Source of the DNA: an uncultured virus (IMG/VR IMGVR_UViG_3300009151_000002)
Taxonomy: Duplodnaviria; Heunggongvirae; Uroviricota; Caudoviricetes
Direction: 5' to 3' (one strand)
Length of the DNA stretch: 64,000 nt
Virus record (IMG/VR): IMGVR_UViG_3300009151_000002
The notes below the pieces were generated by a model, which saw only the letters and a program-made list of their open reading frames with translations, was not told the origin of the DNA and ran no database searches. Of this stretch, positions 1 to 64,000 are shown piece by piece (the stretch's first letter is position 1; each line of letters begins with the position of its first letter). The translations under genes were made by a program, and so were the position numbers.

Positions 1-96
1 ACCAAGTCTGGTGACTTGATGTACCTTGACGGCAGATTGTACACTAATAAAGCTGGCTATGAAGCCATCTATATTAGTTCAGCAAGACCAGCTTAG
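1..96 (+). CDS. 5'-truncated ORF, possibly an OB-fold/SSB-like protein
   Basis: Frame 1 reads TKSGDLMYLDGRLYTNKAGYEAIYISSARPA*. KSGDLMYLDGRL resembles the KGxxVYVEGRL strand of SSBs. Confidence 0.4.
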   Translation, partial: TKSGDLMYLDGRLYTNKAGYEAIYISSARPA

Positions 97-118
97 GCTG
101 GTTTTGCTTTTCTTTTTT
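81..118 (+). terminator. Intrinsic terminator
   Basis: Hairpin AGCAAGACCAGC-TTAG-GCTGGTTTTGCT followed by a T tract. Confidence 0.8.
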
Positions 119-182
119 CCCTCCTTCTAATCAACCCTTAATTTAAAATAAAATAATTTATTAACAATTAAAAACAAGTAAC

Positions 183-632
183 ATGAAAGCAGTTTATGTA
201 ACATCATTGAGAAATGGAAACAAAGACAGTAAAAACTTTGGTAAAACATTTCATATCTACAACATTGTAGGTACAGTAGCAGAAATTGAGGACTACAAAA
301 ATAGTCCAAGTTTCAAACAGTATCCTTCATTTGGAGCAAATGGAGAAGTACAGTTCCTAACCAACTACATCTCTATGGAGGATGAAGTTAATTTCATCAA
401 GAAAAAAGATGGAAACTTTACATTGGATAACTCTGCATTTAACAAAGATACAGCAAGATTAAATGCAATTGCAGAAGCAAGTACAGTGTTAGCAGATAAG
501 TTTGCAGACAGATTAGCAGACAAGCTTACAAGTTCAGTTTCTGCAAAGAAAAGAACAGTGGAGGTTAAGTTTGCAGAAGAAACTGCAGAAGAAACAACTG
601 AAGATACTACAGACTCATTAGATAAAATGTAG
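183..632 (+). CDS. Hypothetical early protein with acidic tail
   Basis: 149-aa ORF with an A-rich leader, followed by a terminator. Confidence 0.85.
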   Translation: MKAVYVTSLRNGNKDSKNFGKTFHIYNIVGTVAEIEDYKNSPSFKQYPSFGANGEVQFLTNYISMEDEVNFIKKKDGNFTLDNSAFNKDTARLNAIAEASTVLADKFADRLADKLTSSVSAKKRTVEVKFAEETAEETTEDTTDSLDKM

Positions 633-642
633 TAAGTAGTAG

Positions 643-678
643 ATACTAGTGACTTAGGTCACTAGTATTTTTCTTTTT
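643..678 (+). terminator. Intrinsic terminator
   Basis: Perfect hairpin ATACTAGTGAC-TTAG-GTCACTAGTAT followed by a T tract. Confidence 0.8.
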
Positions 679-924
679 ACCCTCTACCAATCAACCATTT
701 ATTTAATATAAATCTTGTTATCAAGCTATATATTAACTAAATAGTAGTAGGTGTATAATGAAATTAAGCTTACTCAGCTTTAATAGTATTATAAATACAC
801 TCAGTAGCGTGTACTACCTACTACTTAGTGCTTATTAAGTTGTGTAGTAGGAAGAATCTGCTTACTCTGGAAACATAATATTCTTTGTCTCCACCGTGTT
901 ATTGTTTATCTCCATAATATTTAT

Positions 925-932
925 TATATTTG
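925..932 (+). promoter_or_regulatory. Bacteroidota-type -7 promoter element (TAnnTTTG)
   Basis: TATATTTG about 25 nt upstream of the HNH start, with a TTG -33-like element near 902. Confidence 0.6.
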
Positions 933-956
933 TAGAGACAACTAATAATATTGATT

Positions 957-1361
957 ATGAGAAAGAAATGTAAAGACTGTGATAAACCTGTTGCTACTGA
1001 TGTTAGTATAAGATGTTTTGACTGTAAAGTAAAACTTAGAAGAGAGACGCAAAGGCTTAATAAGATTAAATATCAATATCATAAAACACCAAAGCATAGA
1101 TATGCTACATACAAGAGAGGTGCATTAAACAGAGGTATTGAGTTTAACATAACATATGAAGAGTTTAATACCTATTGGAACAAGTCTTGTACTTATTGTA
1201 TGCAAACTATTGTTGGTATTGGCTTAGATAGACAGGATAATAACAAAGGATACACTGTAGATAACCTTGTTACTTGTTGTAGAACCTGCAATTTTATGAA
1301 ACATACACTAGATGATAAAACATTTATAGAGCATTGTAAACTCATTGCAAGTAATAATTAG
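957..1361 (+). CDS. HNH (His-Me) homing-type endonuclease
   Basis: CTYC...GLDRQDNNKGYTVDNLVTCCRTCNFMKH, plus an N-terminal CxxC/CxxC ribbon. Confidence 0.85.
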   Translation: MRKKCKDCDKPVATDVSIRCFDCKVKLRRETQRLNKIKYQYHKTPKHRYATYKRGALNRGIEFNITYEEFNTYWNKSCTYCMQTIVGIGLDRQDNNKGYTVDNLVTCCRTCNFMKHTLDDKTFIEHCKLIASNN

Positions 1362-1674
1362 TTTTGTTTTACCTGTGTAACAATGAGACTCACTCACTGA
1401 TAATCAAGTAGTTAATTTTTTGTAAATTGTGTGAAAGTGTGTGATAAAATGGGGAAAGGTGTTCTACCTCTACCATATCTACACTATACTACAAGAGTAC
1501 ATAAATGTGTAACTAGCTGTATATGAATATTTATATAGCTAAAACAAGACTAAGCATTTCCCTGTATATAAAGTATTAAGTGTGTCTATACATATACTAA
1601 TCAGTATTACTATTACTTATAGTATTGTTATTAGTGTTATGTTCTTTAGGACAGTAAATGCTTCCGGAAAACTT

Positions 1675-1829
1675 TGTGCTTACAGTTATAATAGGATGTT
1701 GAAGCTTAATAAGAGCCAATCTTCACTGAAATATAGACGGACCTAATCTACAAGACTAAGTATTGCAGTAATGCATAATGTAATTTTAGGTTATTTGTAA
1801 GGATCTATTACCTATTATAACTAAGCACA
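1675..1829. ncRNA. Putative structured non-coding RNA
   Basis: 19-bp closing stem (1675-1695 with 1811-1829, 2-nt bulge) enclosing nested stems TGAAG/CTTCA, ACCTAA/TTAGGT and TGCA-GTAA-TGCA. Confidence 0.45.
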
Positions 1830-1883
1830 TTTTATCTGTGTTCCCAACTATATATCAAATTATAAACTCAAAAACTAAATCAA

Positions 1884-2156
1884 ATGAAAAATGTGTATTG
1901 GATTATGAAGAATGGTCAAAAAATTAATGTAGATGAAATGGATATCAATCATCTTAGAAATGCACTGAAAATGGTTATCAGAGCTATTAATGCTACCAAT
2001 GTTAAAGTAGAAGAAAGAAAAGCTAAAAGACAGTTCAGTGGAGGTGAACTGATGTCTGAAGATGCTGATAAAGCTATGTTATATGGAATAAATCCGGAAT
2101 TAACATGTGAGTGTGATGAAGTACACACATGTCAGCAATGTTTAATGAACTTTTAA
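1884..2156 (+). CDS. Hypothetical protein with C-terminal Cys cluster
   Basis: 90-aa ORF ending in CECDEVHTCQQC. Confidence 0.75.
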   Translation: MKNVYWIMKNGQKINVDEMDINHLRNALKMVIRAINATNVKVEERKAKRQFSGGELMSEDADKAMLYGINPELTCECDEVHTCQQCLMNF

Positions 2157-2167
2157 AACAAATAGTT

Positions 2168-2380
2168 ATGAGCAAGTTAGTATTTATTTGGTGGTTATTG
2201 AATGGAACCATCACTCCTGCGGGAGAACACGAAGACCACAAGTTATATACTGTGTGGTTTAAAGATGGTAAGGTTGCTGACCATATGTATAAGGGAGAAG
2301 TTCTTCATTATATTGAGACAGGTGACCTTGAATACAATGAAGAATATGAATTTGAATCTCTTAAAGCAGATAGAGATTAG
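2168..2380 (+). CDS. Hypothetical protein
   Basis: ORF in the early cluster; the ATG at 2168 is the likelier start. Confidence 0.65.
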   Translation: MSKLVFIWWLLNGTITPAGEHEDHKLYTVWFKDGKVADHMYKGEVLHYIETGDLEYNEEYEFESLKADRD

Positions 2381-2583
2381 TGTGTAAATTAAAAATAAAC
2401 TATATGATTTCAAAAAGAAAAAAAGAAACAATTGAAGTAACAAAGTTTGTAGCATGTCTTCCGGGATATGAAGACTTTGAGTATAAACCAATGAATTATA
2501 TTCATTCTTGGTTTGGTAAGAAAAGTAGTAATGATTATAAAACTGAAAAAGAATGGAAAAGACAGAGATTGACCAAAGGATAA
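2380..2583 (+). CDS. Hypothetical protein
   Basis: 67-aa ORF tiling with its neighbours; start uncertain. Confidence 0.55.
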   Translation: MCKLKINYMISKRKKETIEVTKFVACLPGYEDFEYKPMNYIHSWFGKKSSNDYKTEKEWKRQRLTKG

Positions 2584-2804
2584 AATCACTAATATTCTAT
2601 AGTGATTCAGTAGAACGTAGTGATGCTCCACTAGAAATGAAACGGGAAAAGTTGAATGAAATTGAGCGTGAGAAACTACATCTAGAGAGTATTATAGATG
2701 ACAAAAAATTTAAAGAGTTCTTAAAAGAATTCATAATAGGCACAGTGATATTTATTGCTGCTGTAAGTATTTTACTATTTATGTTTGTGTTTTATGGATC
2801 CTAG
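2553..2804 (+). CDS. Small membrane protein (coiled coil plus C-terminal TM helix)
   Basis: Hydrophobic C-terminus FIIGTVIFIAAVSILLFMFVFY. Confidence 0.7.
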   Translation: MEKTEIDQRIKSLIFYSDSVERSDAPLEMKREKLNEIEREKLHLESIIDDKKFKEFLKEFIIGTVIFIAAVSILLFMFVFYGS

Positions 2805-3207
2805 AACTTGTTATGTGAAGTATGATAGAGATACATTCACAGTGTTATTTAACAGATTATTAGCATCTGATGATGCATATGTTAAAAACAAACTAATTGA
2901 AATGCTCACTCTCTATACTTATGAGAGTGAGTCTATGTGTAGGAAGATTATTGATCTTTCTATAGGAACATTAATTCCCGAACCTATTAAAGCAGGTACC
3001 AAAGTTAAAGTTGATAGAGAAAAAACTGGTTGGCTTGGTACTAGTGAGAAAGAAATTCTTGATAAGAATACAATAGATGAAGCTGTATATGGTACTGTCT
3101 TAGCCTTTAATGGCTATCATAGTTACAATGCATATACAGTTGGCTTCCCAGAAGGTACAGTTAATCTACCTCTTGAAGCTGTATTAGATGTTACTAGTAT
3201 TTTATAA
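2785..3207 (+). CDS. Hypothetical protein
   Basis: 140-aa ORF; the C-terminal half looks like an SH3-type beta barrel. Confidence 0.75.
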   Translation: MCFMDPRTCYVKYDRDTFTVLFNRLLASDDAYVKNKLIEMLTLYTYESESMCRKIIDLSIGTLIPEPIKAGTKVKVDREKTGWLGTSEKEILDKNTIDEAVYGTVLAFNGYHSYNAYTVGFPEGTVNLPLEAVLDVTSIL

Positions 3208-3240
3208 ATATTTTGTCCTGTGTGGACGCTTTTCCCAGAT

Positions 3241-3278
3241 AATAATATGAGAGAGTTAATAGCTCTCTCATTGTTATT
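3241..3278 (+). terminator. Stem-loop (terminator or processing site)
   Basis: AATAATATGAGAGAG...CTCTCTCATTGTTATT inverted repeat. Confidence 0.5.
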
Positions 3279-3359
3279 AGCTATATAGTGGCATGTTTTT
3301 GATGAATTTTGACTTGTATTTGTTATTTATGTAATACATTTACTATACATTAATCAAGC

Positions 3360-3629
3360 ATGTTATACCAGCTACCAAACGGAAAAGTAATTAACATTAG
3401 TATTGATCAGTATTTAAGTATGACTGACCTTGATATTCAGTACTTAATATCTGTTGGCGGTGGTGATTATGCTACCAATCCATTCACGGATTCAGCATGC
3501 ATTGATAATGCCAAAGAAAAGTCTTATGACTTTGAATTTCTCCCAAATGATGAAGAACTTGATGATATAGCTGATGACAGCATACCGTTTGATGATATCA
3601 TTGATTTAACAGATAATCTGGATATATAA
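3360..3629 (+). CDS. Hypothetical acidic protein
   Basis: 89-aa ORF with a very acidic C-terminal half. Confidence 0.8.
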   Translation: MLYQLPNGKVINISIDQYLSMTDLDIQYLISVGGGDYATNPFTDSACIDNAKEKSYDFEFLPNDEELDDIADDSIPFDDIIDLTDNLDI

Positions 3630-3731
3630 ATACTATCTGTATTTATTTCTTATTGCACAATGAGTAGTTGTGTAATATAGTATTTCTACTCAAAAAATCA
3701 ATTTATTTATTAATCTCAAAAACTTAAAGAG

Positions 3732-4223
3732 ATGGACACAAAAGTTAAAGTTGTAGCTGATGCTGCAACAAAATTGGTAATTAACCAATCAGCAAACCCT
3801 ATTTTTGGATATGTACGTGTAGTACAAAACAGAGTAGTCATAGATGACAATGGATTCATGAAGCGTAAAGAGTTTTCTGCTCTTATTCACGGTCTTGTAG
3901 AAGACTTACAATCAGCAGGTTACTTTGATGGTCAAGAATTGTCAGGAACTATTGTTGCTGAAGAATCATTAGATCCTTTTAACAAAAAAGATCCAAGTAA
4001 ATCTATCAAAAAAGCTGGTGAAACAAATGTAGCTTGTACTCTTGGTGGTTTTCCTATTCACCGTAGAACAAAGTATACTACTAAAGCAAATGCTGAAGAT
4101 ATCTTGATTAGTCATGATAACAAAGCAGAAGTAAAAGCTGCTTATGCTGCTCAAGTTGCTAAGAAACCTGCAATGCAACCAAATGCTGAGTTTGACAATT
4201 CATCAGAAGAATTTAATTTGTAA
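3732..4223 (+). CDS. Hypothetical protein, possibly OB-fold ssDNA-binding
   Basis: 163 aa, beta-rich, with an acidic-aromatic tail (SSEEFNL). Confidence 0.75.
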   Translation: MDTKVKVVADAATKLVINQSANPIFGYVRVVQNRVVIDDNGFMKRKEFSALIHGLVEDLQSAGYFDGQELSGTIVAEESLDPFNKKDPSKSIKKAGETNVACTLGGFPIHRRTKYTTKANAEDILISHDNKAEVKAAYAAQVAKKPAMQPNAEFDNSSEEFNL

Positions 4224-4234
4224 TATTAATAGTC

Positions 4235-4417
4235 ATGGTAAATGTAATAACAATTCAAGCTGAATTAAATGAATTAGTTAATAAAGCTGTAGAAATTTTA
4301 CAAAAAAATTACAAAACTGAAGATGATGAGCTTGATACACCAGCATCTAAGCTTAATATGCATTTAGAAGATGCACTTTGGGAAATATCTGATTTAAGTG
4401 AAGAAAATTTAAAATAG
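4235..4417 (+). CDS. Hypothetical protein
   Basis: 60-aa ORF before a terminator. Confidence 0.65.
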   Translation: MVNVITIQAELNELVNKAVEILQKNYKTEDDELDTPASKLNMHLEDALWEISDLSEENLK

Positions 4418-4425
4418 TAATTAAC

Positions 4426-4454
4426 AAGGAGCCTGTTACGGCAGGCTCTTTTTA
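4426..4454 (+). terminator. Intrinsic terminator
   Basis: AAGGAGCCTGT-TACG-GCAGGCTCTTT followed by a T tract. Confidence 0.8.
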
Positions 4455-4463
4455 TGATTTAAA

Positions 4464-4913
4464 ATGTATATGATTATGGAAAAGCTAAAACACGACATCA
4501 AAGATTATATTGCAAAACCTGTGAAATATCAGGATTTTGAACAAGATAAGTATAGTACTTATCAAAACTATCTCTATAAAAGAGCTCTATATGGTATAGA
4601 CTCTCTATCAGTAGATGAGCTTAATAGTATGTGCAGTAAGAAGAAGTCCCGCATTCTCAATGTTTATAACCGTGCACAATTAGTTGTTAATAACTACAAA
4701 CACAGAGTAACAAAGCAGTTAACTGATAAATTATTACTGTCTTTATTTCCTAATAGTTCACTTATAAGTGAATTAAATAGTTATGAGGATATGGATGCTA
4801 ATTACAAGAACACATTAACTTTCAAAGACTTGTGTATACATAAGGATCAGTTAGTTGAGTTGTTTATGCTTGAAGGTATCTTACCTAAAAATTTCTTATC
4901 TTTGGAAAAATAA
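4464..4913 (+). CDS. Hypothetical protein
   Basis: 149-aa ORF. Confidence 0.8.
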   Translation: MYMIMEKLKHDIKDYIAKPVKYQDFEQDKYSTYQNYLYKRALYGIDSLSVDELNSMCSKKKSRILNVYNRAQLVVNNYKHRVTKQLTDKLLLSLFPNSSLISELNSYEDMDANYKNTLTFKDLCIHKDQLVELFMLEGILPKNFLSLEK

Positions 4914-4922
4914 AAACCAACA

Positions 4923-5129
4923 ATGAGAAAAAATGATAATCAGCCAGCATTTGCTACGGTACATGCTGGCTTTCTTCAACCAGGAATAACTAAAAGAGAA
5001 TATGTTATTACTTCAGTTACACAAGGTTTATTAGCTGCTGGTAAATGGAATAGTGATGAAGACTGGTTTAGTGATAAAGTAAAAGCAATATCAGAAACAG
5101 TATTAAAACTAATGGATGAAAAAGCTTAA
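4923..5129 (+). CDS. Small phage protein (PAF...GxTKREY family)
   Basis: QPAFA...GITKREY motif, common in small phage proteins. Confidence 0.7.
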   Translation: MRKNDNQPAFATVHAGFLQPGITKREYVITSVTQGLLAAGKWNSDEDWFSDKVKAISETVLKLMDEKA

Positions 5130-5508
5130 AGTTTGTAACGGATGTCATGAAGAGAAAGTTATCTGGAAGAATCATGAAGGTAACAAGTATTGTCAATACT
5201 GTTGGGCTAAAGTTAAGTCAGGTGATCCTGAACATAAGAATGTAATTCCTACAGTATCTGATAAGAGAAAGAAACAAGATACAGAGTATTTAAAACTCAG
5301 GTATAAGTTCCTTAGTGATAACACCATGTGTAAGGTTAGTGTTGCTGGTTGTTCTACAAAAACAACTGATGTTCACCACACATTTGCAGGAGCCAATAGA
5401 GATGCATTCTATTTAGTACAAAGTACTTGGTTACCTGTCTGTAGAAATTGTCATGACTGGATACACACACATCCAGAAGAGGCAAGAGTTATGAATTGGT
5501 TAAAATAA
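5116..5508 (+). CDS. Zn-ribbon plus HNH nuclease-like protein
   Basis: CNGC...CQYC; CKVSVAGC...DVHH...WLPVCRNCHDWIH. Confidence 0.75.
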   Translation: MKKLKVCNGCHEEKVIWKNHEGNKYCQYCWAKVKSGDPEHKNVIPTVSDKRKKQDTEYLKLRYKFLSDNTMCKVSVAGCSTKTTDVHHTFAGANRDAFYLVQSTWLPVCRNCHDWIHTHPEEARVMNWLK

Positions 5509-5528
5509 AAGTCTGATTAAAAAAGTTT

Positions 5529-6275
5529 ATGATTATGAAAAAGCAAGTTATTCAAATTAGTGTAACAACAAATTATTCATTGTTTAATTATTTACCAATG
5601 AATAGAAACATTAATTCTGAACAAGTAGAAAAATTAGTTGAAAGTATAAGAGCAATTGGTATTACTAGACAAGTTATATGTGTAAGAACTAATGCAATTG
5701 ATGGTGAATTAAAGACATATGTTATTGATGGTCAACATCTTGTACATGCTTGTCAAAGAGAAAATATACCTGTTGAATACAGATATATTGAAATTAAAGA
5801 TGAAACTGATATAGTTAGAAAAATGGCTTATTATAATAATTCTGGTAAATCTTGGAATTTACTTGATTATATTAATGCATGGATGTATTCTAATCCTGAT
5901 TATTTAATTCTTAAAAAGTATAAGAACTTATATAATTTAGAACCTTTGATGATTGCTTCAATCTGTTACAATGAAAATCAATTTAAGCAAAATTCCACTA
6001 TGAGTAATATTATTAAAAATGGTGAATTTAAAATTATGAATGTAAATGCTGAAGAAATGTGTAAAAAATTCAGTGATTTGTTTATAAAAATTGGCAAAGC
6101 AGACAGATGGGTTAAGTTTAATTTCTTAAGTAATTTTATAAAAGCTTATGGAGAAAACTACAATCATGAAAATGTTTTAAAAAATATTGAATTAAACATC
6201 AATGTTGTCAAACTAATGACAGATACAACAGTAGCTAATCATTTTATTCAACAAAAAGTTTTTAATATTATATAA
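5529..6275 (+). CDS. ParB/Srx N-terminal domain protein
   Basis: NRNIN...VEKLVESI...YVIDGQHLVHAC. Confidence 0.75.
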   Translation: MIMKKQVIQISVTTNYSLFNYLPMNRNINSEQVEKLVESIRAIGITRQVICVRTNAIDGELKTYVIDGQHLVHACQRENIPVEYRYIEIKDETDIVRKMAYYNNSGKSWNLLDYINAWMYSNPDYLILKKYKNLYNLEPLMIASICYNENQFKQNSTMSNIIKNGEFKIMNVNAEEMCKKFSDLFIKIGKADRWVKFNFLSNFIKAYGENYNHENVLKNIELNINVVKLMTDTTVANHFIQQKVFNII

Positions 6276-6318
6276 TATTCAAAAGAAAACCAAACAAAAT
6301 TTTCAAAAATAAAATAAA

Positions 6319-7419
6319 ATGATTACAAAAGATGATGTACAAGATATAGCTATCAGCAAAACTGATGATCATAGACGTTGTAGTATTGTACTTGGAACAG
6401 GTGTTGGGAAGACTAAAGTTGGTTTGATTCACTTAGAAAGAAATACTACACCTCTTCAGAAAGTTTTGGTTGTAGCACCAAAGAAATCTATATTCATATC
6501 ATGGATTGATGATGCAGGTAAATTTGATAAAGCTCATTTACTTGGAAGAATTGTGTTTACTACTTATCTAAGCATAAACAAACATGATCCTAATGATTAT
6601 GATATTGTTTATTTGGATGAAGTACACAGTCTTTTGGATTCACATAGATTCTTCTTAGAGAACTACAAAGGAAAGATACTGGGTCTTACTGGTACTCCTC
6701 CTAAACACCATGGCTCTGAAAAGGGTAGAATGGTAAATGATTTCTGTCCTGTTGTATATAGCTTTGAAGCTGATGATGCAGTAGAGAATAATATCTTGAA
6801 TGACTACAAGATATTTGTTCATATGCTTGAGTTGTCCGATAAGAAAGATTATTTAGTAAAGAATAAGAATAATAGTTTCCTGACCTCAGAGAAATTAAAT
6901 TATCAGTACTGGTCTCAAAGAGTTGAGTCCGGAGCAGGTAATTTACATATGCTCAGAATCATGAGAATGCGCGCTCTTATGGAGTATCCTAGTAAAGAAA
7001 AATACACTAAGAAATTATTAGCAAGCATTACTCAGAAGAATAAAGTTATTGTCTTTGCAAATACACAGGAGCAAGCAGATTTATTATCTCCTTACTCTTA
7101 CCATAGTGGTAATAAAGAAAGTGAAGATTGTTTAACTTGGTTTAAAGAAGGTAAGATTAACTGTCTTTCTACTGTTCATCAGTTGAGTGAAGGTGTTAAT
7201 ATTCCCGATCTTAAACAAGGTATTATTCTTCATGCTTATGGTAATGAGAGAAAGTCTGCCCAAAGAATTGGTAGATTATTGAGACTTAATCCAGATGAGA
7301 CAGCAGTAGTACATATTTTATGTTATAAGAATACTATTGATGAACATTGGGTTAAGCAAGCTTTAGAAGGATTTGACCAAACTAAAGTAACTTACAAAAC
7401 ATTTAATGTAATATATTAA
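6319..7419 (+). CDS. Superfamily 2 (DExH) helicase
   Basis: GTGVGKT, DEVH, GLTGTP, EGVNIP and QRIGRLLR motifs. Confidence 0.92.
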   Translation: MITKDDVQDIAISKTDDHRRCSIVLGTGVGKTKVGLIHLERNTTPLQKVLVVAPKKSIFISWIDDAGKFDKAHLLGRIVFTTYLSINKHDPNDYDIVYLDEVHSLLDSHRFFLENYKGKILGLTGTPPKHHGSEKGRMVNDFCPVVYSFEADDAVENNILNDYKIFVHMLELSDKKDYLVKNKNNSFLTSEKLNYQYWSQRVESGAGNLHMLRIMRMRALMEYPSKEKYTKKLLASITQKNKVIVFANTQEQADLLSPYSYHSGNKESEDCLTWFKEGKINCLSTVHQLSEGVNIPDLKQGIILHAYGNERKSAQRIGRLLRLNPDETAVVHILCYKNTIDEHWVKQALEGFDQTKVTYKTFNVIY

Positions 7420-7454
7420 TGTTGAATACTGAAAAAAATTCCATAAATTATAAT

Positions 7455-7697
7455 ATGGAAGATACTAAAACACACAAGATTGTTTTGCATAATGATGATC
7501 ACCATGACTTCTTATATGTTATTGCATGCTTAATTAGATTTTGTAATCATGATGCCCATCAAGCAGAACAATGCGCTCTTATAGCAGATGGTAAAGGTTC
7601 AGTAGATATTGTATCTGGTAATTATATGGATATGTTAGAGATTAACACATCTTTAGAACAGATGGAGTTAAAATCTGAAATAAAAGAGTATGCTTAA
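7455..7697 (+). CDS. clpS: ClpS-like Clp protease adaptor
   Basis: IVLHNDDHHDFLYVIACL...QAEQCALIADGKG matches the ClpS fold motifs. Confidence 0.85.
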   Translation: MEDTKTHKIVLHNDDHHDFLYVIACLIRFCNHDAHQAEQCALIADGKGSVDIVSGNYMDMLEINTSLEQMELKSEIKEYA

Positions 7698-7962
7698 AGT
7701 AGTTTGTATTAATGACAAGAATAAACCAGGTAAGATTCCTCTTACAGAATGGATTGTTCAAGGTAATGTATATACTGTAAAACAAATTGTTCAATTAGCA
7801 CTTATGGGCAATGAATTAGGATTTGAATTGGAGGAAGTATATCTTTCTCCAGATTCTTTTCCGTATGAATATTATAGTGCTTCACGTTTTATACCTTTAG
7901 AAATTTATGAAAAACAAGAAATCACAGTCAGAGAAGAAGAATTGGATCTCTCAATTATTTAG
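7690..7962 (+). CDS. Hypothetical protein (KVVCI family)
   Basis: 90-aa ORF with LKVVCIND...GNVYTV...RF. Confidence 0.75.
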   Translation: MLKVVCINDKNKPGKIPLTEWIVQGNVYTVKQIVQLALMGNELGFELEEVYLSPDSFPYEYYSASRFIPLEIYEKQEITVREEELDLSII

Positions 7963-8284
7963 TAAAAAAGAAACACCAATAGTTTTACCTGATTACCAAG
8001 ACTATCTTACAGTTAAGATTATTGATGATGCAGATGATACTATCACAGGTACATTAGGTATTACACCTGAAAGAAAAAGTGAGTTGTATGCAATAACAAG
8101 AACAGCTTGTGCTAATGAGTCTATAACAAATATACTTGCTGAAGCAAGTAAAGGTGTAACACATCCTAATGAGCTTGCATTTGTATGTTTTTTAGTTGGT
8201 CATAGACTTGGTAAAGAAGAAAATGATCCTTTTAGAGGTATTATTGGTGCAATCATGAGAGGTACACAAAATGGGGAAGATTAA
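7907..8284 (+). CDS. Hypothetical protein
   Basis: 125-aa ORF. Confidence 0.7.
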   Translation: MKNKKSQSEKKNWISQLFSKKETPIVLPDYQDYLTVKIIDDADDTITGTLGITPERKSELYAITRTACANESITNILAEASKGVTHPNELAFVCFLVGHRLGKEENDPFRGIIGAIMRGTQNGED

Positions 8285-8438
8285 ACAGATCTACATGGAT
8301 TTGATAAACTCTGGTGTTACACCTGATGGTTTATCTCTTGGAGAAGCTCTTGATATTCTAAAACAAAAAGAAAATGAAGAAGGAGAACACTATGCCAGAC
8401 TACAATCTGGTGAACAAGAAAATAGCAGAGAGGCTTGA
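8271..8438 (+). CDS. Small hypothetical protein (55 aa, below the ORF-track cutoff)
   Basis: MGKIKQIYMDLINSGVTPDGLSLGEALDILKQKE...; fills the gap between neighbours. Confidence 0.55.
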   Translation: MGKIKQIYMDLINSGVTPDGLSLGEALDILKQKENEEGEHYARLQSGEQENSREA

Positions 8439-8483
8439 GTATTTCAATAAGCTTGATGAAAAAGAAAAAAAGTCTAAACAAAC

Positions 8484-8564
8484 TAAAAATACGGGAGTGA
8501 ATAAGTAGCTCTAAGCCTTGCGGATTACAACAGGGTATAGCAGGTGGAATTCCTGCATTTTTAA
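8484..8564 (+). ncRNA. Degenerate tRNA-like element
   Basis: Acceptor-like TAAAAAT/ATTTTTA, T arm GCAGG-TGGAATT-CCTGC, and an anticodon-like arm CCTTG/CAGGG with a 10-nt loop. Confidence 0.35.
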
Positions 8565-8570
8565 AAAAAT

Positions 8571-9089
8571 ATGTATATGAAAGTAACAGTAATGTTTGTG
8601 ATAATTGCAGTATTTACAACTGGTTTAATAAGCTTAGGGAAAAGTGAAAATAAAAAAATTAAGGTTGTAAAGAAAGTGATTAAAGATACTACAGTAGTAG
8701 TAGCAGTAGATAGTTCTAAATTAGATAGAGAACTATTAGTAAGTTATATTCTAGAAAAGAATATACAACATCCTGAGATTGCCTATGCTATTGTACGGCA
8801 AGAAAGTAACATGTGCAGTGGGTTATTTAAATCAAATAAGAACTTATTTGGTATGAGACATCCTGGTGTAAGACCTACTAAAAGCTTAGGAAGTAAGAAA
8901 GGTTTTGCACATTTTGAGTCTTGGCAACATAGTGTACTTGATTACAAATTATACTTAGAATTTGTGCAAGGTCATAAAATGACAAGAGAGCAGTATTTAT
9001 CTCACTTAGATAGAAACTATGCACATCCAGGATACAGCACTTACATAAGTAAGTTTTTTGATGAATTTCACACAATTAAAAAGAATTAA
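8571..9089 (+). CDS. Glucosaminidase (GH73-like) peptidoglycan hydrolase with N-terminal signal/anchor
   Basis: Hydrophobic N-terminus; QES...NKNLFGMR...FAHFESWQHSVLDY...NYA. Confidence 0.75.
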   Translation: MYMKVTVMFVIIAVFTTGLISLGKSENKKIKVVKKVIKDTTVVVAVDSSKLDRELLVSYILEKNIQHPEIAYAIVRQESNMCSGLFKSNKNLFGMRHPGVRPTKSLGSKKGFAHFESWQHSVLDYKLYLEFVQGHKMTREQYLSHLDRNYAHPGYSTYISKFFDEFHTIKKN

Positions 9090-9090
9090 G

Positions 9091-9525
9091 ATGGAAGAAC
9101 ACTTTGTAAATTATAATCAAGCATTAGCTTTGAAGGAATTAGGTTTTAATGAACCTTGTTTTGCTTATTATGGACTTAATAATGTTGAAGATAAAATATT
9201 TTTTGATATTGACCCAGATGATGGTGAACTAACTTCATTAAATCAGAATCAATTTTATCATAATAATTTAAGTGAAATTGGTAGAATTTCAGCACCACTA
9301 AAATCACAAGTCTTCAAGTGGTTTAGAGATGAGCACAAATTGTGGGTTTCATTTGCTTATGATGAAGATGAATCTGAAGAACTATACTGGTATGTTGATA
9401 AAATTTTGAAATATGGTATAGGCCGTTTATTTTTTCATGATTTAATTGAATATAAAACCTATGAAGAAGCAGAATCATCTTGTATAGATAAACTTATTGA
9501 ACTAATTAAAGAAAAGAAATCATGA
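9091..9525 (+). CDS. Hypothetical phage protein
   Basis: ALALKELGFNEPC...SAPLKSQVFKWFR...TYEEAE, recognisable as a recurrent Bacteroidota phage family. Confidence 0.75.
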   Translation: MEEHFVNYNQALALKELGFNEPCFAYYGLNNVEDKIFFDIDPDDGELTSLNQNQFYHNNLSEIGRISAPLKSQVFKWFRDEHKLWVSFAYDEDESEELYWYVDKILKYGIGRLFFHDLIEYKTYEEAESSCIDKLIELIKEKKS

Positions 9526-10340
9526 AAAATATATTTATTATACCAACAGACCAACCAAGTAGGTTGCACTACTACCATTCTTTCACACCTCAATATGCAC
9601 TCTCTAAAGAATCATTAAATTGGAGAACATCAAGTCATATCTATATCACATCTTTGGAGGATATTAAAGAAGATGATTTTGTTTACAGTACAAAACAAGA
9701 TTACAACATTCAAAAAGTTTCTAAAGAGCTTGTACAAGTATATAGAGATTGTGGGCATTATAAAAAAATCATCCTAACAACAGACCCAACTCTAATTGAG
9801 GATGGTGTACAAGCTATTGATGATGAGTTCTTGGAATGGTTTGTAAAGAATCCTACTTGTGAGTTTGTTGAAGTTAACTATGAACTTGGAAATTGTCTTA
9901 ATTGTGAGTGGAATCATGATATGTGTCCAAATGCTGAAGAATGTTTAAAAAACAAGTACATGATAATCATACCACAAGAAGAACAAAAGCAACATCTTAT
10001 TAATATGATGCATGATGATGAAGAATTAGGATTATATGAAGAACCTAAACAAGAATCATTAGAAAAAGCTGCTGAAAGATTGCAGAAAGACAAATATGGT
10101 ATTTTTATTTCTAAAGATGCTGATGTAAAAGGTCAATTAGTAATTGATACAGCTAAAGCAGCATTTAAATCAGGAATGATTGAAGGTGCTAATTACCAAG
10201 CTGAAAGAATGTATAGTGAGGAAGAAGTAATAGAATTATTAACAGCAAGATGTAAACATTTTGGCACTACTATGACACCTTTTAGGGAATTACTTCTTAA
10301 ACAAGATCTTGAATGGTTCAATCAATTTAAAAAGAAATAG
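9522..10340 (+). CDS. Hypothetical modular phage protein
   Basis: KKIILTTD...DGVQAIDDEFLEWFVKNP...ERMYSEEEV. Confidence 0.8.
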   Translation: MKNIFIIPTDQPSRLHYYHSFTPQYALSKESLNWRTSSHIYITSLEDIKEDDFVYSTKQDYNIQKVSKELVQVYRDCGHYKKIILTTDPTLIEDGVQAIDDEFLEWFVKNPTCEFVEVNYELGNCLNCEWNHDMCPNAEECLKNKYMIIIPQEEQKQHLINMMHDDEELGLYEEPKQESLEKAAERLQKDKYGIFISKDADVKGQLVIDTAKAAFKSGMIEGANYQAERMYSEEEVIELLTARCKHFGTTMTPFRELLLKQDLEWFNQFKKK

Positions 10341-10341
10341 T

Positions 10342-10449
10342 ATGTGGAAAAAGATTAAAAGATTATTTTGTAAACATACATATGTACCAAGTGTAACTCC
10401 TGGGTATCACATATGTATAGATTGTTATAAACATAAAAAGTTAGTATGA
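10342..10449 (+). CDS. Small Zn-binding protein (35 aa)
   Basis: MWKKIKRLFCKH...CIDC; overlaps the next gene by ATGA. Confidence 0.55.
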   Translation: MWKKIKRLFCKHTYVPSVTPGYHICIDCYKHKKLV

Positions 10450-10655
10450 AAACAATTAAAAGATCAATAATTCCCGTATCTGAGATACCGGTAGAGTTAA
10501 GAACTAATCCTTTGATACATGGTTATAAAAAGCATACTTACATTGAGTGCCATATTGATGGTAAAGAAAGCACTGATGCTTTGACAAAATGGTTATTGGA
10601 AACATATCCAACTATTAAAAGAAAAATTAGTTTTTTAATTCATATTGATATTTAA
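10446..10655 (+). CDS. Hypothetical protein
   Basis: 69-aa ORF. Confidence 0.65.
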   Translation: MKTIKRSIIPVSEIPVELRTNPLIHGYKKHTYIECHIDGKESTDALTKWLLETYPTIKRKISFLIHIDI

Positions 10656-10657
10656 TT

Positions 10658-10993
10658 ATGAAAGAAAAAGATTTTTATCAAATAGATTATTGCAGGTATA
10701 CAACAAATAGTTTACTTGACGCACTTATGAAACTTGACAAAGATTCAGAATTGTATTTTTTGATAATGCTTATTCTTAGAAAAAGAAAGTATAATGAAGA
10801 GTATTTTAGTAATGAATCTAAAATGCAACTTGAAAAAGAAAGAAGTATACAACTTGAAACTAACCGTATTTGTTTTGGTTATAAAAATCAAGAATACTAT
10901 ACTGAAAATGAAATGATTATTGGTTATGTTATACCTAAATATGAAGAACTTAGTCCTGAAGAAAAAGAAATCTATGACAAAGAAGGAGAATAG
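10658..10993 (+). CDS. Hypothetical protein
   Basis: 111-aa ORF. Confidence 0.7.
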   Translation: MKEKDFYQIDYCRYTTNSLLDALMKLDKDSELYFLIMLILRKRKYNEEYFSNESKMQLEKERSIQLETNRICFGYKNQEYYTENEMIIGYVIPKYEELSPEEKEIYDKEGE

Positions 10994-11171
10994 AAAATCA
11001 GATTATGTCTGTGTGAATTGTGGAGTAAAATATCTCACAGAAGAACAGAAAGATAAAGCAATGATTTGCACATTTTATCTTGGAACATGTGGATTATGTA
11101 ATGAGCATGCTGCTATTACCCACATTAGAAATTATAATTATTTAAATAAAAAAGAAACACATGGTAAGTAA
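10974..11171 (+). CDS. Small Zn-ribbon protein
   Basis: CVNC...CGLC; the ATG at 10974 is the likelier start. Confidence 0.6.
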   Translation: MTKKENRKSDYVCVNCGVKYLTEEQKDKAMICTFYLGTCGLCNEHAAITHIRNYNYLNKKETHGK

Positions 11172-11340
11172 TATATCTGAAATTGATGTAGTAGTGGTAG
11201 CTAACAGCATCAAAAAAAGTTTAACAACTGAGCAAGTAAATCAAGTTCTTGCTATGTATGCCGATGAAGAAGAGTCTGATCCTTCAGCTACTTGGAATCT
11301 TATTGTAGAGAATTGTATTTATCAAGTATTACAGCCATGA
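11161..11340 (+). CDS. Small hypothetical protein (59 aa)
   Basis: MVSNISEIDVVVVANSIKK...; fills the gap. Confidence 0.6.
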   Translation: MVSNISEIDVVVVANSIKKSLTTEQVNQVLAMYADEEESDPSATWNLIVENCIYQVLQP

Positions 11341-11397
11341 AAAAGTTGTTCTATAGGATAGTTGAGGAGTTCCGGTTATTAGTAATATTAATTGTAT

Positions 11398-11832
11398 ATG
11401 GGAAACAGTGATATAAAGGCTGATGTTGCTAAGGAAGTATTGTATTTAGCAAAAGATCTTCTTAGATTACATGTTACTTTATCAAAAGATGTACAAAATG
11501 ATATATATCTTATATTATTTAAGCATCAAGTAAATATATTTTCTCCAAGGTATGATTTTCTCAATAAGAGAGAATGGTTATTTGTATACAAACTAGAACT
11601 TAATTTGTTAGAGTTTCTTGAAATAATTACTAAAGATGAAAACAATAGAATGTTTGAGATGCTACAAGCTGATGATGATAATATTTATATTGTTGTTTTA
11701 AGTTTAAAACAGTTTGGGAAATTAAGAGAAGACAAACTTGAATCACCTTGGTATGTAGATCATGTTAAAGATAACTATCTTAAAATTGCAACACCGGAGT
11801 TAATGATGTTTAAAATGAAAAACAAATTATGA
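11398..11832 (+). CDS. Hypothetical protein
   Basis: About 144 aa; contains MFEMLQADDDNIY. Confidence 0.7.
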   Translation: MGNSDIKADVAKEVLYLAKDLLRLHVTLSKDVQNDIYLILFKHQVNIFSPRYDFLNKREWLFVYKLELNLLEFLEIITKDENNRMFEMLQADDDNIYIVVLSLKQFGKLREDKLESPWYVDHVKDNYLKIATPELMMFKMKNKL

Positions 11833-12089
11833 AAGAGCAAGATTTAATTGATGCTGGGTTTACCAGAAGAGATGTTTCCAAAGAAGAAAGTGGTAATGAT
11901 AAAGACTTTTACTACTATGTTCTTGATGTAGTAGATGGTATCACATTAGTTTCTGATTCAACTGAAGAAATTGATGATGATAATTGGACTGTAGATTGCT
12001 TTGAAGTAGATAAGATACTTATTAAAGATGTTGAAAGTTTAACTAATTTTCTTGAAACACTAAAAATATGTACACAGGCAAACTTGTAA
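11829..12089 (+). CDS. Hypothetical protein
   Basis: 86-aa acidic ORF with an ATGA overlap. Confidence 0.75.
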   Translation: MKEQDLIDAGFTRRDVSKEESGNDKDFYYYVLDVVDGITLVSDSTEEIDDDNWTVDCFEVDKILIKDVESLTNFLETLKICTQANL

Positions 12090-12442
12090 AAAAAGAAGGT
12101 AAGCTTACTTATTCCAATCCAAAGGATAAGCTGGCATATGAACTGTTCCTACAGAAGATACCTGAAGGACAGGAAGTAGAAATGTATATTGATCTAGCTA
12201 ATGCAGATCACAGTAGAGCACAAATTAATAAAGTGCATGCATGTATTAGAGAGTTAGCCAAAGAATCCGGCTATACTTTTGAAGAAATGAAAAAGATTGT
12301 CAAAAAAAGATCTGGTCTTTGCTACACAGACTCAGAAGGTGAGTTTTGCAAATCATTTGCAGAGTGTACCAAAGACCAGCTTATGCTAACTATTCAAGCT
12401 TGTATTGAAATAGGAGTAGAATTGAATGTTAACCTTCAGTAG
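12068..12442 (+). CDS. NinB/Orf-like hypothetical protein
   Basis: SRAQINKVHACIRELAKESGYTFEEMK...SFAECTKDQL resembles NinB family motifs. Confidence 0.55.
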   Translation: MYTGKLVKKEGKLTYSNPKDKLAYELFLQKIPEGQEVEMYIDLANADHSRAQINKVHACIRELAKESGYTFEEMKKIVKKRSGLCYTDSEGEFCKSFAECTKDQLMLTIQACIEIGVELNVNLQ

Positions 12443-12740
12443 GAGCTTCAAATCCTTCATCTCCTGGTTGTAATACTTCTTTCTCTTGAAATTGTTTCTG
12501 AACTACTGCTTGAGCTTCAATTTCAGCAACTAATAAAGTTACAGTTTGCATAGCTTTTTGATCATCATCAAGTTCAACATATGTTTTAACACCTATTTCT
12601 TTAAGATATTCTTCAGATTTTTTATCTTGAATCATTTTATTCAAAAGAATATAGGCTAAGTTTTTAACCATTATGTAATAACCTTTACTTACAGGTACTT
12701 GAACAATGGCATCATCTTTCATTTCTTTAACTTTAATCAT
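12429..12740 (-). CDS. Hypothetical protein (lone minus-strand gene)
   Basis: 103-aa ORF with protein-like composition filling a gap in the + strand block. Confidence 0.75.
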   Translation of the reverse strand: MIKVKEMKDDAIVQVPVSKGYYIMVKNLAYILLNKMIQDKKSEEYLKEIGVKTYVELDDDQKAMQTVTLLVAEIEAQAVVQKQFQEKEVLQPGDEGFEAPTEG

Positions 12741-12772
12741 GTTAGCTTAGTTTAAATTACAATTGTAAAATT

Positions 12773-13486
12773 ATGAAAGAAAAACTAGAATTAGATAAAA
12801 TTGTAGACAAATTATATGAAGATTTAATTCCTTCTGGATGGGCCAGAGTATTAAGAACTTTTATATATAGTTCTGATTTTAAAAATATAATCCAGTCACT
12901 TGCTAATGAAAGTTTATTAGATAGAAGATTTACACCTCCTTTAAGAGATGTATTCAGAGCATTTAAAGAAAGTCCTTATGATGATCTTAAAGTTGTAATA
13001 GTAGGTCAGGATCCATATCCAACAATTAATGTTGCTGATGGTATTGCTTTTAGTTGTAGTAAAACAATGAAGTTGCAACCAAGTTTAAAGTTTATGTTAG
13101 ATGAGGTAAACAGAACTGTTTATAAAGGAGATTGTGTTAGCAATAATCCCGATTTAACCAGATGGTCTAATCAAGGTATACTTATGCTTAATACAGCTCT
13201 TACAACTGAAATAGGTAAAATTGGTAAGCATTATGATATATGGAAGCCATTGTTAAATTATCTTTTTGATTATCTATCAAATTATAATAATGGATTGGTG
13301 TATATTTACATGGGAAAACAAGCAAGTACTTGGGCAGATAGTGTTAATGACAATTGTTATAAATTATTCTGTCCTCATCCTGCATCTGCTGTTTATAATA
13401 AATCTAATAAATGGGATTCAAAAGATGTATTTTTTACAACACAAAAAGTAGTGCTTGAAAATTATAAATACTTAATTCTTTGGTGA
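12773..13486 (+). CDS. ung: Uracil-DNA glycosylase, family 1
   Basis: VVIVGQDPY, ADGIAFS, QPSL, QGILMLNTALT and HPAS motifs. Confidence 0.93.
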   Translation: MKEKLELDKIVDKLYEDLIPSGWARVLRTFIYSSDFKNIIQSLANESLLDRRFTPPLRDVFRAFKESPYDDLKVVIVGQDPYPTINVADGIAFSCSKTMKLQPSLKFMLDEVNRTVYKGDCVSNNPDLTRWSNQGILMLNTALTTEIGKIGKHYDIWKPLLNYLFDYLSNYNNGLVYIYMGKQASTWADSVNDNCYKLFCPHPASAVYNKSNKWDSKDVFFTTQKVVLENYKYLILW

Positions 13487-14073
13487 TGGTGGAGATATTT
13501 AATAGACTGATTAAAGAAGACTTAATGCCTAATACATATTACATGTTGCATTGTCTAAAAGAAAAAGTTATACCAAACAAATTTGTGAATAAAGACTTGG
13601 AAATCAGTAGACTAAAAGCTGGTGATTGGGTTAATGATGATTTGGTATTAACTGCAAAAAGTCTTATATTTACAGAAGAAATTAATAGTTTCTTTAAAAA
13701 AACTAAAAAGAAAACTGTTAGCGCACTTATGGGAGAAGATTACATAACAATGATGTTAAACTACTTAGAAATATTTCCTAATAGAAAACTTAACTCTGGC
13801 AAACCTGCTAGAGTAAATGTTAAAAATCTAGAAGGAGCATTCAAGTGGTTTTTTGAAACTTATGATTATAGCTGGGAAACAATTTTAAATGCAACTGAAA
13901 AATATGTGTCTGAATATGAGCTTAAAAGATTTGAATACATGAGAAATTCACAATATTTTATCCGCAAACAAAACTTGGATAAATCCTTTGAGTCAGATCT
14001 GGCTACATATTGTGAACTAGTAGTATCTGGTGCAGATGAAGTTCCTACTTATTTTAGGGACAACATAGTGTGA
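13486..14073 (+). CDS. Putative replication initiator/helicase loader
   Basis: wHTH-like N-terminus; C-terminal FP...ILNATEKY...YMRNSQYFI; lies directly upstream of dnaB. Confidence 0.5.
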   Translation: MVEIFNRLIKEDLMPNTYYMLHCLKEKVIPNKFVNKDLEISRLKAGDWVNDDLVLTAKSLIFTEEINSFFKKTKKKTVSALMGEDYITMMLNYLEIFPNRKLNSGKPARVNVKNLEGAFKWFFETYDYSWETILNATEKYVSEYELKRFEYMRNSQYFIRKQNLDKSFESDLATYCELVVSGADEVPTYFRDNIV

Positions 14074-14093
14074 TCAATTTTTAAAATCCACAT

Positions 14094-15101
14094 ATGTCAA
14101 ATTTATTTAATGGTGCAAGACCTTTGCTACCTGTTAGTGAAAGGCAGTCCGTAGAAAAAGCACTCTATAAAATTAGAGCTAGGAGACAAGGTACATTAAA
14201 ATCCCTAAAGAGTGCCTGGCCTAAATTTAATGATGCATTCTGTGATGGTCTTGAATGGAGAACAATAACCGTAGTTGGTGCCAGACCTGGAACTGGTAAA
14301 ACTTTATTTATGGAGCAGTTGATTAGTGATATTATTGCTAACAACAGTGACCAATATTTTAGAGTTTTAAAGTTTCAGATGGAGATGGTAGATGAAACTA
14401 GCGGTGTAAGAAAACTAAGTCTGATTACAAGTGCTGATTACAACACATTAATGAGTAAAGATGGGAAACTTGTAGATAAGAGAATCTATGATGAATGTGT
14501 TAAGTATTACCAAAACATGCAAGCAATGGACAGGATTAATGTTGTCTATGATGCATGTACAGTAGATGAGATGTGTGCCACTATACACTATGAAATGGAT
14601 AAGTACAAAAATGAAGATGGTACTTTTAATAACATGCTAGTTGCTATAGATCACTCAGCTTTATTTAAAGTTGGTAAGGGACAGAAAGACAAATTTGAAA
14701 TGCTTGGAAGCTTAGGTGAGGCTCTCACAATGATGAAAAAGAAATATCCTATAGCATTTATTGTACTAAGTCAACTTAACAGAAACATAGATGATCCTAA
14801 AAGACAGGAAGAAGGTGTTTATGGAAATTATGTGTTAGATTCTGATATTTACGGGTCTGATGCTTTGCTACAACATGCTGATGTAGTTATGGGTATTAAT
14901 AAGCCTTCTGTAAGAAAAATTAGGTTGTATGGTCCTGAGAAATTTATTATTCAGGATGAAGATATCTTAGTGTTTCATTTCCTTAAATCAAGGAATGGTA
15001 CTACTAGAATAAGCTTCTTTAAACTTGATCGGACTACAATGAGGATTGTAGAAGTACCAACACCACCAACAGCAATTAAACCAAAAATTACAACAATATG
15101 A
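14094..15101 (+). CDS. dnaB: DnaB-like replicative helicase (C-terminal RecA domain only)
   Basis: GARPGTGKT, QMEM, IDH, LSQLNR, SDALLQHAD and KSRNG motifs. Confidence 0.93.
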   Translation: MSNLFNGARPLLPVSERQSVEKALYKIRARRQGTLKSLKSAWPKFNDAFCDGLEWRTITVVGARPGTGKTLFMEQLISDIIANNSDQYFRVLKFQMEMVDETSGVRKLSLITSADYNTLMSKDGKLVDKRIYDECVKYYQNMQAMDRINVVYDACTVDEMCATIHYEMDKYKNEDGTFNNMLVAIDHSALFKVGKGQKDKFEMLGSLGEALTMMKKKYPIAFIVLSQLNRNIDDPKRQEEGVYGNYVLDSDIYGSDALLQHADVVMGINKPSVRKIRLYGPEKFIIQDEDILVFHFLKSRNGTTRISFFKLDRTTMRIVEVPTPPTAIKPKITTI

Positions 15102-15790
15102 GCGTAACAACAGTAAGAAAAACAAGAGAGAAAGAATTCTATGTGAATCACATAGAAACTTTTAAGAAGATAGGAGAGTCTGATCCTGCATTCTTGATTA
15201 AAACAGCCTTTTTTCAAAAAGGTAAATATGGTAGACAAGTTCAATTTTTTGAGTCTGAATTAAATAAAGGTGAAGATTTGTACATTGAATTTTATGACAA
15301 TGTAACTGATCCATCTGGAGCAATTTTAGATGTTAAACCATTCTATGAAAACAGACAATTGTTTAGATATAGGTATAATCCTTTCTACTCAGAAGAGTAT
15401 GATAAGAAAAGTGGTACATCTTCTACAGGTGCTGACTATTCTTTATTCACAGTTCCTTTACAAGAATTGGTAGCTGTTAATTCTGATGGATCCACATTAA
15501 GTTTTGGTTTGTTTGAGAAAAGACTTACTGAACTTGAAGAGAAAAAGAAAGCTGGTGATTTTGATATAGACCTACCAAGACTTCAAAAGTCTTTAGTTGA
15601 TAACAATGATTTTCCTGATTTTACAGAAGAATTGAAACCAAAAACTAATAATTCTGTGTCAGAGATTAAATCTATTCCTAGCATTCCAGATGTAAATATT
15701 GCTGAAATGACAATACAAGATTTTGCAGCAATCATGTGGAAAAAACCTGTAAGTAACAAGCAATGGTTAAATGATTTAATTAGTAAGTAA
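15098..15790 (+). CDS. Hypothetical replication-module protein
   Basis: 230 aa, ending MTIQDFAAIMWKKPVSNKQWLNDLI. Confidence 0.8.
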   Translation: MSVTTVRKTREKEFYVNHIETFKKIGESDPAFLIKTAFFQKGKYGRQVQFFESELNKGEDLYIEFYDNVTDPSGAILDVKPFYENRQLFRYRYNPFYSEEYDKKSGTSSTGADYSLFTVPLQELVAVNSDGSTLSFGLFEKRLTELEEKKKAGDFDIDLPRLQKSLVDNNDFPDFTEELKPKTNNSVSEIKSIPSIPDVNIAEMTIQDFAAIMWKKPVSNKQWLNDLISK

Positions 15791-16512
15791 TGAGTATAGT
15801 ACTTCCAACTACAAAGGTAAAGGCTCAGAGAGCTAATCCTAAAAGATTGGTTATTTATTCAAAACCAAAAACAGGTAAAACTACTTGTTATGCTGGTCTT
15901 GAGAATAATTTAATCTTAGATTTAGAACATGGTGCAGATTTTATTGAAGCATTAAAAATTCCTATTACTAGTTTACAAGAGTTATTGGATACAGGTAAAG
16001 CTATTAGAGAAGCTAATAAGCCTTATACCTATATCACTATAGATACTGTAACTGCATTGGAAGAAATGATTCATCCACTTGCAATAAAAATTTACCGTCA
16101 AACACCGATGGGAAAGAATTATGATGGAGATAATATAACAACTTTACCAAATGGTGCAGGTTATTTGTATATTCGCCAAGCTTTTTTCCAAGTATTGGAT
16201 TTTGTAGATACATTAGCTGACTATGTAATCTTATCTGGTCACATCAAAGACAAGCAAGTTGATGATAAAGGTGAGATGGTTATGTCTGCTAATATAGATT
16301 TGACAGGTAAAATAAAATCTTTAGTTTGTGCTAATGCTGACGCGATCGGCTACATGTACCGTAAGGGTCCTAAAACTATGTTGAGTTTTAAGACAAATGA
16401 TGAAGTAACTTGTGGTGCTAGACCGGATCACTTGAGAAACAAAGAAATAGTAATTGCTGATTCTACTGATGGAACATTAAAAGTTTCTTGGGATGAAGTA
16501 TATGTAAAATAA
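15790..16512 (+). CDS. AAA_24/Sak4-like ATPase (ssDNA annealing)
   Basis: YSKPKTGKTT, LDLEHG, ITIDTVT, GAGY and ADAIGY motifs. Confidence 0.85.
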   Translation: MSIVLPTTKVKAQRANPKRLVIYSKPKTGKTTCYAGLENNLILDLEHGADFIEALKIPITSLQELLDTGKAIREANKPYTYITIDTVTALEEMIHPLAIKIYRQTPMGKNYDGDNITTLPNGAGYLYIRQAFFQVLDFVDTLADYVILSGHIKDKQVDDKGEMVMSANIDLTGKIKSLVCANADAIGYMYRKGPKTMLSFKTNDEVTCGARPDHLRNKEIVIADSTDGTLKVSWDEVYVK

Positions 16513-16547
16513 AAAAGTAAGTTTAATAATTAAAAAAGAAAAAAAAG

Positions 16548-17228
16548 ATGGCTTTAAGTACAACTGATTTAGGAAAAGGCACAGGGGTGCCAAAAACAAT
16601 TACACCAGGTAATCAAATTTTAAAAATTAACTCTATTCACTTAGAAGATTTTTCATTTATTGAAGGTGCATATCACTTAATATTGAATGTAGAAACTCCA
16701 GCTATTGATGATTTTGAAGGGTTTTTGATTGACAAAGATGATGAAAGTAAAGGTCATTATGCAGGTCAAATTGGTAGATTAAAAGCTAGTCAATATGCAT
16801 TTGCTGATGGTGAAACAAAATCTGGTATTAAGATTCAAAGAGATAGATCAATTATGATTTTCTTAAAGAACTTAGCACACACATATGGTGTTGATGAGTG
16901 GTTTATTGCTCAAGATAATAAATATGATACTATTGAAGAGTTTGTTAAAAACTTTAGTGCAAATGCTCCAATTAAAGATACATATCTTAACTGGTGTGTA
17001 GCTGGTAAAGAATATATGGGTAAAACTGGTTATACTAACTATGATTTGTATTTACCAAAAGGTGAAGGTAACAAATACTCTTACGGTACTTCTGAAAGTG
17101 GTAAAGTTGTTGAGTATAATGAGACTAAACACCTTAAAAAGCTTGAAGTAACTGAGAAAAAAGAATTTGGTGAAGATGCTGATTTAGCTATACCAAGTAA
17201 GAATGCTGCTGACTTCAGCTTAGATTAA
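16548..17228 (+). CDS. Putative single-stranded DNA-binding protein
   Basis: Follows the Sak4-like gene; beta-rich with an acidic-aromatic tail (ADFSLD). Confidence 0.55.
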   Translation: MALSTTDLGKGTGVPKTITPGNQILKINSIHLEDFSFIEGAYHLILNVETPAIDDFEGFLIDKDDESKGHYAGQIGRLKASQYAFADGETKSGIKIQRDRSIMIFLKNLAHTYGVDEWFIAQDNKYDTIEEFVKNFSANAPIKDTYLNWCVAGKEYMGKTGYTNYDLYLPKGEGNKYSYGTSESGKVVEYNETKHLKKLEVTEKKEFGEDADLAIPSKNAADFSLD

Positions 17229-17246
17229 AAGTAATTAACTTTTGAG

Positions 17247-17273
17247 AAAGGGAGTCTCAGTGCTCCCTTTTTT
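17247..17273 (+). terminator. Intrinsic terminator
   Basis: AAAGGGAG...CTCCCTTT followed by a T tract. Confidence 0.75.
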
Positions 17274-17291
17274 ATTCTAAAATAAATTGTT

Positions 17292-18266
17292 ATGATTTCT
17301 ACTAAAGCAATTATATATGATTTGAATCAGGTTCCTACAGAATGGGTATTTGAATTTTATCTTAATCTTCCAGAAAAACTTATTGGACAAGATGTTAAAA
17401 TTAAATCAGTATTTTCTGCAGAGAAGACACCTTCCTTTTGTATATATTCAGATAAAATGGGTAAGTATAGGTTTAAGGATTTCTCTACTGGTAAATCTGG
17501 TGATACAATTGATTTTGTGTTACACTATTATAATCTAGAATCTAGAGGTATTGCTGTAAGAAAGATAATGGATGACTATTCAGAATACATTTCTAGGCAT
17601 GATATTACTCCCAGAGAGTATGTGGCCGAAAGCAGATATGAAGTTTCTGATTATGAAATAAGACACTGGAATAATCTTGATCAGGATTTCTGGATGAGCT
17701 ATAAAATAGGTTCTAAACTATTAAATGAGCATAATGTTCAACCACTGAAGTATTTTATACTTAGTAAAACAGATAATGATGGTGAGCTAAAAGAATTAAG
17801 ATTTGAGAATAATTATACTTATGGTTATTTTAGAAAAGATGGTACTTTGTATAAGATCTATCAACCTAAAAATAAAAAAAGTAAGTTTATTAAAGTCTCT
17901 GATTATATTCAAGGTTCTGAACAAGTTAATTTTGAGTCTAAGTATCTAATAATAACTAAATCTTTGAAAGATATCATGTCTTTCAAAACTCTTGGAATTG
18001 GAAATACTGAATCTATTGCTCCGGACAGTGAAAATACTGTTATTGCAGAAAATCTTATAAAAAAGTATACACATAAGTATGCTAAAATAATAGTGATTTT
18101 TGATAATGATGAGCCCGGTATTGAAGCAGCTAAAACTTACAAGAAAAGATATGGTTTTGATTATATAGTTCTTCCATTTGAAAAAGATATATCTGACACA
18201 GTAGAAGTAAGAGGTCTTGAAGAAACAAGAAACATAGTATTTCAATTAATTAAAACATTATTATGA
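17292..18266 (+). CDS. dnaG: DnaG-type DNA primase (TOPRIM)
   Basis: EKTPSF...FKDFSTG.SGD; LIITKSLKDIM; APDSE; FDNDEPG; KDISD. Confidence 0.88.
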   Translation: MISTKAIIYDLNQVPTEWVFEFYLNLPEKLIGQDVKIKSVFSAEKTPSFCIYSDKMGKYRFKDFSTGKSGDTIDFVLHYYNLESRGIAVRKIMDDYSEYISRHDITPREYVAESRYEVSDYEIRHWNNLDQDFWMSYKIGSKLLNEHNVQPLKYFILSKTDNDGELKELRFENNYTYGYFRKDGTLYKIYQPKNKKSKFIKVSDYIQGSEQVNFESKYLIITKSLKDIMSFKTLGIGNTESIAPDSENTVIAENLIKKYTHKYAKIIVIFDNDEPGIEAAKTYKKRYGFDYIVLPFEKDISDTVEVRGLEETRNIVFQLIKTLL

Positions 18267-18703
18267 ATCAACCAATAGATTTTTGGACTTATAAAGGTAA
18301 AGTATTTAGTGAACTAGATATCCCAGAAGGAGGAATAGGATTTATTTATCTTATGACAGCTATAATAGATGGTAAGTCTGTTTCTTACATAGGCAAGAAA
18401 AATTTCTTTGCTAATATAAAAAGACCACTTGGTAAAAAAGCTTTAGCTGTGACTACTGATAAAAGGTTAAAGAAATATAAACTGGTTATTAGACCGGATT
18501 TTCTTAATTACTACAGTTCAAATGCAGTACTAAAGCAAGCACATAAGCAAGGTGTGACAATAAAAAGAGAAATACTTAAAATATGTTATTCAAGTATGGA
18601 GCTTACTTATCAAGAAACTAAACATCAATTTTGTATGGAAGTACTTGAAAAAGAACAGTTTCTTAATGGAAACATCTTAGGTAGATTCTTCCGTTCTAAA
18701 TGA
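18263..18703 (+). CDS. GIY-YIG-like endonuclease
   Basis: GFIYLMT...SYIGKK...YYSS...REIL...E...LNGNI. Confidence 0.75.
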   Translation: MNQPIDFWTYKGKVFSELDIPEGGIGFIYLMTAIIDGKSVSYIGKKNFFANIKRPLGKKALAVTTDKRLKKYKLVIRPDFLNYYSSNAVLKQAHKQGVTIKREILKICYSSMELTYQETKHQFCMEVLEKEQFLNGNILGRFFRSK

Positions 18704-18733
18704 AAATATGTTAGGAATGTAGTATATTATTTG

Positions 18734-18741
18734 TATATTTG
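18734..18741 (+). promoter_or_regulatory. Bacteroidota-type -7 promoter element
   Basis: TATATTTG 4 nt before the ATG at 18746, implying a leaderless or near-leaderless mRNA. Confidence 0.55.
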
Positions 18742-18745
18742 TTCT

Positions 18746-19594
18746 ATGAGAGCACAAACAGGAACTTATAGAACATACAAGGATATGTTAATAGCTTTAC
18801 CTAAGATTGGTAGACTTCAAGTAATAAAATTATCACATAAAAACAAATGGGGAGCTTATTATATTAAGTGTCAATGTGATTGTGGTAATATTACTAATAC
18901 AGATTTTTCCTCTTTGAATAAATCTAAAGTACAATCATGTGGTTGTTTACAAAAAGAAGCTGTAAAATGTATTGGTGTAAAAAACAAGAAGTATACAGTT
19001 AATGTAGATAAACTAGTAGATAATGAAATAACTGCTTATATAGCAGGTCTTTATGCAGCAGATGGTTCAAATGAAAAATCAGGTCTTTCACTTGGTTTAC
19101 AAAGTACAGATAAAGAAATACTTGAAAAAGTAAGTAATTATTTTAATTATACAGGTCCTTTGTATACAATGAAACAATCTGTAAGATTAACTATTTCTGA
19201 TTCAACATTTAGAAAGTTTTTTGAAGAAAGAGGTATTATAAAAAACAAAACAACTGACTATAAAGTTCCTGATTGTTATTTATATAATTCTCACTTTTGG
19301 AGAGGTATGCTTGATGGAGATGGATGTATTTTTAAGTATCAAAAAAAGTACACAACTTACGGAATATCTTTAGTTGGTACAGAAGATACTATTAAGGCAT
19401 TTAAAAAATTTTGTGAGTTTATTTTAGGTAAAACTGTTAAAGTTAAACCTTACAAGATTAAGTATTCTGTTAATGTATATTCAATAAATTTTATTGGTAA
19501 AATGTATTTACCTTTATTAAAAGCTGTATATAACAATCCTATAGCAGATATGTATATAACAAGAAAGTATAATAAATACTTGGAGATTCTATAA
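18746..19594 (+). CDS. Free-standing LAGLIDADG homing endonuclease
   Basis: Two motifs, AYIAGLYAADGS and FWRGMLDGDGC, plus an N-terminal CQCDCG...SCGC module. Confidence 0.88.
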   Translation: MRAQTGTYRTYKDMLIALPKIGRLQVIKLSHKNKWGAYYIKCQCDCGNITNTDFSSLNKSKVQSCGCLQKEAVKCIGVKNKKYTVNVDKLVDNEITAYIAGLYAADGSNEKSGLSLGLQSTDKEILEKVSNYFNYTGPLYTMKQSVRLTISDSTFRKFFEERGIIKNKTTDYKVPDCYLYNSHFWRGMLDGDGCIFKYQKKYTTYGISLVGTEDTIKAFKKFCEFILGKTVKVKPYKIKYSVNVYSINFIGKMYLPLLKAVYNNPIADMYITRKYNKYLEIL

Positions 19595-19712
19595 AGTAAA
19601 ATAGTTATGAAAACACTTAAATGCATTTATATGTATTTAGCTTTTATTGAAAAGCATGTTAAAAAATGTAGAGAAAATTCTCTATTTGGTAAAATGTAAA
19701 AATTAAATAATC

Positions 19713-20096
19713 ATGGAAGAAGAACAAAAAATTATTAGACTGGAAAATGAGAAAATCAAAGTGGTTTTCACAAATAAAACAAATCCTGATGAGTCAAGTT
19801 TATCATTAGAATTTACTCTTACAAGAGATGATAATGATCAAAAAGTTACAACATTGGCATTAGACCCATCTATTTTTAATAGAGATGATTCATTTATGGG
19901 TGAAATGTATATGAATACAGTAAATATGTTTGGTGCTGTTAAACAAATATTTGATTCTAAAGAAATATATAAAGGTTTACATTCAATAACTACTGATGAA
20001 TACAAAGAATTTTTAATAAAGGTAAAAGGTTATGATGTAGAAAAACTTGGACCAAAAGTAATAAACATAGATGGTGTTATTAAAAAAGAAGACTGA
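19713..20096 (+). CDS. Hypothetical protein
   Basis: 127-aa ORF. Confidence 0.75.
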   Translation: MEEEQKIIRLENEKIKVVFTNKTNPDESSLSLEFTLTRDDNDQKVTTLALDPSIFNRDDSFMGEMYMNTVNMFGAVKQIFDSKEIYKGLHSITTDEYKEFLIKVKGYDVEKLGPKVINIDGVIKKED

Positions 20097-20352
20097 TGGA
20101 AAAATTCTTGGTCGGTTTTACAAAACAAAGTAGTTATGACACAGGAAAGAAAAGAAGAATGGTATTCTAAAATTAGAGAGGCATCTGCTATCTGGTTTGA
20201 AAAAAATCCTGATTATCACCCTGCATTTAATTATTATGACTCAGGTGAGGTTTCAATTCCTGATGATAATGAATATTATAGAATACCAAGGGAAATGTGG
20301 AATGAATATCATAGTGAATTGTATAATACTAAAATAGAAGACTGATGGAAAA
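20081..20352 (+). repeat. 23-nt direct repeats flanking a gene cassette
   Basis: TAAAA(A/T)AGAAGACTGATGGAAAA at 20081-20103 and 20330-20352. Confidence 0.75.
20136..20345 (+). CDS. Hypothetical protein
   Basis: 69-aa ORF between the direct repeats. Confidence 0.7.
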   Translation: MTQERKEEWYSKIREASAIWFEKNPDYHPAFNYYDSGEVSIPDDNEYYRIPREMWNEYHSELYNTKIED

Positions 20353-20770
20353 TACAAATTCTGATTTCAAGTTAAACAAAGAAGAGTGTAAGAATCTGAT
20401 TGCAATGATTAAATCTAGTGATGAAAGTAATCATGAAATGGCTAAAACAGTATTAGAAAGTCTAGATATGGAAGATAATATTGAATGGGCTTTTATTATT
20501 ATTTCATTTGCTGGTAAGAGTGAAAAATTCTGGATGCATAATAATTTCTATACTGAGCTTACAAAAAGATTTGGTAGTTTTCTACATACTTCTTTAGACA
20601 ACAGAAGTGTGAGCTTAACACTTTTAAATAGTGTTCTTCCTTTTGGTGGTACTGATAATGAAATGTATATAGAGTTGTATTTAGAATTATACATTTCTGA
20701 AATGAAAAACACTCTGATTAAGTTTGGTTATGATGTTAAAGGTGACTTAGAAATAAAAAAGAAAGTATGA
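20345..20770 (+). CDS. Hypothetical protein
   Basis: 141 aa; contains LIAMIKSSDESNHEMA. Confidence 0.75.
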   Translation: MENTNSDFKLNKEECKNLIAMIKSSDESNHEMAKTVLESLDMEDNIEWAFIIISFAGKSEKFWMHNNFYTELTKRFGSFLHTSLDNRSVSLTLLNSVLPFGGTDNEMYIELYLELYISEMKNTLIKFGYDVKGDLEIKKKV

Positions 20771-22074
20771 ATAAAGTAGATTTACTAAGCAAGGCCAGTA
20801 AGGACCTTATGCTTAAAGAGCCATATTATGGCTATTTTCTAATCCAGCTTAACAAGCATTGGAGAAATGACATTCCTACAGCAGGAGTTAGTAAGAATGG
20901 AATAAACTACCAGTTAGCAATCAATGAGGCTTTCTGGTGTGGTTTGACTGATTTACATAGATTAGGTTTGTTAAAACACGAACTATTACACATTGCATTT
21001 GGACACTTAACAGCTTATCATGCTTTTGCTGATAGAAAGATGGCCAATATTGCAATGGACATGGAGATTAACCAGTATATAGATAATACATGGTTACCTG
21101 GTGGTGATTACACAGCAGATGAATATAAAGCACTTAAAGATGCTGTCATGGCTGAGCATAAACTAGCAATAGATAATAATGCTACACCAGAAGAATTAAA
21201 AGAAATTGAAGCTAAGATACCTATGAGAGGTATAATGATTGATGATTATCATGAATTAAATCTGGATACAAAAGCAGGTACTAAGTATTATTATAAGAAG
21301 CTGAAGGAAGCTCAAGAAGAAAAAGAAAAGAATGGTACTTCTGGTTCTGATGCTATGGATCAATTGCTTGATGATTTAGAACAAGGAAATGATTCTTGTG
21401 ATGATCATGCTACATGGGATGAATTTGAAGGCATAGGTGAGACAGAACAGAAACTTATGGACCGTCAGATTCAGAGAATTCTTACTGAGGCTAAAGAACA
21501 AACTGAAAAGAAAAGAGGTTATGTTCCTGGTGAGATGTCTTCTCTTATTAAAATAGATCAAATTGTAAAACAAAAATTTGATTGGAGAGGTTATGTAAGA
21601 AGATTTACTGGTACAAGTACAAAAGTATTTACCAAGAAACTTCAGAGAAAGGAAAACAGAAGGTTTCCGGCATTTCCAGGTCTGAAAATTAAAATGCGTC
21701 AGCATATCTTATTAGCTATTGATACTTCAGGTTCAGTAAGTGATTCAGAGCTTAAAGAGTTTATGAATGAGATTCAACACATTTATAAAACAGGTGTTGA
21801 CATTACAATTATCCAGTGTGATACAAAAATCAACAGTATTGAGCCCTATAAAGGCAAGAATGATTTGAATGTTGTTGGTAGAGGTGGGACTGAATTTGAT
21901 CCCGTCCTAGAGTATTATGATGCAAACATTAGAAAGTATACAAGTTTAGTATACTTTACTGATGGTGAGTGTGGTACAAGAATAAAGCCAAAAGGCAAAA
22001 TATTGTGGGTATTATCTGAAAGATCAAGTATGAATGATAGATTACCAGGCAAAGTTATCAAGTTAGAATTATAA
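20767..22074 (+). CDS. Metallopeptidase (HExxH) plus vWA domain protein, DUF2201-like
   Basis: LKHELLH; NIAMDMEINQ; MIDAS DTSGS, QCDT, GRGGT.F and YFTDG. Confidence 0.9.
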   Translation: MNKVDLLSKASKDLMLKEPYYGYFLIQLNKHWRNDIPTAGVSKNGINYQLAINEAFWCGLTDLHRLGLLKHELLHIAFGHLTAYHAFADRKMANIAMDMEINQYIDNTWLPGGDYTADEYKALKDAVMAEHKLAIDNNATPEELKEIEAKIPMRGIMIDDYHELNLDTKAGTKYYYKKLKEAQEEKEKNGTSGSDAMDQLLDDLEQGNDSCDDHATWDEFEGIGETEQKLMDRQIQRILTEAKEQTEKKRGYVPGEMSSLIKIDQIVKQKFDWRGYVRRFTGTSTKVFTKKLQRKENRRFPAFPGLKIKMRQHILLAIDTSGSVSDSELKEFMNEIQHIYKTGVDITIIQCDTKINSIEPYKGKNDLNVVGRGGTEFDPVLEYYDANIRKYTSLVYFTDGECGTRIKPKGKILWVLSERSSMNDRLPGKVIKLEL

Positions 22075-22093
22075 ATTATTAAAAAGAAAAGTT

Positions 22094-23263
22094 ATGAGCC
22101 AAGTTCAATTAAATTTAGATGAGTTAAAAGATTTTGTAAAGTATATGGTTACTAATAACCAACATATACAAGCTAATGGTAAAGTTCCTGTAGCAGTGAA
22201 TATAGAGGGTGATGCTGGTTTGGGTAAAACTTCATCAGTAAAACAATTAGCTTCAGAGCTTAACATGGATATGATCAGACTAAACTTAGCAGAGTTTGAG
22301 GAATTAGGTGACCTTGTAGGTTTTCCTGTAAAAGAATTTGAGATTTCAAATGCAGAAGGTAAGACTACCTGGATTAATGAGCATCAGATTGATGCAGCAA
22401 TGAAGAAAGGTTACAAAGTAATCAATAAGAGAATGGCTCATGCTGCTCCTGAATGGATTCAAGGTAGAGGTGAAGGTGGTTTCTTAATCTTAGATGACTA
22501 CACCAGAGCTGACCATAGATTCATGCAAGCTACCATGACTCTTATTGATGAGCAAGCATATGCTTCTTGGAAATTACCTAAGAACTGGCATATTTTGTTA
22601 ACTACTAACCCAGACAATGGTGATTATAATGTAACTTCTTTAGATGTTGCTCAGAAGACCAGATTTATTTCTACAGAAGTAAAATTTGATGTTAACATCT
22701 GGGCTAAGTGGGCAGAGAAAGCTAACATTGACAGTAGATGTATTAACTTCTTGTTGATGAATCCAGAATTAGTTTCTCAAAGAATTAATCCAAGGATGAT
22801 TACTACATTCTTTAACTCTATTAGTTCTATTACAGAATTTGCTAAGAACTTACCAATTATCCAAATGATTGGTGAAGGTTCTGTTGGTAATGATTTTGCT
22901 TCTATGTTTACTATGTTTATTAATAATAAACTAGATAAAATTATTGGACCAAAAGATATCTTTGAGAAAGATGAGCAGTATGTGTTAAACACACTTAAAA
23001 GTGCTATAGGAACTGATGTTGATTTCCGAGCTGATTTATCTAGTGTAGTTGCAACAAGAATTGTTAACTATGGTTTAACTTTTGCTGAGAAAAATTCTAT
23101 TTCTCAACCAATGGTTCAGAGATTAATCAAACTTACTACAGATTGTGATTCTTTTACAGATGACTTGAGATATTATATCATCAAAGAATTAATCAATGGT
23201 AACAAAGTTAAATTTGCTCCGTTGATGATGAATGCAGATGTAGTAAAGATGTCAGTAAAATAA
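22094..23263 (+). CDS. MoxR-like AAA+ ATPase
   Basis: GDAGLGKT, GDLVGFP, LILDDYTRA, LTTNP, AQKTRF and NPR motifs. Confidence 0.9.
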   Translation: MSQVQLNLDELKDFVKYMVTNNQHIQANGKVPVAVNIEGDAGLGKTSSVKQLASELNMDMIRLNLAEFEELGDLVGFPVKEFEISNAEGKTTWINEHQIDAAMKKGYKVINKRMAHAAPEWIQGRGEGGFLILDDYTRADHRFMQATMTLIDEQAYASWKLPKNWHILLTTNPDNGDYNVTSLDVAQKTRFISTEVKFDVNIWAKWAEKANIDSRCINFLLMNPELVSQRINPRMITTFFNSISSITEFAKNLPIIQMIGEGSVGNDFASMFTMFINNKLDKIIGPKDIFEKDEQYVLNTLKSAIGTDVDFRADLSSVVATRIVNYGLTFAEKNSISQPMVQRLIKLTTDCDSFTDDLRYYIIKELINGNKVKFAPLMMNADVVKMSVK

Positions 23264-23313
23264 ACAGGATAAACCAGTTCCCTGTAAACACAAGTAACAT
23301 AATTATTAACTAT

Positions 23314-23343
23314 GATAGGGGTGGATTACATCCCTATCTTTTT
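23314..23343 (+). terminator. Intrinsic terminator
   Basis: GATAGGGGTG-GATT-ACATCCCTATC followed by a T tract. Confidence 0.7.
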
Positions 23344-23354
23344 ATATTAAAAAA

Positions 23355-24692
23355 ATGAAAGCAAGAATTTTTATAACAATGAATAACAATGGTGATTTCA
23401 CTACTGAAATTAAACATATGATTAGTATTTCTAAACCATTGTTTGATATTCAAGATATAGATTTTAAACCAAATAAAGGTGAAAAACTATATCTTTTACC
23501 TGGAATTAATATTCCTAGAGTAAAAGTAAAACAGTTTAATCAAGATAATGGTACTAAAACTATTAGAGATATAAGTGCTGCAGATTATATTTTTGGTTCT
23601 GATAAAACTCAACATGAATATTATAATTCAAGTAGCCAATGGGTATATAAAATGCCAGTAGCTGACTTTGAAAAGTTAATGGTTTATTTTACAAAAGACT
23701 TAGGTTGTGAACCAACTGATGTATCTGATTTAAAAGATGTAATTGAAGCTCATAAAACAGTTGATGAAAATCTTGAAATATTCTACACTTATTCAAGTAT
23801 GAATAATTTTAGAGATATAAAAAATAGACACAACCTTGTAATTCATGATAAGTATGATGATTCACATACTTATAATGTAATTGATCCTGAATTTGTTGCA
23901 GAAGTTGAAGAATTACAAAAATTAACAATCTATAATGTTAATGCTTTAATAAATGCAGTTAATGCTAAGAATGTAACTATTGACTATGAAATGTTTGGTC
24001 AGTTATCAAATATGTTTAAGAGTAATGATCAAGATAATCATGTCTTGGCAATGGAAATTATGGCTAATTCAAACATTATTGATAGTTTACTTTTTATTGA
24101 AATGTTGTTTAAAGATTACTCTGATACAATTTATAATTCTAATACAAGAAACCATGTAAACTTTAAAAGTTTATGTAACACAATTGGAAAAGATAGATAT
24201 AGATTTCATACAGACCTTGATCATATCATTAAATCTTTAAGCACCTTTAAGGTTCTTACTGCAGATAAGTTAGATATATTAATGAAGCATTATCATGAAG
24301 AAATCATGAGAAATGGTAATACAGACTTTTTTCATGTAAAAAACATCACTGTATCAGATGACATACACAAGATATTAAATCAAAATTATGTGTTTTCATT
24401 AAAAGATAACTATGAACCGGTTGCTCAAGAAGAGGAAGAAATTGTAGAAGAAGAAGTTTTAGAAGAAGAACTTGTTGAAGCTGTAAACACTGAAAGTTTA
24501 AACTTAGAAGATGTAGTTGAACAAGAACCATCTTTTGAATTATCAGATGTAAATGTAGTTGAAGAAGAAATTACTGAAACAATTGAAGAAGTGGTTGAAG
24601 AAACTAAAATTACTATTGAGAATACCCAAGAAGAAGTTATTGTTGAACCTAATAAAGAAAAAGAAGATGAGTCAAGCATTGATTGGTTCTAA
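23355..24692 (+). CDS. Hypothetical protein with BRCT-like N-terminal region and long acidic tail
   Basis: KLYLLPGINIPRVKVK...IRDISAADYIF; MFKSNDQDNHVLAMEIM; E-rich tail ending IDWF. Confidence 0.8.
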   Translation: MKARIFITMNNNGDFTTEIKHMISISKPLFDIQDIDFKPNKGEKLYLLPGINIPRVKVKQFNQDNGTKTIRDISAADYIFGSDKTQHEYYNSSSQWVYKMPVADFEKLMVYFTKDLGCEPTDVSDLKDVIEAHKTVDENLEIFYTYSSMNNFRDIKNRHNLVIHDKYDDSHTYNVIDPEFVAEVEELQKLTIYNVNALINAVNAKNVTIDYEMFGQLSNMFKSNDQDNHVLAMEIMANSNIIDSLLFIEMLFKDYSDTIYNSNTRNHVNFKSLCNTIGKDRYRFHTDLDHIIKSLSTFKVLTADKLDILMKHYHEEIMRNGNTDFFHVKNITVSDDIHKILNQNYVFSLKDNYEPVAQEEEEIVEEEVLEEELVEAVNTESLNLEDVVEQEPSFELSDVNVVEEEITETIEEVVEETKITIENTQEEVIVEPNKEKEDESSIDWF

Positions 24693-25686
24693 TGAAGAGT
24701 TAGAGCAGTTCTATAAGAAGAAGTTTTACTTCAGTTATAGTGGAATTAACAAGTTATTATATTCCCCGGTGGTATTTTACAACCATTATGTTCTTAATCA
24801 AAGAGAAGACTCTACAGACGCGCACCTTGTTGCAGGGCGCGTTCTGCATTGTCTATTATTTGAAGAAGAAAAATTTGATGAACAATTCTTAGAGCTACCA
24901 GGTAAGATGCCTACAGATAGCCAAAGAAAAATCATCAGTGATTTATTTAAGATTCACTTGTCAATAGGTAATAATTCATTATCTTTGGATGACTACTCCC
25001 AAGATATTCTCACATTACTTCTTACAGCTAATCTCTACCAATCTCTCAAAACAGATCAGCAAAGACTTGACAAGATTCTTACAGAAGAAAACAAGACCTA
25101 TTTTGATTTCTTGAAAAACAGCGTTGGTAAAACTGTTGTAGATCAAGAGACTCTGAGTGGCTGCAGAGTTCAGATTGAAATTCTAAGAAACAATAAAGAT
25201 GTCAGAGCTTTATTACAATTAGATAGAAAACCTGAAGATATTCATCTTGTTGTAGAAAGTGAGTTGCGTTTAGAGTATAACAATCCTAAACTAAGCTTTG
25301 GACTTCATGGAATACTTGATCATGTAGTTGTAGATTCTGAATCTAAGACTATATTCATCAATGATCTCAAGACAACATCAAAAGCAATCCAAGATTTTCC
25401 AGAGACTGTAGAATATTATAAGTATTGGATGCAAGCCGTTATTTATACTATTCTTGCAAATAACAAATATCTTGCTGACAAAGAAGATAAATTTGATTGG
25501 AAGTTTCAAGTAACATTTATTGTTATTGACAAGTATAATCTAGTGTATCCATTCCAAGTTAGTCAAGAAACATTAGAGAAATGGAAGGAATCTTTTAATG
25601 AAATAGTGAAAACTGTTAAGTGGCACTATGATAATAGAAGATATGACCTACCATACTCATTACTTGTTAATAATGTAAAATTGTAG
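24667..25686 (+). CDS. PD-(D/E)XK exonuclease (RecE/ExoVIII-like)
   Basis: FSYSGI, GRVLHCLL, E...HGILDHV...INDLKTT and YKYWMQAVIY. The ATG at 24667 is preferred as start. Confidence 0.85.
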   Translation: MSQALIGSNEELEQFYKKKFYFSYSGINKLLYSPVVFYNHYVLNQREDSTDAHLVAGRVLHCLLFEEEKFDEQFLELPGKMPTDSQRKIISDLFKIHLSIGNNSLSLDDYSQDILTLLLTANLYQSLKTDQQRLDKILTEENKTYFDFLKNSVGKTVVDQETLSGCRVQIEILRNNKDVRALLQLDRKPEDIHLVVESELRLEYNNPKLSFGLHGILDHVVVDSESKTIFINDLKTTSKAIQDFPETVEYYKYWMQAVIYTILANNKYLADKEDKFDWKFQVTFIVIDKYNLVYPFQVSQETLEKWKESFNEIVKTVKWHYDNRRYDLPYSLLVNNVKL

Positions 25687-25691
25687 GAATT

Positions 25692-26330
25692 ATGGCTTTA
25701 AATTCAGTGTATAGGAAATATTTCCAAAAATCCCAGGTGTTCATATATCCGCTCCTGGGAATAAAAAGAGGTGCAGCTTATGTCCCTAATGCAACTTATG
25801 TTGCTTGGGAAGAAAATAGCACGATCTCTGAGGATATGAAATTAGTATGTGTATATGAAAATGATGAGACAAATACTTTTGAAGTATTTGTAAAAACAGT
25901 TTTACTTAAACATCCAAGGTTGTTTGGATATGTTAAAGCTAACTCAAAAACTAGTGTATTCACATTTGATTTTTCTGATTTGGTAGAGGAGTGGGCTAAC
26001 TTTCTTGATGGAAAGTATAGCAAAATAAATCTGAATTTAAAAGCTAAAATTTTAAACTTTTTTGATCCGCAAAGTGGAAACTATCAATATGTAAAAAGTT
26101 ATTTGTATCCTGAAAAATACTTTAATGAGTATGCAGATTTGTTAAATGCTGATGCGGAATTACTTAAATCTGTTGGAGAATTGTGTAGTAAACCTGATTT
26201 AAATAAAGAAATTCTAAAATTAGAGATAGCTAATTTAGGAACTATAGAAGAATCCGCAGTAAATTTGTTAAATAATAAAATAAATATTTATGAAGAACAC
26301 AATGATGATTGTCCAAGCAACTTGGAATGA
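25692..26330 (+). CDS. Hypothetical protein
   Basis: 212 aa; FIYPLL...FLDGKYSK...ELCSKPD. Confidence 0.8.
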   Translation: MALNSVYRKYFQKSQVFIYPLLGIKRGAAYVPNATYVAWEENSTISEDMKLVCVYENDETNTFEVFVKTVLLKHPRLFGYVKANSKTSVFTFDFSDLVEEWANFLDGKYSKINLNLKAKILNFFDPQSGNYQYVKSYLYPEKYFNEYADLLNADAELLKSVGELCSKPDLNKEILKLEIANLGTIEESAVNLLNNKINIYEEHNDDCPSNLE

Positions 26331-26667
26331 AACACAAACTTTTAGATTGATTCCAATTGCGGTAGAATGTCCATATGTAGAATGTATCTTTGATCCAGCT
26401 ACAAAAGTATTTGTAATCATATCTAAGATTACTAAACAAAGTTTGCACATGTTACCTAAAATGGATGAAAATGGTGATCCTGTTGCATGTAAGTCAGCAA
26501 GACCTAATGGTAGAAAGTTTAAGGAAGAAAGAAATAAAATTGAAGTTTTCCAAGAATATTATGTTGAAGATAAAATTGCTATTAAAGATTTGATCAATCT
26601 TTTTGCAGTTAATGCTTCTACATTTGACTATGCAGCTTTTACTGAAGAAGCAACTGAAACTAAGTAA
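26290..26667 (+). CDS. Hypothetical protein
   Basis: 125-aa ORF; a TAAATTTG promoter-like element lies at 26260-26267. Confidence 0.8.
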   Translation: MKNTMMIVQATWNETQTFRLIPIAVECPYVECIFDPATKVFVIISKITKQSLHMLPKMDENGDPVACKSARPNGRKFKEERNKIEVFQEYYVEDKIAIKDLINLFAVNASTFDYAAFTEEATETK

Positions 26668-26678
26668 TTTATTAAATT

Positions 26679-26768
26679 GCTTATTTGGTGTAAGGAGGAA
26701 TGAATACTCTACATGGTTTTAACATGCTAACTTGTTAGTGGATAAGGGTTGGAATCCCTTAATAAGCA
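26679..26768 (+). tRNA. Atypical tRNA (anticodon TTT, Lys) with long variable arm
   Basis: Acceptor GCTTATT/AATAAGC; anticodon arm CATG-GTTTTAA-CATG; variable hairpin GCTAAC-TT-GTTAGT; T arm AAGGG-TTGGAAT-CCCTT; no encoded CCA. Confidence 0.6.
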
Positions 26769-26800
26769 ATTTTAACTAAATGGGGAAACAGCTTAACTGA

Positions 26801-28795
26801 ATGTGTCTTATGAGAACAAACTATGTAATGGATTATGAAACATTGAAGAATTGTTTTGTAGCTGTGTATGAAGATGTAAAATCTGACAATAAAGAAATAT
26901 TTGTGTGTCATGAATCCAGAAATGATATCTTTGATTTAATAACATTTTTAGAACACAATATTGCCTATAATGAATGGCATATAAGCTTTAATGGCTTAGC
27001 ATTTGATGCTCAAATAACAGAGCATGTTCTTAGGAACAAAAAAATGCTACTTGCTAGCAATGGAGACAAGATAGCAAGATTTCTTTATTACAAAGCACAA
27101 GATGTAATATCTAGACAAAATAGAGGTGAATTCACTGAGTTTAGTCCTAGAGATCTGCAGATAAATCAAATTGATTTGTTTAAACTTAATCACTGGGATA
27201 ATCCAGCTAAGAGAAGTTCATTAAAGTGGATTCAGTATACAATGGATTGGACTAACATAGTTGATATGCCAATTCATCATAGTACTGAGATTACTGCAGA
27301 TGATGTTAATATGGTTATTAGTTACTGTATTAATGATGTCAAGTCTACTAAGGCTATTTTGATGTTGAATAAGAGTCAAATTGATTTGCGGAAAAATCTA
27401 ACTATAGAGTATAACATTGATTTGTTTAGTGCATCTGAGCCAAGAATTTCTAAAGAATTGTTTCTGCATTTCTTGAGTGAAAAAACTGGATACAAGAAAT
27501 GGGAACTTAGAAAGCTAAGAACCTATAGAAGCGACATTAGATTTGAGGATATAATTTTACCTTATACAAATTTTAAAACTGCAACATTTCAAAATTTACT
27601 AAATAAGTTTAAGGAGATTGTATTAAATCCTATGAATACTAAAGGAGGCTTCAAATATTCTGTCCAGTATAAGGGTTTGAAAACAGATTTTGGTCTGGGT
27701 GGTGTTCATGGAGCTAGAACAGCTGGTGTATATGAATCAGATGATGATATGGTAATCATGTCTTCAGATGTTGTCAGTTATTATCCAAACTTAGCTATTA
27801 GAAATAAATGGGCCCCCTATCACCTTCCTAAAGCAGAATTCTGTGATCTGTATGAATGGTTTTTTAATGAGAGAAAGAAAATAAGCAAGAAGGATCCAAA
27901 GAACTATGTATATAAGATTATTCTTAACTCAACTTATGGTTTGAGTAATGATGAGAATAGTTTTCTATATGATCCTGAGTTTACCATGAGAATTACTGTA
28001 AATGGTCAGCTAAGTCTAATGATGCTGTATGAGATGATTTGTGAAGAGATTCCAGATGTTATGCCTTTAATGCAGAATACAGATGGTCTAGAGACAATGA
28101 TTCCTAGAAAGTATTATGATAAGTATATGGAAATATGTGAAAGATGGCAGAACATAACTAATCTGCAACTGGAGCATGATACATATAGTAAAATAATTCT
28201 TGGAGATGTAAATAACTATATTGCTGTAACTGAAAGAAAGAAAATAGACAAAGAAGTTTATGAGGAACTCAAGAAAAAGGTCCCATATGATGTTTATGAA
28301 GAAATTGATGGAGAATATTTCTTCAAAGCAACTAAGTCAAAAGGCCGGTTTGAGTTTAGTAATCTAGCATTACACAAAAACAAAAGTTTTTTGATTATTC
28401 CAAAAGCTATATTTATGTATTTTGTACATGGAATAAAGCCTGAAGAGTATCTTCTTACTGAGAATAACATATTTGATTACTGTGGTGGTGTAAAGATTAA
28501 GGGTAATTGGAAATTTGTAGAACACCATGTTGAAATGGGATACTATGTAAAAGACAATTTACAAGATACATTAAGGTATTACATGTCTAACACCGGTAGT
28601 AAGATAATTAAACAGAACAAAGATGACAAGCGTGAGATCCAGATAGAAGCTGGACGCTGGTTGCAAACAGTTTATGTAAAACATGTAGAGACACCATTTG
28701 AAGAATATGGTATCAATCTGAATTATTATTTAGATAAGATTTATAAAGAGATAAATTCTCTTGAGCCAGTAATTACACAATTAAAATTATTTTAG
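26801..28795 (+). CDS. polB: Family B DNA polymerase with 3'-5' exonuclease
   Basis: Exonuclease motifs DYE, FNGLAFD and YCINDV; polymerase motifs SDVVSYYP, KIILNSTYG and NTDG. Confidence 0.95.
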   Translation: MCLMRTNYVMDYETLKNCFVAVYEDVKSDNKEIFVCHESRNDIFDLITFLEHNIAYNEWHISFNGLAFDAQITEHVLRNKKMLLASNGDKIARFLYYKAQDVISRQNRGEFTEFSPRDLQINQIDLFKLNHWDNPAKRSSLKWIQYTMDWTNIVDMPIHHSTEITADDVNMVISYCINDVKSTKAILMLNKSQIDLRKNLTIEYNIDLFSASEPRISKELFLHFLSEKTGYKKWELRKLRTYRSDIRFEDIILPYTNFKTATFQNLLNKFKEIVLNPMNTKGGFKYSVQYKGLKTDFGLGGVHGARTAGVYESDDDMVIMSSDVVSYYPNLAIRNKWAPYHLPKAEFCDLYEWFFNERKKISKKDPKNYVYKIILNSTYGLSNDENSFLYDPEFTMRITVNGQLSLMMLYEMICEEIPDVMPLMQNTDGLETMIPRKYYDKYMEICERWQNITNLQLEHDTYSKIILGDVNNYIAVTERKKIDKEVYEELKKKVPYDVYEEIDGEYFFKATKSKGRFEFSNLALHKNKSFLIIPKAIFMYFVHGIKPEEYLLTENNIFDYCGGVKIKGNWKFVEHHVEMGYYVKDNLQDTLRYYMSNTGSKIIKQNKDDKREIQIEAGRWLQTVYVKHVETPFEEYGINLNYYLDKIYKEINSLEPVITQLKLF

Positions 28796-28797
28796 TT

Positions 28798-29937
28798 ATG
28801 CCAAAAAGAATTAGCGAGTGTAGCAAAGCACATTTGATTAATGTGCCCTTACCACAACACGGATCAACATATACAGTAATTGGTCACCAATTTGTGATTG
28901 ATTATGTTCATCAAGCCCTAGCACTTGCAGGGTTTAACATTTTACATGAAGAATATAGATGTACAGCAGATGGTCAGATAGCTCAAGGAATTCACAAGTT
29001 AGCTTATAATAGTGATCCTGAATTATCAATGATGTTTGCTTGGACTAATAGCTACAACAAACAGATTAAATTTAAATGTATTGTTGGTGCTTATATTGAA
29101 ACTACTAGCACTGTGATGGTATCCGGTGACATGGGAGTTTGGATTAGAAAACATATGGGTACTGCAGACACTGAGACAAAAGATACAATTGATGAGCAAA
29201 TTAAAAATGCACATCAGTACTATAATCAGTTGTTGTCCGATAAGAATGAGATGGTTGATAAGACCCTGGACATTAGAAAAAAGGCCCAATTATTAGGTAT
29301 TTTATTTGCTGAGTATGGTATTTTAACTACTGAACAAGCAAGTATTGTAAAGAACTTTATTGACAGACCAATGAAAAACTTTACAAATCCTGATAGCTTA
29401 TGGACTTTCTATAATGCAATTACTATTGCTCTACAACAATCACATCCTAGAACTTGGATGGAGGACCAAAGAGTACTACACTATTTCATAGATAGTATCT
29501 ACAAGTTTCCTAAACAAGTTTTCACAGCTCCAGTAGCTGTTGTTGAACCTGTAGAGATTGAAGAAGATGCTGTAGATCCTGCTCAAATGACTATCTTTGA
29601 TGTTATTGAAGAAGAAGAAGAGATAGCTGTATGCCCACCTCCAGTAGAAGAACCTGAAGCTGAAGATGAGTTTGCTGTAGAAGATAATGTTGATGATGTA
29701 ATTCAATATACAGACCCTGCTGGAAATACATTTGAAGCTCCATTGTTAGAAGCTATAGAAGCACACAATGTATTTGTTAATCCTTCAGAAGAACCAAAAA
29801 CTGAAAAATTATCATTAGATGATATTTTGATAAGATTACCAAATGAAGAAAAAGCTAAAGAAGAACCAGATTTTTCATTAGACTTTAGTTCTTCAGATGA
29901 TGAAGAAGATTCTGATTTCATACCTGATTTGTTTTAA
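28798..29937 (+). CDS. DUF932-like protein with long acidic tail
   Basis: TYTVIGH...WTNSYNKQIKF...IRKHMG...SLWTFYNAIT. Confidence 0.65.
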   Translation: MPKRISECSKAHLINVPLPQHGSTYTVIGHQFVIDYVHQALALAGFNILHEEYRCTADGQIAQGIHKLAYNSDPELSMMFAWTNSYNKQIKFKCIVGAYIETTSTVMVSGDMGVWIRKHMGTADTETKDTIDEQIKNAHQYYNQLLSDKNEMVDKTLDIRKKAQLLGILFAEYGILTTEQASIVKNFIDRPMKNFTNPDSLWTFYNAITIALQQSHPRTWMEDQRVLHYFIDSIYKFPKQVFTAPVAVVEPVEIEEDAVDPAQMTIFDVIEEEEEIAVCPPPVEEPEAEDEFAVEDNVDDVIQYTDPAGNTFEAPLLEAIEAHNVFVNPSEEPKTEKLSLDDILIRLPNEEKAKEEPDFSLDFSSSDDEEDSDFIPDLF

Positions 29938-29958
29938 TTGTTTAATTTATTTTTTTAG

Positions 29959-29984
29959 AGAGGCGGGAAACTGCCTCTTTTTTT
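29959..29984 (+). terminator. Intrinsic terminator overlapping a TATCTTTG promoter element (29984-29991)
   Basis: AGAGGCGG-GAAA-CTGCCTCT followed by a T tract. Confidence 0.8.
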
Positions 29985-30015
29985 ATCTTTGTAAAATAAT
30001 TAAATATAAAATATT

Positions 30016-30201
30016 ATGTCAAGAATAGAATCAGAAATTCAGAGAGATATTGAGATTTATAGAACTCATTTATCAGGTGACCTTTTTAAAGATGGAGAAA
30101 TTCAGCAAAAAATTTATGAGTTAAAAAAAGAATTAAATCCTAGAATAGAAGAACATCCTGAAGAAGATGATGATGAGGGTTGCATAAACTGTGGAAGTTA
30201 A
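30016..30201 (+). CDS. Small protein with C-terminal CxxCGS
   Basis: LSGDLFKDGEIQQKIYELK...CINCGS*. Confidence 0.75.
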   Translation: MSRIESEIQRDIEIYRTHLSGDLFKDGEIQQKIYELKKELNPRIEEHPEEDDDEGCINCGS

Positions 30202-30211
30202 ATGTATTAAA

Positions 30212-30421
30212 ATGAATTTTTTAAGATACTTGATAATTAATGGTGTTCAAAGATGGGGTTCATTTATGTGGGTTGGAACTCATATAAGCATGACTCAAAC
30301 TGATTGGCATTGGATATTAGAAACTATCTTATGTGTTGGTATAGATATAATTTTAGTTACTGGTTTATATTTAGAATGGGTAGAATATAAAAAAAATAAA
30401 AATGATGAAAAAGCAAATTGA
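30212..30421 (+). CDS. Small membrane protein
   Basis: Two hydrophobic segments. Confidence 0.55.
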   Translation: MNFLRYLIINGVQRWGSFMWVGTHISMTQTDWHWILETILCVGIDIILVTGLYLEWVEYKKNKNDEKAN

Positions 30422-30800
30422 AGCAGTAAGAGAGTTCCATGAAACTTTTAACCAAGAAAATGGTACATTACCAAGATTGATAGAAAATCATGAGTGGATG
30501 TTGAGACATAAACTTATGGCTGAAGAAAATGATGAATATTTTGATGCTTGTGATAAAAAAGATCTTACAGAAATTGCAGATGCTTTAGGTGATAAACTTT
30601 ATATATTGTGTGGTACTATACTTAAACATGGTATGCAAGATATCATAGAGAAAGTATTTGATGAGATTCATTCTAGCAACATGAGTAAAGTTGGTGAAGA
30701 TGGTAAAGCAATCATGAGAGAAGATGGGAAAATTTTAAAGGGTCCATCATATTTTAAACCAAACTTAAAACAATTTATTGAAAATGAGCATAGCAAATAA
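30402..30800 (+). CDS. MazG-like/PRA-PH family NTP pyrophosphohydrolase (dUTPase-like)
   Basis: VREFHETF...EENDEY...EIADALGD.LY...SNMSK...REDGKILKG. Confidence 0.88.
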   Translation: MMKKQIEAVREFHETFNQENGTLPRLIENHEWMLRHKLMAEENDEYFDACDKKDLTEIADALGDKLYILCGTILKHGMQDIIEKVFDEIHSSNMSKVGEDGKAIMREDGKILKGPSYFKPNLKQFIENEHSK

Positions 30801-30951
30801 AAACAGAAACAGAAAAAAAGTAATAAAATTAGATCTTATGTGTCCAATCAGTTACAATAGATTTAAGTTTAGAGAAAATAGAAAAGGTGTTTTTAATATT
30901 ACAAGAGAAAGAATTAGAAAAACTTACATTAGTAATGATGATTTAAATTAA
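30784..30951 (+). CDS. Small basic hypothetical protein (55 aa)
   Basis: Tiles the gap, with a TAATG overlap to the next ORF. Confidence 0.45.
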   Translation: MSIANKNRNRKKVIKLDLMCPISYNRFKFRENRKGVFNITRERIRKTYISNDDLN

Positions 30952-31127
30952 TGATTATGCATCCAGTAGTCTTTAGAAAACTTATGATTGAAGCATACTT
31001 AGCAGGTGCAACTGTTATGGATTGTGGTTGTTATGAAAGACCTACAAAAGTAGAAGCTAGAGATTGGTTTGACAATGAATATGGTAAACAAGAGTCAGAA
31101 GAATGTGACTGTTGTGATGAAGATTAA
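30951..31127 (+). CDS. Small Cys-containing hypothetical protein (58 aa)
   Basis: MIMHPVVFRKLMIEAYLAGA...CDCCDED*. Confidence 0.6.
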   Translation: MIMHPVVFRKLMIEAYLAGATVMDCGCYERPTKVEARDWFDNEYGKQESEECDCCDED

Positions 31128-31132
31128 AAATT

Positions 31133-31164
31133 AGGGAAAGCTTAACGGCTTTCCCTTTTTTTTT
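31133..31164. terminator. Terminator between the two convergent genome arms
   Basis: AGGGAAAGCT-TAAC-GGCTTTCCCT followed by a long T run. Confidence 0.85.
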
Positions 31165-31175
31165 CCATTTAATCT

Positions 31176-34100
31176 TTATCTGATTCTTGTTGCACCTTTT
31201 GATAAGTTTTTCAATGATGTTTCTGGATCTCCAATACCACCTGTTAAACCTAACATAGTAAATATTCTTTTGTAAGTTTTTAACTCACCTTTTTTCTGCC
31301 ACCAGTAAGGACCAACATTTTTTTTGTATCTTACAGCATCATCATTTAATGTGATTAGATTTAAGACATCCCCGAAGATTTCAATATAAGTTAACAGTGT
31401 ATTTCCAAAAGCTGTTGTAGTTGAGGTTAATATTTTTGCATAATCATCAGCACCAAAGTTAAAACCTTGTATTGATGGTAATGGAATAAAAGCACCGGTT
31501 TCAGCTTGAACACCTAATAACAATAACAGAGCATGATTAGATATATAACCATAAGTATTAAATTCATCTGTAAACAGGGCCCCTGATTTAGCTTTTATTT
31601 TTTTCCATTTGTCTGGATCATCATCATCAAATCCAAATAACATTGATGCTATTAAGCCAGATGCAATTACTATTAAACCTTCTGTTGCAGCTTTTTTCAT
31701 TGCACCTTTTTGTTCATCATTAAGATATTGATAATCTGCTCCTTTTGATTTTAGTATTTTAGTTAAAGCTTGGAAAGCCTCTACATAAAAACCTTTTGTA
31801 GTTCTACCCATAGCCCAATCATATCTTGATCCACCAAAGTTTTCTTTACTAACATCCATACCAAAACGGTTAGCAAACATTGGAGTAAACCATTTTCTCA
31901 TGAAAAAGAACATACGGTACATAATGTACTTGTTACCTTCTGGTTGTCCAAACTTATCATAAACTCCAAATAGAGCACGAGAAGTTCCCTGTAGTTTGTT
32001 TTTAAACTGCTTGAAGTATTCTGACTTAGCAATAACAATTTCTTGACCATCTTCAAGTTGAATTTCAGACTTAATACTATTTTTAGCTTTAAGTTCTTCT
32101 ACAGTCACATTATATTTTTTTGCAATATCCGCTAGTTTCTCACCTTTGTTAAAAATATGGTATGTAGATTCATAATTCCAACCAGGATGAATACCTTCTT
32201 TAAGTTTAAGTATTCCATTGTCATCTTTTTCCCATGCATCTGAATAATTTATTAAACTTTTTGATCCATCTGAATAGTTTTGCTCAATTTTTTCAGCATG
32301 TAGAAATGAACCAAATAATCTCATAGCAACTTCCATCTCACCAAACTTACGGTGCATGTACATCCATTCACCATTTATTAAATCTTTGTACAAAGATCTG
32401 TATACCGGTTTACCATTCTCATCTGTTGCTTTAAAGTTAGGGTCAAAAACTTGTACTAACTGTGTTGACACTGCTCCAGGACCTATTTCATAGATTCCTT
32501 TTGTTGTCCACTCTAACATAGCTTTAGTTGTCCATGTTGCAGACAAAGCTAAATCTCTACCAGAAATATATCTATTTCCAGAAGCTTCAATAATAGTTTG
32601 AATGTAACCAGACACCTGATTCTTTATATCTGATGGAATGTTTAATGCTAATGCAGCTCTACTAGATCTACTTGTTAATGCAGTTAACCACTTACTTAAA
32701 ACTGGATGGTTTTCTTCAATACCAACAGCTTGTCTTCCGTGATACTCTCTTTCAATAAGAGATCTTACTTGACCGGCTCTATTATTCATAGCATTAGACC
32801 TAGTTGGATGTTGTTGCTTCTTTCTTAAATTATAGATACCTTTTGAAAATGAATCTAATTTTTTAGGTTGGTTAGCTGGATCTTCTAAAGTTTCCATGAT
32901 AGAATTTACTAATGGTAAACTTTTAATTAATGCACTTTGAGTTTGTACAGAAAGACCATATTTAAATAATGAATTAAATACATCAGCATCTACATTCTTT
33001 GCATCTAAATTATAAATACCTGTTACAGGAATATAAGATATCTCATTACCTTGTAAGTCTGTATTTACTAAGTTGTTTTCTGGATTGTAGTTAAACTGAT
33101 CTAAGTTATCTTGTACAGATTTACCAAATGTTTGTTTTAACCATTCTTTAACATTATCTCTAACTTCTTTGAATCTTTCCCCATATTCACCTTTTTGTAA
33201 AACTTGATAGTAATCTCCTCTTTCAATACCATATCTTGGTAAATCTAAATAAAGTTTACCATAACTTGAAGCACCTTCTTGCAATTGCAAGTGATAGTTT
33301 TTCATTAGTTCTAATAACTTGTATTCAGGAGAATTTGGATTAGATTTGATTTTCTTAAATTTCTCACTAATATACTTACCATCTTTTGCACTGTTTTTAG
33401 AACTTGGATCAAAAGATCTTGGTAAGAAGTTACCTTTATTATCAATAACCTTTCCAACATAGTCTTTTCTTACACCACCTCTTGGTATTGTTCTATACTC
33501 ATTTTTAACTTCTCTTCTTGAGTGTCTAATGTTAGGAACACCAATAAGAGAGATAACTTCTCCTGTTAGGTTATCCTTTATCTTAGTATTTATAAAATGC
33601 TTTGGGTTGGTTGGCTTGCTGTAGGAATTAGCCGCGGTTCTCTGATATTTTGGTACCAATACACCATCTTCATAAACCTGAAGTTTAACATGGCTTAATT
33701 CAAACCAATCAAACAAATCTGCATCATACAAATCACTTTCTGGGTCAATTAATTCTTGGAATAATTTACCATTGATAAATTGATCTACTGTAACATCTGT
33801 AAAAACAGGAATGTTATCATACTTTGACATGTGTGTTTCTAGAGCATCCATGTAATAATCTGTTGGATACTTACTAGAGATATCAGATAACTCACCTATT
33901 ACTTCTGACAAAGCTTCAACTAGTGTAACATCAACATCTTTCTTAGCAGTAAGTAATCTATCTAATTCTTCCGCTTCTTCATCAGTTAATTCTTCATCTC
34001 TTGATTTAATAATTAATTCCTGAAGTGTAGCAGAATCTTCTCTTGATAAACCAGTATACTTATCTAATTTCTGTCTTACATCAATTATGTTTTGTTGAAT

Positions 34101-37100
34101 ATCTTTGATTTTTCTAAGTCTTTCTTCTCCTAATTGTGTAGCATCCGGTTGACCAAAATCATCTTTAAATGTGTACAATAAATCTAATATTTTCTTGTAC
34201 TCATCTGATACATTATAGTCAGTTTTTAATTGCTCATTAATTTGAGATTGAATTGCATTCAGTCTTTCAAACAATCTAGTTCTTTCATCATAGTATTCTT
34301 GAGAATAAACAATTCTAACATTTTGTTTTTGCCATTCTCTTAGTAATTTATCATATTCTTTACTATCTTTTTTGACATCCTTAGTAAGTAATTCAGAAAC
34401 AAATTCATTATATGCTGTATCTAAAGAGTTTGTAATTGGAACCCATTCATAAAACTTATTAGTTTCTTGTCTGTGTTTGATTAATAACTCGGCAATAGAC
34501 TTATCATAGATTCCTTTTGCTGGATCATCTACTTTTTCAGTTCCGTCTTCATTCTGTAAAGAATATAATCTTTGATAAGTTTTGAAAGCTTCTTGCAATT
34601 CACTGTGTTTTTCAAATCTTTCATACTCTTTTTGCAAACTGTTTTGTAAATTGATATAATTTTCCAAAGCAGATCTTCTTGCAGAATATGCTAATGCTCC
34701 TATCTCAGAGTCTTTAAAGATATCATCTTTTTCATAATACTCTAATGTATATTCTTGCCACATGTAGTCTTTATTGAATTGTCTTAATTCATCAAGAGCT
34801 TTAGCAATCTTATCTTTTTCTCCGCTTTTCTTAGCTTCCTCATATAAAAACTCTAATTTGTCAAGCTCAAATCTCCAACCATTTCCAAATTCATTTAAGA
34901 ATGTAAAAACATCTCTGGATTCATAATCACCTGTTTTTTTATTAAAGTAAAATATCTGATCTTTTTCAGCAACCATGTCTCTTATTTGAGTTGGATTCAT
35001 TTTACTGAAATTTACTTGAGGAAGTAATATCTCTAACTGAGCTCTAAAATCTTGAGACATTCTCCAAACTTTAGTTTCTACTTCAGTTTTTTGGTTTTGA
35101 ATAAACATAGATAAAGGACCCACTATTACATCATTACTAGAACTATAAGATTCTAACCACCTGTTAAACCAGCTTACATCTTTAGCATGTCCTGTGAGAG
35201 CGTCTTTAATTTTATCTTCATTTACAATATAGTTGTTATATTTTTTTATGAACTCATCTAGAATATTTGCAGGAACACCTTTATCATGAAGAGCTTTTGC
35301 ATCTTCTGGAGTAAATTTTTGTTCAACAACTTTTCTATATAATTCATCTACAGCTGTTTCTAACTCAGATTCAGAAAATGCCTTTTTTAAAGCAATGCCT
35401 AAATTAGATTTTAACTCTTTATTTACAAATTCATTCATGTAACCTGTGATTTCCACAAAAAATTGAATACCTCCTTTTTTATAAATTTGAGCAATCTTAG
35501 AATTAATTATAGTAGCATTATTAACAATACTGGTAATAAGTGAATAGAACTCACTGTTTTTATCTATTTCAGTTTCATCTAAAAGTTCATTGATTTGATC
35601 AATTACATTTAACCAAGATTCAGAAGTATTTTTATAAAGACCTAGTAAAGCAATTGTGTTTCTATTGTTGATTAAACTAGGTTGTTTATTGATATTGTTA
35701 AGCTCTTTAATTATGTTGTTACTTGATGTATTAATCCTATCAACACTGTTAATTAAAGCCGCAGCCATTTGTTTTGTCTTTTCTAGATCTTCTAGATCTT
35801 CATTTAATATAACATTTAGATTATTAATGTTTTGATATCCTTTAAGAATTTCATCTACTCCAGGTAATAAGTTTGTTGTATTTTGCTTTTTTAAAGCTTT
35901 TTCTAACATTTCTCTTGTTACTTTATCAGATTTGAAGTCTTTAATTTGATTAACAATCTGTAAGTTACGTGCATAAAATTCATTTACTATTTCTTGTAAA
36001 ACATTAGCACTTGCACTAGATGTGAGTTTATCTGCTTCTGTAAAAATATCTCTAACATACATTACCAAATCATCCTCAGTAAGATTAACTTCTTCAAAGT
36101 CAAACATGGTATCATCAAGCAGCATCTCAGCTAGTTCATCAAGAGATGTAGATTCATTAAGGTTTTTCAAGTTTACTCCATTTCCAAATATTTCACGTAA
36201 TAACTGTTTTAATGAAGCTAATAACTTGGTCATAAAAGATTGAAACCCTTCTGTCTCAACTTTATTTTCAAGTTTATTCATGGATTTTAGTTGCATAGCA
36301 AATGCTAATACTTCTTCCTTAAACAAATCAGAATTAACATCTAGTTCAGGATATGCTTTTTTCACATATGCCATGATACTTAAACCTTCATCTGTTTTAG
36401 ATAATTGATTGTATAAATTATTAAATAGTTGAGGATTTGTTTTTCTTATACCTTGTAGTAATGGGTGAGAAAATTCATGTAGTAGAATACCCGGTCTTAC
36501 ATTATCTCCAACAATGAATATAGCTCCATTATAAAAGAATGCAGGCTCACCTCTATATGGTACAGGATTGTTTTTAAGCATTTCTGTAGCTTGCTCTGGA
36601 GATAAGTTATGATAATTTATTCCAAGTTTAGCTGCTAATTTAGATGCTATAGCTTCAGCAACAGCTTTTGATGCTTGTTGATTGATTGTATTTAAATCAA
36701 TTGGTATAATTGGAATGTTATTATCTGTTCTAATAAACATAGCTTGTTTAGAAATACCTTTAACAAACTGTTTAAACCCTTCTATGTCATCATTGCTTCC
36801 TAGTATATGTATTTGTTCTGGTTCAAATACTGTATAAATGGTATCTAATAAAGGATCATAAACATTTTCAAAAATTGCCCCATCTTCAGTAGTTTTATTT
36901 TTTAACAATGTATTAAAAGATATTTCTCTTGTTTGATATTTTTCTGTTTGATTAAAATCATATGTAATTGGATTAGTTATATTGATTACCATTCCTCTCA
37001 CATAATTCATAACATCTTTTATAATAGAATCAAACTCAGATATATATTCATTAACATTTCCATCAAATTCAGAAACAATTTTTATTATTTGATTTTTTAA

Positions 37101-37898
37101 GTCATCTATATTATCTACATTAAAATATGTAAAAGGAGGAAACTTATCACTTGTTAAAAAATCTACTAACTTTTTTGTACTTTCATTTGATACTGCATTA
37201 TACTGGTCTTGTAAATCTTTTAAATAAAGTGTATCTTCAACATTGATGTCTCTTTGAGATAGTAATTTTAATTGTTCATTTGCTATATCAACAGCAATTT
37301 TAATAACATATTGAAGAGATGTGTCAAAGTTTTTTGCAAAAAAGAAACCTTGTTTTGCTGATTCAGCTCCAGTAAATTGACCTAATTTAGTTTTATCAAA
37401 CTTATCAAATTTTTCTTTACTACCATGATAAACAATATCTTTTACTTTACTATCAGGAAATATAGTTTTTATATACTCAGTATATTGTTGTGGTGTACCT
37501 ATTTTAGCTAATTCAGGATTAGAATTAAATAATTCTTGTACATTATTATTATAATCTTCTTTTGGTACAATAGCATTATCAGCTATTGCCTGTCTTTGAT
37601 CATATCTAACTTTGAGTTCTTGAAGTTTTTCAAACAAAGGCTCATTGGGCTCCGCTCTGTTTATAGTAACAATACTATCTCTTCTATATGTAGAAGTTCT
37701 ATCATCTTTTAGTTTTATCTCAGTATCCTGAAAAAGTAATTCTCCATTTGTTTCTAAGCCATACTTGTCTACAGCAAGTTTAGTAAGACTCTCATTGAGC
37801 TCACTAAACTTTGCTGTATCAATTATTCTTCTTACATCATTAGTTGCTTTTTGTTTTTCTAAATACTTGATAGAATTTACTTTTACTTCACAAACCAT
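31176..37898 (-). CDS. Giant virion ejection/polyvalent protein (ART-like, zincin and LysM domains)
   Basis: 2240 aa; DIVYHGS...GFFFA...DGAIF...YTVFEPEQI; HEFSH at 36465-36479; LysM near 32030-32165; hydrophobic C-terminal segments. Confidence 0.85.
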   Translation of the reverse strand: MVCEVKVNSIKYLEKQKATNDVRRIIDTAKFSELNESLTKLAVDKYGLETNGELLFQDTEIKLKDDRTSTYRRDSIVTINRAEPNEPLFEKLQELKVRYDQRQAIADNAIVPKEDYNNNVQELFNSNPELAKIGTPQQYTEYIKTIFPDSKVKDIVYHGSKEKFDKFDKTKLGQFTGAESAKQGFFFAKNFDTSLQYVIKIAVDIANEQLKLLSQRDINVEDTLYLKDLQDQYNAVSNESTKKLVDFLTSDKFPPFTYFNVDNIDDLKNQIIKIVSEFDGNVNEYISEFDSIIKDVMNYVRGMVINITNPITYDFNQTEKYQTREISFNTLLKNKTTEDGAIFENVYDPLLDTIYTVFEPEQIHILGSNDDIEGFKQFVKGISKQAMFIRTDNNIPIIPIDLNTINQQASKAVAEAIASKLAAKLGINYHNLSPEQATEMLKNNPVPYRGEPAFFYNGAIFIVGDNVRPGILLHEFSHPLLQGIRKTNPQLFNNLYNQLSKTDEGLSIMAYVKKAYPELDVNSDLFKEEVLAFAMQLKSMNKLENKVETEGFQSFMTKLLASLKQLLREIFGNGVNLKNLNESTSLDELAEMLLDDTMFDFEEVNLTEDDLVMYVRDIFTEADKLTSSASANVLQEIVNEFYARNLQIVNQIKDFKSDKVTREMLEKALKKQNTTNLLPGVDEILKGYQNINNLNVILNEDLEDLEKTKQMAAALINSVDRINTSSNNIIKELNNINKQPSLINNRNTIALLGLYKNTSESWLNVIDQINELLDETEIDKNSEFYSLITSIVNNATIINSKIAQIYKKGGIQFFVEITGYMNEFVNKELKSNLGIALKKAFSESELETAVDELYRKVVEQKFTPEDAKALHDKGVPANILDEFIKKYNNYIVNEDKIKDALTGHAKDVSWFNRWLESYSSSNDVIVGPLSMFIQNQKTEVETKVWRMSQDFRAQLEILLPQVNFSKMNPTQIRDMVAEKDQIFYFNKKTGDYESRDVFTFLNEFGNGWRFELDKLEFLYEEAKKSGEKDKIAKALDELRQFNKDYMWQEYTLEYYEKDDIFKDSEIGALAYSARRSALENYINLQNSLQKEYERFEKHSELQEAFKTYQRLYSLQNEDGTEKVDDPAKGIYDKSIAELLIKHRQETNKFYEWVPITNSLDTAYNEFVSELLTKDVKKDSKEYDKLLREWQKQNVRIVYSQEYYDERTRLFERLNAIQSQINEQLKTDYNVSDEYKKILDLLYTFKDDFGQPDATQLGEERLRKIKDIQQNIIDVRQKLDKYTGLSREDSATLQELIIKSRDEELTDEEAEELDRLLTAKKDVDVTLVEALSEVIGELSDISSKYPTDYYMDALETHMSKYDNIPVFTDVTVDQFINGKLFQELIDPESDLYDADLFDWFELSHVKLQVYEDGVLVPKYQRTAANSYSKPTNPKHFINTKIKDNLTGEVISLIGVPNIRHSRREVKNEYRTIPRGGVRKDYVGKVIDNKGNFLPRSFDPSSKNSAKDGKYISEKFKKIKSNPNSPEYKLLELMKNYHLQLQEGASSYGKLYLDLPRYGIERGDYYQVLQKGEYGERFKEVRDNVKEWLKQTFGKSVQDNLDQFNYNPENNLVNTDLQGNEISYIPVTGIYNLDAKNVDADVFNSLFKYGLSVQTQSALIKSLPLVNSIMETLEDPANQPKKLDSFSKGIYNLRKKQQHPTRSNAMNNRAGQVRSLIEREYHGRQAVGIEENHPVLSKWLTALTSRSSRAALALNIPSDIKNQVSGYIQTIIEASGNRYISGRDLALSATWTTKAMLEWTTKGIYEIGPGAVSTQLVQVFDPNFKATDENGKPVYRSLYKDLINGEWMYMHRKFGEMEVAMRLFGSFLHAEKIEQNYSDGSKSLINYSDAWEKDDNGILKLKEGIHPGWNYESTYHIFNKGEKLADIAKKYNVTVEELKAKNSIKSEIQLEDGQEIVIAKSEYFKQFKNKLQGTSRALFGVYDKFGQPEGNKYIMYRMFFFMRKWFTPMFANRFGMDVSKENFGGSRYDWAMGRTTKGFYVEAFQALTKILKSKGADYQYLNDEQKGAMKKAATEGLIVIASGLIASMLFGFDDDDPDKWKKIKAKSGALFTDEFNTYGYISNHALLLLLGVQAETGAFIPLPSIQGFNFGADDYAKILTSTTTAFGNTLLTYIEIFGDVLNLITLNDDAVRYKKNVGPYWWQKKGELKTYKRIFTMLGLTGGIGDPETSLKNLSKGATRIR

Positions 37899-37900
37899 TT

Positions 37901-40900
37901 TTATACACAGTTAAAAGGATCAGATTCAAAACCTAGTGATGCAAGAATTTCATCATCTGAGATACCTTGTTTATTACTTAATATTTCTGTTATGTCTTTA
38001 TACATTGTAGAACCTGGATTTAAATACCCTAGTTCTTCAAACAATCTCTTACTTAAATATACAAATAATTCTTTAGGCATTTTCTTAGCATCACCTATTC
38101 CTGCTTTAGGAAGTGCAATTTTGTTACCTAAGTCTTTAGCATTTTTAAGCTCCTGAATTTTTCTATCAAAATAGTTTTTCACACTTTGATATTTATCAGC
38201 TGCTAAGTTACTAAAGTTATCAAAATTATTAGTCAAACTTGTAACAAAAGGTAAGGCGGTATCTTTGGATACTAATCTTAAATAACCTTGTCCAGGAAGA
38301 TCTTTATTATTATCTATTTCAAACTTGGTTGCATTATAAACAAAACCTACTGTAGAGTTAGTACTGGTTAATTTTTTGTAGAAAGCAGCACTGTCATCTT
38401 TAGAATCATCAAAAATAAATATGTTTGGATCTGATGTTGTAATAAGATCATTAGTTTGTTCTTCTACAGTTTCAGTAGCTGGTTGAGTAGTAGTAATACC
38501 TAACTCAAGTTTAATAGCATTATTTAATAAAACTGTTGTTTTAGAGTCTATAAATTGCTTTAAATCTAATAATTTAGCTTTGTAAGCATCTGTACCAGGT
38601 TTTAAACCAGCATTTTTAAACAATTCTAAAAACAAAATACTTGGTTGATCAATTAATGATTTTGTTGTTTTAGGTATAAACTCATACCCTTTTTTAATTT
38701 CACCAGGTCTAAATTCTATTTCTTGATTAAATAAAGAATCATTTTTAAATCTTTCAATAAATAAATCTCTAGAATTATTAATGTTGTTTAAATATTGTTT
38801 ATACAATTTAAGAGCTTCTGTATTAGTAAATATATCTGATAAATCAGGTATTTTTATATAATCATTTGTATCTGCATTTTTTGTAAGCAGTAATGCATTT
38901 TTTAATCTAAATAATCTTGTTTCTTCTTTTGTTTTAGGAATACTAGGTATTTTATAGGTATCCCTTAATTTTAAAAACAAATCATCAAGCTCTTTATTTT
39001 TATATTTTAAAACACCTGCTGAGTTAAAAGTATAGTAATTATTAACATTAGCTTCAACACTAGTAGATGGTTGAGTAGATTCTACTCTAGATTCTATTTT
39101 GTCAAAGTTGATATCTGTAAAATAGTTTTTGAATCTGTTTTTCTCTTTATTATAATAACTATTTTGAGCATTAAACTTATTATAAAAATCTTCTAATAGT
39201 CTAAATGCTTTACCTGGATCAGCCAAAAGTTTAGTAAAATCTTCAACAGCACCATCCATGATATTTAAGAATGGTGTTGTACTTACATAAGGAACTAAAT
39301 TAGCACTAGTTTTATTGATACCAGATTGCATGTATGCAAACAAAGGTAACCTAGAGAATAAATCTGATATGTATGTAATCTCTTGATCACTTAAACTTAA
39401 ATCTTTTGCTAATGTTTTTAATACAACTGGGTCAGCTAAATCAGTTAAGTTTTTAGTATAGATGTTAGCTTTGATATTATCAATATCTCTGTCAATTAAC
39501 TCAAGATTAAACATAGTGTCACTTGTGTTATTGTTAAGTTGTAATTTAGATAGTATATCAAATCTATTAGCAAGTTTTGGATTGGATGTGATAACATCAT
39601 ACACTCTTATAGCAAAAGCATTTTTAGGATCCCTGAACATATGATTTACATTGAAAGTATTATCAAGTGCTCTGTTTGCTAAAAACTCTTCATACTCTGT
39701 TTTTTCCATTTCTGTTTCAGCAATTGGATATACAGATCTTAAATACTCTCTTTCCATTACAAATCTTGCATAAGCTTTTGCGTCATTACCTTTTGCAATT
39801 GTAAATGTATTTGCAGGAAGCGGATGGAAACCTAACTGTGAATAATAGTTTGGTTCTTCTGTTTTATTACTCCATTCTTTAGAGTTGTATTCTTCTTGTA
39901 AATTTTTAAGATTGTAGAATAAAGTTTTAGTACCATCTTTATTTGTTTTTACAAAAGCTCCAAAGTTATCAGAAAGCATTTCTTTAACAGGAATTTCTCT
40001 TGCCTCATAAGACATGTAACCTTTTTTAAGATCTGTTTTAACTATAGCATTTTGGAAAATATATGTAACTAGATCATTTCTAAAAGTGTTTAGATAATTA
40101 TCTCTACCATCTTCTCCAAATGTTGTTTTAATGTTTTCCATTAACTCATTAGAATCATCTTTACTTTTTATAAAAGTACGGATTGCTGGGTTGTATCTTA
40201 ACTTAAATAATGGAGCAGCTAATGACAATGCTAGTTTGTTATTAAAGAAAGAACTAATAATAGAATCTCCCATTAAAGCAGAAATAATTGGTTGTAACTC
40301 AGCATTACCTTCTAAGTTCTCTAATCTTCCTTCAGATGTTTCAATGTCAGATAATACAGACTTAGTGTTTGTATCTGGATTAGCATTCATTTTAATCTGT
40401 GTGATACCTTTAATCTGGTCTTCAATATCTAAGTAATGTAAGAACATAGTTAAAGATAAGTCAGAAGATTTAGCACTGAGTGTATTTTTAGATTCTCTAA
40501 TCAAACCTAACATTTCTTTTTCAGTAAAGTTTTTGCTTTTTCTGTCTTTCATATAGTTATTAAACATCTCACGTCCTACTTCAAATCTAGTAATAGATTT
40601 ACCTTTAGCTGGTAAAACTTTAGGATTGAAATATTTATCTACAATATTTGTAGCGGCTTGATATTTAACAAATGACTTTTGCTCAGGAGCTTTACCTAAT
40701 ACTTCAGCAAAAGTAGATTTAGCAAGACGTTGCTCATCTACATATTCTCTTACTAAAGGTTGAGACACAAAATAAATAGCTTCTTTTACTGGTACGCCAG
40801 CTTTTACTAAATATAACAATATAGGAGCAACTTCATAGTTACCCTGGATAAAGAAAATCCATGCATCTTTTTCAACATCCACCCAGCCATTCATTGCTTG

Positions 40901-43900
40901 GGAGAATATATCTGCTATTTTATTTGTGTTATCTACATCATATAAGTTAGACAAAGAAATTCTTTCTTTACCATTAACTATTCTTACATTATGTCTTAAA
41001 CCAATATTAGTACTTCTTGATTCACCTTTGTAATTAGTATATGTCTCCGGCATTAAGGCCCCAATAGAGTTTAATAATACATTCATTGTATTCTCTACAG
41101 CACCTAATCCTAATGTTTTCTTACTAACAATATTAGATCCATGTTTATATAAGTTATAAAGAGGCTCTAATACTCTTGTTGCACTGATAATTTTCTTACC
41201 TTCTTCAGGTTCTGTTGTTGTATCAGTCATGTAATTTTTGAATGGATCATATTCCATTACATCTCTAGCTAAGTCTTCAGCTATATCTTTTAATAAGAAA
41301 GTACCATTTGGTGTAATAAGTGATACAAAGTTTTGCGGAAGCTCAAGTATTTCTTTGATGTCATTCATCAAATCATTTTCAACACCAGCTTTTTGTTGTT
41401 TAAAAACTTTTGTTATTGATTCTTCTTTGTTCTCTTTGATGTTCTGTAGAGAAGCTTTCAACTCCTCTGTGTTTTTATAGGTTCTTTCTTTAAGCTTACC
41501 ATCCGTGTCTATGTTAGTCATGAAGATTGTAAGTTTATCAATATCAAAGTCACCCCCGGACTTAGCAACTATCTCAGCTGGAGGAATAATAATATTACCT
41601 GCTTGTGGAGGTAAGAATTCATATACTTCCATGAACTCCATAGAGTTTAGACCCTGAACCGGAATCCTAACCCCTACAAGAGTTATTGCTTTTCTGTTAG
41701 CACCATTATTTGCATCTAACCATACATCATCTTTAATAGCTTGGTTTAATCTTTCTATAGTACCAATGGTTTCTCCATTATACTCAAGATTCAACAAGTT
41801 AGCATAGTCCCCCTGTAATGCAATCATAACCTTCATTGCTGCGGTTTTACCATCCGCCATCTTGTGATAAGTAGGAAGTAAGTTACTACCTATCCATTTT
41901 TTCTTATCTGCATCAGTAGCATTTCTAAAGTTAGGAGACTCTGTAAGGTTATTCTCATAAAAAGCAGAAGACACTTGTACAAGCGGTTCACCTTTTACTT
42001 TTTGTTTGATAACTCTTTTATTGATCAGAGATAGTAAAAGTTTCTCAATTTTTAATGCTTCTGGGTGTAATGACAAGTCATGTAATAACTCACCACTATC
42101 TAATGCATCAATAAAGTTGATCATCTCATCACTATAAGACTCCTCATTCTCTAAGTTATTTCTAACAAGAGATAATAATTTACCAATGCTTTCTTTGTCT
42201 CTTGGTTTATAACCACCGTCAGGTGTTTCATCAAAACCAATTTCTTCTAATAACTCTAATTTAACTAACTTAGTATAATCAGCTACATTGTCAAGATATC
42301 TTTTTACTAATGGTGATACCACATCTTCTTCATTTGGAGAATTGATCGCACCATTTTCATATAAGTTATCTAAAATTAACTTTCTCATCTGAGTAGAGAA
42401 TATAGATTTACCTTTAAACTCAGAGTTAACTTCTGTTTGGTTCTTTAGGAACTCTGTGAAAATTACATTTTTAGTAAATGGGACATCTTTAATAATACTA
42501 CCATCTTTAGCAATTATATCATCTCCATTACCAAGGTGACCAACTTTTGAACCTGATTCAAAAAGCACATAGTCCATGTTTTCAGCTATCATTTTCTCAT
42601 TCAAATCATAAAGAGGTGTACCTTTTTTAGCAACACCTGGTATAATTGGAGCAAGAGAGAATTTATGGAAAGATACAAGTGGTAAACCTGTTGTTTCTAT
42701 AGCACCACAATATTGTAACTTATAAGGTGGGAAGTAATGAATTATATCTTCTACTGATACTTCTTCTCCTTTAGCTAGTTTTTTATATAACTCTTCTTGT
42801 TCTGGTAACCAGTTACCTTCAAGTTCTTTTAAAATTCTATATGTTTCAAAACTGATGTGTCCTTGACCATCACCAATCTTCATTTTTGTATATTCTTTTA
42901 AAGCTGTTTTTGCTAAGTCTTCTGCCTTAGCTTTATAACCAAATCTTTTTGTGTATTCTTTTACAAGAGCATCATAGTATTCATCATAGTAAACAGATTT
43001 GTCTATAACTCTTTCTCTAATGATACCTGTAGTTAGAGTACCGTCAAATGGTTTTTTATTAGGCTCAAATAACTTAGTCATTTGATTAATAAAACTTCTT
43101 GATTTTAAATCAGAAGCAAACCCTAAACCACCTCCACCAAAACCAGCATTACGCTTATGGAATTCTTCTTTAGCATGATTGTATAATGCTAAATCTCCAT
43201 AACCAAGAATACTTGTCTCAAATTTATGTATCCATGAATTATAAGCATATGCTTTCATTAATGTTGTGTCAGACTCATCTACAGTAAGTTCAACACCTTT
43301 ATTTTCTATACGGGATCTTAATGTTGGGTCAATAAACTTAGTTTTATTAAGTCTATCTGTTAAGTCTTTTGTTAATTCATTAAAATACTTAGCTACATCT
43401 TTTCTAATTTCTAATGCAAGAGTAGTGTCTTCTTCATAAATATCTGAAAAATCAAAGTCAGTATTTTTAGTTGCAATTGCTTTATCTACTATAGCATAGA
43501 TTTTTTTCTGAGTATCTTTTGATAATACATCTTCAAATGCTGCAAGTGCTTGACCGGACATAACAATCTCACCTGTTTTTCTTTTTACGGGTCTTGTATA
43601 ACCTGTAAATTCAGAATATTTATCTACATCAGAACCAAATCTAAAAATTCTATTTACTTCACCAGCTAAGTATCCAGATAAAATATCAAATGAATAATCT
43701 TCACCAGAATTAGTTGTAGGTAAAAACTTCTCTATGTCAACATATAAATTCTTAGCAGCTTTATTACCATAAGTATTGATACCATTTTTCATTACAATGC
43801 CTTGTGACATTTGTTTAGAAGCATGTCTCATGAACTCTTCTACACCATTCATCAACATAGTATGTATCTCTTGTAAATACTTACTTGTAGCATCCATTGA

Positions 43901-46900
43901 TGCTGTAGAGATACCTGTTGATTTATCAGTATTTTTATCAATCAATTGTGTTCCAGCTACATTTTGAATAACAAGTTTGTTATCTTTTTTACCACCTGGA
44001 TTAGTTACATCAGATAGACTGTTAAACAATGATTTTAAAAGTACTGAATGTTCAGTGTAAGTATTGTTGTCATATGCTAAGTATCTCATATGTCTGAACA
44101 AACCATTTGGATCTGCTTCAGGATTTGTTAATTGTTGCCATGAGTCAGCATGGTTTAAAGAAGTCATTATTCTTGTAAAAGTATTATCCAAGAAATGCTC
44201 CCATACTCTATTTCCTTCAGGACTAATTGCACTAAAGTTAGAATACTTATCAGAAAATCTTACTTGGATATTAGCAAGCTCCTTGATTCTTGAAGAAGAG
44301 TCAAAAGCTTTACCTTTATCTAATGAACTAGGTAATGAAGATTTTAAATACTCAATTGGATCTTTAAGAAATTTAGCTTTCTCAGGATCATTTACATTAT
44401 TAATATGCTCAAGAGTGTCATAAATATGCTTGATTCCAAACTTATTAATGAAATTTGGGTCCGCTAACACACTAGCAATTGTTGGATTACTAGTATCCAT
44501 TATGAGCCCTAAAGCATTTAAGAATGACACAACATTTTTAGGATTCAAGTTATTCTTGAAATCTTTAACTAATCCATTTAAGTCAAGTACTTTATTTTCT
44601 GAAATGTATTTAGATTTAGATATAGTCTTAAAATTGATCTGCCAGTCTCTTAAAACTTTGCTTCTATCAAAGTCTGTTCTTTGAAGCCTTGCTTCTGCAA
44701 GAGTTTCTTTTTGACCTTTTTGGATATTTAAGTTTAACTGTACATATGACAATCTTGGTTTTTTAAGATCCTGCCAGAATTTAGTTTCAATAGTAAATTC
44801 ACTTTTGTCAGCATAATCTTTTTCTGTTCCATCAGCATTCTTACTTCTGTCTGGTAAGTAAGATAACAACTGTAAAAATTCAGGGTTATCAATTACACCA
44901 TCTGCAAGTCTTTTATACATTTCCTCCTTATCAAAAGAACCAGCTGTAACTTTTGCAACCTTGCTCCACATTTCTCTCTCATCTAATAACACAGGAAGAC
45001 CTGTTTGAGGATCTATTTCATACTCAACATTTAATTTTTTTGTACCATCATCATTGGTGGTAATAGTAAATTTATTTCTATCTATTTTGTATATACTAGA
45101 TAGAATAGTTTTAGTTTCTTGACTGGCAGCTTCTCTTGAAGAGAAAATATTACCACCATCAAGCCTAACAATTCTAGAGTTATCAATATCAGTTGGATCT
45201 TCTTCTAACTCAATAAATTTATTTGCTAATATTTTAAATTTAGAATTTTGTAAATGGAAAGCTACAACACCTTTTTGGTCTTTACTGTCAATAGTTTGCT
45301 TAATATCTCCAAAATTATCTAGTAGTTTAGCTAAGAATGGCAATTGTGCTAAGTCTTCAGGTTCAATATCCTCACCTTCAGCAGCCCTAGTTGCAAGATT
45401 TGCTCTTACAGCATCTAACTTTTCAGATAGTTTCTTTTCTAATAACTGATAAAGGAATTCTCTATTGGTATTAGTTTGTAAAACTTTCACTGGTCCTGAT
45501 GTTACACCAAACTTTTTATTGTAAGCATCAAAAACTTGTGGGATCATGCTATCTAAATAGTTTACAATTTTTAGTGATTCAGCAGAATCAAAAGGTTCAT
45601 ATTTAGTAGCTACATCTTTTACTGAAGTAATAGCTTTAGCTCTGTTTAATTGAGTAAACATCATGTTATCTGTAGAAGGTTGCATGTTTTGCAATAACTC
45701 CGGTCTTTCAGATGCATAATATAACTTATCAAACAATTCTTTTACAGATGCAATATCTCTTGGTCTTGTAGCTAATTCTTGGTTACTTACTTTACCAAAG
45801 AGGTTCTGTAGGAACTGGTACATTCTTCTGAATACTGTTTCCAAAAATCCTTTAGGAGCTTCTTTTTTACCTTTGCTTCTAGCATAATCTCTAAAATCCT
45901 CAGCAATATCTTCTTCTATTTCAAAGTAAGATTTATTGGCCCATTTTGGTTGGCCCTTTAATTCTTCATATAATCTAATCTTTTCAGCTTTTGTTAAGAA
46001 TAATTGAGAGAATCCGTGCCATGCTTCATGGTATAAATCCACAGCAGTACCACCATCACCTTCATAAAGTGTAATACCTGTTCCTGTAAATGTTGCAAAT
46101 GCATTTGAGTTAACAACTTTAGTAATTCTTTCAAGACTTATATATTTACTCAAAGGGTTGTTAGCCCACCAATCTTCTGCTTCTGCTTTGTCAGCTTCAG
46201 TAGTAAATACTTGATCTAAAATATCTAAATCTTTGCTTCTATTAAAACCAGTAAGCTCATCTGGTGTAATATTTACACTAGGGTTACTTGCTACATTAAG
46301 ACTAATAAGATCCGGATCAATTATCTCTTCAATTTCTTCTATGGTCTCAACTTTTTTAGTAGCTCTTTTCTTTTGAACAACTTTAGCTTTTTCTTTAACT
46401 ACAGTTTCAGCAGTAGTATTTTTTTGAACTTGAGTTGTTTTCTTAACTGGACGCTGAGTTTGTGTATCTACTGCAACTGGAAAGAATGCAGAATCATCTT
46501 CTGTAAATTCATCAGGAACAGCATATGCTAAATAAGGATTGAATCCTGCAACACTCTTTGCAGACTCAGCTTCATATTGCAAGTATGCAAATGGTAAAAC
46601 TACAGTTTCAATATAGTTTTTTTCAACCGGTGTAATCTTATTACCTGATATTTCATAATCAGTATAAGTCTTATCAACACCCATGTATTTAGCAGTAAGA
46701 TTTACATTTGCTCCAATGAAACCTTTATCACCAAACTTAATTGCTTGAGGTAAGTGTTGAGCAATTTTATCTCTTACAGCAGTAGTAAAAATTTCATCTC
46801 CTTCAAACTTCTCATTATTGATAGTTAAAGTAAGAGGTCCACGAGTAGCTTTTTCTAAAAAAATGTTATTTTCATTTTTAACCCCCTTTGCACTTACTCT

Positions 46901-48298
46901 TTGATTATTTAAAAATACTTTAAAGTATTCAATTCTTTTATCATCTGAAAGAGGAAGTCCTTTATTAGTAGCTTTACTTGTAATAACATCAGCCACTTTA
47001 TCAGCAAGTGCTTGATTAAAGTTACCTCTTTGAACATTCACTGGCATTTCAATTTCACCAAGAGCTTCTGTATTCTTCTTGATATAAAATTGATAAAATC
47101 CTTTATTTCTATCTCTACCTTTAGTAGATACAAGTTTAACTTCTTTAATATCTTCTTTAGTAAGTTTAATTGTTTTATTTAACTCTGCATTGATTTGATC
47201 AGCTTTTGCTTTACTAACTATACCAAAACTACCACCAGTGATTTGAGTAATATATGAAGCATTGTTATCTATAACATCCTTACGCATGTTATATACACCA
47301 TTCATTGCTTTTGTTTGTTCTTTAAGAACGGTACCAGATGCTAAACCTAATCTTTCAGCAATCTTACTAGCAGCAACTAAGGTGTTCTTATACATCTTAC
47401 CAGCTTTATGATAAATTGTGTAGAAAGCAGGTTTATTTTTGTTAAATGTATCTTCTAACAAATAAGGTTTTCTTATAAACTGATAAACAACAATACCATT
47501 TTCTTCATCAGTTATGTTACCATTCTTATCAAAATATATATAATTACCATCAGCATCAGTAATAACTGCAAGAACTCCTCTATATGATTTTGCAGTTTCA
47601 GATTTATCTTTAGATAGTTTATATTTATCCTCAAGACTTTCTGAAGGCATCATTTTTAAAAACACTTCTGTATCATCAATCATTGGATTGTCTTGCTCAG
47701 CAGGTTTTTCTTTGACACTCTTTACAATTTTTTTAATTACTGTTTCAAAAACTTTTTTGTCTTCTGATGTTACATCCTCTTCTTCCTGTGTTTCTTTTTT
47801 AGAAGGATCTTTTTGGTCAGCAAACTGAAATGTTGTGACATTAGGAAACTCAATTTTTGCTTTGTCTCTTGCTTTTTCTAATTCTGAATTCTCAGGATCA
47901 GTAATTTCTAAGTTATCTAATTGAAAGTTTTGATGTTCTAATTCATCTTTTACTTCTTTCTTAGATTTTCTTCTTACAGATTTTGTAACAAGCTTTTTTA
48001 CATTTTCTAAATTCTCAAAACTTTTTTTTATCTTGATTAACTTGTTAAAATCAAAATCTGAATCTAATAGCTTATTGCTTATATCTGATCTATTACTTTG
48101 ACAAACATTGATCACATAAGGTATGATTTGTGCATACTGTAAAGCCTTTTCTTCACCAGCAGCTTTTTCAATCCTAGTGTAAATATCTTTTGTAAATGCC
48201 TCAAAATCAAAACTTTCTGATGGTTTAAGATCAGAAAGTGTTTTGTAAGTTATTTTATATAAGTCTGAAATCTGAGTTTCATTAAGTGAACAAATCAT
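37901..48298 (-). CDS. Virion-packaged DNA-dependent RNA polymerase (crAss-like, two-barrel)
   Basis: 3465 aa; GDGQG, STQMRK, RIPVQG and KSGGDFDIDKL (DFDID at 41537-41551); zincin HEAWH at 46016-46030. Confidence 0.92.
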   Translation of the reverse strand: MICSLNETQISDLYKITYKTLSDLKPSESFDFEAFTKDIYTRIEKAAGEEKALQYAQIIPYVINVCQSNRSDISNKLLDSDFDFNKLIKIKKSFENLENVKKLVTKSVRRKSKKEVKDELEHQNFQLDNLEITDPENSELEKARDKAKIEFPNVTTFQFADQKDPSKKETQEEEDVTSEDKKVFETVIKKIVKSVKEKPAEQDNPMIDDTEVFLKMMPSESLEDKYKLSKDKSETAKSYRGVLAVITDADGNYIYFDKNGNITDEENGIVVYQFIRKPYLLEDTFNKNKPAFYTIYHKAGKMYKNTLVAASKIAERLGLASGTVLKEQTKAMNGVYNMRKDVIDNNASYITQITGGSFGIVSKAKADQINAELNKTIKLTKEDIKEVKLVSTKGRDRNKGFYQFYIKKNTEALGEIEMPVNVQRGNFNQALADKVADVITSKATNKGLPLSDDKRIEYFKVFLNNQRVSAKGVKNENNIFLEKATRGPLTLTINNEKFEGDEIFTTAVRDKIAQHLPQAIKFGDKGFIGANVNLTAKYMGVDKTYTDYEISGNKITPVEKNYIETVVLPFAYLQYEAESAKSVAGFNPYLAYAVPDEFTEDDSAFFPVAVDTQTQRPVKKTTQVQKNTTAETVVKEKAKVVQKKRATKKVETIEEIEEIIDPDLISLNVASNPSVNITPDELTGFNRSKDLDILDQVFTTEADKAEAEDWWANNPLSKYISLERITKVVNSNAFATFTGTGITLYEGDGGTAVDLYHEAWHGFSQLFLTKAEKIRLYEELKGQPKWANKSYFEIEEDIAEDFRDYARSKGKKEAPKGFLETVFRRMYQFLQNLFGKVSNQELATRPRDIASVKELFDKLYYASERPELLQNMQPSTDNMMFTQLNRAKAITSVKDVATKYEPFDSAESLKIVNYLDSMIPQVFDAYNKKFGVTSGPVKVLQTNTNREFLYQLLEKKLSEKLDAVRANLATRAAEGEDIEPEDLAQLPFLAKLLDNFGDIKQTIDSKDQKGVVAFHLQNSKFKILANKFIELEEDPTDIDNSRIVRLDGGNIFSSREAASQETKTILSSIYKIDRNKFTITTNDDGTKKLNVEYEIDPQTGLPVLLDEREMWSKVAKVTAGSFDKEEMYKRLADGVIDNPEFLQLLSYLPDRSKNADGTEKDYADKSEFTIETKFWQDLKKPRLSYVQLNLNIQKGQKETLAEARLQRTDFDRSKVLRDWQINFKTISKSKYISENKVLDLNGLVKDFKNNLNPKNVVSFLNALGLIMDTSNPTIASVLADPNFINKFGIKHIYDTLEHINNVNDPEKAKFLKDPIEYLKSSLPSSLDKGKAFDSSSRIKELANIQVRFSDKYSNFSAISPEGNRVWEHFLDNTFTRIMTSLNHADSWQQLTNPEADPNGLFRHMRYLAYDNNTYTEHSVLLKSLFNSLSDVTNPGGKKDNKLVIQNVAGTQLIDKNTDKSTGISTASMDATSKYLQEIHTMLMNGVEEFMRHASKQMSQGIVMKNGINTYGNKAAKNLYVDIEKFLPTTNSGEDYSFDILSGYLAGEVNRIFRFGSDVDKYSEFTGYTRPVKRKTGEIVMSGQALAAFEDVLSKDTQKKIYAIVDKAIATKNTDFDFSDIYEEDTTLALEIRKDVAKYFNELTKDLTDRLNKTKFIDPTLRSRIENKGVELTVDESDTTLMKAYAYNSWIHKFETSILGYGDLALYNHAKEEFHKRNAGFGGGGLGFASDLKSRSFINQMTKLFEPNKKPFDGTLTTGIIRERVIDKSVYYDEYYDALVKEYTKRFGYKAKAEDLAKTALKEYTKMKIGDGQGHISFETYRILKELEGNWLPEQEELYKKLAKGEEVSVEDIIHYFPPYKLQYCGAIETTGLPLVSFHKFSLAPIIPGVAKKGTPLYDLNEKMIAENMDYVLFESGSKVGHLGNGDDIIAKDGSIIKDVPFTKNVIFTEFLKNQTEVNSEFKGKSIFSTQMRKLILDNLYENGAINSPNEEDVVSPLVKRYLDNVADYTKLVKLELLEEIGFDETPDGGYKPRDKESIGKLLSLVRNNLENEESYSDEMINFIDALDSGELLHDLSLHPEALKIEKLLLSLINKRVIKQKVKGEPLVQVSSAFYENNLTESPNFRNATDADKKKWIGSNLLPTYHKMADGKTAAMKVMIALQGDYANLLNLEYNGETIGTIERLNQAIKDDVWLDANNGANRKAITLVGVRIPVQGLNSMEFMEVYEFLPPQAGNIIIPPAEIVAKSGGDFDIDKLTIFMTNIDTDGKLKERTYKNTEELKASLQNIKENKEESITKVFKQQKAGVENDLMNDIKEILELPQNFVSLITPNGTFLLKDIAEDLARDVMEYDPFKNYMTDTTTEPEEGKKIISATRVLEPLYNLYKHGSNIVSKKTLGLGAVENTMNVLLNSIGALMPETYTNYKGESRSTNIGLRHNVRIVNGKERISLSNLYDVDNTNKIADIFSQAMNGWVDVEKDAWIFFIQGNYEVAPILLYLVKAGVPVKEAIYFVSQPLVREYVDEQRLAKSTFAEVLGKAPEQKSFVKYQAATNIVDKYFNPKVLPAKGKSITRFEVGREMFNNYMKDRKSKNFTEKEMLGLIRESKNTLSAKSSDLSLTMFLHYLDIEDQIKGITQIKMNANPDTNTKSVLSDIETSEGRLENLEGNAELQPIISALMGDSIISSFFNNKLALSLAAPLFKLRYNPAIRTFIKSKDDSNELMENIKTTFGEDGRDNYLNTFRNDLVTYIFQNAIVKTDLKKGYMSYEAREIPVKEMLSDNFGAFVKTNKDGTKTLFYNLKNLQEEYNSKEWSNKTEEPNYYSQLGFHPLPANTFTIAKGNDAKAYARFVMEREYLRSVYPIAETEMEKTEYEEFLANRALDNTFNVNHMFRDPKNAFAIRVYDVITSNPKLANRFDILSKLQLNNNTSDTMFNLELIDRDIDNIKANIYTKNLTDLADPVVLKTLAKDLSLSDQEITYISDLFSRLPLFAYMQSGINKTSANLVPYVSTTPFLNIMDGAVEDFTKLLADPGKAFRLLEDFYNKFNAQNSYYNKEKNRFKNYFTDINFDKIESRVESTQPSTSVEANVNNYYTFNSAGVLKYKNKELDDLFLKLRDTYKIPSIPKTKEETRLFRLKNALLLTKNADTNDYIKIPDLSDIFTNTEALKLYKQYLNNINNSRDLFIERFKNDSLFNQEIEFRPGEIKKGYEFIPKTTKSLIDQPSILFLELFKNAGLKPGTDAYKAKLLDLKQFIDSKTTVLLNNAIKLELGITTTQPATETVEEQTNDLITTSDPNIFIFDDSKDDSAAFYKKLTSTNSTVGFVYNATKFEIDNNKDLPGQGYLRLVSKDTALPFVTSLTNNFDNFSNLAADKYQSVKNYFDRKIQELKNAKDLGNKIALPKAGIGDAKKMPKELFVYLSKRLFEELGYLNPGSTMYKDITEILSNKQGISDDEILASLGFESDPFNCV

Positions 48299-48299
48299 A

Positions 48300-51200
48300 T
48301 TAACAAGTTTTTGAATTATCTTCTAAGTTTTTGAATAAGTCATCTTTGGATGAATCATCTGCTTCTTTTTCATTTCTCTCTAAAAAATCTTTATTAGTAA
48401 GATTTTCAGAAGCATCAGTTTTAGTTTGTTCTGAGGCATCAACAGTTTCTTGAGAAGGTTTTACAGTTTCGGGCATTACAGTTTCATTAGTAGGTTTAAC
48501 AAAATTATTTTCAAGCTCATCTTCAGTTACTTCTTGAGTAACATCTCCGTACTTTAATATAACAGAATTTTTGTTAACTTTTACTATTTGTACAGGAGAA
48601 TCTTGATTTGTAAAGTTACCAATATCTTGTAATATATCACCCTTTTTCAATGAAGCAATGTTCACTTTTTCTTTTAATTCAAGAGATCTGTTTTCAAAAG
48701 CAATCTCAATTTTATCAAGAGTTAATTTATTATTTTTTCTATTTTTAATTAACTCTATCTTTTTAAGATGTAATGCTTCTAAGTCAGTAATATCAGCAAA
48801 AGCTTCAGTTGCTACATTAATACCGGATTCTTCTGGTAATAAATTATCAAGTTCTTCTGAGGAAGAATTGACTATTTTTTTGAGTTCAGAGATTGAAATT
48901 TCTTTCTCTTGTCCTCCGCTTGTTTCTCCAGAAACAGTCTTTGTTTGTCCTCTGGTAGGGCTTTGAATCTCAGGTACACTAGTCCCGGATTGTACTTCTG
49001 ACTCTGGTCCGAAGATTTCATTGAGTTCTTGTTCATATGGTTGTTCTTTAGCAATTCTGTTTTTAGCAGTTAAGTTAATTAAATTTAATTGATTGGTTAA
49101 TTCATTTAATGCATTAATTTGTCTGTCAACAGCATCAAATCCTAAAGCATCATTTTCCACCATTAACATATTTTGATATGCTAACAGGTTCACTATTGTT
49201 TCATCAATCCAATTTTTAATTTTAGCAAGCTCTTTACCCTTTCCTTTAAATTCTGATATACCTTTTGCAAACAATACATTTAACTCTTCAGGGAAGTTTT
49301 TCTCTAAGATAGTATCTAGTTCTTTTTCTACTTTAGGAGAAGCCTCGGAGAAAGAAGCTATTTGCTTTAATTCTTTTTGTGTATCAGCTGCGGTTTTACT
49401 TGCTCTGTTTTTTTGGAACTGGTTAGGTAATCTGTTTAATGCAAATATTACATCATTGCTGTTACCACCTAATACAAATACTTTATCATCAGTAGATAAT
49501 TTATTTCTTTCTTCCTGTAGTTCTTTTATTCTAGCTTGAGCTTTACCTATTCTTCTAATAAATGATGCTTGAGAAAGTGTATTGATTGTTTGTTTAAGTT
49601 TTTTAATTTTATTACTTATTCCAACAAAGTCAGAACCATCATTTCTTTTTTGTTTTTCCAAATTTGCAATTTCATCATTAAGACTTTCAATCTCTGTCTT
49701 AGCAGCTTGCATTCTTTGTCTTTCAGAATTTACCTTTTTTGTTAAAGCAGAAATTGATTGATCAAGTTCATCTCTTTTTGCATCATTCTTAAAATAAACA
49801 AGTTGAGTTATCTCACCTAAAGCATTTCTTCCTACAGTATATCTTACTCCATTTACAATTGCAATGTTTTCATTACTATTTTCAAACTTAGCATCTATAA
49901 CAGTCCCTTTGATAATAGAAATTTGACCAATGTTTTCAATTGGTGTTATTAAAGCTAAACCTGCATTAATTAATTCAACACTACCATCAGTAATATTTTT
50001 ATTTTTTGAAAGAAGAGGATATATTTCTTTACCTTTTTGAGTCTTTTGTAAGTCCTCAATTTTTTTCTTGATTTCAGCAGCTAATTTAGGATCTCCAAAT
50101 TCCCCTTCAGCAAGAGCCAAATCAGCCTTTAGTCCTGTTTCTTCATTTCCTATTAAAGCTTCAGACATAGATTGTTCAAAACCTAAATCAACTTCTACAC
50201 CATAGGTTCCATCATCTTGTAAAATTAAAGTACCAATCTTACCATTGTAAATCACTTGCTTACCTACATTATCTTTAAGTAATACTTTAGATGTATCAGA
50301 AGCATTTATTTGTAAACTTGGTTCAACTTTTACACCTTCTTCACCCGAAGTTTCTATCTCTGCAGCAATTGCTGGTGTAGACAAAGTTATACCTTCAGCT
50401 TCTACATCTGGTAAGTATTCAAGTTCAAGTGTATTAAATAACTTAGCTGTGTTTGGAACTAATGGTTCTAATGGTTTATCTTTATATTTTTCACCACCAA
50501 CAGTTACTTCAGTAACATATGAAGAAGCATTCTTATCCAATCTAATTCTCATTGGGAATAATGCAATCTTTGGAGTAACACCTGTCATATTATGATACAA
50601 GTTTCTATAAATAGAAAGCTGAGCTCTATATGCAACATTCTTCCAGCTGGTTGGATTATTAAAACTATTCCAAGATACAGATGTTTTAAAGTCTACAATC
50701 ATGATCTCACCTTTAGTATTAATCAATACTAAATCTGTTTCACCAGAAACACCATTTTCTAATAAACTTTTGTCAAATAGTTTAACATTATTAGTAAGTG
50801 GTAAATAACCTTTTGTATCTAAATCAGCTCTAAATCTTGTAACAATTCCTCTTTCACCAAACATTTGATTAAAAGCAGATTCACTCATGATGTCTGAAAT
50901 TTTAGTTTCTTTACCGTCAATTTCTACACTGTCACTATATTTAAATGAAGCCCAGGTACCTGTAGCAGCATCAATAGTAAAGAACATTTTTGTAGCAGCA
51001 TCTAGATTAGTACCAGCTTGAGCATTATTTGAAAATGATTCTTTTTCAATTAATTTTTTAAAGTTTTCTTCTGTTGTATCTTTTTCTAATGCAGCTCTAA
51101 TTCTAGCTTTCTTTTGCTCATTATTAAACTGTTTATAGTTTGTTCTTGCAAGTTCAGTAAATAGTTTCCATGCTTTATCAAATGCATCAACATCACCTTT

Positions 51201-54200
51201 TTTAACTGCAAGATTATATTCAGAAAAGAATGCTTTTACAATCTCATTTACATACTCATCATCATAACCTGGTTTTTTTGTACCTGGTACTTTAGAAGCC
51301 ATGTTATCAGAAATTGTAGTTACTCTGGTAGTAAGTTTATTATCAGGATCATCAGCAAATTTTCTACCTATCTTGTTACCATCTTCATCAAATACATCAA
51401 CTAATTCATCTTGTCTAGCTGCAACACCTTTCTTAAAACTTTCTAATACTTTTTCTGCTAAACTTACTGGTTGTAATGAGCCTTGTCTGTACTGTAGGAA
51501 TGTTTTAAGTTTATCAATGTCTTCTCCTATTTCTTTAAGATCTTGATCTGTAAGTTTTATTTCTCTATCTACCTGACCATTTTTATAAGTAGTGTAGATT
51601 TTAGTTTTAACTGCATTCTCTAGTTTGTCTATAATTGCATTTAAATTACTTATAGGAATTGTTGCTTCTATCTTTAAATTCTTAGCAATTCTAGAAGTTA
51701 AAACAGGAGGTTCTTTCAAAGCTTTAGCTCTAGCTTCACCTTCTTCTCTAACTTTCTTATTGTATTCATTTAATAAAGATGCACCATCAGAACTTTCTAA
51801 CCAGTTCTGTCTTAAATTAGAATATTTAATTACATCAGTATCTTGCAAACTTGCCGGATCTATATCAATAGACTCTAAATAAGCATCAAATTTTTCATTA
51901 ACTTCATTTTGCAAATCTTGAGGATAAGCATCATAACCCATCTGTGCAGTAAAATCTTCTTGAGTTACTCTGTCTATGCCTTTTTCTTTAAACTCTGTTT
52001 CTAAATCAGCTTCAAACTTATCATATCTAGTGTTTATAGCACCAATTCTTTCTTCATTAACTTTGAAAGATTTAGTATCACTAACACTAATTATCTCTAA
52101 AGGATTTTGTTTAAGAATATTATTTTGTTCTTCAATTTTTTGAGCAAGTAGTGTAGGAGATTTTTCTGTTAAAGCATATATAATATCAATTGTTCTATCA
52201 ATAATATCAGGATCAGAACCAGCCTTAGGTCTTTTAAATTGACGTGATGCAATAGCATTAATAAGAGTACTATCTGTTTCTTCTTCTATTAATTGTAGTT
52301 CTTCTGCTGATAATAATTCATCAGCAAGTTCTGTAATTTTATTTGAATCTACAGGATCATTACCAATTACATCTAATAAAGTTTGAAGCTTATTAATTTT
52401 TTCAGAAGCAAGTTTTTGATCCTCTTCTAATTGTTTATTTTTATCATAAGCTTCTTGATTTTGAGCATATGCATCTTGTAACTCAACTCCTGTTTCATCT
52501 TTAAATGCTTGTTCAAAATCTTCATTTGCTTTATTTAATTCAGTAGTTTTTTGTTGTCTTAATTCAGATAACCTATCTTCATATTTTTGTTGCAAGGTTG
52601 CAGGATCACCTGCTGCTCTTTGTTCAGATAGTTGAGCTGCTATTTGAAATAAATAAGCATACTCTTCATATAAAACACTATCTTGATTTATAATCATTTC
52701 TTTAGTTGTGTCTATAAAATAAGATGGTAAATAATTTGGATTATTACACCATTCAGCAAACTCATCTAAATCAACAAATATACCTTTAGAAGCTAAAGTA
52801 TTTAATACTTCATTTTTCTCCACATCAGAGATTTCTTTATTTACAATTTCTTTATAATATTCTTTTCTGTTATTATAAAGATCTTTCATCCAAGTGAAGT
52901 TTTTATTTAAATGATCATAAAAACCTTGAGGATCAGCCAACATGTTAACATATTTAGCCATTGCTGTGTTCTCATGTCTTAACAAATGAATGTCAAACAA
53001 AGAACCAAAAAGATCATCAATACCTCCATTATTGTCAAGCTCAGCTCTTAATTTTGCTTTTACTTGATCTACATCATCAAAAGATCCATCTTCTTTATTA
53101 TTGATAGCTATAGCTTCAAGTACATCTTGAAAACTATCTAAATAATCTGTTACTCTTGAGTCACTAACATCACCATTTTCTTTAATGTTATTTAAAACTT
53201 CCATAAGATTTGCACCTGTGATATTTTCTTGGGTAGTATGAAATGTATTTAATGCATTAAGTAATGTTCTTTTTCTATTGATTTCTTCAGACAGTCTAGG
53301 ATCATTTGTAGAAGCTGCAGAATCAATTTCTTCCATAAGGTAATTGATCTGAGCACTTAATTTATTAGCGTCAGATAAAATACTGAAATTACTAAAAGCA
53401 CTTGATGACAAAGATTTAATTTTATTAGCAGAACCATATAACTTTTCTAGTCTCTTTAGTCCGTCATCAAAACTGTTCTGTAGGAACACAAAGCTGTTTA
53501 TTGATTCCAGATATGCTTGGTTATATATTTGTGCTACTTGATGTTCTGGTGAACCTTCTTTATAGTTATTTAAGTCAACAAAGTCTTTGAACTTATCTCT
53601 TGCATAATTAAATCTTGCTTCAGTTACTTTTGCAGAATTAATTGCTTTATCAATATTTTGTAAAGCTTTCTCTCCTTGACCTTGTTCTAATGACCATGCT
53701 TCTTCTAGTTCTTCAGGAGATAATGTTTTGTAATCACCAAGATTTTTAACAAACATATCAAAAGTTCCTGTTCTTAAAGCTGTAAGTACTGAACTTTGAA
53801 AAGCCTGAAATTCTAAATCTTTAGCGTCTTTCTTAGTAACATTATCAGGATTATCCACAGCTTTTGCTACAAGCATTTGTGTAGAATAATTACTCATTCT
53901 AGGATCAAAGAAATACTTAGCATTTTTATGCATGTTATTTAATGCATTGACAATGTTGTCTGCTTGAGCTCCTCTTTCTTTTAGATTTTTTTCATATAAT
54001 GCTTTATCTGTATATAATCTACTAAAGTTCTTAGTACCAAATTTAAATAATTTACTTGGTCCTTCTAGTAAACTTCCCATTAAGAAACCAGATGCAAATG
54101 TTTCTGCACCTTGTTCATTCATTTGTTTACCAAGTCCATCTAATAAAGCTCCGATACTATACATATATCCTGATGAAGCTTTGCTATAATAACCATCAAC

Positions 54201-55649
54201 AAATTGTTTTTCTGTTGCTGAAGCTAAAACTTCCTGACCAATTTCCTGAGCACCTTCAACAAGATTTTTCTTAAAGTAGTTTAATGCTCCTGCACCAAGT
54301 TTTTTTGGATCTTTTAAAGCTTTAAGAGAATTTTTTAAAGATATAGCTTCTTTAGAATAATAAGATTTTGCAATATCATCTGCTGGATTAAATACTAGTT
54401 GAAATTCTTTTCCAACTTCTCCTACTACTTTTCCAAAATTAAATCTAGGTACACCTTTTAAAAAACTAGCTCTTGTAATAGAAGGAAAAGCAATCTTGTT
54501 TGAATTAAATACTAATCCTGTATTCCATATTGTATTTTTAAAACCAGCTTTTTTAGCTTGCTTCATCATTTCTACTTGTTGTTCAGAAGATGGAGCTTGA
54601 CCAAATTTAGCATAGTGGTCATTGTACAATTTATCATAAACAGATTTCTGAGCAAAACCTCCTTCCAATCTACCTTCAGATAATGCTAAGTTTACACCCA
54701 TTATATCATGCCAAAATGCACCAGCAGTTTTAGATACCTTAGCTAATCTAGTTATGTCATCAACTCCTTTTAAAGATTTGTATGCATCATATGTATTCTC
54801 TAATGGATTTAAAAATTTAGCGGTCCCTTTTACAGCTGATGTAAAAAAGTTCTTAGCAGCATTTATGTTTTTTAATTCATTAACAGCAGTACTAATTTTA
54901 CCAATATTTTTAACTGATTGAAAAAGGGCACTAGGAATTTTTGCAAATGCTTCTAACCCTTTTATAGCACCACCTATAAGAGCACCAGGACCAGCACCTG
55001 CACCTCCACCTCCTACAGCTCCAACAGCAGCACCAATCATCATACCTTCTGCAGCACCTTCTAATAAAATACCTGCAGAGTATGAAACAGAGTTTAGTAA
55101 GTTTGTAGTAAATCCACCTACACCACCTTTACTAGAGTAACCTATAGCATTGTAATACTCATAATCTTTTGCTTCTTGTCTACTTGCATCAAGATCACCT
55201 CCAAAACCACTTGCATATGAATTTAAAGGAGACATAAAACCAAGTCCTACCATAGGTAAGGCTGCATTTACAGCCCACCTTTTCATATCATCAAATGTAT
55301 TTGTCTGTTGATTGTATACAGCTTCATTATCAATATTAGGATCAAAACCTATTTTATTATAAGTCTCTTGACCATAAGCTTTGTATCTTGCTTTAAAAGA
55401 AGGTCCTGATGGACTATTATCATAAGCATATACATTACCATATTCATTCTTATCTTGAAAAGCAGCATCACTTGCAGTAATTGAATTAGAAATAGCTTTC
55501 ATACGATCTCTACTACTACTAGTATTTTTAGCTGGTGTATTAGGAGTCACACCAGACATTGCTTGTCTAGTGTCAATAATTTTACTTGTGTTAGATAAAT
55601 TATTAATATCTAAATCTGCCATGCTTGGAACAACCTTAGTATTTGCCAT
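48300..55649 (-). CDS. Giant virion ejection protein with glycine-rich membrane segment and PD-(D/E)XK nuclease domain
   Basis: 2449 aa; GAAVGAVGGGGAGAGPGALIGG; SGETDLVLI...IVDFKTS...YRAQLSIY; extensive coiled coils. Confidence 0.85.
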   Translation of the reverse strand: MANTKVVPSMADLDINNLSNTSKIIDTRQAMSGVTPNTPAKNTSSSRDRMKAISNSITASDAAFQDKNEYGNVYAYDNSPSGPSFKARYKAYGQETYNKIGFDPNIDNEAVYNQQTNTFDDMKRWAVNAALPMVGLGFMSPLNSYASGFGGDLDASRQEAKDYEYYNAIGYSSKGGVGGFTTNLLNSVSYSAGILLEGAAEGMMIGAAVGAVGGGGAGAGPGALIGGAIKGLEAFAKIPSALFQSVKNIGKISTAVNELKNINAAKNFFTSAVKGTAKFLNPLENTYDAYKSLKGVDDITRLAKVSKTAGAFWHDIMGVNLALSEGRLEGGFAQKSVYDKLYNDHYAKFGQAPSSEQQVEMMKQAKKAGFKNTIWNTGLVFNSNKIAFPSITRASFLKGVPRFNFGKVVGEVGKEFQLVFNPADDIAKSYYSKEAISLKNSLKALKDPKKLGAGALNYFKKNLVEGAQEIGQEVLASATEKQFVDGYYSKASSGYMYSIGALLDGLGKQMNEQGAETFASGFLMGSLLEGPSKLFKFGTKNFSRLYTDKALYEKNLKERGAQADNIVNALNNMHKNAKYFFDPRMSNYSTQMLVAKAVDNPDNVTKKDAKDLEFQAFQSSVLTALRTGTFDMFVKNLGDYKTLSPEELEEAWSLEQGQGEKALQNIDKAINSAKVTEARFNYARDKFKDFVDLNNYKEGSPEHQVAQIYNQAYLESINSFVFLQNSFDDGLKRLEKLYGSANKIKSLSSSAFSNFSILSDANKLSAQINYLMEEIDSAASTNDPRLSEEINRKRTLLNALNTFHTTQENITGANLMEVLNNIKENGDVSDSRVTDYLDSFQDVLEAIAINNKEDGSFDDVDQVKAKLRAELDNNGGIDDLFGSLFDIHLLRHENTAMAKYVNMLADPQGFYDHLNKNFTWMKDLYNNRKEYYKEIVNKEISDVEKNEVLNTLASKGIFVDLDEFAEWCNNPNYLPSYFIDTTKEMIINQDSVLYEEYAYLFQIAAQLSEQRAAGDPATLQQKYEDRLSELRQQKTTELNKANEDFEQAFKDETGVELQDAYAQNQEAYDKNKQLEEDQKLASEKINKLQTLLDVIGNDPVDSNKITELADELLSAEELQLIEEETDSTLINAIASRQFKRPKAGSDPDIIDRTIDIIYALTEKSPTLLAQKIEEQNNILKQNPLEIISVSDTKSFKVNEERIGAINTRYDKFEADLETEFKEKGIDRVTQEDFTAQMGYDAYPQDLQNEVNEKFDAYLESIDIDPASLQDTDVIKYSNLRQNWLESSDGASLLNEYNKKVREEGEARAKALKEPPVLTSRIAKNLKIEATIPISNLNAIIDKLENAVKTKIYTTYKNGQVDREIKLTDQDLKEIGEDIDKLKTFLQYRQGSLQPVSLAEKVLESFKKGVAARQDELVDVFDEDGNKIGRKFADDPDNKLTTRVTTISDNMASKVPGTKKPGYDDEYVNEIVKAFFSEYNLAVKKGDVDAFDKAWKLFTELARTNYKQFNNEQKKARIRAALEKDTTEENFKKLIEKESFSNNAQAGTNLDAATKMFFTIDAATGTWASFKYSDSVEIDGKETKISDIMSESAFNQMFGERGIVTRFRADLDTKGYLPLTNNVKLFDKSLLENGVSGETDLVLINTKGEIMIVDFKTSVSWNSFNNPTSWKNVAYRAQLSIYRNLYHNMTGVTPKIALFPMRIRLDKNASSYVTEVTVGGEKYKDKPLEPLVPNTAKLFNTLELEYLPDVEAEGITLSTPAIAAEIETSGEEGVKVEPSLQINASDTSKVLLKDNVGKQVIYNGKIGTLILQDDGTYGVEVDLGFEQSMSEALIGNEETGLKADLALAEGEFGDPKLAAEIKKKIEDLQKTQKGKEIYPLLSKNKNITDGSVELINAGLALITPIENIGQISIIKGTVIDAKFENSNENIAIVNGVRYTVGRNALGEITQLVYFKNDAKRDELDQSISALTKKVNSERQRMQAAKTEIESLNDEIANLEKQKRNDGSDFVGISNKIKKLKQTINTLSQASFIRRIGKAQARIKELQEERNKLSTDDKVFVLGGNSNDVIFALNRLPNQFQKNRASKTAADTQKELKQIASFSEASPKVEKELDTILEKNFPEELNVLFAKGISEFKGKGKELAKIKNWIDETIVNLLAYQNMLMVENDALGFDAVDRQINALNELTNQLNLINLTAKNRIAKEQPYEQELNEIFGPESEVQSGTSVPEIQSPTRGQTKTVSGETSGGQEKEISISELKKIVNSSSEELDNLLPEESGINVATEAFADITDLEALHLKKIELIKNRKNNKLTLDKIEIAFENRSLELKEKVNIASLKKGDILQDIGNFTNQDSPVQIVKVNKNSVILKYGDVTQEVTEDELENNFVKPTNETVMPETVKPSQETVDASEQTKTDASENLTNKDFLERNEKEADDSSKDDLFKNLEDNSKTC

Positions 55650-55651
55650 TA

Positions 55652-58600
55652 TTATAATATTTTATATCCAGAATCTTTAGGAACTCTACCAAATTTATCT
55701 TGAAAAGATTTAACAGTTTTTTCATTATTAGAACCGTGATATTTTTTAAAATCATCAGAAAGTATTTCATTAGCATCAGCAAAACTTTTCATTATCTCAC
55801 TTAATTTACCATCAATTTGTTTACCAAATGGTTGTGCTATACTAGATTCTTTTAGTTCATAATATTCACCATTGTCATCAACTGCTCTTATTGTAGTAGT
55901 ATAGCGATAGTTACCAGTAACATTATCTCTATCAAGGATAAGTTTATGTCCATAAACAGGATCAATGTATTGTATTTTTTTACCAGTATTTAATACTGCT
56001 TCTGTAGGAGTGACTTTATTAGATTGGAATAAACTATTTTTCCAACTACTTGCTGGTGCAATATAAGTAACCCCATTTGTTTGTAAATCAGAAATTATTT
56101 GAGCATCAGCCTTTTTATCAAAATATTTTTCAATAACTTCATTAGGTATATTTTTAACTTTCATTGCTCCTAAATCAGAATTTTCAGCACCAATTTGAGA
56201 TTGAATAAGTTTAAATATAGTTGGATTACCTTTTTGGCTTTTATTTTTTGACATAGTTGATAAATCAAATAACATATTTTTTAATTTGTTATTTAAATTA
56301 ATATCAATTTCTGCATCTGGATCATACTGGTTACCTTTTAAAGAAACTCTATAAGAATTTTTATCAGCTTGATTAAAATTAATTTTTCTTACATCATTTA
56401 GAAATTGATTAAAGTAAATTAAGTTATCATCCTTTCTACCTAAGTTTACATTAACAGAAGTTGGAGTTGCTCCTAATGAAGTTTTACCACCAGCTGTACT
56501 TTTTATACTTGGTAAATAAGATAATAAACCTAACTTATGATCAGGACTATAAACAATATCTTCATATGTTTCATTCATATCACCTAATAAATCACCATTA
56601 GAAAAATTTTTAATTGCTTTACCCGCTTTATACATATTAGTCGGATTAGGTGAAACTGAAGCACCTATCATATTAGGTATATTTGCAATAAGCTGACCAG
56701 TTCTAGAAAAGAATCCTGGAGTTTTTACTTGTTTACCTGTTCTTTTTTCATAACTGTCAAGAGTATTTTCAAGCATATCATTAAATTCATCATCTTCCCA
56801 TGCTTTACCAGTAACATATTTTTTAAGATACTGATCAATAATAGTATATCTTAGTGCTTTATCTTCAATACCTCTAGCTTCTAATTTTGTACTTAAAGAA
56901 CTAGCAATTCTGTTTTCATTTTCTTTTTTAATTTGTAAGTGCATGCTATAAAATGTCTTCATTTGATCAAGTTTATAACTTGAAATAGAAGATGTTTTAT
57001 TATATTTCAATCCTGTTCCTCCTGCATTATGTTTTAATGCCCAGGCATCCATTCTTTTTTTATAATCAAAAATTTTAGCATTAAGTGTAAGATCTCTAAC
57101 AAGTTTTTGTCTACCATCTGCACCATTATCATATTCATTTTTAATTTTATCCCATATTTTTTGACCTCCTGCACGATCTGTACCAAACAAATATGCTAAG
57201 TCATTAGCATAAATTTCTTTACCATCAATACCATTTTTAATTGTATTAACCCAAGTATCTATGTATTCACTTGATAGTTTATCAACATGCTCATTTAAAA
57301 CCTTTCTGTTATATTTAATAGAGTTTACTGAACGGTCCTCTGTTTGACCACCTTCACCACCATCACCTGATTCTTCTTCTTGAGCTCCCGCTTTAACATT
57401 AACAACTTTTCCTGTTTCAGGATCTATTTCAGCAAAACCATTATCCAACTTCCATTTATTAAGAGCATCATCAGAAGCAGCTTGTATTTTTGCAGAAGCT
57501 CTTAAATCAGCTCTTCTATTATTTTCTTGATCTCTTTCCATTGCATGCTGATGTCTAACAGTCTCAAGTCCTAAAGGGCTGATTTCCTGCTTATAGATCA
57601 TATCATTTCTAGAATAAGCATCTGCAGCAGACATTATATCTCTCTCAGCTAAATAACTTGCATGCAATCTATCAACATCATATCTTGCTTGTTCAAGATT
57701 ATCTAAATTTAATCCTTCAACACTAGTTATAGTATTTTCTCCAGTATAAGTATTACCAGATGGATCAAGTTCTTGACTTAAATCTTTATTATGTTTATAT
57801 ACAATTTCATCTACTTCAATTGCTTGAGCAATTTTTTGTAAGTAAGCGGGTTGAAATGGATTTACTTCACCATTACTAATATCTTGTTCTACATTATTCT
57901 TTTGATTAGTAGATGCTGATACAGCTTCTTCAGCTTGTTTTGTTTTTTCTTTTGTATAATCTTTAAGAAATAAAAACTGTTCTTTTAAGAATTCTTTTTC
58001 AGCTAAAATTTCATTATTGCCATATTTACTTGCTCTTGCTTTAGATTCATCTTTTCTCCTTACATATGCTTCTGTAGCATATTTCTTTTGTAAAGCAGGA
58101 TCATTAATATAATCAGCATAAAACATCTTTTGTAATGTAGGAATGATAAGATCTCCATTCTTTTGTCTAACCATATACATACCAGATTTATCTGGTTGAG
58201 TTATGTCAACAGATAAATTATACTTTTTAGCTAAGTCCATATACTGTTGAGTAGCATTAACATTTGGAGTATACATGATATTTCCAAAACTTAAAACATC
58301 AGCTTCTGCCGCATTTTTAAATTCTTCTAATCTGTAATCCATGTCTTTAATACCTACATCCCAGTAAGCACCTCTATCTTCTTTATTTTTACTTGATGCT
58401 AATGCTAATGCTCTTGACTTTTCATCTTTATAGTTCTTAGTAAGAGCCATATCTTTCATCAAGTTCTTGTTTTCATAGACAGGTCTAAAGATTTGTTTAG
58501 CTTGTTCTACATTTTGCTCAAGAGATAAATCTAAACCTGATACTCTTTTTAATTCATAATCTATATTTTTTAAATAATCATCTTTCATCTTAGTACTAGA

Positions 58601-58774
58601 ATCTCTAGTAACATCTTGATAGTATAATTGTCCATATAGATTATTTAATTGCTTATAATTCTTATCATACTGATTTTGCTTTGTTTGCAAAACATTATTA
58701 TAAAAATTATAGTCAGGCTGAAATGGTTGAAAATCAGGAATATAATCTGTTACACCTTGTATATATGTTGCCAT
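55652..58774 (-). CDS. Virion cargo/ejection protein
   Basis: 1040 aa, helical; N-terminal FQPFQPDYNFY; position next to the giant genes. Confidence 0.75.
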   Translation of the reverse strand: MATYIQGVTDYIPDFQPFQPDYNFYNNVLQTKQNQYDKNYKQLNNLYGQLYYQDVTRDSSTKMKDDYLKNIDYELKRVSGLDLSLEQNVEQAKQIFRPVYENKNLMKDMALTKNYKDEKSRALALASSKNKEDRGAYWDVGIKDMDYRLEEFKNAAEADVLSFGNIMYTPNVNATQQYMDLAKKYNLSVDITQPDKSGMYMVRQKNGDLIIPTLQKMFYADYINDPALQKKYATEAYVRRKDESKARASKYGNNEILAEKEFLKEQFLFLKDYTKEKTKQAEEAVSASTNQKNNVEQDISNGEVNPFQPAYLQKIAQAIEVDEIVYKHNKDLSQELDPSGNTYTGENTITSVEGLNLDNLEQARYDVDRLHASYLAERDIMSAADAYSRNDMIYKQEISPLGLETVRHQHAMERDQENNRRADLRASAKIQAASDDALNKWKLDNGFAEIDPETGKVVNVKAGAQEEESGDGGEGGQTEDRSVNSIKYNRKVLNEHVDKLSSEYIDTWVNTIKNGIDGKEIYANDLAYLFGTDRAGGQKIWDKIKNEYDNGADGRQKLVRDLTLNAKIFDYKKRMDAWALKHNAGGTGLKYNKTSSISSYKLDQMKTFYSMHLQIKKENENRIASSLSTKLEARGIEDKALRYTIIDQYLKKYVTGKAWEDDEFNDMLENTLDSYEKRTGKQVKTPGFFSRTGQLIANIPNMIGASVSPNPTNMYKAGKAIKNFSNGDLLGDMNETYEDIVYSPDHKLGLLSYLPSIKSTAGGKTSLGATPTSVNVNLGRKDDNLIYFNQFLNDVRKINFNQADKNSYRVSLKGNQYDPDAEIDINLNNKLKNMLFDLSTMSKNKSQKGNPTIFKLIQSQIGAENSDLGAMKVKNIPNEVIEKYFDKKADAQIISDLQTNGVTYIAPASSWKNSLFQSNKVTPTEAVLNTGKKIQYIDPVYGHKLILDRDNVTGNYRYTTTIRAVDDNGEYYELKESSIAQPFGKQIDGKLSEIMKSFADANEILSDDFKKYHGSNNEKTVKSFQDKFGRVPKDSGYKIL

Positions 58775-58834
58775 AGCTAATTTTTTCTATTGTAAATCTA
58801 TAAAATTTTTAATTTCTCTATAAACATCAAAAGT

Positions 58835-61639
58835 TTAGAGTATGAATGGGTAAGTTATATCACCATACATAAATCCTCCTTTTTGTTTATATATTGACAT
58901 AACCTTTTGAGCATCATCATCATCTTCACCTCCACTAGATGATGCAGTATTCATTTTTTTATTTACACATTTTTCAATCTGAGTTTCATCTTTATATAAT
59001 TTTGAACATTCTTTATGGAAAGCTTCATAACTACTTCCTGATACTTCCGGTTTAACTTTTCTAGATTTTGTTGGATCATAAGTAACTTTACCACCACTTG
59101 ATGCATCAACATCAAACTGAGGATATATCTGATTCATAGCATCTGTTTTCATCATGTTTGTAATACCTGATGTAGTTTGATTTAATAAATTATTTCTCAG
59201 TGCTCTCTTAGTATTATCATACTGTTGATTAGAAATAGTATTCTGATCATATAGTTTTTGTTGAGAAGCAGTATTTAATTGTTGCTCTTGATTCTCAATA
59301 TTAGAAATATTGGATTCAAATTGGTTAGCAATGTTTACATTGGCATTATTGTATTTAGCCATTACATCCGCAGCATTTTTACTAGCAGCACCCATTACAC
59401 CAGAAGATCTAGCAGACAATGCTTGAGGTCCTGCAAACTGACCAAGAGCTTGTGTTTGTATATTAGCTTGCTCAGCATTAGCAGCAAGTTCTCTTGTTGG
59501 ATCCATGAATGTAGGTTTTGGTGTTCTCAAATCATACTTAGCAGCCCAAGGCATGTATTTCTTAGCACCCATTAAATCACCAAAAGCACCTGCAATTTTC
59601 ATTTTATCTTGCAACCACATTTTAGGTTCAGTCTCTTGAGCAGGAGTACCACTTTCTACACATGGAGGACAACTACCATCAGCATTTCTTTCTGGTACAT
59701 AAGCACTACCATCAGCTCTAGTACATTCTGGACATGGTCCTGCTACTTGATTATTTTTTTCTTCAGGTACAGCTTCAAATTTTCCTTTATCAATAGCTGG
59801 ATCAAAACCATGACCTAATGTTGAATTTGTTGGAACACCATCTATTGGAGACATTGTGTTGTACTCAGAACCATATAAACTTCCCATTGAACTTTCATCT
59901 GCAGCACCAGTATTAGTTTCTCTACTTTTATCTTTTCCTAAAAATTGATACATTTTATATGATTGATCATCATCAAAATTATTATAAGTACCATTCTTTT
60001 TTTGTTTGGCCATTCCTGCAATTGCATGAGTACTAGCTTGTTCTAATATGGTTGTTTTTGGATCAGGTATTGTAACACCTGCTGCTTTTGCAACTTGATC
60101 TCTAGTTGTCCAATTATTATTTGTGTATTCTTTATGTATTTTTTTAGCATCATCAAGAGTCATAGGTGAGCCATCACCTTTTTTAATACCAGCAGCAACC
60201 ATTTTTTCTGGTGTTAAAAGTTGAGCATTCTCATTTGAAAAAAGTTGCATATCTATACCTTTTTCTTTGATTGAATCATTTCTTTTCTTTTGATCTAATA
60301 AACTTTTTATTGCATCTTCAGGTTTTATATCCATTTTAGAATACATTTCAAACCTTTTATTTGCATTTGGACTATTTCCATAAGCTTTTCTATTTTGTAA
60401 TGCATTTTTATATTCTGTTAAATATGCTTCTCTAACTTTTGATTTTGGATCATTTAATTCTGTTTCTAAATATTTGTATTGAGATTGATGCAATGCTTTA
60501 AGATCGTCAAGTGTTGGACTGTCTTTTTTAGATGGTGGTACATATCTAGCAGCTTTACCATTCAACATTATTTTAGGTTCTTTATTTGGATGTCTATCCA
60601 TCCAAGTATAATATTTAGCATTAGCTGCATTTTCATCCAAACCTGTAACATCAATTACATCACTATCAGCTGGAGCACCTCCTGTAGCACCAGTAGAACT
60701 AGCACCTTCTTTACCTTGGTATGTTCTTAAAGCACCTCCTCTAGCATACATAGCAGACTTAGGTCTTCCCATATAGTTCTTAGAAGTAATACCCATAGAC
60801 ATACCATACTCTGCTTCTGGCATATCATCACCATAAGGTAAATCATATCCACCCATTGACATACCATACTGTGCAGTAGGTTGAGCAATAGGTTGACCTT
60901 CATTCATCTCTTCAGCTTGTTGAGCATAGTCAGGATCTTGTTCTTCAGTATTTTGTTTTTGTTCTACTTCTTGTAATTTACCATCTATTTGTCCAGCAAA
61001 TTCTTTAATAGAAGGATCAACAAATGTATCTTCTGAATATTGATTTTCTGTAAGCATAGGTTTTGCAACAGCTGGCATACCTTGAGGGAATCCTTTCTTA
61101 CCTTCTTGTACTAATGCTAATGCTGCAAGTTTGTTTTGATAATTTTTAATCATCAGCTCTGCAGTTTTTCTATCAATTGCATCTGAGTCTGGATCTTGAA
61201 GAATCTTTCTGTATTTCTCAATATCATATTGTTTAGCAAGTGCCGCTGGAGTATAACTTTTCTTACCCTTACTACCTTTACCAAACATTTGTAAGAACTC
61301 AGGTTCTTTAATGTTCATACCTCTGAAGTCACTATATATAAAAGTGTCATCAGGTAAGTTTAATGGAACACCTCCTCCAGAGTGTCTTGGACCTTTGATA
61401 GTTTTGTGTTCTGGCATTCCATCACCATTGATGTCACCATATACAGTTTCTCCTCCTTCTGCTTCTAGATTAGCTTCTTCTCTAGGAACAGCCGTTATAT
61501 ACTTGCTGGCTTTTAGATTTGGTTTACCTATATAAGCATTGTAATCTGCACCACCCATAGCTGGTACATCATTAGCTAAAGAACCTTGTACTTGGTATCC
61601 TGTTCTAGCTTGCGGTACTTTTTTAATTCTTACTTTCAT
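58835..61639 (-). CDS. Virion cargo protein
   Basis: 934 aa; NLEAEGGE...GPRHSGGGV...FIYSD module; Q/N/A-rich C-terminus; xxxGG motifs. Confidence 0.75.
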   Translation of the reverse strand: MKVRIKKVPQARTGYQVQGSLANDVPAMGGADYNAYIGKPNLKASKYITAVPREEANLEAEGGETVYGDINGDGMPEHKTIKGPRHSGGGVPLNLPDDTFIYSDFRGMNIKEPEFLQMFGKGSKGKKSYTPAALAKQYDIEKYRKILQDPDSDAIDRKTAELMIKNYQNKLAALALVQEGKKGFPQGMPAVAKPMLTENQYSEDTFVDPSIKEFAGQIDGKLQEVEQKQNTEEQDPDYAQQAEEMNEGQPIAQPTAQYGMSMGGYDLPYGDDMPEAEYGMSMGITSKNYMGRPKSAMYARGGALRTYQGKEGASSTGATGGAPADSDVIDVTGLDENAANAKYYTWMDRHPNKEPKIMLNGKAARYVPPSKKDSPTLDDLKALHQSQYKYLETELNDPKSKVREAYLTEYKNALQNRKAYGNSPNANKRFEMYSKMDIKPEDAIKSLLDQKKRNDSIKEKGIDMQLFSNENAQLLTPEKMVAAGIKKGDGSPMTLDDAKKIHKEYTNNNWTTRDQVAKAAGVTIPDPKTTILEQASTHAIAGMAKQKKNGTYNNFDDDQSYKMYQFLGKDKSRETNTGAADESSMGSLYGSEYNTMSPIDGVPTNSTLGHGFDPAIDKGKFEAVPEEKNNQVAGPCPECTRADGSAYVPERNADGSCPPCVESGTPAQETEPKMWLQDKMKIAGAFGDLMGAKKYMPWAAKYDLRTPKPTFMDPTRELAANAEQANIQTQALGQFAGPQALSARSSGVMGAASKNAADVMAKYNNANVNIANQFESNISNIENQEQQLNTASQQKLYDQNTISNQQYDNTKRALRNNLLNQTTSGITNMMKTDAMNQIYPQFDVDASSGGKVTYDPTKSRKVKPEVSGSSYEAFHKECSKLYKDETQIEKCVNKKMNTASSSGGEDDDDAQKVMSIYKQKGGFMYGDITYPFIL

Positions 61640-61649
61640 CTTATTAAGA

Positions 61650-64000
61650 TTATAAATATTCTACTTCACCTCCGTTAGCAATAAATTCTGCTAATTCTTC
61701 TTCAGTCATATCAACTTCATCTCCCTCAGCAAAACCGCCTTCTTCCATATAACCACCAGATTGACCATATGCAAATCTACCCATAGTTTCTTGACCTGTT
61801 TCATTTGGTCTAAACATTCCTGTTTGTTGACCATAAGCTACATAATCTCCTTTGTCTTTATTAGTAGAAGCTCCATAAAGACTATCAGCATTAAAGTTAT
61901 TTGCATACATTTCATTTTGCTGCTTAGCTTGATTTAAACCACGCATTGTTCCAGTGAAAGCATCAAGACCCATATTTAATTTGTTATCAAAATTAACACC
62001 ATTAAATTTTCTTTTTGTTTCTACATCTTGTGCTATTAAATCATCTTCTCCTTGTGTATCTTTTGTATTAAGAACAGTTTCTTTAAATTTATTTGGATCT
62101 AATATATCGGGTAATGCAGAATCATCATCATTTTCATCAGCTGGTGCTAACATAGGTGCGCGCCAATCTTCTTTTTTTGCAGATGAAACTAATGGAGGCA
62201 TAGCTAACGGACCAGTTCCAGGTTTCATAACTGTTGCATCAGATGCAGGATTTAACATATTTGTAGGAGATTTAACACCTATTTGAGCTTTTGGTAAACC
62301 ACCATATCTTTTTTCATACTCAGCTTCTGTACCTTCTTCTTGCATTTGTTTTCTTGCTTCCTCTTCTTCTTTTCTTTTTTTAATAGTTTCAGGATCTTCA
62401 AAAAACTTTTTAAGATCAGGTTTAAAATCTCTTGCTTTAGCAAATTGATTATAAGCTCTATCTCTAGTTTTAGCATAATTTACAGCAAGATCTCCATCAG
62501 TATAATCACCTAATCCAATACGTCTATCAGTATTACCTTCAGGATAATTTAGATAAAAAAGTGAAGCTTGTTTTTTTCTTTGAGCTTCTGCTTCATTAGC
62601 AGCCTCATTCTCTGCAGTATATTTTTCTAAAATAGCATCTCTTTCAAGATTTGATTGAGCCATAGCTTCCTCTTCTTCTGCAGTTAATCCATCAGGTAAA
62701 GGTTGTTCTTTATATCCATTATTATAAAAATCAGCATTATCCATATTCATTCTTTTTTCATATGATAATTCTGGTTTTAATTCTTTTGAAATTCCAACTA
62801 GCTTAGGTGTTTCTAATCTATTACCATTTGCATCATTGATTTGTTGCATGTAACCATCATTTTGTTGCATAAGATTAGGATTAGACATAAATTCTTTATC
62901 TTCATTCTCTAACTTAGCCCATTTTCTTTCTTGTCTTTTTTCTCTTCTAGACAATTTTTCATATTGGTCATCAGGTATGTTATACTCACGTTTTTTTGAA
63001 TCAGCTTTTACATCTTTTTTAGATACACTTTCTCCTGGAACATTAATGTTACCACTTTTAGAATAGTAATCCGTATATTTTTTAGGTCTTCCTAATATAC
63101 CTCTTTTATGTACAGTTCTTGCTACAGGAGTTAAACCTGTCAAAGGATCTTTATACAAAGCACCAGTCTTAGCATTATATGGATTATTAGCTGTAGTATA
63201 TTTTTCTCCTAACAAGAAGTCACCAAGTTTTTGCATTCCTCCTTTTTGTGCTTGAGGCATATCAAAACCACCTTGACTAAACATGTCAGGCTGATCTTCT
63301 CCTATATAACCACCTTGTTGAGCAACTGGTTCAAAACTTCCCATTTGACTTGACTTCTGTCTGTTCTGAGCAAGTTCTTGTGCAGATTGCATTAACTCAG
63401 GATCATTAGACTTCATCATCTTATCATAGATAGAATCTATAGCAGCTTTACTAGATACTTCTTTTAGTTTATCAGTAAATGAAGATTTAATTTTAGAAAC
63501 ATCATTTGTTAAAGTATCTTTTTTATTACCTCTACCTATTTCAGTAGACTCTTCTGCATCACCACCTTCTTGTTTTTTGATAAGAGATAATACATTTTTT
63601 GTAAAGTTCTTTTTAGAACCTCCTTTTTTATAGTAACCATAGCCATCTCCTAATGTATCCCATTCAATAGGTGTATAATTACCTTCATACTCACTGATGT
63701 CTTTTCCAAAATTCTTAAAGTCATCATCTTCAGTTTTACCTACAAAGTCTTCAAGTGAAGCTAATCTGTCATTTAAATCATCACCAGTATCTTCTTCTTC
63801 ACCTTCATTAGCTGATAATTGTTCATATGATAAAATTGGTCCACCATCTTGAAATTCTTCTTCACTGTTAGCAATAACATTTGAGTCTTCTTCATCAGCA
63901 TATGAATTATCATAATTCATACCATCACTTGCAGCATCTTCTTCTTCAGTCTCTTGATTCTCTTGACCTACAGGTTGAAACTCAGACTGACCAATTTTAG
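61650..64000 (-). CDS. Acidic low-complexity virion cargo protein (5'-truncated by the window edge)
   Basis: The frame stays open from 63920 to the window end; many xxxGG motifs. Confidence 0.75.
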   Translation of the reverse strand, partial: KIGQSEFQPVGQENQETEEEDAASDGMNYDNSYADEEDSNVIANSEEEFQDGGPILSYEQLSANEGEEEDTGDDLNDRLASLEDFVGKTEDDDFKNFGKDISEYEGNYTPIEWDTLGDGYGYYKKGGSKKNFTKNVLSLIKKQEGGDAEESTEIGRGNKKDTLTNDVSKIKSSFTDKLKEVSSKAAIDSIYDKMMKSNDPELMQSAQELAQNRQKSSQMGSFEPVAQQGGYIGEDQPDMFSQGGFDMPQAQKGGMQKLGDFLLGEKYTTANNPYNAKTGALYKDPLTGLTPVARTVHKRGILGRPKKYTDYYSKSGNINVPGESVSKKDVKADSKKREYNIPDDQYEKLSRREKRQERKWAKLENEDKEFMSNPNLMQQNDGYMQQINDANGNRLETPKLVGISKELKPELSYEKRMNMDNADFYNNGYKEQPLPDGLTAEEEEAMAQSNLERDAILEKYTAENEAANEAEAQRKKQASLFYLNYPEGNTDRRIGLGDYTDGDLAVNYAKTRDRAYNQFAKARDFKPDLKKFFEDPETIKKRKEEEEARKQMQEEGTEAEYEKRYGGLPKAQIGVKSPTNMLNPASDATVMKPGTGPLAMPPLVSSAKKEDWRAPMLAPADENDDDSALPDILDPNKFKETVLNTKDTQGEDDLIAQDVETKRKFNGVNFDNKLNMGLDAFTGTMRGLNQAKQQNEMYANNFNADSLYGASTNKDKGDYVAYGQQTGMFRPNETGQETMGRFAYGQSGGYMEEGGFAEGDEVDMTEEELAEFIANGGEVEYL

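What the first reader, a model, noticed from the sequence alone, without database searches (positions are those of the whole stretch)
37880..48320. Matched terminal cysteines on the three giant ejection proteins: a possible head-to-tail linked injection chain
Seen: the 2449-aa protein ends ...SKTC*. The next gene (vRNAP) starts MICS... and ends ...FNCV*. The next starts MVCE.... By eye these ~8,100 residues hold only about 7 Cys, and 4 of them sit within 3 residues of a terminus. They occur only at the two junctions between consecutive genes, which are 1-2 nt apart; the two outer termini have no Cys. Inference: C-terminal/N-terminal Cys pairs form disulfide or metal bridges that chain the proteins in gene order for ordered packaging and ejection, with release in the reducing cytoplasm.
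Basis: partly seen in the sequence, partly recalled or inferred. Interest (0 to 1): 0.8.

Follow-up and report, generated by a model that had tools for sequence, protein, structure and literature searches.

The report
Terminal cysteines chain crAss cargo proteins
Three giant proteins that this crAss-like phage carries in its particle, with its RNA polymerase in the middle, have almost no cysteine except one at each end that faces the next protein, a rule kept across relatives, which suggests but does not prove that disulfide bonds tie them end to end into one thread for injection.

Summary
Three consecutive minus-strand genes (2449, 3465 and 2240 aa) hold 7 Cys in 8154 residues. Four of these sit 1-3 residues from the termini at the two gene junctions.

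This is not chance (P about 1e-10), and it is conserved. In 66 related viral contigs (46 clusters at 90% identity), 124 junctions inside the series carry a Cys on both sides. 68 other adjacent junctions carry none, and no adjacent junction carries one only. Only 24 of 274 Cys are internal.

Extra gene splits bring an extra pair, and fused forms have none. Cellulophaga phage phi14:2 and Bacteroides phage crAss001 show the same pattern, the latter with one gene on the other strand.

A complex model docks the C-terminal part of A on the N-terminal part of B (ipSAE 0.83, best control 0.00). A cryo-EM paper on cyanopodophage A4 shows a real disulfide at the same sequence pattern.

Best reading: head-to-tail disulfides make one cargo thread. 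The chemistry and the function are untested here. The scan found the same thing before on other genomes.

The parts
48300..55649 (-). Protein A, 2449 aa, first link. Cys 968 is internal and Cys 2449 is the last residue. Family related to crAss001 gp47.
   Evidence: profile hit to crAss001 gp47 at E 1.8e-26
48303..48305 (-). Codon of A Cys2449 (TGT), directly before the stop codon
   Evidence: It is the only invariant column in the last 300 residues of 35 A-type proteins.
37901..48298 (-). Protein B, 3465 aa, middle link: virion RNA polymerase protein with Cys 3 and Cys 3464 (internal Cys 66 and 1864)
   Evidence: profile hit to PDB 6vr4_A at E 1.8e-29; hits to phi14:2 gp077 at 1.5e-35 and crAss001 gp50 at 3.5e-22
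48290..48292 (-). Codon of B Cys3
   Evidence: invariant in 13 of 13 sequences of alignment A1
37907..37909 (-). Codon of B Cys3464, second residue from the C-terminus
   Evidence: nearly invariant in A1
31176..37898 (-). Protein C, 2240 aa, last link. Its sole Cys is at position 3. It has an HEFSH motif, a LysM domain at 1917-1956 and one hydrophobic segment at 2070-2090. Family related to crAss001 gp49.
   Evidence: profile hits to crAss001 gp49 at 6.9e-71 and phi14:2 gp076 at 9.4e-41
37890..37892 (-). Codon of C Cys3
   Evidence: invariant in 13 of 13 sequences of alignment A4
48303..48467 (-). A residues 2395-2449: the predicted docking surface on B
   Evidence: interface residues 246-300 of the last 300 residues of A
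47996..48298 (-). B residues 1-101: the predicted docking surface for the C-terminal end of A
   Evidence: interface residues 1-23, 39-70 and 95-101
41534..41557 (-). GGDFDIDK catalytic-type motif of the RNA polymerase (B residues 2248-2255)
   Evidence: invariant columns G2248, D2250, F2251, D2252, D2254 and K2255
46016..46030 (-). HEAWH motif (B residues 757-761), zincin-like HExxH
   Evidence: invariant H757, E758, W760 and H761
55652..58774 (-). Upstream neighbour, 1040 aa, with no Cys at all. It is not a link: its junction with A has no Cys on either side.
   Evidence: the same in relatives

Best explanation
A, B (the virion RNA polymerase) and C are internal cargo proteins of a crAss-like phage. 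Almost all Cys have been purged from them, as in other injected phage proteins. One Cys is kept at every terminus that faces the next protein in the series.

Proposed mechanism:
1. The C-terminal end of each protein docks on the N-terminal end of the next (predicted for A-B).
2. The two thiols, brought together in this way, oxidise to a disulfide in the assembled or released particle.
3. The three proteins thereby form one unbranched head-to-tail thread of 8154 residues, about 0.9 MDa by my arithmetic.
4. The thread keeps a 1:1:1 ratio and its order while it passes, partly unfolded, through the narrow tail.
5. The links are reduced in the host cytoplasm and the polymerase is set free.

Shown here: the Cys pattern, its conservation, its coupling to gene fission and fusion, and a predicted A-B interface that contains both Cys. 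Taken from a paper: a real disulfide at the same sequence pattern in cyanopodophage A4. Inferred: the bond in this phage, the threading role and the reductive release.
For: (1) Pattern in the window: 4 of 7 Cys lie at the four junction termini, P = 9.4e-11.

(2) Relatives: 66 loci at 30-95% identity to B, which form 46, 33 and 15 clusters at 90, 70 and 50% identity. Among all adjacent same-strand junctions of ORFs of at least 150 aa, 124 have a Cys on both sides (last 10 and first 8 residues), 0 have one only and 68 have none. Of 274 Cys in 448,204 residues, 250 are terminal and 24 internal. 0 of 59 complete last-member C-termini carry a Cys.

(3) Both codons are used (TGT 206, TGC 44), so selection acts on the residue.

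(4) Fission and fusion. In L021, L024 and L041-L044 an extra ORF of 242-655 aa lies between B and the last protein. It has exactly two Cys, at position 3 and at the last residue. In L023, L025, L026, L028, L030, L033, L055 and L061 its C-terminal domain is fused to B, and that B has Cys only at its two ends.

(5) Named phages. phi14:2: gp078 Cys [1797 of 1797], gp077 [3, 2179 of 2180], gp076 [3]. crAss001: gp47 [2339 of 2341], gp50 [5, 1334, 2404 of 2412], gp49 [5], with gp47 on the opposite strand. Orthology to A, B and C was shown by profile searches. 12 further crAss-like records keep at least one pair.

(6) The terminal Cys is the only invariant column in the last 300 residues of 35 A-type proteins, whose mean column identity is 20%.

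(7) Complex model of B 1-330 with the last 180 residues of A: ipSAE 0.83, 0.83 and 0.84 in three runs; best of 3 controls 0.00; partner pLDDT at least 73; runs agree in at least 64% of contacts. This mark was reached by 116 of 157 solved complexes and 2 of 215 mismatched pairs, and these counts hold only roughly with my own alignments. The interface includes B 1-16 and A 2441-2449, so both Cys lie in it.

(8) Precedent. Passages of PMC12002296 describe a cryo-EM disulfide between Cys1715 of gp27 and Cys5 of gp26 in phage A4, with the C-terminal helix of gp27 inserted in gp26. In the A-4L record these are the only Cys of a 1717-aa and a 1114-aa protein encoded by consecutive genes.

(9) Passages of PMC10172136: crAss001 virions contain disulfides in the tail and portal vertex. 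gp47, gp49 and gp50 are in the virion by mass spectrometry, and they must partly unfold to pass the tail.
Against: - No experiment shows a disulfide between these proteins in any crAss-like phage.
- The complex tool gives no S-S distance. By the contact register (B9-A296, B12-A293, B16-A289 in the numbering of the last 300 residues of A) the two Cys are about two residues out of register. Closeness is therefore my inference.
- Only the A-B junction was modelled, not B-C.
- The window's proteins keep three internal Cys (A 968; B 66 and 1864) that could mispair.
- Gut crAss phages keep 2-13 internal Cys in these proteins.
- Hosts of gut crAss phages live without oxygen, so it is not explained when the bond would form.
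- No thioredoxin-like or glutaredoxin-like gene was found in the window or in the nearest held record, which is only 60% complete.
- One junction in IAS virus (gp055/gp056) lacks the N-terminal Cys as annotated, next to ambiguous bases.
- crAss002 fits only if the start of gp33 is moved to Met33.
- In A4 the authors describe the bond as a stabiliser of a pentameric ring, not as a tow-line.
Confidence: 0.6

Rival explanations
1. The same inter-protein disulfides exist, but they only staple a folded cargo complex (a pre-ejectosome-like body) inside the capsid for stability. The proteins separate before or during ejection and are not pulled through as one thread.
For: In A4 the gp27-gp26 bond is described as stabilising the outer ring of the pre-ejectosome. 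The predicted A-B interface is large, with 175-207 contacts, as in a stable complex.
Against: A staple could sit anywhere on an interface. Here every one of 124 pairs lies within 10 residues of a chain end, and pairs vanish where chains are fused. That fits a need for linear continuity. Reduction inside an intact particle before ejection has no obvious source.
Confidence: 0.2
2. The paired terminal Cys bind a metal ion between the two proteins instead of forming a disulfide.
For: Acidic residues often sit next to the C-terminal Cys (LNDLDC, NLEICE, TSTDCQ) and could complete a metal site.
Against: There is only one Cys per terminus. No second conserved ligand exists: the Cys is the only invariant column in the last 300 residues of A. 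The one solved example of the pattern is a disulfide.
Confidence: 0.07
3. Each terminal Cys bonds to some other virion part (portal, capsid inner face, another cargo protein) or has a non-covalent packing role. The pairing across junctions is only apparent.
For: crAss001 uses several disulfides between tail and portal-vertex proteins. The neighbours of the cargo in the capsid are not resolved.
Against: The counts match exactly: the first protein has a Cys only at its C-terminus, middle ones at both ends, the last only at its N-terminus. There are 0 one-sided junctions among the 192 adjacent junctions. New pairs arise together at new splits. The two termini are predicted to touch each other.
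Confidence: 0.06
4. The TGT codons belong to a nucleotide signal at tightly packed gene junctions (translational coupling), or the pattern is chance.
For: The junctions are 1-2 nt apart and all four codons in the window are TGT.
Against: In crAss001 and IAS virus the A-type gene lies on the other strand, away from its partner, yet keeps its C-terminal Cys. TGC is used 44 times among the 250 terminal Cys. The offsets vary: 1-10 residues from the C-terminus and positions 3-7 from the N-terminus. 68 equally tight junctions nearby have no Cys. P is about 1e-10 in the window alone.
Confidence: 0.01

Closest known systems
Cyanopodophage A4 (Anabaena phage A-4L) ejection proteins gp27 and gp26: Cys1715-Cys5 disulfide in the pre-ejectosome (PNAS 2025, PMC12002296; passages read)
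   Same: Consecutive genes. The upstream protein's only Cys is 3 residues from its C-terminus (1715 of 1717), and the downstream protein's only Cys is at position 5. The C-terminal helix docks on the next protein. Both are internal proteins of a podophage.
   Different: No detectable sequence relation to A, B or C (E at least 0.03 among 4 targets). There is one link, not two or three, and no RNA polymerase in the series. The authors describe it as a ring stabiliser. No rule across a phage order and no link to gene fission or fusion has been described.
Cysteine suppression in injected proteins of N4-like phages (Schitoviridae gp71/gp72/gp73, N4 gp50; PMC11445570, passages read)
   Same: Giant virion RNA polymerase and neighbouring ejection proteins with Cys far below the proteome level. 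The paper gives 0.00075% against 0.865%. Here internal Cys is 0.0054% in 66 loci, against 1.40% in the window's other genes.
   Different: Those proteins have no Cys at all. Here exactly the junction termini keep one.
Crassvirales cargo trio: crAss001 gp47/gp50/gp49 (PMC10172136, passages read) and phi14:2 gp67/gp66/gp65 (bioRxiv 10.1101/2020.03.07.982082, section 8 and passages read)
   Same: Homologous proteins, the same order, and the RNA polymerase in the middle. They are present in virions by mass spectrometry, and the preprint says they are fused into one polyprotein in some phages.
   Different: Neither text mentions the terminal Cys. In the preprint the words cysteine and disulfide occur 0 times. 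In the Nature paper disulfides are described only for tail and portal-vertex proteins.

Membership tests
crAss-like virion RNA polymerase (phi14:2 gp66 type, PDB 6VR4) | Sequence relation to the solved enzyme | tested here: met
   Profile of 13 B-type proteins hits 6vr4_A at E 1.8e-29. The HMM hits phi14:2 gp077 at E 1.5e-35. A single-sequence phmmer search found nothing.
crAss-like virion RNA polymerase (phi14:2 gp66 type, PDB 6VR4) | DFDxD catalytic motif | tested here: met
   GGDFDIDK at B 2248-2255, with invariant columns in 13 of 13 sequences. The motif is named in the preprint abstract and section 8.
crAss-like virion RNA polymerase (phi14:2 gp66 type, PDB 6VR4) | Packaged in the virion and active after injection | not testable with these tools
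   Known for phi14:2 and crAss001 from the papers; no data for this phage.
Crassvirales cargo trio (crAss001 gp47/gp50/gp49) | Homology of all three proteins, in the same order | tested here: met
   A to gp47 at 1.8e-26, B to gp50 at 3.5e-22, C to gp49 at 6.9e-71. The profiles were built from the window plus 17 of the 66 loci.
Disulfide-linked ejection-protein pair of phage A4 (gp27-gp26) | Sole or nearly sole Cys at the C-terminus of the upstream protein and at the N-terminus of the downstream protein | tested here: met
Disulfide-linked ejection-protein pair of phage A4 (gp27-gp26) | The C-terminal end of the upstream protein docks on the downstream protein | tested here: met
   Prediction only, and for the A-B junction only: ipSAE 0.83 against a best control of 0.00.
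Disulfide-linked ejection-protein pair of phage A4 (gp27-gp26) | Disulfide seen in a structure or by chemistry | not testable with these tools
   Needs virions.
Disulfide-linked ejection-protein pair of phage A4 (gp27-gp26) | Sequence homology to gp27/gp26 | tested here: not met
   Best E 0.033 among 4 targets. It works like the A4 pair but is not a member of that protein family.
Cys-free ejection proteins (Schitoviridae type) | Cys far below the proteome frequency | tested here: met
   0.086% against 1.40% in the window
Cys-free ejection proteins (Schitoviridae type) | No conserved Cys at all | tested here: not met
   The terminal Cys are conserved at 124 junctions.
Split inteins / protein trans-splicing | Intein domains flanking the junction Cys | tested here: not met
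   No Pfam family on A or B; only LysM and a weak ART-PolyVal hit on C. The Cys of A is the last residue, which leaves no room for an N-intein.

The most novel reading that the evidence does not exclude
Across Crassvirales, and independently in at least one cyanopodophage, the injected cargo is delivered as one covalent, redox-cleavable thread. Wherever evolution cuts the ancestral polyprotein into separate genes, a Cys pair restores the continuity of the chain. The virion RNA polymerase is thus towed into the cell by its neighbour and released only on arrival in the reducing cytoplasm. This would be a general design rule for protein ejection through narrow phage tails.
Probability: 0.4. Interest if true: 0.85.

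Novelty: new variant of a known kind. Interest (0 to 1): 0.75.

Why it matters
How podophages move megadalton amounts of folded protein through a tail only 25-50 Å wide is an open question. For crAss-like phages, the most abundant viruses of the human gut, the location and ejection of the RNA polymerase cargo is unresolved (PMC10172136).

A head-to-tail disulfide chain would explain three things: the fixed stoichiometry and order of delivery, why these giant proteins are free of Cys elsewhere, and why the genes can be fused or split freely.

It is directly testable in two cultured systems, phi14:2 and crAss001, which show the same pattern. The tests are gels, thiol labelling and mass spectrometry.

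I found no paper that reports it for Crassvirales. The searches were made, in the held library only, which lacks most subscription journals. The scan itself has noted the same thing on other genomes.

Tried and rejected
- Megablast of 12 kb and tblastn of the C-terminal 1199 aa of B against the phage collection: no match. tblastn of the N-terminal 1766 aa gave only weak crAss hits around the HExxH region.
- Pfam and PHROGs gave nothing for A and B.
- Single-sequence PDB searches of A and B: nothing. Only the profile search worked.
- phmmer of the window proteins against named crAss proteins found nothing because of the bias filter. It was replaced by profile HMMs run with --max.
- BLAST did not relate the N-terminal half of the extra 242-aa protein to the fused forms or to the L018-type C protein. 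The exact fusion point is therefore not aligned; only the absence of any Cys in the fused stretch is shown.
- The search for related loci with the C-type alignment failed because it has no conserved stretch.
- The window's own assembly is not held. The nearest record has no thioredoxin or glutaredoxin match but is only 60% complete.
- p-crAssphage could not be fetched under two accession numbers.
- The Bohxovirus record was not evaluated because its annotation is fragmentary. For cr10_1 the gene after the giant lies beyond the record end.
- The supplements of PMC10172136 hold no text on gp47, gp49 or gp50, and one file could not be read.
- Explanations rejected: intein, lipoprotein and a nucleotide signal (see rivals and membership test).


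Full report
**What is in the window**

Window positions 31176-58774 on the minus strand carry four tightly packed large genes:
- a 1040-aa protein with no Cys;
- A (2449 aa);
- B (3465 aa);
- C (2240 aa).

A-B and B-C are 1 and 2 nt apart. A ends SKTC. B starts MICS and ends FNCV. C starts MVCE. The three proteins hold 7 Cys in 8154 residues. Four of them lie at the four termini that face a neighbour, and none lie at the two outer termini.

The 43 plus-strand ORFs of the replication module in the same window hold 1.40% Cys (124 of 8875 residues), so about 114 Cys would be expected. The depletion (P = 8.8e-40) and the placement (P = 9.4e-11) are both far beyond chance.

**What the proteins are**

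Pfam and PHROGs are silent on A and B. C has a LysM domain. The rest of the window is a phage replication module: family A DNA polymerase, primase, helicases and nucleases. Its polymerase is distantly related to that of Cellulophaga phage phi14:2, among others.

I built profile HMMs from the window plus 17 of the 66 related loci. They relate the window's proteins to named phages as follows:
- A to crAss001 gp47 (1.8e-26);
- B to phi14:2 gp077 (1.5e-35) and crAss001 gp50 (3.5e-22);
- C to crAss001 gp49 (6.9e-71) and phi14:2 gp076 (9.4e-41).

A profile of 13 B-type proteins hits the solved phi14:2 RNA polymerase, PDB 6vr4, at E 1.8e-29. The GDFDxDK motif and an HExxH motif are invariant.

So this is the cargo trio of a crAss-like phage with the virion RNA polymerase in the middle. 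The crAss001 paper reports the three proteins in virions by mass spectrometry and argues that they must partly unfold to pass the tail (passages). The phi14:2 preprint says the three are in virions and are fused into one polyprotein in some phages (section 8).

**Conservation in relatives**

The search for related loci with B returned 66 viral contig stretches, with 30-95% identity in the best segment. They form 46 clusters at 90% identity, 33 at 70% and 15 at 50%.

I took all same-strand ORFs of at least 150 aa and all junctions between neighbours less than 60 nt apart. I then asked whether a Cys lies in the last 10 residues of the upstream ORF and in the first 8 of the downstream ORF. The result:
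- 124 junctions have both;
- 0 have one only;
- 68 have neither.

The 124 are the junctions inside the A-B-(extra)-C series. The 68 are the equally tight junctions outside it, such as that between the Cys-free upstream protein and A (explains the few index shifts in truncated loci).

Rows outside this count:
- L041: the start of B is lost behind a 197-nt gap, while A still ends in Cys.
- L011, L016, L023, L061: an unrelated ORF starting MCYTYLIK lies 320-1851 nt downstream.
- L006: A is broken into two overlapping ORFs without Cys, most likely a frameshift in the assembly.

The series members total 448,204 residues with 250 terminal and only 24 internal Cys, which is 0.0054%. 0 of 59 complete last-member C-termini have a Cys. 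2 of 55 first-member N-termini do, and both are B proteins whose A is cut off by the locus end (L017, L049). TGT is used 206 times and TGC 44 times.

In an alignment of the last 300 residues of 35 A-type proteins (the window plus 34 of the 66 loci, one per 90% cluster with both ends present), the mean column identity is 20%. The terminal Cys is the only invariant column.

**A natural experiment**

In six loci a gap between B and the last protein predicted a further gene. It is there: an ORF of 242-261 aa (655 aa in L024) that starts MAC and ends in C, with exactly these two Cys. It gives four-link series.

Its C-terminal domain of about 150 residues is found fused to the end of B in L023, L025, L026, L028, L030, L033, L055 and L061, down to the same final ...IC. 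Those fused B proteins have no Cys between their two ends. The fusion point itself could not be aligned.

In gut Suoliviridae the RNA-polymerase region lies inside one giant protein of 4461-5443 aa. That protein has no N-terminal Cys, but it has a Cys within its last 4 residues, and the next protein has a Cys at position 3-6. The B profile aligns to residues 1721-3615 of the cr118_1 giant.

In crAss002 and in Leptolyngbya phage Lbo-JY46 the last two proteins appear fused and only one pair remains. For crAss002 this holds only if the start of gp33 is Met33 (M-S-C), not the annotated Met1.

**Named phages**

The pattern in the two cultured model phages:

| Phage | A-type | B-type | C-type |
|---|---|---|---|
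| phi14:2 | gp078: Cys [1797 of 1797] | gp077: [3, 2179 of 2180] | gp076: [3] |
| crAss001 | gp47: [2339 of 2341] | gp50: [5, 1334, 2404 of 2412] | gp49: [5] |

In crAss001 and IAS virus the A-type gene lies on the opposite strand from its partners and still ends in Cys. This excludes a signal of gene packing.

I fetched 16 crAss-like records, and 14 could be judged. 13 show at least one pair as annotated, and crAss002 does after the start is re-assigned. cr10_1 and the Bohxovirus record could not be judged. IAS virus has one unclear junction next to ambiguous bases.

**Do the ends meet?**

I gave the one complex job to the A-B junction: B residues 1-330 with the last 180 residues of A, each as a 35-row alignment. 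Results:
- ipSAE was 0.83, 0.83 and 0.84 in three runs, and the best of three controls was 0.00.
- Partner pLDDT was at least 73, and the runs agreed in at least 64% of contacts.
- The tool's mark was reached by 116 of 157 solved complexes and 2 of 215 mismatched pairs. These counts hold only roughly with my own alignments.
- The confident interface is B 1-23, 39-70 and 95-101 with A 2395-2449, so both Cys lie in it.

The best contacts (B9, B12, B16, B19 with A296, A293, A289 in the numbering of the last 300 residues) have the spacing of two antiparallel helices. This is my inference, and the tool gives no S-S distance. No complex of these proteins is in the PDB by sequence, so a pass from memory is unlikely.

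**Precedent**

In the A-4L record, gp27 has 1717 residues with its only Cys at 1715. gp26, the next gene, has 1114 residues with its only Cys at 5. These proteins show no sequence relation to A, B or C.

N4-like phages show the other half of the picture: their virion RNA polymerase and ejection proteins have essentially no Cys (passages of PMC11445570).

**Mechanism and its status**

The best-supported reading is this. The termini dock, and the juxtaposed thiols form disulfides in the particle. The cargo becomes one unbranched head-to-tail chain, and internal Cys are purged to avoid wrong bonds.

It is inference that the chain is threaded through the tail as a unit and cut by reduction in the cytoplasm. 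A pure stabilising staple is the main rival. A metal bridge, or bonds to other virion parts, are less likely. Chance and nucleotide signals are excluded.

Open points:
- when oxidation happens, above all for gut phages;
- the three internal Cys in this window;
- the unmodelled B-C junction.

**Novelty**

In the held library I found no report of this rule for crAss-like phages (searches). The two key crAss papers do not mention it. One disulfide of this kind has been published for A4.

I therefore rate it a new variant of a known kind. It is a multi-link series that includes the RNA polymerase, is conserved across a phage order, and tracks gene fission and fusion. The scan has reported the same rule on other genomes before. 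My counts here are independent of those notes.

Noticed in passing
window 7419-7697 (+): A 92-aa ORF matches the ClpS adaptor of the Clp protease (PF02617, E 4.5e-13, above the cut-off). This is a phage-encoded N-degron adaptor in the replication module.
   Followed up: no
window 957-1361 (+) and 5116-5508 (+): Two small ORFs are very rich in Cys (10 of 134 and 8 of 130 residues) and have no Pfam match. They contrast with the Cys-poor cargo genes.
   Followed up: no
window 31176-37898 (-), protein C: C carries a LysM domain (1917-1956, E 6.4e-5), an HEFSH zincin-like motif conserved in relatives, a weak ART-PolyVal hit below the cut-off (155-363, E 0.0016) and one hydrophobic segment (2070-2090).
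   Followed up: partly
window 55652-58774 (-) and 61650-63920 (-): The 1040-aa protein upstream of A and a 756-aa protein have no Cys at all. The counterparts of the 1040-aa protein in 50 of 52 related loci where it was listed also have none. They are likely further injected or internal proteins that are not links of the chain.
   Followed up: partly
L006 2791-9998: The A-type gene is broken into two ORFs of 1613 and 789 aa that overlap by 4 nt, with no Cys at the break. This is probably a frameshift or an assembly error, and it serves as a control for a false split.
   Followed up: no
L080 (crAss002) 4163-4270: The annotated start of gp33 is probably 32 codons too far upstream. Met33 is followed by Ser-Cys, which matches the N-terminal pattern of its relatives.
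   Followed up: partly
L011, L016, L023, L061, 320-1851 nt downstream of the last cargo gene: A conserved ORF of 210-236 aa starting MCYTYLIK recurs after the cargo block. Its function is unknown.
   Followed up: no
window 18263-18703, 18731-19594, 20767-22074 (+): Three endonuclease-type genes sit within the replication module: a GIY-YIG SegE-like gene (E 9.9e-21) and two with PHROG endonuclease/HNH hits. They suggest homing elements.
   Followed up: no
L079 (IAS virus) 5019-14001: The B-type region is annotated as two genes (gp055 and gp056) that overlap by 11 nt, next to ambiguous bases. gp055 has Cys at both ends, but gp056 as annotated has no N-terminal Cys.
   Followed up: no
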